DNA of 64,000 nucleotides, taken from assembly GCA_051362555.1 (NCBI GenBank), contig CM120645.1, positions 11,966,001-12,030,000 on the forward strand, read 5' to 3'. This document shows positions 1 through 64,000 of this stretch, one piece after another. This DNA comes from Lingula anatina. Taxonomy: Eukaryota > Animalia > Brachiopoda. How positions within the stretch are numbered: position 1 is the first letter of the stretch; the number at the start of each line of letters is the position of its first letter. The notes beneath the pieces are model-generated. The model was not told the origin of the DNA and ran no database searches. It worked only from the letters and a program-made list of their open reading frames with translations. The translations under genes were made by a program, and so were the position numbers.

Positions 1-3000
1 CCTAACGGTGAGCCCAAGAATTCAGACAAGTACGTGTGTGAAGGAAAAGGAGTTGGCTATGACTGTCACGTGGGATACAGAATATCCAACATGTCTGTGC
101 CTGCAGCTGTCTGCGACTCACAGAAACTGAAAGTTCCTGTTTGTGAGCGTGAGTATCAAACTGGCGGGTTAAATAAATAGCTACGGGTCTTGCAAAAATA
201 AAGTGATCTTGTGAAATATTATCCTTTTAAAAGTTGCCTGTCCATGTCCGATCACTGTCGACTTCCTTACTGATTACGTAACTGGTATCAAAGGCATCAA
301 AAGGTCACTGTGGTGTACCGCCCTCATTCTTAGTTTTTGCCACCAGCGGCAAGTGTTATCGTAAATAAATAGAAGTAATTACATGGGAAGATATGCTCTG
401 GCGACGTCCATACCGTTTTTTCTATTCATCCCCTTCTACCTTGTGAAGTTATTTGTTCATGGAGTCGGTCCTGTATGGCATAAAGTTAAATTCTTTTGAT
501 ATTAGAATGAATGGACAAAATGAATACTTTAATTCAAAACTATTTTCCACTTTACCCTCTTCTTGCAGCGTCTGGAACATGTGACACGACAGCTCTTCGA
601 GACCCTAAACATGGTTTTAAGGTCTGTGAAGACATCAATTCTGGTAAAACGTGCCACATGAGGTGTGAGGATGGTTATAAATATGTCGCTCGTGACAAAA
701 CATTTTACTGTAATCCCGAGACAGGATGGTCTTGGGGGTTACCCCAATATGGTGGCGGATTTCTGCCGTCAACTAGTGTCGAGGACTGTGAAGGTAAGTG
801 GTTCACGTTTAGATATTAAATAATGTAGATATTATATTTTATCAGAAGTTCGTATAATTGGTGTCCAGTTATTAAAGGTATTCGATAAAATACACTTCGC
901 AAATGATAGCCAATCATTTTGTTAGACTTAATGGGCAATCTAAAATTTACATAAGGGATTATGCTTTCAAAGTTAGGATGGTGTCTAAAAAACTAATATT
1001 TTGGTAGATTGTGTTTCCAAACTTCCTATTTATCAAAATTGTACAAATCAACTGCGATATTGGTTATTTTATTGCTGGAATGTGTCGTTTTCAGTGGGGC
1101 ATCTTCTAGGGGTAGACGGTGGTTTGGATGGGCTAATTGCTGATGTTCCTTTCTATGATTACCTCGAAGAGGATCAGATAAAGACAGAGGTTGCTGATGG
1201 TGTTAGAGCCAAACTAAACACACTTGGAAAATGCTCCAAATCGTGCGAGGTAAGAAAGTCTCATGTTTCCATTGGGGAAATTTGTTACATGTCATAATTA
1301 TGGATACAATAGATGTGTAATGACAATGCCAGGAAGTATTACAATTGTGTTGCTGAAGGTCGCGTACATGTGTATATCCCATAAAATTCTATTGAACATA
1401 CTACCTATGATGTCCTTAAAGCGCAGTTTAGAATCTTTTAGGTCAAGGACGTCCAAGTTAAGCGAGCAGGGACTGTAAAGCGGGACACAATGGTCAGTTT
1501 TAACATAAGGATCGTGCTCCACATCCGCGGTGGTGACAGAAACGCAAGTTCTCTTTCAGAAGTTAAAGCAAACGTCTTAAGACTGGCAAAATCAATACAG
1601 TAAGTAATAAATGATTGGCGCGAACGTAACCTTGAATATATATACTGTAGTTGTCCCGCATTTCATCTCAGTTGAATACCTCATGTAATTTACGATTACC
1701 TGCAGATAACAATTAAGTCTATGATATATTTATTTGAACTAGGCAGAATCAGTCCCTGTATTTTCTTATTTAAGGTCCACGGCGTCTGCTATCAAACAGG
1801 TCCTGCAGTCTACCCCTATAGTAATCTCTGTGAACGGCCAATATATCGACTTACAAACCGACAACTTGGTGATAAGTAGACCACGCACAGGATGTCGCAT
1901 GGGGTCCATTAAAAGCGGAATCAAATGCTGTGAGTTTCTCCAGTGTATGAATCATATATGTGATCAGTAACTTAAAAAGTACAACGAAGTGTCTTCCACC
2001 TCAAGGAATTTTTAACGTTTTATGAAAGTACTACGTCAGAATCAACCTTGTGACTCCTTGCCATGTAAAACTTGAATGTCAGATTATGCAAAAGTCAGAA
2101 TTAACGTTTTTTATTAAGGTATTAACTTTCTTTATGAATGTTTTCATAAAGGTTATTAAAGCATCCTTAAGCTTCGCGTAATAATTCTTAACATCTAATG
2201 AAAGGAGACAAGCAGAGAAATAGCATCCACATTCCATTGCAATTTTTAACCGCGTTAATTAATTAGACCAATCATTTCAGACCGCTGTCCCCGTGGTACT
2301 TATCATGATACAAATGATGGGGATTGTCTATCTTGTCCGTTTGGGCATTACCAGGACAACCCTGGGCAGGTGTCTTGTCTCCGGTGTCCTAAAGGCAAAA
2401 CAACTGATAGAATTGGGGTATCAAACGCCACTGAGTGCAAAGGTATATGATAATCGCGTTTGTAATTATTTTTACATTTTGTTTTGATATACAAATACAT
2501 GGGTAGATACGTTCTCCGCTTACCGCACTCGTTCACCACGCTTCTTGTCCTGCCTGTTCCCCTGTTCAACCTTACTCAATGAGTCTTCTTGAAGTGTTCC
2601 GCTTGTTTTTGCAGGCGTTTTCCCTTACTTGAAAAGCGTAACAGTTGTTCATTTAGCTGGAAGAAGTGTCATAAATTGGCTTTTCCTGGGGGAAACGACG
2701 TTTTTTCCATAGTTGAACTCGTTCCATCATATTCAAAGTTAGTCCATGTTTTTCTAAGTTTGTTTTTTTTCGGATGGTAGCCAGGCATTCGTAACAACGA
2801 GACTTTACTGAAAACATTTTACCACTAGAGTATTTCAGTTGCGACTGTGGTATCCACCCTTGTGTATTGAATGGCTCAACATTTACGTGCAAATGCCTTT
2901 CGGGATATATCTTAAAGAATGGAACATGCAAAGGTAAAACTTTTCTGATAGAATAATGAATAAAATATCTACTTTAAGTTTACAAATGTGTATGTTTGGA

Positions 3001-4561
3001 AATATGTTTGCAATTAGCTCTGCGACATGAAAAAAACGATTAAAAATATCTTCATATATCTTCATAAATGTATAATTTGCATATCACATTTATTAACTAT
3101 TCAGTTGCCTAAAAACATTTCTTTGTTCTCATCAATAGATATAGATGAGTGTGCCACCAAGAACCCTTGTCCAACCAATTCCCGTTGCGTTAATCGAGAG
3201 GGTTCCTTCCGATGCCAGTGTTTGCCTGGGTTCCAAGGTCGAAACTGTGAAGGTGCGTTTTTATATTCCATGCTACTTCGAAGGGCAGCTATTGCTTTCT
3301 TACAGTATAGCTCTATTTTTATAGTAGAGAATAAGGGAATTAAGGTAAATGCGAAATGTGAAAAAGTTGTTCACAAATACGTTCTTTGACAGAGTGCAGC
3401 ATGATTGGTAGAAGCTATACATTGTGCGTCGAACCCGTGAATTGCAAACTGTTATGTTTCCTTTGCATAATATTCAGGAAATATACACATAGAATGTTTC
3501 CGATTTCAGACATTGATGAATGTTTGAAGACGTGCAATGGCCTTCACCAGATATGCGTTAACACTGTTGGTAGCTTCAGGTGCAACTGTACGGTGGGATA
3601 TTTCGGAGACAGCTGTGGTCAGTGAATTAATCATTTTCAGAAGGACATGAAATAATTCGTATCTGAACCTGGAACGTACTACAATTAAATGATAAAATAG
3701 CAGTCCTCGATGTTTTAAACGCAAAATTGTACTTGTACAAATCAAAGTGTGTGTTATTTAGTTTCAGTACTTCAGATATTAACCGGCACCTCAATGTTGA
3801 TGAAAATTTGAGTTTTTAACCGTTTTATTTTTTAGATGATTTATGTCCAAATGGCTTCATTCCTGTGTCTGATTCATGGTGTGTGCACATCTTTAATACC
3901 TCAAACCCACAAGTCGCGCGCCTGAACTACGAGAACTCCACCTCGGCGTGTGCTGCCCTCTATCGGCATGCACGTCTGGTGACCATTAAGACTAAAACTG
4001 AGTATAAACACCTTACAAAATTGCTGGCGTCATCGAACATGGAACACTGGATAGGTGGGTGCAGAATATACATAAACATGATATATTTGCTTAATATGTA
4101 TATTTACATTAATTATAGTACTGGTATTGGGAATAATTGTTTATACTCAAACGTTGATGGAAGCATGGCTTTAGTGGGAAATGTAACCTATAGTTGCTTC
4201 GCGTATGTGTAAAATGCACGTAGGATGTAAGGGGAAGTTGGAGCGCGTCATGTATTCGAATATGATAAATGTGTATTCGAATATTGTTATTAACCGTCAT
4301 GTATTGTGTTTCTCCACCATGACAGGACTTAACGACAGGGCACAAGAGGGTCACTTTGTAGCCAGCGATGGCCCCATGCTTGGGAACGATGATTTTTCTG
4401 AGTGGGCACCTGGAAGGCCATCCACCAATACGTCAGCCAACTGCGTCGTCATGGGCGGGAAAAAAGATGCATATATGTGGCGAGATGCTGGCTGTTATGA
4501 AGCAAAATCGTTCCTTTGTGAGATCAGGCGCAAGTCTGGGTCATCTCCCATTATTGGTTAA
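1..4561 (+). CDS. Gene 1: 5'-truncated multidomain extracellular protein (CCP/sushi x2 - SEA-like spacer - Ephrin-rec-like/GCC2-GCC3 - EGF - cbEGF x2 - C-type lectin), SVEP1/SCUBE-like architecture
   Basis: Phase-consistent GT-AG exons: <1-148, 569-793, 1095-1249, 1442-1599, 1775-1929, 2281-2442, 2829-2933, 3139-3252, 3510-3617, 3836-4054, 4326-4561. Motifs: CPRGTYHDTNDGDCLSCPFGHYQDNPGQVSCLRCP (Ephrin_rec_like), DIDECATKNPC..C.N..GSFRCQC (cbEGF), WIGLND...WRD..C....F.CE (CTL). Ends ...RRKSGSSPIIG*. Confidence 0.85.
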
Positions 4562-5193
4562 CTTGCTAAATTTTCAAGGACTGTTCACACTGTTTCTCAA
4601 AAGGCAGTTTTGCTCACATTTTGAGAGAAAAACTTTTTTGAGAACAAAACTTTGCAAGTGTGATGGATTTGTCTGGTAAACAAAAGGAGCTTACCACACT
4701 TTAGACCTTGACACTTTAGACTTTAGACGATATCTTAGTGGGCATTTCACTTTGTCTTACTTTAGGTGTTTTTTCTAGCAAACACTTTGACTTGAAACCT
4801 TCTGTAATATCTTCTCATATTCATAATCTAAAACTGTTGTGCTTGAATAAGACGATTTGGAGTTTCACCTGCAATTGAAAAAATTGAAAATCAAATTTTG
4901 AGATATTTTAATTCACACGATATGATGGTCCAACAATGACTTAATCCGTGTTTGCAGGATTGGTACGGATGATTGATCACTTATTAAATATGTGTTGTTC
5001 ACTGTATGAAAAATGTCATTATCAATTGTTATTCAATTAATTATAAGAACGCACCAGCTTTTTATAAACGTATATACGTATATGCATATATTTACAATAT
5101 TATGTCTATGGCTTCAATTCCAATAAATGCATATATAGTCCTGCTTGAAACGTGCTGGTGACGTTCTTTGACAGATATACAAGTAGGAATGCA

Positions 5194-5549
5194 TGATAGC
5201 AACTGGTAAAGAAAATAAGTGCCCATATGATGAATTCATGATAAATATGATAAGGATCTTATGTTTTCTATACATACTGAAACTATTTAAAGCATAAATA
5301 TGTAATTATAAAATATGTATTTATTTTGTGCTATAAAAATCGGAGACGTTGGAATTGTATCATCACTTGTGAAAAGAAAACAGCTTTTTCACTCACCTTT
5401 TAATTTGGAAGCTTAAAAAAGAGGATAAAACCTTATCACTATGAATTACTTTACATATATTCTGCCAGACATGTGCAATGTTTTTCATGTTATTTCCTTT
5501 AAGATTATCTCCCTTCTGCTGAAAACAGATTATCTTTATCGAGTATAAA
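5194..5549 (+). promoter_or_regulatory. Putative promoter of gene 2: TATA box with clustered GATA sites
   Basis: TATAAA at 5544-5549, about 70 nt before the ATG at 5620. WGATAR matches (either strand) at 5194, 5239, 5248, 5433, 5505 and 5530. Confidence 0.4.
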
Positions 5550-5619
5550 TACACACGCGTCAACATTTTCTATGTGACATGCGGTTGGATTCAAAAGACA
5601 AGCACAGCCGCAGACCAAT

Positions 5620-7894
5620 ATGACTTTGTGCCGAAGTTTGACGACAATATCACTTCTTATTTCGTGTATCATTCAGCCCGGCAGAGGCGCGGTGTACTGC
5701 CCGCCCTATTCGAACCACTTTGAGTGGGTTGGTCCATATTGTTTGCGTTTTGAGAACTTCTATAAGAAATCGTGGTACGATGCAAAACGTGAATGTGAGG
5801 CGAAGGGAACACATTTGCTGGTGTTGGAAACCACAGGAAAACGGGACGAAATCATACGTTACTCAGAAAAGAAAGGAAGTAAGTATAACCGTCTTCGAAC
5901 TGAAATAATGGTAATTTGTAATGTTAATTGTAATTTCCATAAATGCAATTTTATAAAAGACAATGTTAATTGTAATTTCCATAAATACAATTTTAAAAAA
6001 GACAGTGTTATGGTATATTTGCCATATGTTTCTCGACAACATAAAGGTCTGTTGTAGCTTTAAAATAAATCTTCAACATAGCGATTCGATTGCAATCGCA
6101 AATTATTTGATAGCAATTGCGAAGGATTTTATTTCAATTGCATTTGCTTAAATATACCAAAAACAGAAGGGCAATCTTGACAAGCAACATTTTTTCAATC
6201 TTAACAAACAACATTTTGCTACTCAAATCCAGATATTTGAATATTTCTAACGCATATTTCAGACTGGGAGTATTACTGGGTAGATGGAACCAAAGTGAAC
6301 GGCAAATGGATCTGGAGCTCGACAAGAAAGCCACTTTCGACAGCTCTGTGGATGCCAGAAGAACCAAATGGCGATGGCAGTTGTATGCAATACTATAGCG
6401 ATTTTAATGATAGGCAGAAAGGCCCAAAAGGTCTGAATGACCGAAGTTGTTCTTTGGCGTACGAATTCATATGTGAAGACGATTCGGGTGAGTAATAATT
6501 AAGATATACTTCATTGCAATAAGAACAACATTACTTTAGTGAAATATTTTAACACTGAAGCTAAAGATACAGAAAATATAATAATGTCAGATTTAAGTAA
6601 TGGATATGAAAAAGGATGTCAAACCAATCAAAACGTACTTTTTACTAAAAATTGTAATTACAGAAAAGGAAGCAAATCTGCATTTCGAATAGAGTGATCC
6701 AGCTCTAAATGCAATGACCACACAAAAACTGGATATGGAAGACGTTTTCAAAAATATATTTTAAATTATTACATCTTTCATCAGACAACAGCTTAATATT
6801 GAAAACGTTTTCACCTCCAATATTTCGATGTCTAGCATAACATCTTCATCAGAGAATGAGGCTATCCAGGTAAAAACTTTCTCAGCATTAAGCTGCTGAC
6901 TGAAGAAAAATTACTTCGTTCTTATAACATAACACAGTTGATGAAGTTCTCTGTCTGTCTGTAATCTAGTTAATGGTATGTGGGGAGCCTGGGGAAGTTG
7001 GACAGCTGTTCGGTAACCTGTGGTTCAGGGCAACGCTATCGCACACGGGTCTGTGATAATCCCGCACCAAAGGGAGCAGGTTCCCCCTGCAGTGGCCTTG
7101 ACCGACAAACTGAACACTGTCACCATGGAACATGTCCGGGTACGTGACTTATTTTTACAGGGGAGGAAACAGCCGAGTTTTAGTTCCAAAAACAGTGCTC
7201 TAGTGAGCGTGACCTCTCCCAGACACATATTTATGGTCGGGTGCTTTCCTTGCAGTCGCCTTATGTTGACATTTATCGAATATATTGTTTTCCTTCCAGT
7301 GTTGGTTTGAGCATGGCTTTAAATATTTATATCACCCTGTTTTTCATATAGTCGATTCACATTTATATAGGGTTATCTAAAACCGAATTCATACATATTG
7401 TCACAGTCTGCAAAGCATTATACTTTGATGAAATTTTCTTCAAACTTCGTAATAGCTTAAATGTCTAATATGAAGACGAATTGAATATGAAACATAAAAA
7501 AATCAAAATTGTTGACTTTGGACATTAATGTTGATAACTGCAGTTGATGGAACCTGGAGTGTCTGGACGCAATGGTCAACGTGCAGTAAAACATGTGGTC
7601 AAGGCCACAGGACAAGACACAGGGCGTGTAATAGTCCACCTCCAACCAATGGTGGCAAGGACTGCCCAGGACAATTAGTTCAGGTCGAAACGTGCAAAGG
7701 TCAGCCGTGTCCAGGTACGTGTACAGGGTTGGTATTCCGATATAGTAAATCACATAAACCAGCCATCTGTATATTAATAATTAAAATCATACGTACACAT
7801 GGATTGCAATTTGGCTCTAAAATTTTATATATACTTAACTCAAACTAAAAACATGCATTGCTCTTTTCATAACCACGGGTATTTCTGCTTGTAT

Positions 7895-7950
<56 letters not shown>

Positions 7951-8697
7951 CCTATTTTTTTCTCTTTTTACTTGTCATTTTTTTTATTTATTTCAGCCAA
8001 GCTCTGCCCTGCTGGGTTCACTGAGGCCACCGATAGTTTGTGCCTGTACATCTCCGATCCACAGACAGAGCCATACAATTATTTTCTGTCTATGAAGGTG
8101 TGTGCCTCGCTGTCTCCGCTGTCTCGCCTGATGACATTAAAGAACATATACGAATACCATAACATCGTCAGGTTCTTGTCTACAGCGGCTGAATACTGGA
8201 TAGGTAAGTCTCAGCCCAGTAAGTGAGGGATAGATAAGAGTGCCAGCGTATTAACGATTTAACAAAAGCTTGTCATGATAGTCAAATATAATAATAATTA
8301 TAATAATAATAATAATACATTTTAAACTACCCTATTACAAAATGATATGACTGATCTGTTTCTGGAAATGTTATCCCGTCATCTGTGACATGAAACGACT
8401 TTATCTGTGAAATTTACATTTCAAAATAATAATAAACCTTAGTAAAACTGGCAATGTAAAATTATTATCTAATCAGGTGATGACACTACAAGCAGCAGTG
8501 ATGCCAGTACCAAGCTCGGTGGTGGAAGCTTCGCTCTCTGGGCAGCTGGATATCCGTCCTCGCTATCCCTTGGCAATTGCGTTGACTTAAGCGGAAAGAG
8601 TGGAGCGTTTCTGTGGCAAGACGCCCCTTGCTGGGAAAGAAAACCCTTCATTTGCGAACTAAGACCCAAAGATGGAATGGCACCTATTGTTGGTTAA
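5620..8697 (+). CDS. Gene 2: secreted CTL-TSP1-TSP1-CTL protein; exon 3 carries a 1-nt frameshift (pseudogene, null allele or sequencing error)
   Basis: Exons 5620-5878 (signal peptide MTLCRSLTTISLLISCIIQPGRG plus CTL first half), 6263-6487 (EPN motif), 6970-7139 (TSP1, 170 nt), 7544-7714 (TSP1), 7997-8203, 8477-8697 (CTL, ends DGMAPIVG*). The exon total of 1253 nt is one short of a multiple of 3. Confidence 0.85.
5920..6004. repeat. 42-bp tandem duplication in gene 2 intron 1
   Basis: aatgttaattgtaatttccataaat(g/a)caatttta(t/a)aaaagac occurs twice in tandem. Confidence 0.8.
6772..6870 (-). ncRNA. Dispersed repeat carrying a degenerate minimal hammerhead-ribozyme-like motif (Penelope-like element end), copy 1
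   Basis: Minus strand reads tcattct-CTGATGA-a-gatgt(tatgctag)acatc-GAAA-tatt-ggaggtga. About 100 bp is homologous, inverted, to 14466-14557. Confidence 0.45.
7899..7948. repeat. (TA)n microsatellite
   Basis: Perfect TA run in gene 2 intron 4. Further (TA)n runs at about 19298-19360, 38073-38125 and 44660-44692. Confidence 0.95.
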
Positions 8698-9002
8698 ATG
8701 GCAAAAGTGTTAGAGTTCATAGCTCATTAAATAGCTCAATTGCTTTGATGAAAATATCTTTGTCCAAGCACACAGCATGGTGGATAGCAAAACAATAAAT
8801 TTTTTAATTGGAATCATGCAGACGTTGAACTTTTGTTGAAATATTATATTTACTTGCAATATCATTGATTGCAAATGACCGTCTGGCGAGAATATAGCCC
8901 TAAGGTAACACATTCCATTTCCGATGTGCTAAGCACAATACGCTGTTTACAGAAACCTCTCGGCTGGATGGAACCTACGGTACAGGGTTGTTATCAGAAA
9001 CT

Positions 9003-9177
9003 GGCCGTACTCAGAACAGTGGACTAACTGTTCTGCGGGTCAAATATAGCGACCCACTAAAAACCTTGTTGTCTAATCCTCTGATAGTCACTGAATAGAT
9101 TCCCCATGGGGACGTTTCCAAGTGGGTCGGCCATATTTGACCCTCGGACTAGTTAGTCCACTGTTCCGAATGAGCTC
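9003..9177. mobile_element. MITE family A, copy 1 (non-autonomous DNA transposon with terminal inverted repeats)
   Basis: Inverted arms cagaacagtggactaact..gggtcaaatat / atatttgaccc..agttagtccactgttccga. A reverse-complement homolog lies at about 61737-62133. Confidence 0.75.
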
Positions 9178-9539
9178 TTAATGCACACACCCCCTCCTCG
9201 GCAAGCTCGGTGGATCATTTATAGTTTAAATTAGGAGACATATCCCACTTTTAGCACCACAAACATTTAGCATCTTATCTGCCTGCATTAATTGTGCAAT
9301 TAAAAATATCGCCAGACAAATCACACGTAATTAAATTCTCCAATCCCATGTTGGATGTGAGCAAGATTAAATGAATCATTCCCTGTACGTGTGCACGAGC
9401 AAAATCCGCCTTGTTTCTATGTAAACACTAGTTTCTTTAGTAAACGGTGTCTTAGAACCATGTCACAAACACAGACACAAACTCCTTTTTTACTTCACTG
9501 GTACGTGTGACCCCATCTTCGTCATTTAAATGCTAGGGG

Positions 9540-9770
9540 ACCATTCCCAGACCCTGTGGATCTGTGGATCGATCTATCTCAGAGGGGATTCTCGCTTAAT
9601 TGCAATCAACTTAAGCGGTTTAAATGTCTGTCACGGGGTAATTAACTATCGTTTAGCAGCTTCAGTAGGCGTGTCAGACATCTAAGCCGCTTAAGCTGAA
9701 CGCAATTTCATGAGAAACCCATTGGAGATGGATCGATCCCGTTAGATCGATCTAGGCATGGGAACCCAGT
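9540..9770. mobile_element. Foldback MITE-like imperfect palindrome
   Basis: gatcgatctatctc...tcaacttaagcggtttaaatgtctgtcacg pairs with cgtgtcagacatctaagccgcttaagctga...gagatggatcgatc. Confidence 0.6.
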
Positions 9771-10071
9771 CTAGGTCTGTACCTGTTTACCAGGACGTTT
9801 GTCTAGTTTTTTGTAAAGTTTTGCGACAGCTGTTATCAAACGTCTGCTAATTGGTCGCTTAGTTTGCTAACATTCCACCGTTGATTCAGATCTTACCTTA
9901 CACCTACACCAACTACGAACGCCATTAATCCCATGCAGTTAAAAAAAGGCCAATTTATTCAACTGAGTTGTCCTGAAAAAACTTTGCTCCCCTATTTACA
10001 CTGTAAGTTGTGTATTCATTACACCATTAGATATCACTGCAAACAGCGATACCACAGGTGTTGAAAATATC

Positions 10072-13000
10072 ATGGAAGACAGCAGTAAAAAGGGGATATT
10101 CCTCTTCTTGTTAGTAGTTCTCGTTTATTGGGTCCATTTTACGCAAGGGTAAGGTGATTTCACAGTTTTGTTTAGGTACTGACACACGCGTAAACAAACG
10201 CACACATACATGCAAATCCACGGATTTTTAGCATTTTGTTTGATAAAGCAAACGTTCAAATGATTTTAAGTGTATGGTTAATTTATTATTTATAGTAATA
10301 TCTAAAAGTATTTTTTCAGTATACTCTTGAAATATAATCATGTTAATTTCGCTTCCCCCAAAACATTTGCTGCGGAAGATGCGTACATATTTGCAGAAAA
10401 CGAAAAAAGTTGTAATGAAATGCAATTTAATGTTAACAGCATTTTGCAGTTATTGCGCTGTCTGTTCTCACATTTCATAATTTCTACACAGGGCGTGTTA
10501 TCCACCAAGGTACGGTATACAGACCCGCAGCACTCGTCAACGGTACACCACGGGCTGCGGCTTCTGGGGCTGGGGACGATGTTCAAGATACCGGTAAGTC
10601 GCTGTTCAAAGAAATGTGCAGAAACCTCACGGACGCGATACGCGGTTTAAAATATATATTATGGTACAGTGGAGTTTAGTATAACGAAGGTTTTTAGGCG
10701 TTTTGGAACTTACGTACGCTACAAATAAATTCTGCTTTCGTGGAGAACAAAGTTAAGGCAATTCACATGCATATGTTAATGCATATTCTATAAATTTTCA
10801 ACTTTTCGTTTTTTAACTATATCACTTACTATACCATTTATAAAATAGAGGATACGATGTTTGTTTATAGAGTGATTGCTTTATTGGGTGGTTGATCATC
10901 ATAATGTGTACATGTAGAGTTATTTAACACAATGTTCATAAGTCTATGATGATTAATATTCACATTTATTCGTGTAAAAATATTGCATGATGCTATCATT
11001 TTGACTAAAGAACTGTGCATCGTTTGTTGCGTGAGTGGTGAAGTTCACCTCTAAATATGCGGACGCGTTTCTGTATCACCGAGACATTTAAAAAACGGGT
11101 CACTCACAACCTGTTACCATGCACTCAGTTCTGTATCAGAATAAAAGAATCTGGTCATGCCTAACGTAGAATGATGTTTACATATTATTCCGAACGTCCC
11201 AAATGAGCTTCAATATTTGTTTTTCAGAGAGATGAGTATACTGATTTTAAAAATGTTGTCTTCAGCTCATTTTTCATTTTTCTTATATATTTATTTATTT
11301 ATTATCATTTCTCTACTCTTCGTAAATGAGGGTCAACTTGTGTCTGTAATATTCTAATATCATGCCAGAAACTTATACCTTTACGATCCACTAAATATAT
11401 TTACTCACTCATTTTTCAGATATGTAACAACATATCAATGTGTGTTTTTGGCAGGTACGTACACGTGATTTGATATTGGAGAAACTTTTTATACAGAAAA
11501 GTGGAAAGTGTCTGTGTCAGTTCCTATACAAATGATGGTGTTGTATTGGTTCCAGTGACTACCATAGACTCTATATAGTGCAGTGCCGTCCGCATGTTGA
11601 GAAATTTTGATGTGCTTTGTAACATCTGAAATAAGAATACATGTATACGCGTCAGTCGTTACGAAAAATAATCATACAATACATATCTTTTCCCAATCAT
11701 ACAATTTTAAAAGTGTGCACGGCAACCTGTTGTGCTTGTTTTAAATGGTCCTTATTGATCTCTTTTTTAAAATTTACGATTTATAAAGACTGGTCATCCT
11801 ACATCATCTGCGTGGAATGCCCTATAACGAATATGATACATAAATTCTACCAACTGCACGTGTTAATGGGTTCCGCTGATTTGTTGTCGAAATCGGTAGT
11901 AGGCCTATGCATTTTAAACGCGCAGTTTAAAGTTTTACTTCAATACACGCATATTGACAAATTTATACCTGCAATTAAAACAAGATACTGGAAAGTACAA
12001 TGCACCGTGTTTGCTGACTTCTTCGTGATTGACTTCTTCTGGAGACAATCAAATTAATGATACATTTACCTTGCAGTTGACGGAGGCTGGGGTGCCTGGT
12101 CACACTGGTCAGCGTGTGGAAGCTTCTGTGGTCAAAGCACCAGACTGAGGCTACGATCATGTAATAACCCGCATAAACAAAATGGCGGCCGTGACTGTGT
12201 CGGGAGTAATGTTCAAAAAGAGTCGTGTGACGAAGGGTTTTGTTCAGGTAAATGTTGTGTTGTGTTGATTGGTTAAAATAGCTGTCACCTGCAAACACAA
12301 CACAAAATGCGTCTGATAGAAATTTATAAAACTGCTATATGAAAAACTAGCGAGCAAAATGTTTACAGTAGTACATTGAAATGAGGAGACTTCTCCTAGT
12401 TCCTCATGAATTTATATGGGCAAATACCATATAAGAATGCACGTCCGCTTTGCTTTGAAATAGTACTTAAATTTAGTTTTGTCGACGGTCATGAAGCCAT
12501 CAACACTAATAAAATGAAAAACTTCATTTCAGGATCGCCTTGTCCTAGTGGTTTCACTAAAATCTCAGAGAACTGGTGTCTGTACATTTCCGGTAAAAAT
12601 GTACTAAAAACCTACAGCGATGCCAACACGTTCTGCACTTCATTGTCAAAACACGCACGCTTGGTGACGATCAAACATAAAGCAGAACAAGATATAATCG
12701 TTAAAAAGTTGCCAGCACATGCTGATTGTTGGATAGGTAGGTGGAATCCTTTAATTCAGTTTACTTGTGTGATCTGTGCGAATTCCGGTCGGTCTCTTGC
12801 TATATGGCACCCAGTTCGATGAGTGTAGTTGCCTCACAGGATTGATTGATATGTCAATATAGTTTTAGAGTTATTTCATACATATTGTGTAACTTGTAAC
12901 TGCATATGACAAGGAATTCTAGTGTGACTTTATAAAGGGTTATCCCTATACATTTTCCCTATGCATATGATCGCATTTAGCTGTAATCGCATAATTACAT

Positions 13001-13506
13001 GTAGATGGAAAATGTATCCCACTTAACCAAGTTTTTAATACACTTTCTGAGAAACATATTATGCAATACGAGGTATTGAACTTCGTTTTTACCTTGTTTT
13101 GAAATCACTTTTATAACACACAGCCCGTGCCGGCCGGGTTTTTAACTAGGTTTCTTCGTTACGTTAAAGTGAGTTTTAATATATCTGCATACAGAGAGCA
13201 ATGAGGATTCCTCGCTGTTAGCTTTATTTTAACGGTAACTACATGTTAGGAATTCCGCTGTGTTAACTAGGTCTAGACGACAGGACAACCGAGGGACAGT
13301 TCGTGTTCAGCGACGGCACCAAACTAGGGCAAGGGTCCTTCACCTACTGGGAACAGGGCAGTCCTTCCAAAAGTACGTTGGCCGACTGTGTGTTCATAGA
13401 TGGGAAGGGAGCTGGATACATGTGGAGAGATACCAGGTGTGAGGAGAGGAAAATGTTCAGCTGTGAAATTCGAGCAAAAATGATATCAACCTCCTTAATT
13501 GGCTGA
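10072..13506 (+). CDS. Gene 3: secreted 274-aa protein, signal peptide - Arg/Tyr/Trp-rich 4-Cys EMI-like hairpin - TSP1 - C-type lectin
   Basis: Exons 10072-10148 (MEDSSKKGIFLFLLVVLVYWVHFTQG), 10492-10593 (ACYPPRYGIQTRSTRQRYTTGCGFWGWGRCSRYR), 11420-11454 (YVTTYQCVFLA), 12077-12247 (TSP1 VDGGWGAWSHWSAC..), 12533-12736, 13271-13506 (CTL, ends MISTSLIG*). Total 825 nt, in frame, all junctions GT-AG. Confidence 0.8.
13123..13149 (+). mobile_element. Possible Helitron 3' end relic
   Basis: A GC-rich mini-hairpin cccgtgccggccggg is followed a few nt later by ctag, the typical Helitron 3' arrangement. No 5' end was identified. Confidence 0.3.
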
Positions 13507-13593
13507 TCCGTTTATTGATTCCTTTGCACCCAACGGATTTTGTTATGTTGTCGTGTTGTGAAAGCGCTCTTGTGTGTAGAATTGAATACAAAT

Positions 13594-13691
13594 CCCAACA
13601 GACAAACGACATTGATTCACCGTTGAATCAACGTTAATTTTGGTGGATCAACGCTGAATCAACGTAGAATCAGTGTCGTTTGCCTGCTGGG
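13594..13691. mobile_element. Short MITE with CCC termini (CMC/EnSpm-like) just 3' of the gene 3 stop
   Basis: cccaacagacaaacgacattgattc ... gaatcagtgtcgtttgcctgctggg. It is flanked on both sides by aat (putative TSD) and contains internal tgaatcaacg repeats. Confidence 0.7.
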
Positions 13692-14465
13692 AATGCTTTA
13701 TTTAAAAAGCAGAAGGACTGTTTTTAATCCAACTGCAACGCTCACAAGGCGTTTAAACATTGCTATGCCACTCAGTTTCTTATAATTTGCCGCACATGTT
13801 TGGCTAAATATTTGGTGACCATTGGTTTACTTGGTGACTTCTTTAGTTGTACTGATTATAAATCTGCCTATCCAATGTATAGGCTTTGCCTGTAGCACAA
13901 ATATTGTAACATAGTAAATCTATTCACAATTACAAAGTGAAACTTATATACTTTAAATAGTTAAATACTTACTCGCTGAATGCGTTTCTTCCATGTCTTT
14001 TTTATCCAAATTCTGTAATAAGGTTTATGCGTACATTGTATGGGCATCTTGTCTTTTTTAAACCCCGCGTTGTTTTAAATGAATCATTGTTACACTGTAG
14101 GTGCTTGACTTTCTACTGTAATTAGTATATCTATCGCTTATCATTACCATAATATCATATCCTTTGGCTAGTAAAGTAATAAAACACCTGAATGCATTGT
14201 ATCTTTGTTTGGCAGAAAATTCATATTTTATTTCAGAATGTATGCTGTAAAGGTTTAATGTGGATTGGATAAAATTAACCCAAGCTTATGTGTCAACCAT
14301 GCGTGAGCTAAACAATGTTTTATCTATATACATCGCCATTATATTGGGTTACTATATACACATGTATGAAAGCAAAAAAAAAAAAGCGAGCTGCTGTATT
14401 GTGAGCTGCTATTACTGTCATCTAGTCACCAAACAAGTCTTGGTCTCCGGAAAAGAGGCTATTCC

Positions 14466-14557
14466 CCTGAATAGCCTCATTCCCTGATGAAGATTTTCTG
14501 TCAGACATCGAAATATTGAGGTAAACTATTTCAATATTAAGCCGTTGATTGAAAATG
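14466..14557 (+). ncRNA. Dispersed repeat with hammerhead-like motif, copy 2
   Basis: tcattcc-CTGATGA-a-gattttctgtcagacatc-GAAA-tatt-gaggtaa, homologous to 6772-6870 (-). Confidence 0.4.
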
Positions 14558-14773
14558 AGTTACTTTATTCTTGCAAATAGTTATACTTGTAAAGTCAAAA
14601 CGTAAATGCTCAATTGCCTTTTGCCTTGTCTACATTCCTGTTGCTGCATAAACGTGTGATCTATAATGTTTGTCTTTAATTGTGTTATTATTCTATCACA
14701 CCAACGCATCTTTCGTTAAGGATACGGGACCTTGATGATTCATGTAAATTCACCGTATAGATCTTAATGAAAA

Positions 14774-14892
14774 TATAAGCATATTATTAATGATGCATCT
14801 CCGAAGATCTACTTTACAGATGTCAAATATTCACCGTATATTTGACATCTGTAAAGAAGATCTTCCGAGATGCATCAGTAATAATGCTTATA
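14774..14892. repeat. Long near-perfect inverted repeat (about 55-bp stem, 7-nt loop)
   Basis: ...tgatgcatctccgaagatctactttacagatgtcaaatat-tcaccgt-atatttgacatctgtaaagaagatcttccgagatgcatca... There are 3 mismatches in the inner 48 bp. Confidence 0.9.
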
Positions 14893-15185
14893 GATACGGG
14901 ACCTGAAATGGATATGAGGGAAATATGCATTCTTTCAGATATAGTCCTATAAGTTTCCTTTTTTCGGTCCAGTTTCTGTTGATTTGGTAAAATACGATAT
15001 AGTACGATGTATATAAAATATATGAGAGAGAGAGAGAGAATGAGAGGAAGAACTTTAAAACAAATGTGCGAGAAGGGTGCTTCCAGTTTTTATCTTTATT
15101 GTATGTCATCCAATATGTGATTTACGTCCACTTTCAAAAATGACAGCCATACGAGCAATACGATTGAAACGACAGCTTTGCCATT

Positions 15186-18100
15186 TTAACCAACAATAGG
15201 CGCGAGTGCATCTTTGGGTCTCAGTTCACAAATGAAGGGTTTTCTTTCCCAGCAAGGGGCGTCTTGCCACAGAAAAGTCCCACTTTTCCCACTCAAGTCA
15301 ACGCAATTGGTAAGGGAGCGAGCAGACGGAAATCCAGCGTCCCAGATGGTAAAACTACCAGTCCCTAGCTTGGTGCCACCGTTGCTCAAAGAACTACTGC
15401 CGCTTGTAGTGTCATCGCCTGGTTAGATAACAATAGTTGTTTTATACTGCCAGTTGTACTTAGGTTTGTAATTTTTATATCAAAATATCTTACAATAAAC
15501 CCATCGATGACCGGATAAAGTGCCGAGACGTTTTTGTAGCGCAGTTTTAAGCAATGCATTATTATCGTAATAGTTATTATTCTTATAGTTGTTGTTATTA
15601 TTTTTAGTATCTGACCGTCTAGACAAGCTTAAGTTAAGTTGTTGAGTGTTAACACTGTGTAGATTTACCTATCCAGTATTCAGTCGCTGTAGACAAGAAC
15701 CTGACCATGTTATGGTATTCGTATTTGTTCCTCATTGTCATCAGGCGGGACAGCGGAGACAGCGAGGCACACGCCTTCATGGACAGAAAATAACTGTATG
15801 CCTCTGTCTGTGGGTCAGAGATATACAGGCACAAGCTGTCGGTGACCTCAGTGAATCCAGCAGGACAGAGTTTGGCTGTAAACGGCAAAAAAAGAGAAGC
15901 ATAAAATGAAATAAATAATTAATAGTTTAAAAACGTATTTTTAGTTATCTAACGAGTCAGTAATATATTTCTCTGGCACAAAAGTGTCACCCCAAACGCA
16001 GTGCGAAAAGTGATGCAGAAAATCCTGTCATGAACTAATGTCATTTATTCAACTTCTAAAATGAATTGTGTCACAAAAGAATCACTGATTGTACAACCAA
16101 TGGATAACCTTACCATACAGTAAATAAATAAAAGCCAAAACTTAATATTCTGTATAGTATCACCTGACTGATAATTATGATACATACAAGCATATACCAG
16201 AATGCCAACCCTGTGTGCGTACCTGCCCGTTGACCAGCGTGTCCACATATTCCACACTGCATCACTCTAACATAAAATAATGCATCGAATTTAACGCTGT
16301 AAACGTACCTGGACACGGGGGACCTCTGCACGTTTCGACCTGAACTAATTGTCCTGGGCAGTCCTTGCCACCATTGGTTGGAGGTGGGCTATTACACGCC
16401 CTGTGTCTTGTTCTGTTGCCCTGACCACAGGTTTTACTGCACATTGACCAGTGTGTCCAGACACTCCAGGTCCCGTCCACTGTAATAGGAAACAAAGCCA
16501 AATACAGTTCTCTGTTTTATGGAAATTGAAGAGAAACAGAAGTCACGCACGTAATCACCGCCACGCTAAAGGAGAATGTAGTAAAGCACACTCTACATGT
16601 ATATCTGGTATAAACTAATGGTGTTTTGTAACGTGAATGTCAAACGTGTAAAATACTACAGGTTGAAATTTATCAGTTGATTCTTAATCAAATACTTGTG
16701 TTTTCGATGAAGCGATAGTGAATAATATATTATCATTGAAGGTGTGCAATCATTCTGGTATACAGCAATGTACTTCCAAGGCCACGTGTTGGTGTGTCCG
16801 CGTGACTGGAGTTATCATTCAATGTGAACTTTTTTGCTTATTTGCTTGAGTAAATGACACACTTCTACTTTAACATTAAACAGATAAGACATTGTAGTTA
16901 TGTCACTCACTAGGGCACTGTCCTGGGAAGCAGAGTTCGGTTTGTCGGTCAGCTCCAGGGCAGGGTTTACCTATGCCGACTGGAACTGGGTTATTGCACT
17001 GTCGGGTTCTATATCTTAATCCTTGTGCTCCACATGTAAGGGAGCACCGACTCCATGATCCCCACGATCCCCAAGCTCCGTTCACTTAAATTGAAACAGA
17101 TCGTTACCGTCTTATGTTACAGTGCTGCACTCATCGGTAATTGAGTAATAGTAGTAATAGAAACTTTTTTAAATAGTAAATAAGTAAATATCCTTACTCA
17201 TTGTGATTGTTTAATAACATATTCACAAAAATTGTATTCATATTGTCATTTTCATCCACACAAGTGGATGCATATGTTACAGTGGAATAAACTATAAACT
17301 ATAATACGTTTTAAGGGAGTATTACATACAAATAATCCATTTACAGCAGTTCCCACTAGGGATAAGTGTAACAAGAAAAGGACTCAAATAGCACAGAGAT
17401 TCGCCAAGGCAAGCCAAGTTTCATTAATTTTAATTAATTGAAATTATTAATCAAAGCATAGGTTTAGAGTCGAGCTATGTGTGATGCAGTACAATGATGT
17501 GCTGTAAAGAGCACGTGTAAAGCAAAATGGGCACATATATAATTAGCCCATACCTGTATTATATTCACACAAGAAGTTGGAATTGAGTTCACATGGGTAA
17601 TCATGCAGGTCTTTGCCCCCCATTACTTTAATTGCTATACAGTCTTCTAATCTTTCCGGATTTCCTGGTTCACCGGGGGACCATAAATTTCCCTCCACCT
17701 TGGTACCCTTGGAATACCAGATCCAGTAGCCGTTCCCCTGGGGTTCTCTTCCATCCACCCAAGTGGCCCACGTTTCGCCTGAAAACAGAAACAAACGTAC
17801 TACATGGTGCATTGGACTACTACACAAAACGAATGCGCTCTCGAAATGTTCATTACAGTTGGGAAATTCATACATTTAAGACCACAAATATACGAGACAG
17901 CAAACAAACAAAACTCAGTCAAAAAACCCATACTAGCGAAAAAATTGCTAACCGGCGTTTGCTATCAGATAGTTGTAAAAGGCATCTCTCCTTCTGGTTG
18001 TATCTGGTACACCTAAGTGAGCTCCCTCCCTCTCACATTGGAGGCGAGCCTGGTCCCACGATAGCTTGATATTCCGCTCATAACGCACACAAACAGAGTC

Positions 18101-18202
18101 GACCATTACATAGCGGGTTGGACAATATGCTCCAGTTATCCCGGGCGCCATAAAGCAGGAAAAGATAAACCACAGAAATATAGTTCTGTGACTGTCATCC
18201 AT
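15186..18202 (-). CDS. Gene 4: secreted 419-aa CTL-TSP1-TSP1-CTL protein, intact inverted paralog of gene 2
   Basis: Exons 18202-17953, 17778-17554 (EPG motif), 17084-16911, 16479-16309, 15875-15669, 15418-15186. Total 1260 nt, in frame. Signal peptide MDDSHRTIFLWFIFSCFMAPGITG; ends DALAPIVG*. Confidence 0.9.
16223..16256 (-). pseudogene. Relic of a duplicated TSP1 exon inside gene 4 intron 4
   Basis: ag|tg tgg aat atg tgg aca cgc tgg tca acg ggc ag|gtacgcacacagggttggcattc encodes WNMWTRWST, compared with WSVWTQWST in gene 2. The downstream donor region matches the start of gene 2 intron 4 (gtacgtgtacagggttggtattc). Confidence 0.6.
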
Positions 18203-19294
18203 TTCGGATAGTATGAAAAATATAGTGAGCCTAAAACAGCCATCAGTGTCCTTTTGCGTGATATTGTTACCTTACATCGATAGTGAGGCTACAGGTAAAA
18301 AATGCGACAATGATAACAGCTCTAAATGCTATCTTTACACTGGTAAAACAGCTGTGCTAGGATATCTTCGTTCAGATGCAATGCCTTTCGACAAGAACAA
18401 AGTCCTTGGCTCTTACTTAGACGTACATGTGGGATTGGCCTTAATTTTCATATGATCAGCTTCCAGTGTGTTAGCTGTAACTTTTTCTGATTATCAGATA
18501 CGTAGATTCAGCACATATAAAGCACAACAGGTACGTCCATTACGATATTCTTCAACATGGAATCGGTGCTTAAATGAGAACTGCAATAAAGAAAACATAA
18601 AATGCATTATTAATTTTGTTAATGATTTTCACTCTTTTTATGTTCGTGACTTAATTGGTGTCGAACACCGCCATTATTATTCTTAATCATGGTAACAAAT
18701 ACCCACAATCATATTGAAAATGGTTAGCTTAATATATGTGGTTTGTTAATTATTATTTACATTTATTTCTAATTAATATTTGTGGTTTCAGATTTTATTT
18801 ACTTTGTAAACAGCGCTGAGATGCATGTGTAGTGCCGCTTTAAGCGTTTGCCAAAAATTCCTTATCTCACCCACAACCCAGTGGGCAAAATACAGAATGG
18901 TATAGAATTTATGAAGCTAATTTATCATAGGGCTCTGTGCCTGTTGTGGAGGATGTCATGACACCAGGGAATTGTGGGTAGATTGAGGTACATGTATCCC
19001 ATAGTGTACCATTACAATTCCTAAAGGAACACGGAGCCCCAATTGGATTTGCCGAAAATGGGAAGAGTTAATTACCTGACATACTAAAAGCTGACGAGAA
19101 TTACCCAAGGTTATTGAAGGAAGAACAATAGTTTTAAACTGGTATAAAATTCATATTAAAAACAGAAAAGTACTTCCTTGGTGTTTTTCAAAACAGATTT
19201 TCAGCAGTTGGAATTAGCTGTCTAGAATAGATTTTAGCTTCAATTTTGTTTTTTTTTCCATCTGCTGTTTCAAGAATTGCTATCACATAATTTT

Positions 19295-19362
<68 letters not shown>

Positions 19363-21099
19363 TCTGTAAATGTCCATTAGATAATTTTAGTGCAGTTACA
19401 CGCTTTATTTATGGTCACCAAACTTGTTCACAAATCGGAGAGATAAAACATTAAGTCAGCTAGCATGGATGTCATAATAAGAATAAGGTGTTTCTAATAT
19501 GTTTAAAATGCTATGGATATGAAGTTAAAGAGACCTTTAAACTTTAAATATCTAGTCGCATATGTTAAACTAGATAAGATTTCCTCTGAATGTTCCAGTC
19601 CTACAGTGTTTTTTTTAAGTGGGGTTTACAATTATAAGATAGAGGTGCTTTATACTCGGCGCAGTCCATTTTACATCTCAGTGAAGCATATATAGTACCG
19701 CATCAAGTTTTTTTTAATCCCATCCCAATTATTATATGTAAGATGATTTTATATGTATCTGCTTAATAAAGAAAATCGTTTGTACATTTATTAAAATAAC
19801 ATTTTTGTCATTTCCTGTTCAATTTTGTACTTTAAGAAACAGTGTTTCTGTCATCGCGATCTGAACTCTCGTGACGCCACTGGTGACGTTAGCGGGCGGG
19901 GTCCTTGGCATGTCCAGCCTGCAAGAAATGCGCAAACCTTTTATTTGTTGATGGTGGATCGCAGAAAAATTGATTATGATCGAAGTAAAAAAGCTTGCAA
20001 AATAAAATCTCAAAGTTTTGGTTTAACAGGTATGTACGACACCAGCTGGTTGTATTTTTTTTTCGCGAAGTCGCACCCATCTTTTATGTCGTTCGACTAC
20101 CTTAGAGTTGCTCGAGTTAGACTTGCTGGCTTATTGATTTTTTCTGACTCAAGTGAAACTGCAGGTCATTGGTTATATATGATACCCGGTCAATTATCTT
20201 GTTTTGAATATGTTTTTAGTTCTCTCCAGCGTGTAGTTGAGCGGATGATTCATTGTCGTCAACAAACCTCTAGACAATTTATTAGTATAATTTATATAAC
20301 TGTCGTCTAAATTCTTGCACCATATATGTACATTACAGCATGAATTTGTTAAAAAAATACTTTTGGAAAAAGAATGATTCTATTTTTCCTAATAATGCTT
20401 GACAAAAACGTTTACATGAAAGTTTATCATTTGTTTTTTTTGTGTACTTGTAGTGTATATTTTATCAAGCACATCCAATGAACATGCAATTGTAACCTTT
20501 CAAATAAAGTAACAAACCGCAAAGACCAAAGAACAATTTCAGACCTATAAAGAATAATTGTTGATCAATGTTAGTCCATTAAGCGCCATTAAGTTTTGTG
20601 GTCCTCTATTTTGCTACTGAAATATGACCGCTCGAATTCATCGCTATCCTACTTTAGAAATGACACGTAAGATGACTGATTTTTATGTTGCTTAATGCTG
20701 ATGGTTGTTCAATCATACAGCCCCTTGAGACAATTTCATCGTGACTCAATGTCATTGATAAACATTCCAATGATACGTCAGTATTAGTAATTTGCGACTT
20801 ACATGCACATAGGATGTATGGGAACCAATAATGATGATTCTGTGACACTAAGTTAAAACGATGTACATTGTATTTATAGAGTTATATGTATACTCGATGA
20901 CAGATCTTTGTTCGGTTCGCCTAATGTAAAAACCATGTCTCGTTCGCATGTTAAACAGTGTCCGAAGGTTTTCGAGAGAAGGTAGCTAAAATGGAGAAGA
21001 ATCACGCCATACAGACTGTCATGGTCAGACCAGTAATGAACGTTTCTAAAGGACCGATTAGGCCTATCCGGAAAAGCGAGGTGGAGTTGTCATTTTACA

Positions 21100-21143
<44 letters not shown>

Positions 21144-23500
21144 AGACTGCCTGTGCACTTTTCAAAATCACTAATCTATAACCCATTATAATGATAATGA
21201 TGAAAGTATGATAATGACATTGCAATCGTATTCCGTTTGTGAAGATGAGTTATCACCGTAGCAACAAAATAGTAAGTAGCCAATGTGTCAGTTATCAGGG
21301 CTGTTGACGGAGGGAGCATTATAAACAGGCTACGCCAGTCTTTTCGATTGCATTACTTAGGTTGTTTTCAAACCTTTGCTTAATTGAATTGAATTCCGTT
21401 GATAGGGCGTGCATCTAAATAACTGCGTTTAAGCAGGGGGGGATTGAGGCCGTCTTCTGAGTCTTCTAGAAGACGGTCAGTTTTTCAAGTTTACATGTAC
21501 ATTGATGGGTATGTAATTTTTTCTGTCGGAATAAGGGTGGAGAGTTTGCTGTTTTTTCCTAATATTATGAAGGATTTAAGTTATATTTATTTTCCTTATA
21601 GTTGGCGTGATTGTGACGTATATGTATTTTCAACTTTGACTTTAAGTGATATCCAGATTGGTTTTAATATTATATTTTAACTAGTAGTGTATTTTGTTGT
21701 ACGTATTCATCAGAATTTCAAGTAATAAAAAAAACAGCATGGAAAATAGCTTTTTCTTACACGGCTATTACACAACTACCTTTGTCTGAAGCAGTTAAAG
21801 ATTTATTCCTTTAAATAATTGATGGACAACACATGCGTGTATATCTACGTTTGCAAAAGTTCCTGACTTGGGTATGCATTTGGGATTCATTTAGATTAAT
21901 TAAAGGAAATTAAATATAACAGTGGTCTTTACATTAAGACGTTGCAGTTACCAGTCTTGCTGTTTATTTAGGTTTGTGGACTCAGATAAAGTTACTTCTC
22001 ACCAATTCCAAACACCAAAACTGACAAAAGCTTTCAAAGTTTCAATACATGTTTTATTCAATTAAGTTTCTGCCCTCGAGCCACCGACTAAAAAATACTT
22101 TCTCCTCTTGTGACACTTCTCTTCAACAAAACTCATTCACATTTTAATGTACATAAAAAGCTTGGCTTTTCTATCACTCTTTTTTTAAACAATTCCGGAT
22201 ATACAGAATTATATACAACAAAGGCTTGCATGTAAATGCAATTTGAGATGACACTCTGCCTCAATTTATCATCTTAAATTGATATTTTTTTGCTCTACAT
22301 ATGCATTTTTGTGATAATGATAAATCAATTAAAGCTCTGAATTGAATTTTTTACTTATTTAGCTGAGAAAAACAGGTTTGCATACTAAAAATATACTGAG
22401 CAAAGGCTTCTATGTAATGTAACTCCCGATTATGCTACAACTGAGCATACACACACTGGACAATAGAAGTGTCACCCCTACTGAACCAATACTTTGGGGG
22501 AGATAAATGACTGTGGAATGTTATGCTTGTGGTATCATTTCATTAACATCAAATTTCACAAAAAAAGACCAACAACAGAATTCCATGGTACAGCGGCTTA
22601 TGTATATAAACGCATGGAGGTCATTTTTACGTGAAGGGCTCAGTAAAACATATAAGTTAGATCTACTTGTACACTCATTCAAAATGAGACAGAAGTTGGT
22701 CGACTGAAAAAAAAAACGGATTGACACGTAGAAAATATTCGTCCTTTATAAGAATGTGAGGGAAACATAACGCAATGAAACTCAAAAATATCCAGACCAG
22801 TAGTTCATTACTTTGAGTTTAATTTGAATGATATGTTGCTTGCATGTGACATATAATAGCTGAGAGAATCCCGATCTAGATGTATATATACATGCATTTG
22901 AATTGTGTGAGTACGTACATTGTGTTTGTCTGTGTGTTGGGGGGGGGGGGGGGGGGGGGTTAGCAATATAATAATTTCCCTTTCTTTGTGAGATAAAGCA
23001 TCCAAATGCAAATAAGGGAAGGGGGGCAGATGACTTAGCATCATAAATATTACAATACATAAAACATTCCAATAACACTGAGAGACAGTAATGCTGAACA
23101 TGAGCAGGAGGGAGTTAAAATCAATCATCTAATGGGACTATAAACAGGCGTTTTCCATTTATTTGTTTGTTTACTTATTTATTTTCATCGCAATAACATG
23201 TGATATTTTGGTTGCAAATGATGGCCGTAAATACAAAACCTTGTTAGCGTCACTTACAAGGTGAGATAAAAAAGGTTTTCCGTGTTCCTCTTTGATTATG
23301 GGGGATGTTATTTATGTTACGTTGCATCGTGTTATTAGGCTTGGGACTATTTTGGAATAAGTACACAGAGAACCAAGCCATTTCTGCTGAGTTGAAATTA
23401 CAAAATAGGTGAAGCAAATCGTAGTTTCACGATTTATGAGATAATTGTTCATTCAATAAGGAATATGTATAGCTGTTTTAATCTTTTCCAGACAGAACTA

Positions 23501-26500
23501 ATGGAGGAAAGCCTTGAGAAGGAATTCGCCACCAGTACCACTGCACACGGCTTTGCCAGGGCAGCGGCGTCTAAAAGCATCTGTAGAAGGATAGCCTGGG
23601 TGGTGTTCATTTTAGCAGGATTGGGGATGGCCACGTGGATGATCAGCCTGCGCTTAATCAACTACTTTACTTACTCCACATCCACGGAGATAAAAATCAC
23701 CTTTGAACCTAGGCTGGCGTTCCCGGCAGTTACCATATGTAACTTCAACAGGTCTGTGTTCGTATATTACATAACCCCCACAAAGTTTTCCATCAAAATA
23801 GATTTAACTTTGATTTTAAGGCAGATGCAGTGTCTTCTGTTGATTGAATAAGGGATTTTAAATCCAGGTGGTTGTAATTCACGTTTTGGAGATAATAATA
23901 ATAATTATAATAATAATAATTCGCTTCTTAACATGTGGCCCAATGCTTTACCGTATAGTAAAACTAAAACAGATAAATTAAACACTAATACAAATCCGTT
24001 AAAAGTATCGAATACTAAAAATATTATATACCAAAACTGAAATATTCTTTAAATAAAAAGGGTTTTTAATTCTTTTTCTAAAACAGAGATAAGAGTCATT
24101 AAAAGCCAGATTTAATTTGTTAATAAAATTGGACCATAAATTTGATGTGACCATGAGTCTTTTTGTATCATTTCGTCTTAGATGAAATTGACCACTGGAT
24201 GAAAAAATTCCATTTGGAATAACATACATGTATTTTTATATTGTACAGGTAAAATGACCCAGTCAAAACAAATATCTTTTCATATTTGTGATGTTATGAC
24301 AGTAATTGCAATTATGTTTCTATTTAAAGGTACATGAAGAAATTCCTGACAACAGCCGACTATTACGTCATACAAGCGACAAGTGCGTCGTCAGATTACT
24401 ACGAAAACTATTACAATAATTACGATGGTTACGGCAGCTACGATTATGGATCGTCGAGTTATTCCGGACCGTCGGGCTCTTCCGGATCGTCGGGCTATTC
24501 TAGCAATTCGGACTCAACCGGATCGTCGGGATATTCTAGCAATTTGGGCTCTACCGGATCTTCGGGCTATCCTGGGCCTTCGGGCTCTGTTGGATCTTTG
24601 GGTTCTACTGGATCTTCGAGCTATCCTGGACCTTCGGGATACGCCGGTTCCACGGACTCTACCGGATCTACGGGCGATACTGGGTCATACCGTTCTACTG
24701 GCAGTTACGACTCCTCTGCCCAGTCCGGAAATGATGTTTCCTCCAGATCAGCTACTTCCAATGGAATGTGGGCGAATATATCAGAGCTGTATCCAAACGG
24801 ATTCGATTTTGGGAACTTCAGCATGGAAAAGGGCTGGCAATTGACCAATGAAACTGTACTGGAATGTGAGTTTAAGGGAAGGTCGTGTGACCTTGACAAG
24901 GATTTCCAACATGTCTTCTCTTCCTATGGGAACTGTTATACCTTCAACGGCGAACTCCATGCGAGGAGATCGAGATATCAGGACCAACCGGGGCTTGGTA
25001 ACGGCCTGCACTTGGTTCTTAATGTAGAACAGGTAGGAGACTTTGTGCGATTTATAGAGCTTATCCATCGATCACCTGAGCTCCGTAACTCGAAAGCATC
25101 GCGAATTGCGATAGCCATATCACCTTTCATTTCGAGGCTATTACATGAGCAAGCAAATCTCGAGTTATCGAATAGAGACGCTTGCGCTTGGTCGCAATTC
25201 GCAATGCTTTAGAGCGAGTTACGGAGCCCTGGTCACCACTTTTTGCGTCCTGCGCGTTCGACCAGATTCGTTGAAAATGGCAAAATATTATAGTGACCGT
25301 TTCTTGACAAAGCATTATTTGCGAGTTGCTGAAAGAAGCGCTCGTAATAAGTTATGTTTGTTGGGTATGTGTCAACAATTTTAAACTAACGTTTTGTGTG
25401 GATTTTACATGCTTTCAACTGCCATACAATGTTTCATATGATTTCGCTACCGAATATTCCAACACTAAACATTACTAAATCATTAGGATTTCTGATGCTC
25501 TTCCAAAGTTTTGCAAAAGTTGTCATAAAGTCGGGGAGGGGGGGGGGGGGGGCTTGGAATGCTTTTTTTAGTAGTGACATTTATATACACTGTTCAAGTA
25601 ACGTGAGCACAACTTCTTTTCAATGCTCTTTTTTCCTTTTAAATAAAAAGAACGAATATTTGGACGATGTTCCCGACGAAACGGAACAAATTGGGATTGT
25701 ATTTCAAGTCCATTCACAGTATGAGCCGCCACTAATGGAAACTAAAGGGTTGGGAGTTTCTCCAGGATTTCACGCCTTTGCCGGGTTGAAACGATTGCAG
25801 GTAAAGTGATGCTTTATCAGAATTGTAGTATGAAGAAAATATTGATATTCTAACATTAAATAATATGTCTATACACCACAAAGCAACGGAGACGATGGGT
25901 AAATAGAATGGTAACAGGTATAATAATGGTAATGATGATATTAGCGACAATTATTAAAACAGAAGGGGGATAATTAAACAGTGACACATGATATGCAGTG
26001 CATGAAAATTTGTAAGTTCTATCAAACGTGGCGTAATGGTTATTTAGATTTAATAGTCAGCTCCTTACATAGTGTATTTTTCTATTAGTCTGGATGACTG
26101 GTGCTATATTTTGGCCAAATTGCTCAAAATGTGGAAAAAGCATGAAACTTGGCACAAATGTTCTTTGGTCTATGCTGATCATTTTCAAGGGCAGTGCCCA
26201 AAATTTCAAAGCGTTGCTTAGCAACCGTTGCTATGGAAGTGAATTTCCTCAGTAACAAGCTAATTAAACCTTTCTTGTCCAGTTTAAATGGTTTAGAAAT
26301 GCTAATAACTATGTTTCAGGGCATAAGAACTATCACTAGACTATTTTAAGGTAATAAAAACTAAATTAACCTTAGCCACGATTGCTAGGCAGCATATTAC
26401 CCTAGCAACAAGCATTTAAAGTTGCGTTAGTCTACTAAGTAAGGCAAATCTATAATACTAGCTACGAACTACACTTTTGAGCAAGATGTTCATACTTTTA

Positions 26501-29500
26501 ATCCAGTAAGTTGAAACAATTGTGTGTTTACACACATTCGATCAAATACATTGCCAGTGCAGATACCTAAGGCAGCATGTTCAAAGTTAGTAACCAGCCA
26601 TTTCCATGCTTTTATCACCTTACGACTCTTAATAAAACATTGCAATAGTTAAGACGTTAAATTCTCCCTTGTATGTGCAATATACAGTGCATTTTGCCCT
26701 TGCACATTGACAGCCTCTACATCTTCACCTACATGCACACTGGAGCAACTCTGGGCAGGTCAATAGCATGTGGCAAATGTGTCCACAAGGGTCCACTGTT
26801 CCGCACAAGTCCAACCAGAGTGGGCACATGGTATCTGATGACATGGCATTGTAGTGCTGATTCAGATATGTTCATCTCGCAAGAATACTCTTATATTGTT
26901 GTAGAGCAGCCTTGGTGGAAGTAAGATATGGCATCTAACGGTCTTTGGGTGTGAACAGAAACTTTTGAACTCCATTGATTAACAAAGAGAATTAAAATAG
27001 AACCATGCAGGTGTATTTAAGTTACTAGGTAGAGAATAGAAACTGACAAAATACAAATTGAAAAGAAAACTTTTTAGAAAATATTGAACAAAATGAAAAA
27101 TATCTTGGAAAGCTGGTCTCTGAGAAACCTTTCAATAATAAGAAAGTCAACAGTGGTTCAACCTTAAGTATTTCTCATCTTACGTAGTGCATGTATAAAC
27201 TCTCCTACCAGCCCCCCCCCTCCCTCAATACTTAAAAATATGCATATCATATTTAACTTTATCAGGAATGGAAAAAGATACAAAATAAAATGAGCAAGGA
27301 TGGTGTCTGATTACAAAAATGGACGGTAAAAGGTACCGCAAATGATAATTTTACCAAGGCCCTAAACTTTACATGGCTTAAAATACTTCTTTATGAAGAA
27401 AATAAGAGTGGAGAGCGTTTTTCTCGGCGAAATGCCAGGAATCGGTAGTAACAAAAGGTGGATTAAAAATACTTCAACCTTAATACTAATCAACCTTAAT
27501 ACTAACTTTATGGGCTAATTCAGCATCCTAAAGAGCTTACCATCTGAATGGCTATTTCTTCCCATGGAAGGAAATTACTCATAGCATTCCAAGAAATAAT
27601 TGACTCAATTAAACAAGTTACCAAACTATCCGGATAAAAAAATCATCCAAAGCCATATAATACCCAGATAAAGGTGTAGGTGAATGGCAGACATATTTAA
27701 AAAAACCTTGAGTACTGATAATTGGGAACTAACATTTTAAGAAACGGATCACAAGAAAATGAAGTTGCTCCAATTCAGAATAAATCATAGAATATTCAAT
27801 ACTTATGCTTATCTTTTGAATTTGAGAATTTTGCAATACTGCTAGGGAAAATATTATGTACGTTTTTTGGGATTGTCCACATGTAAAAAAATGTTTGGAT
27901 GTGCATCATTTGCCCCGCTAAAGATAATCATTGATAGATCTCCGGAGATATTTGTATTTGGGTTTGTGCAAGCATACACTATTTATGTACCTATCTTAAT
28001 AATTAAGAAACATGTTAGTATATGTAAAATGGGACCAAAAAGATGGGAAGAGACTGGAGGGTATGTAAAAGGCTACAGAGATATCTGTATATATATTATT
28101 AAATATATATTATTTAATATATAATGTTAAATACTTGTTGCTAGGGTAATATGCTGCCTAGCAACTGTTGCAATGGTTTACTTGGGTTTTCAATGTCTTA
28201 AAATAGTATAGTGATAGTTCTGATGGTTTGAAACATTATTAAAAGGCTTTTTAAATCATTTAAACTGAACAAGAAAGGTCCAATTAGCTTGTTACTAAGG
28301 TAAATCACTTCCTTAGCAACAGTTGCTAAGCAACGCTTTGAAAGTTTGGGCACTGCCCTTGAAAATGATCAGCATAGTCCAAAGAACATTTGTGCCAAGT
28401 TTCATGCTTTTTCCACATTTTGAGCAATTTTTGCACCAGTCATCTAGACTATATTATTCATGGACCTTAATTACCTTGAGTTGGAATTTTCTTTTATACT
28501 GTTTGAAATATAGTAACATATACGAAATATGGTAAATGAACGATATGAATCAACAAGATAACACACATTGGACATTTTTGTGGGTATAAATTAATTATTC
28601 TAAGGATTGAATGTGGTGTAGATATTAAAATACTGTTTCAGGAACAACTTTATGGAATTTGACGAGGAATAATGGAAAATAGTTTTTAAATGATGGTCAT
28701 TTTAATCCTTACAGACCGTCAATATTGAGCCGCCATGGGGGAAGTGTAACAAATCTCTGCGTCTGGATCATTACCCCCAGTACACGTTCTCTGGGTGTAT
28801 CATTGAATGTAAACTTCAGAAGACTGTGGAAAAGTGCGCCTGCAAACCTTTAGAATACCCAGGTATGCCTCGCTCTTAAAAAAAAGAACTCAGATGAGAC
28901 TGCTTAAGTTGTAAAGCCAATTACGTGAATTAACCTTACGGTAATGGTGAAAGTTTTTTTTTTTTTTTTTGCAAACGGTCGGCTAAGTGTAAATAAAGAA
29001 TACCTGAGGAGGGATTGAAAATCCGTTAAACGATGTAAGGGATCTTTTATCTTCTTTGTAAAGCACAACTTACTGGACCAAGTCTTAGCAGTATATGATA
29101 TATACTATATTGTAGGCCCCCTACATGCTAGATACACACATTGGGCGTTGCCTCCCCTTACTGAGTTGTCCTTCTAGTCAGTCATGTTCGAACATATTTA
29201 AGTCGAAAATATAAAGGCCCGTTTAAACGGGATTTAAGTTGGTTTGGTGTGCAAACTAACGGGCGAAGAAAGCAGAGACCGTCTGGAACTCGAGAGAGTT
29301 CCCAAATTTCGTGACCGTCGTCTTGGTCATGGAATTGTCGTAGCCTGTTTTAGGTGCACCGCTTGTTGTTCTTTCTTGTGCATAGTTACGAGTGCATCTA
29401 CTACATATGGATACTTCACATTTCAAAATGCTGCTTTGGTCATTTTATTCTTGCAACCAGTAAACGAAAAGTTTAAAACACCAGTTAAACATAAAACTAC

Positions 29501-31080
29501 ATACATGCACATATTGTCCCATCTGGTTGGTAGCTCGATATGGTAATTGCTGTTGGTCATTCCAGGTTCCTATCCTGTGTGCAGCCCGCGGGAAATGCAA
29601 GAATGTGTACGAGAAGAAATGCGTGAGTTTATTTAAATGCCAGAACGATCTTCGTAAAATTTAGTTAATGATTATATTAGAAAATCAGCTTGGATTGTTT
29701 TATTGATCACTTGAGGCATCAACAAGTATGCTTTGAAGTTTATGATAATTATATTAGAGTAATCAGGGTCGTGGGTAAAGGCCGAGTAGTTTTCTTTGCG
29801 AGATTTCACGTAATTTGTCGTGGTTTTTATCACTTTTAAAACTTTCAATGGGATATATCATGATGTTATTTTAGATGGAGACCATGCCAACTCTAACAGC
29901 GTCATTAGGATTTTATAAGAAAAATCACTCTGCTGAGTAGCAGGGTTGAAATAACAGAATAGCTCCAGGACACAAAAAAATTATGCTTTTCTGTAGCAAT
30001 TGAGCTTTAATTATCTAAACAGATCATCTGCCACATACACGTTTCCTATTATTTCTTCTGCATTTCTTTTCACATGATACCCTTACGTCTTTCTGTTTTA
30101 CTGCTTCTCCGCTGTCGTTTTCTTTTCGCTTCCTCTTTTTCCTAGAGAGTTACAAGCAATTCCACATATAGCTGATACCTTAATGCAAATATATACACAT
30201 TTTTTTCAGGTGTCATAAACCAGGACTTTTCTAAGCATTGTTCTGGGTGCACTGTGCCGTGTAACAGTACCAACTACAACATACAGCTGTCTTACGTGGC
30301 CCTACGGAATGCTACACTGCACCATAAGTATGGGAAGCATATTAATCTATCAGGGTATAGCGGAGACTACATCCAGTATGTATCCAGTTTATTCATTTTT
30401 CTGTCTTTTTATTCACTTTTTTCATATACATATATATTTGTTGTTTTTTATCTTTTATATATGTTATTACAGCTGATGATGAACTACATGGGCATGAGGA
30501 CGCAAAGACTTGTTTTGAGGTACGCGAACGATTATGAAATTCACGTAAACTGTGTTATGTTGCAGGGGCAATCTTCTGGCGCTTGATGTATATTACGAAG
30601 AACTCAACCTTGAGTCCATGGAACAAAAGAAGGCGGTGGAAGAGTCGGGACTATTGAGTAAGTTCAAACAAAAAGGTGTTCTCATTTTTGGGGATAATTC
30701 ACTTGGATCTAGTATAGTTGATAGGTTACATGAGAAGTTAAATCTAATATTTCGTTTTTAAGTTGCATAACTGGATTACAAGACATATTTTTACTTCTCT
30801 TGATGCTGTAAATATTACATAAATGAATGAAAATGACTGTTTTCTATTAGAAATCTAGACTACACATTTTGTTATTCGATTTCCTCGTCTTTTGTTTTAG
30901 TAAGTATACCCAAAGAAATATGTCTTAAGCTCTTTGTTCTTACTTTCAGGTGATATCGGAGGTCAACTGGGGCTATTCATGGGGTTTAGTGCACTCACAT
31001 TTATAGAGTTTTTCGAGTATATCATTCTCAAATTTCGCAGACTGACACGCCGAAGAAAGCTCATTGAGCCTATAGTTTGA
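23501..31080 (+). CDS. DEG/ENaC (ASIC-like) amiloride-sensitive channel subunit, copy 1 (565 aa)
   Basis: Exons 23501-23751, 24330-25032, 25651-25800, 28715-28862, 29566-29622, 30210-30375, 30566-30657, 30950-31080 (1698 nt). Motifs: STTAHG pre-TM1, TM1, FPAVTICNFN, GNCYTFN, Cys-rich thumb, LLSDIGGQLGLFMGFS TM2. A splice acceptor just before the ATG implies an upstream exon that I did not locate. Confidence 0.93.
26086..28451 (-). mobile_element. Degenerate Academ-type DNA transposon in ENaC copy 1 intron 3
   Basis: Terminal inverted repeats of about 330 bp start tagtctggatgactggtgc and end gcaccagtcatctagacta. The 3-bp TSD is tat, and the empty site tttttctattattcatgg is present in copy 2 (~41775-41792). 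A minus-strand relic PLWTHLPHAI/TCPELLQCACR*RCRGCQCARAK-CTVYC resembles the Academ C-terminal CXC region. Confidence 0.8.
27255..28100 (+). mobile_element. Degraded L1/Tx1-clade LINE ORF2 3' fragment nested in the Academ element
   Basis: Broken-frame motifs FIRNGKRYKIK*..MVSDYKNG..KVP..NFTKAL.FTW, QFRINHRI and FWDCPHVK match the C-terminal region of L1/Tx1 ORF2. Confidence 0.6.
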
Positions 31081-31964
31081 GGAGGAGTGTTTAGGAACTC
31101 AAAAATTTTGGTACCACACAAAGGCTATTGATATAATATAATTAAACTTTACTTGTTGACTTAACAGCTGCGAAATTCATTGATTACAAAGAATATAAAT
31201 CAGCAAGATATGTGGGATATAATATATTAGCCTATAGCTTGAGTGAAATTTGAAGGTTTCTTCGCTACTTAAAAGTTAAACCATTGATACATATACCATG
31301 CCCCGGTATCAAACAGACGTCTGCATGTAATTCCTACAGGGAAAAACTATAACTGCCCTGCAAAGAAATATATTTTAATACAACATTTGGCCATTGGATA
31401 AGCATCATATCTCATACGGGCAAAATATATGCATTTTATCATACAAATGCAATAGTGCTGTGATAAAGATTTTGAATTCACATATTTATTGGAAACTCCT
31501 GGGAACTCTTATATATAATTTAAACGTTAGGTGAATTGTAAACTTTGAGGTTTGTTATTCAATACATCGGTGCACACATTAAAGTCTTTGTATATATTTA
31601 CCATACGTACATAAGTGCACGGAAATTATTGTACGAATACACGTTTACCTGTATGATTCCGTTCCTGTGATCATGATATTTCATTGAACTTAAACATTTT
31701 ATTTTATGTGCACATCTTTTCTACTGTCAGCAAAGTGGTCTTGCGTTAATCAAGTGGAATTGTTATATTATTTCATATGTGACCTGTAACATTGTTTTCA
31801 TGAAGTATGTAGACTCAACGACAATTTAAATAAATTTGCATTAACATCTTACTCTTTATTATAAAATAAATAAAAAAAAAAAATTTACACCAGGCAGTAA
31901 TGGTATTCAGCTGACACAGCGTTTTGGAATACAGATTTGCGGTTAAAAATTTTTAATTAATATA

Positions 31965-33622
31965 CAGACTTGACATTTAATATAGAATATTTCAGTTTCA
32001 ACGGTATGCTTAGGTAAAAATGCGTTTCTTTTTCATAAAAGTCAGATCTCGTATTAGATATCTGACTGGAGAAGTATGTAGTCAGGTGTGTCGCTACCAA
32101 TTAACTGACTACCAAGTCTGTTGCACTGCTGCATTGTGTAATATGCAGAGATTTAATTGGGTAGTGCTCCTTTGGCCTGGTCTAAGCTGGGCTTTGGCGA
32201 AGCATGGTTCCGTCAAAAAAGTATCCATATGTCGGCAAGTACCGAATAGAAGAATTTGAAATTTTGCATGTAAGCGGTGGTTTTTGCAGTGCGTAAAATG
32301 AGTTCAACACTGTTTTACTTTACAAAATTGTTAATCTGAGTCAGTATGGCGCGAAAAAGATAGACATTGCCAGACAGATTATTGTGTCAAACGGAACGGT
32401 CTACGCAGTTCTATGGAGTTATAGTTATGCCCAGACTGATGTACCTACACAGAGACCACGCCCAATGTATTGACATCTTACCACCAGAGCACATGACTCA
32501 CTGTCCTTCAGGATATGCTGCTGCAACTAATCAAAAGTCACCCATTCCGTTCAGAATGAGGGGCAAATTGTGATCAAAACGCGTTTTTCAAGGCTCTTAG
32601 CGAATACCAAACTGGTTTTAGCAGGTTAGAATACTAAACTACCTCTGAGGAAGCCACTGTAAACAGCAAAACAGCATCGCCAGTTTGTCTAATGAATTGA
32701 GGACCATGACCTATTCTGGGTAGAACACTGCAACCGCGTGGCTTTCTTTATTAAGGTCAAATTTCACATGTACCGCTTAACTGGTCAAAACAGAGTTTAC
32801 AGACATCCTGAAGTGGCCTACGACAAGGCGTGTGCCGCTTTTAAAGTGACTAGGGTCATTGGCAGCGTCAGTATTTGGAGTTGGTACCAAAACACCAATG
32901 GTAGTCATTGATGAAAACCTAAACCAGATGAAATCAAGGAATAATCTGGGAACCATTTGACTATCGTATGATAGGGGGTACCTTAGGAACAATTTTAGAA
33001 TGCACGATGAGATTGCCCGTTCACACAGAGCACTTTTAATAGCAGGTAACTTACAGAGCCAAGGGATTGAGCAGATACATTGATCATCAAAATTGCCATA
33101 TTTGAACCACATAGACAATACGTAGGTAGGTCATTAGTCGCCGAATCAACGGCCTGCATGTCCTACAACTAATCCGAACCAAATTGGATAAGTTTTTGCC
33201 GTTGCCTGGAATTTTTCCAGATTGAACTCTAAAAACCTATCCCAAGGAATGTCTCGTCGCTTGAAAGCTCTGGTAGCAGCCAGATGAGGTCAGGTGTGAC
33301 AGCGACCGTTGCTGTGACAAGACACTGACATTAGTGTCCTTTGTGGGGCGAGTGACTCTTTTAAAGACGATAATTCGGAAAATATGGAGATCCAAAATAT
33401 CGCTTTCAATGGCTGTCGTATGACTTTAAATAGGCAATGCATTTTTGTTTGCTTCACTGGCGATTTCAATTAATGAACTGATGTCACAATGACATCAAAG
33501 AGATAAATAAAAGTCATTAAAACATGATTTTAATCCTTATTTTCATTTATCAGTCAGCAAAACAGGAAAAACTGATGAAAAATAATTTGTAAAAAAATAT
33601 TCCATATTAAATGTCAAGTCTG
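31965..33622 (+). mobile_element. Degenerate Tc1-like transposon
   Basis: TA TSD with TIRs cagacttgacatttaatatagaatattt / aaatattccatattaaatgtcaagtctg. The empty site aattaatatatatgcggc is present in unit 2 (~46037-46054). Transposase relics: RVYRHPEVAY..GSVSIW, NFRMHDEIARSHRA, H*SSKLPYLNHIDN, GMSRRLKALVAAR*G. Confidence 0.88.
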
Positions 33623-33800
33623 TATATGCGGCTATTGGGTTTACATTTTCGACAGTACGCGTGTTGTCTCCAAAGTCAGGTGATGAAGCGACTAGTCAAT
33701 GGACAAGGCTGACTGAATATGAACACAATTACAAGAAGCAGGCACTAGTCACCATCCTCGATCTTTCTAAAGGGTATGCGTTTATTCTAAATCCCACTGG

Positions 33801-34686
33801 TTAGACGACTTCGTCTGCTGTTTCCTTTTTATTTCTCTCGTTGTGTTGGTTTTCCTATATATAATGAAATGTTAAAATATACTGGCTATGATAATGCCAA
33901 TTATATTGAACGGATCGTCTCCCTCCAATGGTTTGCTTTTGTGGGTCGTAAATTCAGTCGTTGTGTCCACTGCAGACGTTACGGATTCAGTTGTTGCCTC
34001 TGTACTTGTCACAGGATCCGAGGGTAACGGATTAACGTAGACAAAAGAGACCGACACGACATTTGACACTTGTCCTGATTGGTTTCTGTCGTCCGTCGCC
34101 ACTAACGCAATGAAATATGTGACGTTGTGATCAACAGTTTGGTTGAATTGGACAATGAAAGTCTCAGCTCCGTCTGCCGCCAAGGTCGGAGATCGAGGTG
34201 TCGAGGAGATCGCCATCAAGAAATTTATTCGATTCCATAAAGTTATTCCGGATATCCGATATTGAAGTGCTGTATATGATGTCGTAGCTCCAGGCTGTAA
34301 TATAGGTATTCAGAAAGATAGTTATTGTAAGTATGTTTTATGCTAACTTATCCATATGGCAAGCTTAAACCTGGCATTGCATTATTTGCATTTGGTATGT
34401 TTTGCGTAATCAGCCTATCAACAGTGATTTAACTTTTTTTACAGGTACCGGTCTCATTAAGACAGGTCGACCTTACTTCTTTGGATGCGCGTCTAACGCA
34501 AAGTACCATATGGTCTAATTTTAAAAACGTATTCAAACAATGTACTTACCATTGCCCTGATCTAGATCATCACCGGTCGCTGTCCAGGACAGTGTCACGG
34601 TTTTATCTTCAGTGTTAACTGCTTCCATTGCCAGGTCGTAGATTCTGCCAGGAGGGTAGAGATCTGGTGGCTCTGAGCCAGGCGTC
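33801..34686 (-). pseudogene. Orphan 3' fragment of the CLCA gene created by the tandem duplication
   Basis: Homologous to CLCA exon 12 (partial), exon 13 and exon 15. It lacks all 5' exons, has a net -2 nt frameshift at about 34185-34204, and a deletion of about 470 bp removes most of the TM helix and exon 14. Confidence 0.9.
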
Positions 34687-36720
34687 CAGTGGACATAATA
34701 CAGAATTATATATAATTTATCATCGGCCTATGCGCCTGTTATGGTGGATGTCATGATGCCAGGGAATTGTGGGAACTTTGAGGCACATGTATCCCACAAT
34801 GCACCATTACAATTCCTAAAGGAACACGGTGCCCCAATTGTATTTGCCAAAAAATGAGAAGAGTTAATTACCTGACATACTAAAATATAACGAGAAAAGT
34901 TTTCATCTGCTGTGTTTGCTGTCATATATTACTTTCATTATGTTTATAAATCATTTGTAAATGTCCATTAGATAATTTTAGTGCAGTTTGAGGTTTTATT
35001 TATGGTTACCAAACTTGCTCACAAACCGGAGTGATAAAATATTAAGTCAACATGGATGTTATAATAATAATAGGGTATTCCTACTGTGATGACATCAGAG
35101 TTCAAAATGTGCTAGTTGTATGACGGCTACGGATCTGGAGTTAAAGGGACTGTTCAGCTTTTAAAGATTTAGTTGAATCATTTAAATTAAAAAGGAGTTC
35201 CTCTGAATGTTCCACATTCCCACATATTGTTTAAGTGAGGCTTACAAATATAAGAGGTGTTTTATACTCGGTGCAGTCCATTCGAGACCTCAGTGAGACA
35301 TACATAGTACCACATCAAGTTATTTTTTGTTTCGTCCAAAAACTATTATACGTGTATATACACGTAAGCTGTTTTTATAGCGCTATTCTATTGTCAGAAA
35401 AATATGTATAAGCACAATGACAAAATAAAAATGCTTTGTTCATTAACTCAAAAATAACATGTTATTGGGTTTTTTTAAATAAAAATGATTGAAATAAAAA
35501 GATATTTCTTAAAGGTACATACGAACCGAGCAGTGGAATCCCAGTAACACATGTAAACCACTTCTACTAGTTTCTTATACGACTCAAATAAATTGGACAT
35601 GCCAAGGGATAAACTGAACAGATCACTCGATCAGCCATAAAAGAGCTTTAGACTGCTCCTTTCTTTAAATTTCTGATCAGAAATTTAACCTACTTTCGTG
35701 ACCTACTTTTCTTCCCCATTGACATACAGCATAGAATGCTGGCAGAAAAATCCGTTCAAACATCATATTCGGGTAAAATTAAACACTGCCTTTTGGTAAT
35801 TCTCTTAGTTATACTACTAGAAACTATATGCTTGCATTTGGTCGTTTTTTGTGACAAAAAATTGGCTTTGTATGCATCTTTAAAGTTTTTTTTTTGTTTT
35901 AACAGGTACGTGCCAACCCGGTACATGTACATTACGGTATGAATATGTTAAAAAAAATCTTCTGCTGGTAAAAGCATGCCACTGTTTTAAAAATAAGTGC
36001 TTGACGATAACGTTTAGATAAAACTTTATCATATGTCTTTTTTGTACTTGTAGTGTATATTTTATAAAGCACCTCCCATAATACTGCAATTATAACCTTG
36101 AAATAGTCAGCCGCATTTTCAAGTAAAGAAACAAACAGCATATACTAAATTATTGTTTCAGACTAAAGAATAATTGTTGATCAATGCTTGTCCATTAAGC
36201 GCCATTAAGCTCTGTGGTCCTCTACTTTGCAACTAAAATGTGACCGCTTGAATTCATCGCTATCCTAACTCTTTAAAGGATACGTAAGATAAATGACTTT
36301 TATGCAGCCTTATGCTGATGGTTATTTAATCATACACCCCCTTGAGACAATTACATCGTGACTCTACGTCATTGATAAACAGTTCGATGGTACGTCCGTA
36401 TTAGTAATTTGCGACTTACATGTACAGAAGATGTATGGCAATTAATAATGATATTTATGTGACACCAAGCTAAAACGATGAACATAGAGTTACATGCATA
36501 CTCGATGACAGATCTTTGTTCCGTTTGCCTAATGTAAAAACCATGTGTCGTTCGCATGTTAAACAGTGCCCGAAGGTTTTCAAGAGAATGTAACTAAAAT
36601 GGAGAAGAATCACATCGTACGGACTGTCATGGTCAGACCAATGATGAAAGATTATAACGGACCGATTATCCACAAGAGCGAGGTGAAGTTGTCATTTGTC
36701 AGTTCTCTCTCCCTCTCTCT

Positions 36721-36754
<34 letters not shown>

Positions 36755-37014
36755 GACAGTCTAACAACTTTTCCAAATCACTAATCTAACCCAGTGACTT
36801 AGATGATACATACGCCTATGTTTTCACAGTCGACTTTAAATGATATCAAGATTGGTTTTATGTTAATATTTTAAGAATTAGTGCAATTTGTTGTACATAT
36901 TCCTCAGAGTTTAAAGTCATAGAACACAGCGTGAAAAATTGCATGTACACACACTGTCACCCCCTGAATCAGAGTAATCAACGTTATAATTCCTGATATG
37001 TTGGACACAACTGC

Positions 37015-37290
37015 ATGGCTCTTTTTTTTGTCGGACATATCTAGCCTGTCGGATACATCTGGCTCTTTTTGTCGGACATATCTGGCCTGTCGGACACATC
37101 TGGCTCTTTTTGTCGGACACATCTGGCCTGTCGGACATATCTGGCTCTTTTTTGTCGGACACATCTGGCCTGTCGGACACATCTGGCTCTTTTTGTCGGA
37201 CATATCTGGCCTGTCGGACACATCTGGCTCTTTTTGTCGGACATATCTGGCCTGTTCTCTTGTCGTAGGACATATCTGGCCTGTCGGACC
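37015..37290. repeat. Higher-order minisatellite (alternating ~18-nt and ~24-25-nt monomers sharing tgtcggacayatctggc)
   Basis: About 5.5 dimer units of tgtcggacatatctggcc-tgtcggacacatctggctctttt(t)n, absent from unit 1. It explains several spurious ORFs. Confidence 0.9.
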
Positions 37291-38068
37291 TATTGGGTGG
37301 TCATAACCGCTGAACCATGGAATTGTATTGTTTGTCTTTTTGTGAAATGTGATATTAATAAAATGATACCAGGAGAATATCATTCCACAGTCATCTATCT
37401 CTCCCAAAGTATTTGTTCAGTAGGGGTGACACTTTTATTGTCCAGTGTGTGTACATGTAAAAATGGCATTTTCAATGCTATTACACAACTACTCGATGAT
37501 ACTACAACTGAAAATAGGCCTACTCCCCTACAAAAGAAGTGTTACTCCTTACAATAACAATTATAAAAGATTTAATTTTGCTATGGCATAACAATGCGAT
37601 TGCCTATCGTCGTATAAATTGGGGATATGAGCGGTAGAAAATTGACCCACCAAGCATAACCACAGAAATACCCCAACATCGATTAAATTTTAACATGCGG
37701 CTCTTAAGCGAGATGGAAACATTCATTTACCTAGCGGTTGACATAGGAGGTACTTTTGACCGGCCGAATTTCCAGAGGGTTAATTTGTTCCATGAGAACC
37801 ATTCAGAAGGTTTATCATCATTATAAACATCCAAGCACATGGGCAAGATTGCCTGGGTAAGGCCGACCGAAGGAACCACATCCAGAGCAAAGAGGGTGTT
37901 GACACGCCTTCCTGGTTAAAAAAAAAGTTTCATGACATTTATAACGTGTTAGGAACTTGGTTTTAACATTTAACCAGAAGAGGGCAAACCATGTCTCTCA
38001 GTTAACCGTCAGATGACCGCTGTATAGTTGTTGTTAGGAGACCAGTGATCACAGCCAGGTGAAGTGTG

Positions 38069-38130
<62 letters not shown>

Positions 38131-38977
38131 AACATAAACACATGGAGGTCATTTTTTACGACAAGGGCTCAGTAAAACATGCAAGTTAGATCTACTTGTA
38201 CTCTCATTCTTAATGAGATAGAAGTCGTTCGCATGAAAAAGAAACGGCAATGACACGTATAAAATATTCTTCCTTTAAGAATAATAATGTGGAGGAAACA
38301 TAACGCAGTAAGACTGAAAAATATCCTGACCAGTAGCTCATTACTTTGAGTTTAATTTGAATGATATGTGGCTTGCATGTGACAGATAATAGCTGAGCGA
38401 ATTCCAATCTAGATGTGTATACATGCGTTTGAATTGTATGAGTTTATACATTGTGTTTGTATGTGTGTATGGGGGAGGGCTTAGCAATAAAATAATTTCC
38501 TTTTTTGGGAGATAAAGTGTCCAAATACAAATATGGAAAGGGGGTCAGATCACTTAGCATCGCAAAAATTACAATACATAAAAAATTCCAATAATACTGA
38601 GAGACAGTAATGCTACACTGGGACTTTAAATGGAAATAACGCTTTAAACGGACGTTTTCCATTTATTTGTTTGAACTTTTTTATTTTCAACGCATGAAAT
38701 ATTTTTGTTGCAAGTGATAGCCGTAAACAAAAAAACATGTTAGCGTCACATACAAGGCGAAATAAAAGGTTTTCTGTGTACCTCTTTGATTATGGAGGAT
38801 GTTATTTATGTAACGTTGCATCTTGTAATAAGGCATGGAACCACTGGAATAAATACACAGAGAACCAGGCCCTTTTTGCTGTGCTGCAATAACAAAATAG
38901 GTGAAGCAAATGCCGTTTAACATAATGTATTCATTCTCTGACTCTATAGCTGTTTTAATCTTTTCCAGAAAGTATCA

Positions 38978-41216
38978 ATGGACGAAAGCCTTGAGAAGGA
39001 ATTCGCCACCAGTACCACTGCACATGGCTTTGCCAGGGCAGCGGCGTCTAAAAGCATCTCTAGAAGGATCGCCTGGGTGGTGTTCATTTTAGCAGGATTG
39101 GGGATGGCCACGTGGATGATCACTCTGCGCTTTATCAACTACTTTAACTACTCCACATCCACGGAGATAAAAATCACCTTTGAACCTACGCTGGCGTTCC
39201 CGGCAGTTACCATATGTAACTTCAACAGGTCTGTGTTCGTATATTACATAACCCCCACAAAGTTTTACATCAAAATAGATTTAACTTTGATTTTTAAGGC
39301 AGATGCAGTGTTGTAGTTACAAATCTTGCATTTTTACCATTATGTTAAAGTCATTGGCAACTAAAATAATGTTAAGACAAGAGACATCTGTTGATTGAGT
39401 AAGGGATCTTTTTTATCCAGGTGGTTGTAATTCACGTTTTGGAGATAATAATAATAATAATAATAATAAAAATAATAATAATAATGATAATAATAATAAC
39501 TCGTTTCTTTACATGCGGCACAACGCTTTACCGTATATTAAAACTAAAACAGGTAAATTAAACACTAATATAAAACCTCTTAAAAGTAACGAATACCAAA
39601 AATAAAACATACTAAAACTAAAATATTCTTTAAATAAAAATGACTTTAAATTCCATTTTTAAACCAGTGATAAGAGTCATTCAAAGCCAAATTTAATTTG
39701 TTAATACAATTCGACCATAAAACTGATGCGACCATGTTTTAAGAGTGTTTTTGTACCATTTCGCTTTAGATGAAATTGACCACTGGATGGAAAAATTCTA
39801 TTTGGAATAAAATATTTTTAATATTGTTGAGGCACAATGACCCAGTCAACACAAATATCTTTCCATATGTGTGACGGTATGACCTTACTTGTAATCATGT
39901 TTCAATCAAAAGGTACATGAAGAAATTCCTGACAACAAACGACTATTACGTCATACAAGCGGCAAGTGCGTCGTCAGATTACTACGAATACTATGACAAC
40001 TATAACTATGGATCGTCGAGTTATTCCGGACCTTCGGGCTCTACCGGGTCATCGGGCTATTCTAGCAATTCGGACTCAACCGGATCGTCCGGCTATCCTA
40101 GCAGTTCGGGCTCTTCCGGATCTTCGGGCTATCCTGGACCTTCGGGATACGCTGGCTCTACGGACTCTACCGGATCTACGGGCGCTTCTGGGTCATACCG
40201 TTCTACTGGCAGCTACGGCTCCTCTGGTCAGTCCAGAAATGCTGCTTCCTCTAGATCAGCTGCTTCTGACGCTGTTGCTGATTTAGTAGATGGAATGTGG
40301 GCGAATATATCAGAACTGTATCCAAACGGATTCGACTTTGGGAACTTCAGCATGGAAAAGGGTTGGCAATTGACCAATGAAACTGTATTGAAGTGTGAGT
40401 TCAAGGGATGGTCGTGTGACCTTGACAAGGATTTCCAACATGTCTTCTCTTCCTATGGGAACTGTTATACCTTCAACGGCGAACTCCATGCGAGGAGATC
40501 GAGATATCAAGACCAACCGGGGCTTGGTAACGGCCTGCACTTGGTTCTCAATGTAGAACAGGTAGGAATCTTTGTGCGATTTATACAACTCATTCATCGA
40601 TCACTTGGACTCCGTAACTCGAAAGCATCGCGAATTGCTATTGCGATATCAACTTTCATTTCGAAACTTTTATATAGGGTGAGTAAATCCTGAGTTATGG
40701 AATAGAGACGCTTGTGCTCGGTTGCAATTGGCGATGGTTTCGAGCGAGATACGGAGCCCTGGGCCCCGTATCTCGAGAGCATCGCGTATTGCGAATCGCT
40801 ATATCAAATAGAGGCTACAATGTATTATATAGGACGAGTATGGGCGAGTTATGGAATCGAGACGCTTGCGCACGTGCGCAACATAGCGAACCTTTCGAGA
40901 TACGGAGCTCAGGACAGCATCGTATGCGTCCTGCACGTTCGACAAGATTCGTTTCATGGCAAAATATCATAGTGATCGTTCCTTGACTAAGCATTACTTG
41001 CGAGTTGCCTAAAGGAGCGCTACTTATAACTCATGTTTGTCTGGAGTGTGTCAACAATTCCAAACTAAGGTTTATTGTGTGTTTGCTACATGTTTTCAAC
41101 TGCCATTCAATGTTTCATATGATTTTGCTACTGAATATTCCAACACTAAACATTACTAAATCATTAGGATGCTCTTCCAAAGTGATTTTAAAGCGTTGCA
41201 AAAGTTGTCATAAATT

Positions 41217-41252
<36 letters not shown>

Positions 41253-42296
41253 CTTGGAATGCTTTTTTTAGTAGTAACGTTAATATAAACTGTTTAAGTA
41301 ACGTGTGCATAACTTATTTTCAATGCTGCTTTTTTCCCTTTAAATAAAAAGAACGAATATTTGGACGATGTTCCCGACGAAACGGAACAAATCGGGATTG
41401 TATTCCAAGTCCATTCCCAGTATGAACCACCACTGATGGAGACAAGAGGTTTGGGGGTTTCCCCGGGATTTCACGCTTTTGCCGGGTTGAAACGATTGCA
41501 GGTAAGGTGATGCTTTATCAAAATTGTAGCAGGAAAAATTATTGATATTCTAACATTAAATAATATGTCTATACAGCACAAAGCAACGGAGGCGATGGGT
41601 AAATATAATGGTAACAGTTATAATAATGGTAATGATGATATTAGCAACATTTATTAAAACAGGGTGGGGGTAATTAAACAGTGACACATGATATGCAGTG
41701 CATGAAAACTTGTAAGTTATATCAAACGTGACGTAATGGTTATTTAGATTTAATAGTCAGCTCCTTACAGTGTATTTTTCTATTATTCATGGACCTCAAT
41801 TACCTTGAGTTGAAATTTTCTTTTATACTGTTTGAAATGGTAAAATATATGAAATATGGTAATTGAACGATATGAATGAACGAGCTTTCATACCTTTAAC
41901 ATTTTAATGTGTATAAATTATTCAAAAAATTAAAATGTGGTGTAGATATTAACATACTATTTCAGAAATAACTAGGAATTTTACGAGGAATTATTGAAAA
42001 TAGTTTTTAAATGATTGCCATTTTCAAATCCTTACAGACCGTCAATATAGAGCCGCCGTGGGGGAAGTGTAACAGATCTCTGCGTCTGGATCATTACCCC
42101 CAGTACACGTTCTCCGGGTGTATCATTGAATGTAAACTTCAGAAGGCTGTGGAAAAGTGCGGCTGCAAACCTTTAGAATACCCAGGTAGGCCTCTACTCG
42201 CTCTTAAAAAAATATATATTTCGGTTTATGCTTAGTTAAGAGTGCATAATAGGTCGTTTAGCCAATTACGTGAATTAACTCTGCAGTAATAGTGCA

Positions 42297-42328
<32 letters not shown>

Positions 42329-44656
42329 GTAAACGGTAATAGATCGGGGGAGTAATGAAAGTCCCTTAAATCTTTAATGAGGTAAGCGACCTTTCATTTT
42401 CTTTGTAAGCACAACTTAGACCAAAAGTCGCAGCAGTATACAGTACATACTGTATGTAGATCTTCTGATAGATACACACATCATTTTCTTTGTAAGCACA
42501 ACTTAGACCAAAAGTCGCAGCAGTATACAGTACATACTGTATGTAGATCTTCTGATAGATACACACAATGGTCGTTCTATGAATAGTAAGCCACGTTCGG
42601 ACATCTTTAAGTCGATAATATAAAGGCCCGTTTAAACGGGATTTAAGTTGGTTTTGTGTTCAAACGAACAGGCGAAGAAAGCAGAGACCGGCCGGAACTT
42701 AGGAGAATACCCACAAGTTCGTGACCGTCGTCTTGGTCATGGAATGGTCGTAGCCAGTTATAGGTGCATCACTTGTTGCTCTTTCCTGTGCTAACACGTA
42801 CATCTTCTTCGTGTGAATACTTTAGATTTGAAAACACGGTTTGGATCTTTTTCTTGGCGGCCATCATAACGGTAAACTTTCAATAGTTTTCAAAAGTTTG
42901 AAGCACCAGTTAAACATAAAACTTTATACATTTACATGTTGTCCCATCTGGTTCGCAACTCGATATGGTTATTGCTGTTGGTTATTTCAGGTCCCTATCC
43001 TGTGTGCAGCCCGCGGGAAATTCAAGAATGTGTACAAGAAGAAATGCGTGAGTTTATTTATTAAGTTATACGATATTTCGTAAGAGTTTGCTTATCATAT
43101 TAAAAACATTTAACTTGAATTGTTTTATTGATCACTGGGAGCATCAACAAAATATGCTATGAAAGTTTATGATAATTGTATAACAGTAATCAGGAATGTG
43201 GGTAAAGGCCAAGTAGTTACCTTGACGAGATTTCACCTGATTTGACGTGGCTATTATCACTTTTAATGCAGTGGAATATATTATGGTGTCATTTTAGATG
43301 GAGGTCATGCGAATTCTAACAACGTCATTAGGATTAGTTGTCTTTGAAAATCATTTTGCAGAGTAACATGGCTGAAATAACAGAATCGCTCCGAGACAAA
43401 AAGAAAAAAACGCTCTTCTATACCAGTAATTATCTCTAAATCAGCTGCCACATACACGTTACCTTTACAGCTTCTCCGCTCTCGTATTCTTTTTGCTTCC
43501 TCACTTTCCTAGAGAGTTACCCGCAAGTCCACATCGGGTTGATACCTTAATGCAAATATATACAGTATGTATACGGTATTTTGCAGGTATCATAAACCAG
43601 GACTTTTCGAAGCATTGTTCTGGGTGCACTGTGCCGTGTAACAGTACCAACTACAACATACAGCTGTCTTACGTGGCCCTACGGAATGCTACAATGCACC
43701 ACAAGTATGGGCAGCATATTATTCCATCAGGGTATAGCGGAGACTACGTACAGTATGTATCCAGTTTATTCATTTTTCTGTCGTTTTATTCTTTTTTTTC
43801 ATATACATACATTTGTTTTATATCTTTTTTGTATCTAAGTACGTACGTATATTTGTGATTGCTTGCTTGTGTGTGTAGTGCTAGTGTGTGTGTGTGGTTT
43901 TGTCTTTGAATGAATTTGCTGCAAAGAAAACGGATACATTTAAAGAATTATAAATATCCTACAAACAGCCAGGTTTACTGCATTTTATAATCAATATTTT
44001 TTCGGTTATATTCATCTCAATGACTTATGCGCCATAATTTATTATTTCTAAAAGTGTGTGCAGAAATATATGAATAGCGCAGTTACACACTTCAAAGATT
44101 TATTTATGATGAACAAGTAATAAAGATAGTGTCGCAACTAATACATTAATGACTTGCTGCATGAACATGAAGTACAAGCTGGGTCAACAAGCGTGGCTTC
44201 AGAACCATCTGTCAAGCGGTTTCAAACATACTCGACTTTGCATGTTAATTTTTGCCGCTGGCCCTCGGGGAGAAAAACTCATTGACTTAATTGACAGAAA
44301 ATAATTGTCATGGACGGGTTCAAAAGGCAGCTCACATATATTATCCCCAATGTTTTAGAGTTGTGTGGATTGCACGTTTGCGTATCTGCAAACTATGGCA
44401 GTATTGCAGCTGATGATGAACTGCACGGGCGTCAGGTCGTATTGCCTCGTTTTGAGGTACGCGAATAATTATGAAATTCACATAAACTGTTTTATGTTGC
44501 AGGGACAATCTTCTGGCGCTTGATGTATATTACGAAGAACTCAACCTTGAGTCCATGGAACAAAAGAAGGCGGTAGAAGAGTCGGGACTATTGAGTAAGT
44601 TAAAAAAAAAACGGTGCTATCATTTTTGGGGATATTTCACTTGTAACCAGTATATA

Positions 44657-44698
<42 letters not shown>

Positions 44699-45069
44699 TG
44701 ATAATTAAGTTACACGTGAAGTTAAATTTAATATTTCGTCTTTAAGTTGCATTACTAGATTACAAGACATCTTTTAGTTCTCTTGATGCGATAGCTGTTA
44801 ATGTTACATAAATGAATGAAAATGACTGTTTTCCATTAGAAATCAAGACTACACATCTTGTTATTCGATATCCTTGTCTTTTGTTTTAAATAGTAAGTAC
44901 CCAAAGAAATATGTAAAGCTCTTTGTGTTTACTTTCAGGTGATATCGGAGGCCAACTGGGGCTATTCATGGGGTTTAGTGCACTAACATTTATAGAGTTT
45001 TTCGAGTATATCATTCTCAAATTTCGCAGACTGACACGCAGAAGAAAGCTCATTGAGCCTATAGTTTGA
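38978..45069 (+). CDS. DEG/ENaC (ASIC-like) channel subunit, copy 2 (547 aa)
   Basis: Exons 38978-39228, 39913-40561, 41352-41501, 42038-42185, 42991-43047, 43587-43752, 44503-44594, 44939-45069 (1644 nt, in frame). Same motifs as copy 1; ends RRRKLIEPIV*. Confidence 0.93.
41217..41252 (+). repeat. Poly-G tract (about 36 G) in ENaC copy 2 intron 2
   Basis: Homopolymer run. A shorter homolog lies at about 25533-25552, and other G runs at about 22939-22958 and 52680-52691. Confidence 0.9.
42394..42567. repeat. Perfect 87-bp tandem duplication in ENaC copy 2 intron 4
   Basis: tcattttctttgtaagcacaac...gatagatacacaca occurs twice. Unit 1 has a single diverged copy. Confidence 0.9.
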
Positions 45070-46220
45070 GGAGGGGTGTAAAGGAACTCAAAATGTTTGG
45101 TACCACACATAGGCTATTGATATAATATAATTAAAATTTACTTGTTGACTTAACAGCTGCAAAACTCATTGATTACAAAGAGTATAAATCGTCAAGATGT
45201 GTGGGGTATGATATAATAGCCTATAGCTTGCTGCACAGACATGAGTCAAATTTGAAGGTTTCTTCGCCATTTAAAAAATAAACTTTGATCCATACTACAT
45301 ACATGTACCTCAGCATCAATTCGGACAATAAAACATACGCCTGCATGTAATTCCTACAGGGAAAAATTATAACTCTCCTGCACAGAAATATATTTTAATA
45401 CAACATTTGGCGATTGGATAAGCATTAACTCCCATGTGGGCAAAAATATGCATTTTATGAAACAAACGCAATGAAACTGTGATATAGATTTTGAATTCAC
45501 ATATTTATTGGAAACTCTTGGAAACTTCGATCTTGAATATTTCGATTGTATATAATTCAAACGTTAGGTGAATTGCAAACTAAGAGGTATGTTATTCAAT
45601 ACATCGGTGTACACATCAAAGTATTTGTATATGTTGACCATATGTACACAAGTGCACAGAAATTATTTTACGAATATATCCACACGTATACATGTACGTT
45701 GATTATATACAGAAGTACTCCGTTCCTGTGATCATGATATTTCTCTGAACTTAAATACTTTTCCTTTTTTATGGTTATGTGCACATATTTTCTACTGTCA
45801 GCAAAGTGGTCTTGCGTAAATCAAGATAATTTATTATATTATTTACTATGTGACCTGTAAGATTGTGTTCGTGAAGTATGTGGACTCAACGACAATTCAA
45901 AATAAGTTTGCAATTACATCTTACTCTTGATTAGAAAATAAAAAAAATATTTGCTTTTTTTACACCAGGCGGTAATGGTATTCAGCTGACACAGCGCTTT
46001 GGAATACAAATTTTCTAATTGCGGTTAAAGATTTTTAATTAATATATATGCGGCTATTGGGTTTACATGTTCGACAGTACGCGTGTTGTCTCCAAAGTCA
46101 GGTGATGAAGCGACCGGCCAATGGACACGGCTGACTAAATGAACACAATTACAAAAGGCAGCCAATAGTCACCATCCTCGATCTTTCTAATGGGTATGCG
46201 TTTATTTTAAATCCCACTGG

Positions 46221-49200
46221 TTAGACGACTTCGTCTGCTGTTTCCTTTTTATTTCTTGCGTTGTGTTGGTTTTCCTATATATAATGAAATGTTAGAATAT
46301 AATATAATTAATTTGATCATTTCAATATCTTGTAAGGTTCTTAAAATGGTCACTTACAACGGCTGTTAGATATGCTTAATATAATGTTTGTTAAAGAGAA
46401 TTAATGCATGTGTAACTCACCGTACGTTTTGTAAACACCTTCCTCACGTCATATATCCTAAAATGGAAACAAACAGCTTTTATACGTAGGTAAATACAGA
46501 ACGTTCATCCGTTTGAAGGTGTGACACAACAGAAAACACTTAGCAACATGACGCAGACAAATAGACTGATAAGCAAAATGCAACTTAATATGAGATGTTC
46601 AAAATCAAAATGCAACGTTATGTGAGCTTTTCAATTATTTTCTACCCAATTCTATGTGACAGACATTTCATGCTATTGAATAACGTACCCCTTCAATAGA
46701 CTTTTCCTTCGGATATGTAGTGCAATTGCAACAGCTATGATAATTATAACCACAACGGCAACACAGGCTATGATAATACCAATGATACTGAACGGCTTGT
46801 CCTCCACCAATGGTTTGCTTTTGTGGGTCGTTAGTTCAGTTGTTGTATCCACTGCAGTAGTTTCGGATTCAGTGGTTGCCTCTGTACTTGTCACAGGATC
46901 GGCGGGAGGAAACGGATTAACGTAGACAAAAGAGACCGACACGACATTTGACACTTGTCCTGATTGGTTTCTGTCGTCCGTCGCCACTAACGCAATGAAA
47001 TATGTGACGTTGTGATCAACAGTTTGGTTGAATTGGACAATGAAAGTCTCAGCTCCGCCTGCCGCCAAGGGAGAGTCGAGTTTCCCTTGAAGGAGATCGC
47101 CATCAAGAAATTTATTCGATTCCATAAAGTTATTCCGGATATCCGATATTGAAGTGCTGTATCTGATGTCGTAGCTCGATGCTGTAATGATATAAGTATT
47201 TAGAAAGATAGTTATTGGAAGTATGTTTTATGCGAACTTATCCATATGGCAAGCTTAAACCTGGCATTGCATTATTTGTATTTGGTAGGTTTTGCGTAGT
47301 CAGCCGATCAACAGTGATTTAACTTTTTACAGGTACCGGTCTCATTAAGACAGGTCGACCTTACTTCTTTGGATGCGCGTCTAACGCAAAGTTCCCTATG
47401 GTCTATTATTTTTATTCAAACAATGTACTTACCATTGCCCTGATCTAGATCATCACCGGTCGCTGTCCAGGACAGTGTCACTGTTTTATCATCAGTATTA
47501 ACTGCTTCCATTGCCAGGTCGTAGATTCTGCCAGGAGGGTAGAGATCTGGTGGCTCTGAGCCGGGCGTCGAAATTGGAAGATTTTTGACGGTAAATAGTC
47601 CTCCGGTATCGGAACGCATAAATGGCTCTATTGGTGTGTATGTGATTTCAAAATTTTGGGCGTTTGCTACAGCTGTAAGAGAAAAAAAAAACAGAGTCCA
47701 CAGTTTTGCGGAAAATGATGATGAATCACATCAAAAGTGGTGAAGGCAGATCGTTCTCTCACATTTACACGTATGTGTCGATATCTTAGTGTCACAGACA
47801 TTGCTTCACCAGAGGGAGTGGGGGAAGCAAGGGGGAGGGGGGCGGCACGACGCCAGTTTTCAACCACTGGCGACACTTACGATACCTAGTTAAGTCAATA
47901 TAGGCTAACCAAAAAAAAAACATTTAAACTTTTCTTGTGAGTATTTTTAATCATTAGTTTGTGGTTAAAGAACTCTTACTTATTTCAACACGTGCGTGCC
48001 AATATAAAGCACGTGAAAGCCAGGTGGCTTTTTTGTACAGCTCGAAACGACGCCCAGAGGCAGATTCCAAGAAGAATGGGTATATTTCATCCAAGTCCCC
48101 CTACACAAAAATTTTAATATGAAATGCAAATTTTAATGATTTCCCCTCTCTTGCAGACCAAAACTCTCTGAAACCCCGATAACGCCCCTGATCTTATAAT
48201 ACGACATATTAATACCATGTAACAAAGCTTACATGTGTTGGTAATCATTGGTAAGGCTTTTTGTCCACCAACCACAGACTTAACTGAGGCACCGTCTTCG
48301 CCTTTCACTACAACTCGTACAGAATGCACCACGTTGCCTTCAAATTTAAGGAAATATGCCGAGTAGATTCCATCGTTCTTGGTATTATCCGCACCTTTGT
48401 GAAAAAAAAAAAAAACAAACATGCTAGGCCCACGTTGCATTTTATTTCTCATTTTCTCTCCGGAAGTATATTTATGTGCCTTATTTTCAAATGCAACAAA
48501 AATAATCTTAAAAGACCTGGCGTTTTATAAGTTCCAGCGATATACATTTAATTTAAACTGGTACAACAAAGACTTGAACATTAGGCGTATATTCACCTGC
48601 ACCGTTATCAAGTAGTCGTAATGTCTGGGTACTCCCAGTACTTGCGTCAACATAAGCCACCACAGTGGCGCCAACTACCGGTGTGTAGCCTTGACTAACC
48701 TCTCCGTATATGGCAATGCGAGACAAACTGGGATCTGAAACGAATATTGCAATTGCAATATGGTCAGGAGCTCACTAAACGTTGAGCATGTGTATTATTT
48801 GTTTGCCAACGTGGATATTTGTATAATACATTCTCCAATAGCCCTCTTATTGATAAGTTACAGTACCATGCAAACTGCTAAATAATGTTTGTCATACAAG
48901 ATTTCTACACAATTATGATTGCCTCGGACCCACCGTTTCCTCTTACTGTCCCCTTTACTGGACAGTGGAAATATATGTGTTCTATTTGTTAAATACCAGT
49001 ATAAAAGTCATAGGGGCGAGTTTTTTTCCTGTAAGTCGCCTTGTTTCTGAGATAAATTTTTTGTTGGGCACCTTGCTACTACTAATGGACGTAGGTATAT
49101 AGAATAGTAATTTCAGACATATTCTTTCAAAAGAGACGTCATGACTCAATGAGCTGTTACTGAAAGGGATAATAACTCTTCGTATGAGATCAATATTTCA

Positions 49201-52200
49201 CAATAAAAACATTGTGAATAACTCAAAGAAATATAATATATTCTGTTTTACCACAAAAACGGCAGATATAGCTATTATTCTGATATCATGAGCTTGTCTT
49301 TAGACCACGTGTCCTCCATTGATGGCTATACTCTGCTAAAATCTCTTAAGAGATTTTAACAAAAAACCAAACTTTTTAGAAAAAAACCAGGGACTAACTT
49401 TGAATGTAAAAATGGATTCATTAACCATTGGTAAGTATGGGAAAATTGTTGTTTACTCCAGGAAAATTCATTTTTTGGCCGAAACGAAGAGTTATTATCA
49501 CTTTAATTATCACCTTAGTTCATCACTCCCTGTATTTACCCAGCTTATCAAACTATATGGTACAGGTTCCAACCAAAAATGTACTAGTACAGTATAGTGA
49601 GGGAGACTACGTATATCCCATCTTTACCTGCAATATCCACGGTATCACTGCTCACACTGGCACTCAGTACAATGGCCGCAGCGTCTGAAGAGGGTCGTGA
49701 AGAGACCTGGACCTGTACAGCTGCGTCTACGGAATCCAGATTGGTGACAGTATAGTGCCATTTCCCAACCTGTTTAAGAAGTTTTCTTTTTATGCACACG
49801 CACTCTTTACAAGTTTTCACGTGCAATTATGTGAGACAACATGCATGTGTCAGCCATAGGTAATGAAGTATATTTCATTTACTAACAGGAATCGATATTT
49901 GGCTGTGCTAGTTATTCCCTTAACCGCCATACAAAACAAGTGACTAAATGATGGAAATAATTATTAAGTACCCTTTATTCTTTTACGACAAATTGCATTT
50001 TTTAGAATAAGAACCATCGTTATAATTAGTCCTTAGGGGTCTTGTAATAAAATTTGACAGCTTTTTTAACTGTCAACCAACCACATAAACATTTAATTTT
50101 TTAATGGAAAGAAATGAAAAGTCCTTTTAGTAGAAGCTGAAAAAGAAGCATAAATGTATACAGTCTTACCTGTGCAGTGCCATTAATATTTAGACTCAGC
50201 ATTCCAGATCCATAACCCTGCGCAGTGGGCGATAAGGTCACATTGTCTGGTGTTCTTACTGCCGCAGTGATCGAACCAGTGCTCCACGTGAATACAAACC
50301 GTGTGCCGTTTCCAATAGTACTGTCAATATATAAGGAACCTTGGATAGAGATACCTCCACCGGAAGCTGTAAACGATTCTGACAATATCTGAAATTGAAA
50401 AATATATTTTAAAGATGAAGCACTACGCAAGTCAATATGGAAAATTTGGGAGGATAATCCAAACCATGAGACTCGATCATTATAAAATGACACGAAACTT
50501 GTTTGAACACACTTGAGCGCTGCGTTATAGATCCTAAATAAACAAACTTCAAATATTCCCAATACAAGACATGTTTTACAAGGACAACAATTTACCTGGA
50601 CTAGAACGTCTTTCTGACCACTGTCTCTCTGACTCATGGTCTTTGAAAATGCGTCTGTTAAAGACGTAGATAGAGTATTCCCTGTTTCAAAGAACGACAG
50701 TCCGCCGGTGTCTTTAGCTAACGATATCAGTTGTTCATCAGCTGAAGCCGTGAAAAGTAAGGCGTCCATCACGACTTCCTTCTGTATCAGGACTGGTTTC
50801 ATCGTCGCTATGTTTGGTTGAACGTTAGCATTTTCTTGTCCATCACTCACAGCAATTAACATACCACCAGCTGCGGCCATGTTGTTGTTTTCTAAAACCT
50901 GGTTGAATTCATGTCAAATGTACAAAAAAAATAGACTTTTTCAAGTTGTATCAGCATATAATCAAAATATTACTGCTGGCGAAAAGGCAATACAAACCTT
51001 CATTCGACTACTCATTTGCAGGACCAATAAATTACTATGATGTCACCCCTTGTTTTATATACTACCCTACTGCGGTTATTTGGGGATTCATGTATATTTT
51101 CTAAATATATTTTAGAATGAAACTTGGCCTAACAAACTCTTTATTTGCTGTTTTTTACCAGACGTGCCTACTCTGGCAAAAATACCCTTTTAATTGGCAT
51201 GACACATGCATACACAGTTGAATTAATTATTGAGGGATATGATGTCAACTCACATCTATGCCCTTTTGGAGACCACAACCAATGCATGTCCCTCCCCCGG
51301 CGCTTGTTCCATTTACAACAGAAACCATGTGTTCTCTCACTGCTTTGGAACTCAATGTCGTTAGGTGCTGCATTATGGTAGCTGCAGAATTGAAAATAAC
51401 TATGCCGACTTGACTCTCTTCGTCAACGGTGTTGCGTAGAAATTCAGCACACACTTTCTTCAAGTTTTCCAATCTGTGCTAGAACGATGATCAAGATATC
51501 GTTTATAGTTTTGACTATAAGGAAAATCCCTTTTCCGGGGAGTTTGTTATCTACGTATAATATACCCGTCTGCTCTTGGTCTAGTATGTGTTCTGTACAA
51601 AAGATGGCGGCATGGTAGCCAGTATTATATTCCGAAGATTGCGCACAGACAACTGTGACTCATACTATTGGAATTAGATCATTTGGAGCAAAGTTCATGG
51701 ATGCTACTGACTTTCTATAATAACACAAATCAGATGAACAGCGTGTGTGTTTATGTGTGTTTGCGCGTTGATGTAAATGATTGAATTGTTCAGCTAAATA
51801 TTTGAATATAGATATAGGACACTTACACCACCCATACTTCCGGATACGTCAAGAACCAGTACATATCTCTTGGGCTGCTGTTGAACCACTTTGAAGGTGG
51901 GAGTTGTATCTACCTGTATATCAACTCGTATAGGAGGATTATGATCTAAAACAATGACATATGCACATGCCAATATTGATATTATTCTACTATTTTGTTT
52001 GAATTAAATGGGGCGAAGCCGGATATGTGTGTTGTTTCTAAATATAAAAAATATCACATTTTTTCGGAGAAGTTGGAGTCTTTGAATTTATATTCATCTC
52101 AATCACGTTAATTGCAATTGAACTACCAGCATTTAAATAACATTTAACCATTTCTCTTGCAAATTATGGAACTGAACCTCACTGTTCTTAAAATCTGCGT

Positions 52201-55200
52201 GTTCCCTCATGACTTCCCAGGCACTCCTGCCTCCACATAGGGCATTCTGCCGGTTAGGGGCCTGGTTGTTATGTAGGCCAAGAATATCCTGTGTGTCATT
52301 GTCACAGAAACCGGACACCTGCAATGGTAAGTGAGCCCCAACAGGTAGACAACATTGGTTGAATATGCATGTATGTAGAACTATCACTAAAATATCTCTC
52401 ATTATGGGTTCTGAATTACAGTTATGCAATATATCATTTTCATTGAAATAGTACACTGTAGTTTATAAATGCATATATTTTTACTGTTTTGTAAAACTTT
52501 TGAGCAGTAGGAAGGTTTTGAAAATAATTACTAGTCGAGAATGCTAGACATAGAAACAGTTTTAAACCTGATAGTAAATTTTGATAATTGATAGAAATTT
52601 AATGATTCCATTTTAACCTATTCATTGTGGTTTTATATGTAGCAGATACACTGTACCAGTTGAGTTGGCCCAACTCTGCGGGGGGGGGGGGTCTCACTAA
52701 GCGCACCTAGGTCAATTACCCCCTAGCTGCCTGTCAGAGAATAAAACAGATTCCACCGTTTGCCCTTAGCGATAATCCTCAGCAGAGTTGGATTAACGCA
52801 ATAGTACGATCTTCTTTTTCTTCTTCATATGTCATGCACCGATGCGGTGTTTAACGGACGTTGATATTGTGCCAAAGTTCTTGGGCAATTCCATCAGAAA
52901 AGAGGGATTGGAAAGTCTTAGCCTTAATGGTAGAATACCTAACAAAAGTGGCCGAGGCAAACAACGAAAGGCCTTTCATGACAAATTTGAATTTCCAACA
53001 AGACACCTTTGGTCATATTGACAAATAGAAACCTTTGGCAAAAAATAGTACGATATGTCCACCTGAATAGTGACTTGCTTTATCGTTGAATTGATAAATG
53101 TACCGATATCGTTTCTTACCGAACGCACGAAATGATGCGACATAAGAGAGCTGGTTCCTTCGTTGTAAGACACTTGAGCGTCAAATCTACAATTCTTTTC
53201 TGGGAGGTTGGTCATTTTATCTGTGTCACACTTCGCTTTTTGATTATTATTATCTATCTTATATTCCGAGCCTGTCACGCCCAAGGAACATCGCACAGCT
53301 TGTGGCTTCGAAGTGTTAGAATGGTGGTAAAAATGACTACTATTCGTGCCGACTGCGTACTCGTCAAACAAACCCCAGCGCAAATGTCCCCACTCGTGCA
53401 GTATAGTCTTTGCTGAAATATGAAAAAAGTACTGAAGAAAAAGCCACAAATGAACTGAGAGAGCATTCACATCTAGAAAGGTCGAGGTCTAGCAAGGCCG
53501 AGCCCCAAATATGGCGGACTTACATGAAAGGAAAAACCGCGAAATCCTTTAATGGTCTCTAAGTGGGTTTTATGAATGTCATGTCATTTTATGCAAATTT
53601 TACTTGATGTGGGTGGTCTACTACTGAGTATCATGCATTACATGTATTTATTAAATATTTCACATAAAGGTTATTTAAACAGTACCTGTCACATTATCCT
53701 AATACACCAATGGATCAAGGACGTTGGCGCAAACATATTTTGTCGCCTTTTGCATGTGTTTTTAGACATAGCTAACAAAAAAGTTGCTACGTGTCCCTGC
53801 CCAAGGTGCTGGCTATAGAAACATCATATTCTTTTTACACATAATAAGAATTTGCACCAATTTCAATATTGAGTTTGCATATTTTAATATTAAAACACAT
53901 ATTTCGTATTACATGGATGATAGTTCGCTTATATACCCCCTGACTGTTCTCAAATCATGCTCGTCTAAAAAAACTCTTATTGCAAGTATACTGTATATTA
54001 AAATAGTTCTCTTACAGACTTACCTGGAGGGATGCCATATACCGTTGCCACAGTACCATTTAACACAAATGTGGGCGTCAAATGCATAACTGTCCCCGGT
54101 TGTCCACATTGCCCCTTCTGTTTGACGTATGGGTTGTTACCGTGTTCACGATTAGCTTTGTCTATGATGACATTGGCTTTATCGTAGGCTTCGATTCCCG
54201 CTTTTCCGTACGTGGGGTTTTCCTCCCATGTTTTTGGAACGAGTATCGTGATATTCCGGAGATATGCACGGCGTTTTGTAGCATTAAAGAGTAGCTGTGA
54301 CATCTCCGTGAAATACTCCTATAAAACAAACGGAACACTTATTGCTTTTCAATCTGCTTAGTTGTATACCTTATGGAATTTTTTTAAAAATAATATTTTC
54401 TCAAATACGCCGTTACATGTTGTGGTTAAACGTGCGCTTTTTATGTGCTTCCATTGGTGTGTTACAGGTACAATATGTGGAGCTTTTTTTTCAATTTAGC
54501 AAGTGACAGAAATGATGCCTTCTAGTCCAAATGTTCTGCACGCTAGGTTTTCTGAAAATGATATCGCAAGAAGAATAGTTAAGTTTCCAATAAACCTACT
54601 ACCAGTGCATGAGGAGTGTTGTCCCAGTGAAGCGCAACTGTGGCATTTCTCCAAAGTATTCTTAAAAATACTGCTTTTCATATGAAATTAAACAAGAAGT
54701 TTCAAAGTAATCTTAAGTTGTTGTTTCCCCTTTTTTGTGTTATTTTATTACTTTTAGAATATATACTTAGTAAAGCAAATAGCACAGGTTAGAACAACTG
54801 CATTTTTATACAAAAAAAAAAAAAAAAAAAAACGTAGAGAGCAGAGCTAAGCACTAAGAGGTCTCCTTCTTCAAAAGGCACAAGTGCAACACAGCGTTTC
54901 TTTGTTATGTTCGCTTAACATTGCGCGATAATACTACAGGTGTATAAGATAGTAGGGCATGGCTTAATTAACAGCTACTTGGCCTGGAGTCCGACAGAAA
55001 AGAAAGCATCGGGAATTGCGATAGCGACAACAGGCCAACCCAACTACCAGACTCGGCACATAAGGACCCTGAATCAACCGGTATATCGTACCACACTACG
55101 TGTTTTTAAGGTGTGCGTCAGATCGCATTTCGGAGCACCATACCCCTGAACAATTTCTGTAGGACACCGCGGGCTCATCCTGTCGGTGTTCTGACTGATA

Positions 55201-56038
55201 CTCCGAAATGAAATTGAAATAAACACACTCGGTTTTATATTGTTCTACTATAGGGCATGGACGAGGCCCCACCTTAAAACCAACTAAAACAAATTAACTA
55301 AGAACGGATAAACTACAAGTCCGTGCACACCCCTAAAACTTGTTTTTATCTAGGGCCTCGTAAATTCCTTGGCTATTTGCCTGATATTGCACAATCAAAA
55401 ACGGTGCAGGTAAGTCGCGTTTCACGTTCCGTTCAATCCAGAAATGAACCTGTGCGAAAACGACTTCAATCAGAGTGCAGGTAGGTCATGTAACAGATTC
55501 TTAAACGTAGCTCAAGTATGAATGCGTCAATATGGGGGCAAAGCTGATAGGCTATCTGGGACGAGACAGGGAAGTAGTGCTTTTAAATAGAGGTGACTAA
55601 AGCCTCGTGTTATTTTGGTAAAAAAATGGAAGCCGCCTTAATTCCTAAAGAAAACCTCCTTTAACATATTCAAAATGCATGGCTAAGATTGATAAACTTT
55701 CTTTTGGAAGAAATAAATGCATGGCCAAGATTGATAAACTTGTGGAATAAAGGTTAATTGGGTTGGCTTGCATCATCGCACCACAACTTCTTAAACGTTT
55801 TCTGATTAAGTAACTGCAGTATTTGTCTTTTCTGGTTCCGTATGTATTAATTACCTAGCACAGCTATTTTCAGTAAATAAATACTTTTGTATGCTCTTGG
55901 AAAAGAGCTCTCAAAACAGGCTCAACACAGACTATTTACATATATTCAAGTCTGCCACGTGAGCATCACTTGTTGTTACAGGGTGTGGCAAAGCGGTGGG
56001 CAAGGATATTAATATGCTTGCGTAGCTTAACGTTCAGC

Positions 56039-56090
<52 letters not shown>

Positions 56091-57495
56091 TTTATTTATA
56101 GTCTAAACCCCATATAAAATGTTCAATAGCTTTACATGGGTAAAATGAACAGAATAAGATAAATAAAGTAAAAAAATTAATAGGTAGTTAAGATATTAAA
56201 ATTCGTAGTACAGTGTAAATAAATAAATGGACAGTTAAGATTTTAAGATATTAAAATAGACAGAACAATGTAAAATATAGTAGCCAGTCAAATCAGTTAT
56301 ATAACTTAAACGAGAGGTGATCATGCATCGCATGAATAACTGTTGCCGCAGAAGATTGATGCAGATAGTTTCTAATAGCACCGATGTTTCTTATGTTAAA
56401 AATACACGATTGAGTGATATTAGATATTTGTCTATGCATGGAGAGAGTGTAATCAAAGAAGACATCCAGATTTTTTATGTGTGGTAATGGGTTCACAACA
56501 TTGGTGCCTACTGGTAGTTCAACTTGTAGATTCTGTGCAAATTGCTTGTTATACAGTATGGTAGCGTAATTAATAAAAACTCAGTCTTTCCGTCATTAAT
56601 TTTCGGTTTCATTTTGATGAGCCAGGCGCGAATATCAGCCACACAGTTGGTAACTTTATCCATAGATGGTTTAGGATTCTGTATGTCACAGCAAGTGTAG
56701 ATATGAGTATCATCGGCGTACATGTGGTATCCAGGTTTGTGATGACGTAAGATGGCACCAAGTAGCAGGGTATAAATGCAAAACATAAGTGACCCAAGGA
56801 CACTACCTTGGGGTATCCCAAAAACAAGTTGTGAAAGATAGACTTAGTTTTACTGTAGAATAAAGGGTGCACGAATGATAAGTTGTTTTGTGATTACTCG
56901 TTTTACTAGCTTTACACCATTGCTTTGGGGGAAGGGTACTCCAGAACAGTTGGAAGGAACACACATACCCGCTATGCCCAGGACCACCTTTGTACATGTG
57001 CTTGATGGAATGCATTGGAATAGAAACGTTGCGAATTAACTGCAAGTGTTTAAATGTTAGATTTGTTGTCTTCTTATTGATAAATTCCCCTTTCCTTATA
57101 AACTGGAGGATTATTAACAAATATTTCATGGCAGTTCTGCGCAATTGTCTTCTCAATAAAAAGGCAGGTAGTTTGGCAAGGAAGGTGATCAAGTATCTAT
57201 GACGTATATACAGTTCAAAAGCAATAAATCAATAATGGTAACGACTGGCAGATCTAAAATAAATACAGCATTGTTGTAGCACTTATCATTTGCATATGTA
57301 GCAATTAATTACCTTTAACCCAGTAATTATTGTTTTATTCGGCGGTACATCTTTCCCTATAGCGATAAGAAGTCCTTCGTATCCGTTGTTAACCAGAGAA
57401 ATGTTCATACGTGGTCTTCCTTGGCCCTGCGTTAAGTCTGCAAAAGACAGCAACGCTGCGAAATAGAGGAATAGGCACACAGTTTTCCGCATCAT
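46221..57495 (-). CDS. CLCA: Calcium-activated chloride channel regulator (CLCA family) zinc metalloprotease/VWA protein with C-terminal TM helix, about 1012 aa
   Basis: 15 exons: 57495-57313, 54318-54024, 53412-53120, 52318-52183, 51945-51827, 51478-51254, 50898-50596, 50388-50170, 49769-49628, 48734-48597, 48394-48233, 47672-47433, 47181-46689, 46457-46421, 46274-46221 (3039 nt, in frame). Motifs: LVNNGYEGLLIAI, HEWGHLRWGLFDEY, HNNQAPNRQNALCGGRSAW, VLVLDVSGS (MIDAS), LLDNGAGADNTKNDGIYS, YPPGRIYDL, LSWTATGDDLDQG. Confidence 0.95.
56043..56830 (-). mobile_element. Degraded L2/CR1-group LINE 3' fragment in CLCA intron 1
   Basis: Reverse-transcriptase relic YHMYADDTHIY..KINDGKTEFL, then KNLDVFFDYTLSM. 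An L2-like 3' tail (tgtaaagc...ctataaataaacattattatt) ends in a (TAA)n microsatellite at 56043-56090. Confidence 0.8.
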
Positions 57496-58050
57496 GTTGA
57501 TTTTGCCGCTGCTCTAGGGCTGTGCTGTGTGTTGTATGGTGACAGCTATGTATCGTGTGTGAGCCTTTCTTCTCAGATATTTTTTGTTCGACTCCTGCTG
57601 TTGTTTGTGACCTCCAATACATTTGATACCTACCGAAGTAAGATGTTATACAGTTGACATAATCTTGATAAACATGACATCTTTTTTTACTGTCTTGGCG
57701 GCCTTTTTGTGAGGAAATAATCGGCTGTTATTATTACACCAGTATCACATGACTTCTTCGTTAAACATTATCTGCGACGGAAAGCTATTGAATGGGGAAA
57801 AAGAACACCACACATTTAAGTTGTTTAGGTAAGGCATTGTGTTTTCTTGTGAAAATGCACAGTGCAGTTACCCTGTTTTATGGGCAGAAAAATTATGTTG
57901 ACACGCTGTTTAGCAGCGTTGAACACTTAATTTTACTTACTTACTTAAATATAAGTGAACACTTAATTTAACCATTTGATTATTCTTTCCTTTTTATGCA
58001 AGTATGTATGCTCTCCCACGGCAACGATGAAGATAAAAAATGTAGAAAAC

Positions 58051-58530
58051 AATCTTGAAGTATTTACTGCATTTTGATAGTATGTCGTCGACCCAAATCA
58101 ACAAAAGCACAATTTGCAAGTTTGAACCCGTAAAAAAAAGGAAAGCCACTGATATGAGTGTCTATGGAAAAATGAATGATCTATGAAAATATTGATGCCC
58201 CTAGTGCATTCAGGGTACAACTTACATAAATTATTGTTACCATTCTCCTCGATCCTGCTTGTTTGTCATTATGTGCACCAGCAAATATCAATTTTGAAGT
58301 ATTTATTGCATTTTGATGGTATGTTGTTGACTCTAGTAAAAAAAGCAAACTTGGCAAGTCTAAATGGATCCGAAAAAATTGAGAGGATAGTCATTGATGT
58401 GATGGAGAAATATATGATCCATGAAAATATTGCATGCCCCTGGAGCATTCCGGGGCAACTTACATAAATTGGTATTTCCATTCTCCTCGATCCTGCTTGT
58501 TTGTCACTTTATGCACCGGTGAATATCAAT
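58051..58530. repeat. Diverged ~240-bp tandem duplication upstream of the CLCA start
   Basis: Two copies share ttgaagtattta.tgcattttgat, atgaaaatattg, caacttacataaatt and ccattctcctcgatcctgcttgtttgtca. Confidence 0.8.
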
Positions 58531-60669
58531 GCATGTGCATATAAAGAGATACCCTCGACATTGCACAAGGAAAAAAGGCCACTACGTAATGGGTTTTATC
58601 TTTACATACCAACGTATGGTTCCTGTATCATCATGATGTTTGTATAAAATAATTTACACCATTTTCAGGTGATATTTTCTAAATAAAAAGCATATGGAAT
58701 TGGAGGTGGGAGAAGGATTTTTGATTAATGCTGTATGTCTTTCTCGGCGAAGAATACATGTACTTGAATAATTTTTTATACAGCAAAATGCTCTATTTCT
58801 GTCTATATCAAAAAAAGCGAGTTTTGCAGCAGAATAATACAATGCAGTGAGCATAGTGCACTTAAGGCTATTTGCTATGTATGCCACCGTTTTACCGAAC
58901 ACTCAGTCCAGGGAGACCGTTGGTGATAAAACTTTTTTTAACGAAATACGGTAATATTGACGGCAGTCACGACTGCATTCACTGGTCAATTCTTACTTTG
59001 CATACCAATGTAACGGCATTCATGCCCTTTCTCTCCGTGATGTTCACGAGTTTACCTGCTTTCTTACCATTATCTTTTGTTTTATCTTAAATTCCACCCT
59101 TGTTCACATTAAAATCAATGAAAAAGGCAGTAAAATCTGGGCACACGGCATTAAAACGAACACCGTGATTCGCTATGTCTGGTGCCATGTGCTATGCTGA
59201 AAGATATACGTTCCACTAAATATACCTGTAGTGATCGAACACGCAGACCTTAATTTTTTCTTTATTGATTATTCTCCCTTTTTCTCTTTGGTAATTTACT
59301 GGATTATTTTGAGGTTGCAGCCTTTATCTTTGTAAATATGTGACCGTGTTGAATAGCTACAAAAAAAGTAACATCTTCACAAGCGATGACATCAATATTT
59401 GAAAGCGGTCGCAAATGTTGGTGGCGAAAGTCTTCGAAAACGGCAGCAGAGATCCACCACGCTTTTTGCGTGACGTGTCAAAAAGTCCAGAATTTATCTA
59501 ACCATTTATTGTTCGAAATAGCTCGGTTTTGCTAAAAATCAGTTTATGTTAACTGCTGTTAAATTTGAGGATAGCAGTCTAAGTTAACCGTGCCTGAATA
59601 ATATTTTTTTACATATATATCTTAAGAAGCTGAAAATAAACTGATAATCACTATTAGGGCATTAGGTGGGTTATGGAAATTCATCTTGGGGTAAACGAAT
59701 CTGCTAATGGAAATCTGATTTGAGTCAACTAGTGTGCCTGCTATAGAAGCCACATTCAGGACACCACCAACGTTTCCTCCACGCTCTTTCCATTCCCAAC
59801 AGTCTGCTGCTTATAACTGCGGTCTGGAATTATAGATTAATCGATTTTACGTTTCACTTTATCCTCCAATCCGCGATCGACAAATCTCAAAAGAACCCCA
59901 ATTCGTGCGTGATTCAGATTAGTCTAGTTCAGTCATAGGGAGCTGGAGTTGCATTTAAATGGACATGTAGCTCTTATGACTGTCACGGGAAATTATGGTT
60001 ATTTCAAAGTTATTCCGTGGCAGTTTTTTTTATATTCTATGCATGTGTTCCAGCGCAATTTCTAAAATAGTTTGATAATAACACATATCAAGCAACTGCA
60101 TAAAAATGTTTAATGCATTTTTTGTTTTTATAATTCTAAAAGCTTGCCACTATATATTGCACGATTTGCAATCCTTTTCATTTACAATGCCAGCATTATT
60201 CATGATAACATCAAAGAGCCCAAACGTGGCTTTTCTCTGCGTCAGGACATCTGAAAATAGAGAGAAATGTATACTAAGGTGAAGAAAATGTGTCAAATCG
60301 AAAAACAAAATATTTAAGAAATAAAGAGTTTTGCCTACGACTCTATGTTTTGCCTACGACTCTATGTAACACCTGTGTAAAAGTGATACAGGCCCTTGGC
60401 AATAAGTAAATTACTAGAATTGAATGAATTCCCCGATTTTAATGTCTAACCCATATTTATAAGATAATTTTAAGTAAAATATTATTTTTTAATTAATATA
60501 TATAATTAATTAATTAATAATTAATCTTATAGTTTTAGTTTAAAACACAAAGGACTATAATCCAAAGATACAACATTTAAAATGAGTAACTAGCATTCAC
60601 CAAGTTAGTGTTTGTAACAGCACTCATGGGCAAGTCCATGATTAATGTTACGCTAGAATATGTAAAAAT

Positions 60670-61365
60670 ATCAAGGGCAAAAAAAAAATCATTTTTATTT
60701 TAACTTTTACCCAGCATGAAGGTAAGATATCCCGTTTCGAGATAGCTGACCATTCCCCTGTTTCCGAAAGCAATTCCCCGTTTTATGTCCAACCCATTAT
60801 ATTTATTTATCAATTTGTTTGTTTCACAGTATTAACATTAAAAAAGACACTCTTACAAGAGTTATAAGAGACATTCTACCTCTCATTCTACCTCAATAAG
60901 ACACTTAACTCAAAGGACAACAATTCAACCCTCAAATGATTATATTGAACTGTGGGGAGCAATCACAGCAAGAATCGGGGAAATCTTGAATTGACGGTTT
61001 TTCGCTTCGTATGCAAGTGTGCATCCAATACCTCGGAGGCCATTTAGAGCATATTTTTAAAAATGGCATTTATACAATGCAACACAAAATATTGAAAATT
61101 GTTGAAATAATCATACACATATTGAATTTTAAGTCCAGCTAATTTCTAGAAATCTAAATGACCTTTGTAGGATTTAATAAAAGTCTTATAGGTTCTGTTG
61201 TTTTTCCAGGGGGTCACCCTGTATAAAGGGCAAAGAAATAGTTTTATTTAACGTTTACTCACCATGTGGGTATGATATCCCGTTTATACCCTTCCGCATC
61301 GATATAGCTGTCCAATCCCCTGTTTTAGGCTACCACCCACGTTTTATTGTCCAACCCATTCTATC
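60670..61365. repeat. Diverged local direct repeats (~60670-60805 vs ~61225-61365)
   Basis: Shared aagggcaaa..., gatatcccgttt, atagctg.cca.tcccctgttt and tgtccaacccatt. Confidence 0.6.
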
Positions 61366-61736
61366 TATTTATTTATTAATTTACTTATTTATCTGTTCGT
61401 TTGATTGTTTATTTTATTAACGCCTCATCTCTCTATTACATTTGACAGTGTAAACATTTAAAAAGTCAACATGAAAAAAGTACAACATTAAAAAATGAAT
61501 AACTAGACCTTTAGGACGAACATTTCATAATTGACATTGGCAGCATAAAAACTCAGTTATGTAGCCAAATGCTCACGAGCTGAACGAATCTGAAAATTGT
61601 CATTTATTTAAATGACCCAAAATTAATAGGATACAAAGTTACAAAAATGGTGGAAGATCAAAATAACGTCAAATTAAGTTATGACACATACATCCCCATA
61701 CTATGGACAAAAAGTGCGCGATAGAGAAAATAATAG

Positions 61737-62133
61737 GGCCATTCATTCAGAATAGGGACTAAGGGCCCCTTTACACTGGACGGCGTCCTTTCTGCGTCCA
61801 GCAGTACGGCCCCATTTGAGAGTTAAAAAATTATAATATTTTACGTGCCGACAACTGGCTGCTAATTGAGCATTCATTCTGATACAAAATTAATGCTCGT
61901 GCCTCCTTATTAAGACCACAGCGATGCCAAATTCCATGGTCGCAGAAAGGACGCAGAAAGGACGCCGTCCAGTGTAAAGGGGGTATAAGTAGTACGAGGG
62001 TCAAATATGGCCGACACACTTGAATACTTCCCCACGGGATATCTATTCAGTGCCTATTAGCGGATTAGACGACAAGCTTTGTAGTGGGTCATCATATTTG
62101 ACCCTCGATAAGTCCACTATTCTGAGTGGGGCC
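61737..62133. mobile_element. MITE family A, copy 2, interrupted by a nested MITE
   Basis: 61994-62105 is the reverse complement of about 9037-9146 with scattered substitutions. The left arm cattcagaatagggactaa lies before the insertion. Confidence 0.75.
61763..61985. mobile_element. PIF/Harbinger-like MITE with TAA target-site duplication
   Basis: TIRs cccctttacactggacggcgtcctttctgcgtcc / ggacgcagaaaggacgccgtccagtgtaaagggg. TSD taa at 61760-61762 and 61986-61988. Confidence 0.85.
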
Positions 62134-62622
62134 AATGAACACAATAGGTGATAGCTCACATCCCCGTTTCTGCTTTAGACACTATTATATTGCTTGACAG
62201 CCTCAACCGTGAGCTGTTACGCCGATATGTCGAATCAGTTCGTGTGTATGTGGTGTAAAAACAGATGCTTTTTTTAGTTTTATCGGAAGTCGTGTTCCAG
62301 TTGATCAGAACTGTACTACCGTGGCATTTAGCCGTGTATTAAAAACCACACTGAGGTAATAAGAACGATATTTAATGAACCTTTTTCCCTCTTCTTGACG
62401 TGGGAATTTGAAATAACGAACTAATTATCCCAACACAGTTGTGACATTGTTGACATGCCCTACCGCGCGTCTACGCAAAAACAATTAGTGCGTCTCGATA
62501 TAATTTTCCGGCAGTTAATCATCTCTGCTAAGAAGGGAGTAAGCGGAATAAAAAGATTTCGAAACGCTGTTCTGCTTCAGTTTTATGTGCTACTGCCGCA
62601 TAGGGATTTCATATCAAGTAGC

Positions 62623-64000
62623 ATGATGACCATCTATCTCATTTTATGCACGCTGACAGCCGGTGTGTTGGTTTTTGCCCAAGAAGAAGGCCAGTTTGAA
62701 GGATCCACACACCGGTCATCCAGTTCAGAGATTTGGGAACCTGTGGGATACACGGGAGAGTCATCATATAGAGATGAAAAACAGGAAACTACAAATATGG
62801 CGACCGTCACCAGTGGGGGAATGCACGAGGTAGTTACACAAGACTTTTCCAATATTGAGGATGGAATACACGAAGTAGTCACACAAGAGTCACCCATTAC
62901 GGAGGGAAGAATCAGCGAGGAACCCACACAAGAGTCAACAAATGCTGAGCGTAGAATCTATGAGGGTTTCACAAAAGAGTTGTCCACTATTAAGGGTAAT
63001 ATCCGTGAGGGGGTCACACAAGAGCCACTCACTACTGAAGGTGAAATACTTCAGGGAGTAACACCTTCACCACATGAAGAGGATGAAGTACGCGATGGGT
63101 TGACCAACAGCAGTGAAACTGCAGAAACAGCGAAGGGAACTTTTTCTTTCCTAGACGTATCCCTAATGCCGTATCGGTGGCTATGTACAAGAACACCAAC
63201 TCGTCAATTTGGCCTTATGATCCACTGCAACTGCGACCCTCTGTGCGTCCTGTATGATGACTGTTGCTATGGTGTGACAGAAAATACCGCGATGTGTGCT
63301 GCTTCAGTCAGATTAACAACGACGCACAATAACTCACACTTTGAAACAATCCTTGCATCCAACCTAACAGAAACTCAAAGTAACAGCACCACTCTGGCTG
63401 TTATCTCAAACACAACTCCTTTTTGGAAAGAACTGGTCGACCCTATGTTGATTTCTCTGGCACAAAGAAGCTCATGCAAATATATTCCAAAGATGCACCG
63501 ACAAATACCACAAAGCACAGTCGGATATGAGGACAGCTTAGGGTTGAAAGTTTGGATGGTGGATCAATGTCCCTCGTCGTGGTTAGAAAAAAACACTCGT
63601 ATTAAGTGCACCGATACCTCAAATACAAGCCTCTTAGAGGACGTGCTGTTGCACCAACCAGTCACCGATCCAGACACAATGATCACCTTCAAAAACAAGT
63701 ACTGCGCAGCTTGTAATGGTATCGACGGCGGTGGGGAGCCATGGGGACTGGTCGTCTATTGCACTGGAGGGGTTCAAATTGAAATGTTGATCAACTACAA
63801 CTCCTCGTCTGATGTTTTAAGACATCTGGCATATCTCGGATGCAATAGTATTTTCGAGTCGAAACCAGAGTGGAAATTGAGGACATGTTTCCGGGAAGTG
63901 GAGGATCGTGACTTTGGTCCTTGTGAGTTCAGTATTATCAATGGAGACGTACACTGGGTACCTCGCCCACTCCCCCTGCATTCTCCCTTACGTGATGCCT
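62623..64000 (+). CDS. 5' part of a secreted or membrane protein with somatomedin-B-like domain, probably a Methuselah-like (class B) GPCR ectodomain; runs off the window
   Basis: 459 stop-free codons from ATG 62623. Signal peptide MMTIYLILCTLTAGVLVFA, acidic Thr-rich repeats, HCNCDPLCVLYDDCC (SMB-like) and WMVDQCPSSW...C...PVTDPDTMITFKNKYCAACN. It is absent from the ORF track because it has no stop codon in the window. Confidence 0.8.
   Translation, partial: MMTIYLILCTLTAGVLVFAQEEGQFEGSTHRSSSSEIWEPVGYTGESSYRDEKQETTNMATVTSGGMHEVVTQDFSNIEDGIHEVVTQESPITEGRISEEPTQESTNAERRIYEGFTKELSTIKGNIREGVTQEPLTTEGEILQGVTPSPHEEDEVRDGLTNSSETAETAKGTFSFLDVSLMPYRWLCTRTPTRQFGLMIHCNCDPLCVLYDDCCYGVTENTAMCAASVRLTTTHNNSHFETILASNLTETQSNSTTLAVISNTTPFWKELVDPMLISLAQRSSCKYIPKMHRQIPQSTVGYEDSLGLKVWMVDQCPSSWLEKNTRIKCTDTSNTSLLEDVLLHQPVTDPDTMITFKNKYCAACNGIDGGGEPWGLVVYCTGGVQIEMLINYNSSSDVLRHLAYLGCNSIFESKPEWKLRTCFREVEDRDFGPCEFSIINGDVHWVPRPLPLHSPLRDA

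What the first reader, a model, noticed from the sequence alone, without database searches (positions are those of the whole stretch)
3836..15875. Four different secreted proteins share one terminal lectin cassette ending in a conserved -I-(I/V)-G-stop tail
Seen: genes 1-4 have different N-terminal parts (CCP/EGF array; CTL-TSP1-TSP1 twice; cationic hairpin-TSP1). All end in a homologous two-exon CTL split at the same W-I|G phase-1 intron, and the last exons of genes 1 and 3 are both 236 nt. After the final Cys each has a same-length tail: CEIRRKSGSSPIIG*, CELRPKDGMAPIVG*, CEIRAKMISTSLIG*, CELRPKDALAPIVG*. The tail middle varies, but R-x-K and the hydrophobic-hydrophobic-Gly end are kept. Established: this CTL lacks the EPN/QPD and WND calcium-sugar motifs (it has RPS/YPS/SPS/FPS and WRD/WQD), so it is unlikely to be a classical sugar binder. 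Inference: a modular 'variable head plus constant tail' system in which the terminal CTL and free C-terminal Gly motif act as a common docking, polymerisation, sorting or processing tag.
Basis: partly seen in the sequence, partly recalled or inferred. Interest (0 to 1): 0.8.

Follow-up and report, generated by a model that had tools for sequence, protein, structure and literature searches.

The report
Shuffled lamp-shell lectins, amidatable shared tail
In the lamp shell Lingula, a family of duplicated, likely secreted lectin genes combines different front ends with one kind of sugar-site-less end domain whose last three residues are conserved, and the final glycine would likely be turned into an amide that serves as a shared recognition tag.

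Summary
Real feature, more ordinary in origin than first read. The four terminal C-type lectin domains, the W-I|G phase-1 intron and the 13-residue tails are there. The genes are paralogs of one family found only in Lingula anatina records (7 loci, 4 deep lineages). Genes 2 and 4 share a recently copied 3' cassette, gene 2 is frameshifted in this assembly, and gene 1 also starts with CTL-TSP1. New members keep tail length and [ILV][ILV]G-stop (0 of 146 other hits do), but not the K of R-x-K. Synonymous sites are saturated and UTRs unalignable, so the end is under selection (neutral simulation P<0.0003; ordinary-linker null 0.005-0.04). Head and terminal-domain trees conflict (AU p 0.0014 and 1e-9): cassettes were shuffled. 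Most heads keep EPN/QP-type sugar motifs; terminal domains lack them. Two AlphaFold monomers leave the tail end unstructured. Best mechanism (0.45): the glycine is an amidation donor giving an Ile/Val-amide tag; untested. Seven RNA runs gave no usable exon coverage. No earlier scan note on this family was found.

The parts
569..3617 (+). Gene 1 upstream exons in the window (569-793 Sushi-like, 1095-1249, 1442-1599, 1775-1929, 2281-2442 ephrin-receptor-like, 2829-2933 EGF-like, 3139-3252 and 3510-3617 Ca-EGF); the 5' part (leader, CTL, TSP1, Sushi) lies before the window
   Evidence: GT-AG model; Pfam; 386 of 387 compared residues identical to P0007; P0007 domains
3836..4054 (+). Gene 1 terminal CTL, first exon (ends W-I-G, phase 1)
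   Evidence: 68 of 72 identical to P0007
4326..4561 (+). Gene 1 last exon: second half of CTL, 13-residue tail ending P-I-I-G, stop TAA
   Evidence: 69 of 77 identical to P0007
5620..6487 (+). Gene 2 leader and head CTL (exons 5620-5878, 6263-6487) with EPN and LND motifs
6970..7139 (+). Gene 2 first TSP1 exon, 170 nt, frame broken near 7000-7005 in this assembly
   Evidence: intact in RefSeq P0006
7544..8697 (+). Gene 2 3' cassette: TSP1 exon 7544-7714, terminal CTL exons 7997-8203 and 8477-8697, tail ending P-I-V-G, stop TAA; AATAAA 97 nt after the stop
10072..11454 (+). Gene 3 leader and basic four-cysteine head (exons 10072-10148, 10492-10593, 11420-11454; 7 K/R, 0 D/E in 46 residues); no family assigned
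   Evidence: equals RefSeq P0001
12077..13506 (+). Gene 3 TSP1 exon 12077-12247, terminal CTL exons 12533-12736 and 13271-13506, tail ending S-L-I-G with codons GGC TGA; AATACA 79 nt after the stop
15186..16479 (-). Gene 4 3' cassette: TSP1 exon 16479-16309, terminal CTL exons 15875-15669 and 15418-15186, tail ending P-I-V-G, stop TAA; AATAAA 86 nt after the stop
   Evidence: allele P0010 111 of 113 identical
16911..18202 (-). Gene 4 leader, head CTL (18202-17953, 17778-17554; EPG and LHD motifs) and first TSP1 exon (17084-16911); whole gene is an open 419-residue model

Best explanation
These are paralogs of one family, found only in Lingula records, of likely secreted mosaic lectins whose front ends and terminal C-type lectin cassette have been reshuffled, and whose conserved final glycine likely serves as an amidation donor, so that the mature proteins would end in an Ile- or Val-amide tag on a predicted flexible linker. 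Shown: gene structure, paralogy, conflicting head and terminal trees, loss of the canonical calcium-sugar motifs in the terminal domain and their near-retention in the heads, selection on the last three residues and the stop position. Inferred: the head binds glycans (on microbes, gametes or mucus); TSP1 or Sushi/EGF modules act as spacers; PAM clips the Gly in the secretory pathway; the terminal domain plus amide tag is read by a common partner or receptor, or protects the end from carboxypeptidases. All class 1-1 exons make the shuffling easy; duplication with conversion or unequal exchange is the inferred route.
For: All 7 loci (11 sequences, 4 deep lineages) have 13 residues after the last Cys and end [ILV][ILV]G; 0 of 146 non-family hits end so, and 35 non-family terminal CTL tails range 2-59 residues. 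Between deep lineages pS is 0.67-0.78 (saturated) and 6 of 6 UTR pairs score like shuffles, yet length and end persist: neutral simulation P at most 0.00025; WAG simulation at average-to-linker rates 0.038-0.005. Gene 3 keeps Gly and stop with different codons (GGC TGA against GGT TAA). Last three columns evolve at 0.81 of the mean, the six before at 1.16; window rank 10 of 150. Two AlphaFold monomers model the CTL at pLDDT about 90 and the last 5-6 residues under 50: exposed, not packed on its own domain. A C-terminal Gly on a secreted protein allows amidation without a protease (PMC6919629, passages); PAM occurs throughout metazoa and can amidate protein C-termini such as antibody heavy chains (PMC6529398, passages). 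Shuffling: AU p 0.0014 and 1.3e-9 on 6 taxa; g2/g4 pS 0.73-0.86 in the three 5' exons, 0.21-0.47 in the three 3' exons.
Against: No amide, protein or partner was observed. Gly alone is not significant (kept in 12-28% of simulations), the motif was picked after seeing it, and only P0018 is a deep lineage new to the test. 10 of 146 unrelated hits also end in Gly. Low pLDDT came from 24-sequence alignments in which most rows lack the tail, so it is weak evidence of flexibility. PAM was not looked up in Lingula and its co-expression is unknown; its preference for hydrophobic penultimate residues is recalled, not found in a paper here. The terminal domain is not constant: 12 of 149 residues differ between two alleles of gene 1 against 1 of 387 upstream (Fisher p 1.5e-6), which fits a diversifying surface better than a fixed adaptor. 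RefSeq model P0006 runs gene 2 on past the Gly into gene 3, probably a fused model since it holds an internal leader, but not excluded.
Confidence: 0.45

Rival explanations
1. The tail is an inherited linker under only generic purifying selection. The genes share it because they are duplicates; Gly-stop is a frozen accident, for example read-through of an old phase-1 splice donor (G|GT then TAA), with no specific job.
For: All genes are paralogs; only 4 deep lineages. Whole-tail pN (0.29-0.48) is like the domain's (0.34-0.39). 3 of the 4 window genes end G|GTTAA, and every module boundary of the CTL, TSP1 and EGF exons is phase 1. Gly alone survives in 12-28% of simulations.
Against: The four sites score -0.8 to -4.4 as donors against 2.6-12.3 for 23 real donors; gene 3 lost the GT but kept Gly and stop by synonymous change; three-residue motif kept in 0.5-3.8% of linker simulations; no indel in the tail while the domain's loops have several.
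Confidence: 0.25
2. One reading: the unmodified hydrophobic-hydrophobic-Gly carboxylate inserts into a pocket of a partner, or of another copy of the terminal domain, and links the proteins into oligomers or a matrix.
For: Variable linker of fixed length followed by a conserved three-residue end is the anatomy of a peptide ligand; the tail is not packed in monomer models; the terminal domain lacks the sugar motifs and is free for protein contacts.
Against: A free terminal Gly in the secretory pathway is a PAM substrate in principle. The residues before the end vary (P in 9 of 11 sequences, S in 2), and no conserved free cysteine sits in the tail.
Confidence: 0.2
3. The tail is a cryptic amidated peptide: cleavage at the basic residues just after the domain releases a 7-8 residue Ile/Val-amide signal.
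For: Invariant Arg and mostly Lys 11 and 9 residues from the end; RR in g1, P0007 and P0018, followed in P0018 by Gln. Precedent: the Chlamydomonas GATI-amide comes from the C-terminus of a 94 kDa protein (PMC6919629, passages).
Against: No dibasic site in g2, g3 or g4 tails; the Arg lies in or just after the last strand (E257-264) and may be structural; the would-be peptides share only their last three residues.
Confidence: 0.1

Closest known systems
RefSeq Lingula anatina models XP_013406091.1 ('tetranectin-like'), XP_013410232.1 ('SCO-spondin'), XP_013410229.1, XP_013410195.2, XP_013406090.1, XP_023932370/1 (uncharacterized)
   Same: Alleles or paralogs of the window genes; same terminal domain and tail.
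   Different: Automatic names only; no paper held names four of these accessions or two LOC ids. XP_013410195.2 fuses genes 2 and 3.
C-type lectin-like domain superfamily (Pfam PF00059; nearest solved folds CEL-I 4wqq/1wmy, SRCL 2ox9, DCIR 5b1w)
   Same: Long-form CTL fold, rmsd about 2 A, 24-29% identity; brachiopods carry about 100 CTL genes (PMC10140915, passage).
   Different: Terminal domain has xPS and W[RQ]D instead of EPN/QPD and WND, and a fixed 13-residue tail not seen in 146 other hits.
PAM-amidated proteins (Chlamydomonas Cre03.g204500 GATI-amide; antibody heavy chains and ubiquitin as PAM substrates)
   Same: Large secretory-pathway protein with an exposed terminal Gly after a hydrophobic residue (passages).
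   Different: Here the Gly is the coded last residue and follows a lectin domain; amidation is not shown and no receptor is known.
Invertebrate lectin-plus-TSP1 or variable-head recognition families (Hydractinia rhamnospondins, snail FREPs/CREPs, insect dual-CRD immulectins)
   Same: Secreted, tandem, polymorphic, lectin domain on repeat spacers (all recalled; a search for rhamnospondin found 0 papers).
   Different: Different lectin folds or layouts; no conserved amidatable tail is recalled for them; immune function is not shown here.

Membership tests
C-type lectin-like domain superfamily | PF00059 above cut-off, core cysteines, WIG motif, CTL fold | tested here: met
   P0001 57.1 bits against cut-off 22.6; six Cys and WIG invariant; Foldseek E 2e-11 to CEL-I
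Calcium-dependent sugar-binding CRD (terminal domain) | EPN or QPD motif | tested here: not met
   RPS, YPS, SPS or FPS in 11 of 11 sequences
Calcium-dependent sugar-binding CRD (terminal domain) | WND motif | tested here: not met
   WRD, WQD or WKG in 11 of 11. Non-canonical sugar binding is not excluded.
Calcium-dependent sugar-binding CRD (head domain) | EPN/QPD and xND motifs | tested here: inconclusive
   EPN in 5 of 8 head sequences (EPG, QPN, QPE in the rest); xND in 4 and xHD in 2 of 7 complete heads; binding not tested
PAM amidation substrates | C-terminal Gly | tested here: met
   11 of 11 sequences; one of them is the gene 2 half of fused model P0006, cut at the Gly
PAM amidation substrates | Entry into the secretory pathway | tested here: inconclusive
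   Hydrophobic N-termini by eye; helix 5-23 in the P0001 model; no predictor run
PAM amidation substrates | Accessible, unstructured C-terminus | tested here: inconclusive
   pLDDT under 50 for the last 5-6 residues in two models from shallow alignments
PAM amidation substrates | Amide on the mature protein; PAM in the same cells | not testable with these tools
Neuropeptide-type precursor | Dibasic convertase site before the Gly-extended peptide | tested here: not met
   RR in g1, P0007 and P0018 tails only; none in g2, g3, g4, P0003, P0008
SCO-spondin or tetranectin (RefSeq labels) | VWD/LDLa/TIL array (SCO-spondin); coiled-coil neck and single CTL (tetranectin); features recalled | tested here: not met
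   Pfam shows only TSP1 and CTL in P0003 and P0001
Variable-exon, constant-exon clusters (protocadherin, UGT1A type) | Many heads spliced to one shared set of terminal exons | tested here: not met
   Each gene has its own terminal exons, gene 4 on the other strand
Lingula shell matrix proteins | Detected in the shell proteome | tested here: not met
   0 hits for six accession stems in the supplement of PMC13425148; its listed PF00059 protein is XP_013394109.2

The most novel reading that the evidence does not exclude
Lingula has an antibody-like secreted system: recombined sugar-binding heads are joined to a constant-region-like non-lectin domain that ends in an amidated hydrophobic tag read by one shared receptor, so new specificities plug into one downstream response.
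Probability: 0.12. Interest if true: 0.8.

Novelty: new variant of a known kind. Interest (0 to 1): 0.42.

Why it matters
Lineage-specific lectin mosaics are common and mostly uncharacterised. This one offers two testable handles: a clear case of head and terminal cassettes exchanged between paralogs, and a coded last residue that predicts a defined mass shift (loss of Gly, gain of an amide). If confirmed, amidation would be a family-wide feature of folded lectins and not only of peptides, and the tag would give a bait for finding a receptor in a phylum with almost no functional immunology. If not, it is an ordinary tandem lectin family.

Tried and rejected
Run search: no RNA holder listed; 9 same-species runs offered. 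Seven of the 9 were laid (6-30% of each read): reads fell on repeats, exon bins had depth 0 to about 2 from stray reads (one TSP1 patch looks like a paralog), no GT-AG joint was listed, so splicing past the stops and the gene 2 frameshift are untested. A two-copy complex prediction of the terminal domain gave no verdict; whether the tail binds anything stays open. Word-index searches with P0001 residues 128-274 and 26-75 found only P0001 (1 of 35 and 1 of 1 candidates). Atlas: gene 3's head gave only scores under 0.8; my recalled likeness to half an EMI domain was not supported by Pfam. Active splice donor at the Gly: rejected by score. Shared constant exons: rejected. Shell protein: not in one proteome. 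Gerdol 2018 on Lingula immunity is not held (cited) and may already describe these lectins. Paper searches for this family gave nothing on it (listings only). Earlier scan notes: none on this family.
Full report
Observation. Exon models built by coordinates with GT-AG ends (one exon added) give four genes: gene 1 (+, from before the window to 4561), gene 2 (+, 5620-8697), gene 3 (+, 10072-13506) and gene 4 (minus, 18202-15186). Each ends in a C-type lectin (CTL) domain in two exons split at W-I|G in phase 1; the last exons are 236, 221, 236 and 233 nt and the tails read as quoted. Pfam confirms CTL, TSP1, Sushi, ephrin-receptor-like and EGF exons. A tblastn of the domains finds no further copy in the window. 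Gene 2's first TSP1 exon is 170 nt and breaks the frame; the RefSeq allele is intact, so this is a null allele or an assembly error.

What it is. A profile of the four last exons found Lingula anatina proteins, and an exhaustive HMMER search of 1.84 billion representatives added P0010 and P0018. Single-domain scores are 101-141 bits for the family and at most 43 for the other hits among the best 150, so the family is known only from Lingula in this library; other brachiopod proteomes may be absent from it. There are 7 loci: g1/P0007, g2/P0006 first half, g3/P0001, g4/P0010, P0003, P0004/P0008 and P0018, in 4 deep lineages. P0007 shows that gene 1 starts with leader, CTL and TSP1 like genes 2 and 4. 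The common plan is leader, head CTL (replaced by a basic four-cysteine segment in gene 3), TSP1, variable spacer, terminal CTL. The shared tail is therefore inherited.

Shuffling. Heads of g2, g4, P0003 and P0004 are 31-39% identical, their terminal domains 74-85%; P0003 and P0018 show the reverse, 72% and 43%. On six taxa the head alignment rejects the terminal tree (AU p 0.0014) and the terminal alignment rejects the head tree (p 1.3e-9) (P0018's head is partial, P0004's inserted FN2 domain was left out, alleles were dropped). Between genes 2 and 4 synonymous difference falls from 0.73-0.86 in the three 5' exons to 0.21, 0.23 and 0.47 in the three 3' exons, while 4 of 5 introns align no better than shuffles. 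A TSP1-plus-CTL cassette was thus copied or converted between older genes. EPN is present in 5 of 8 heads, with xND or xHD in 6 of 7 complete ones, whereas 11 of 11 terminal domains have xPS and W[RQ]D or WKG: by established CTL knowledge (recalled) the head is the likelier sugar binder. Against a truly constant cassette, gene 1's terminal domain differs from its RefSeq allele at 12 of 149 residues against 1 of 387 upstream (p 1.5e-6).

The tail. All 11 sequences have 13 residues after the last Cys and end [ILV][ILV]G; Arg at -11 is invariant, Lys at -9 is Gln in P0018. Among 146 non-family hits none ends so and 10 end in Gly; 35 of them have a terminal CTL, with tails of 2-59 residues, 13 in two. 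Between deep lineages synonymous sites are saturated and none of 6 UTR pairs beats shuffles; a neutral simulation keeps length and motif in at most 0.025% of runs, a protein simulation at average to fast rates in 3.8-0.5%, and Gly alone in 28-12%. The last three columns are slower than average (0.81), the six before faster (1.16). Gene 3 writes Gly and stop as GGC TGA, the others GGT TAA; as splice donors the four sites score -0.8 to -4.4 against 2.6-12.3 for 23 real donors; poly(A)-like signals follow at 79-97 nt in genes 2-4 and further away in gene 1. So the end is terminal by sequence and moderately well supported as selected, with the caveat that the motif was chosen after the fact. RefSeq model P0006 continues past gene 2's Gly into gene 3; its internal leader and the stand-alone model P0001 suggest a fusion artefact.

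Structure. AlphaFold on 24-row alignments gives a confident CTL for P0001 and P0003, with the last strand ending at or just before the conserved Arg and the last 5-6 residues under pLDDT 50. The nearest solved folds are ordinary CTLs at 24-29% identity. The tail is not predicted to pack on its own domain, but most alignment rows lack it.

Mechanism. A variable linker of fixed length with a conserved three-residue end at the very C-terminus points to something that reads the terminus. For a secreted protein ending in Gly the established reader is PAM: a terminal Gly allows amidation with no protease (PMC6919629, passages); PAM is found throughout metazoa, can act on protein C-termini, and amidation serves receptor recognition and stability (PMC6529398, passages; PMC3652174, passages); the penultimate residue affects enzymatic efficiency (PMC11608224, passages), and the preference for hydrophobic residues is recalled. 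I put 0.45 on an attached Ile/Val-amide tag, 0.25 on an inherited linker without a specific job, 0.2 on docking by the unmodified tail, 0.1 on a released peptide (RR is present in only 2 of 4 lineages). No step beyond the sequence is shown.

Biological setting. Unknown. Seven RNA runs gave no usable exon coverage. The accessions are absent from the supplement of a shell proteome (PMC13425148: passages, section 8 and supplement searches). The genome papers PMC4595640 and PMC13121700 do not mention lectin or thrombospondin in their main text (passages); their supplements were not read and may hold expression data. Brachiopods have about 100 CTL genes (PMC10140915, passage).

Novelty. Mosaic CTL families and exon shuffling are known kinds; the terminal domain is a CTL-like domain but fails the calcium-sugar motif tests, and the RefSeq names do not fit. 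I found no description of this family or tail, but the 2018 paper on Lingula immunity is not held. Verdict: new variant of a known kind, interest 0.42; the bold reading, a variable-head system with an amidated constant tag, has probability about 0.12.

Noticed in passing
window 3838-4558 against P0007: Gene 1's terminal CTL differs between two assemblies at 12 of 149 residues while 386 of 387 compared upstream residues are identical: diversifying selection or conversion from an unseen paralog.
   Followed up: partly
window 10492-11454 (+): Gene 3's head is a basic four-cysteine segment over two phase-2 exons with no family match; it recalls half an EMI domain (recalled, not supported by Pfam).
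   Followed up: partly
window 3617-3624 (+): If the donor after gene 1's last EGF exon is read through, the frame stops two codons later, which would give a form without the terminal CTL.
   Followed up: no
window about 18900-34900 and 34700-47600 (+): A large tandem duplication (75-94% identity) holding two DEG/ENaC channel genes (PF00858), each with a Ser/Gly/Tyr-rich repeat insert in the extracellular region (24328-25035, 39875-40570).
   Followed up: partly
window about 46676-57500 (-): A CLCA-family gene (PF08434) with a likely C-terminal membrane helix; its 3' end is also duplicated near 33600-34700.
   Followed up: partly
window 62620-64000 (+): Long single-exon ORF with a leader, acidic Thr-rich repeats and a cysteine cluster that recalls somatomedin-B adhesion receptors; no Pfam hit at E 0.01.
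   Followed up: no
window 6780-6955, 9000-9175, 9520-9775, 13590-13695, 14770-14895: Short palindromic, MITE-like repeats; the first four draw most of the RNA reads from elsewhere in the genome.
   Followed up: no
window about 56300-56900 (-): Broken reverse-transcriptase-like pieces (YADD-type motif) in an intron of the CLCA gene.
   Followed up: no
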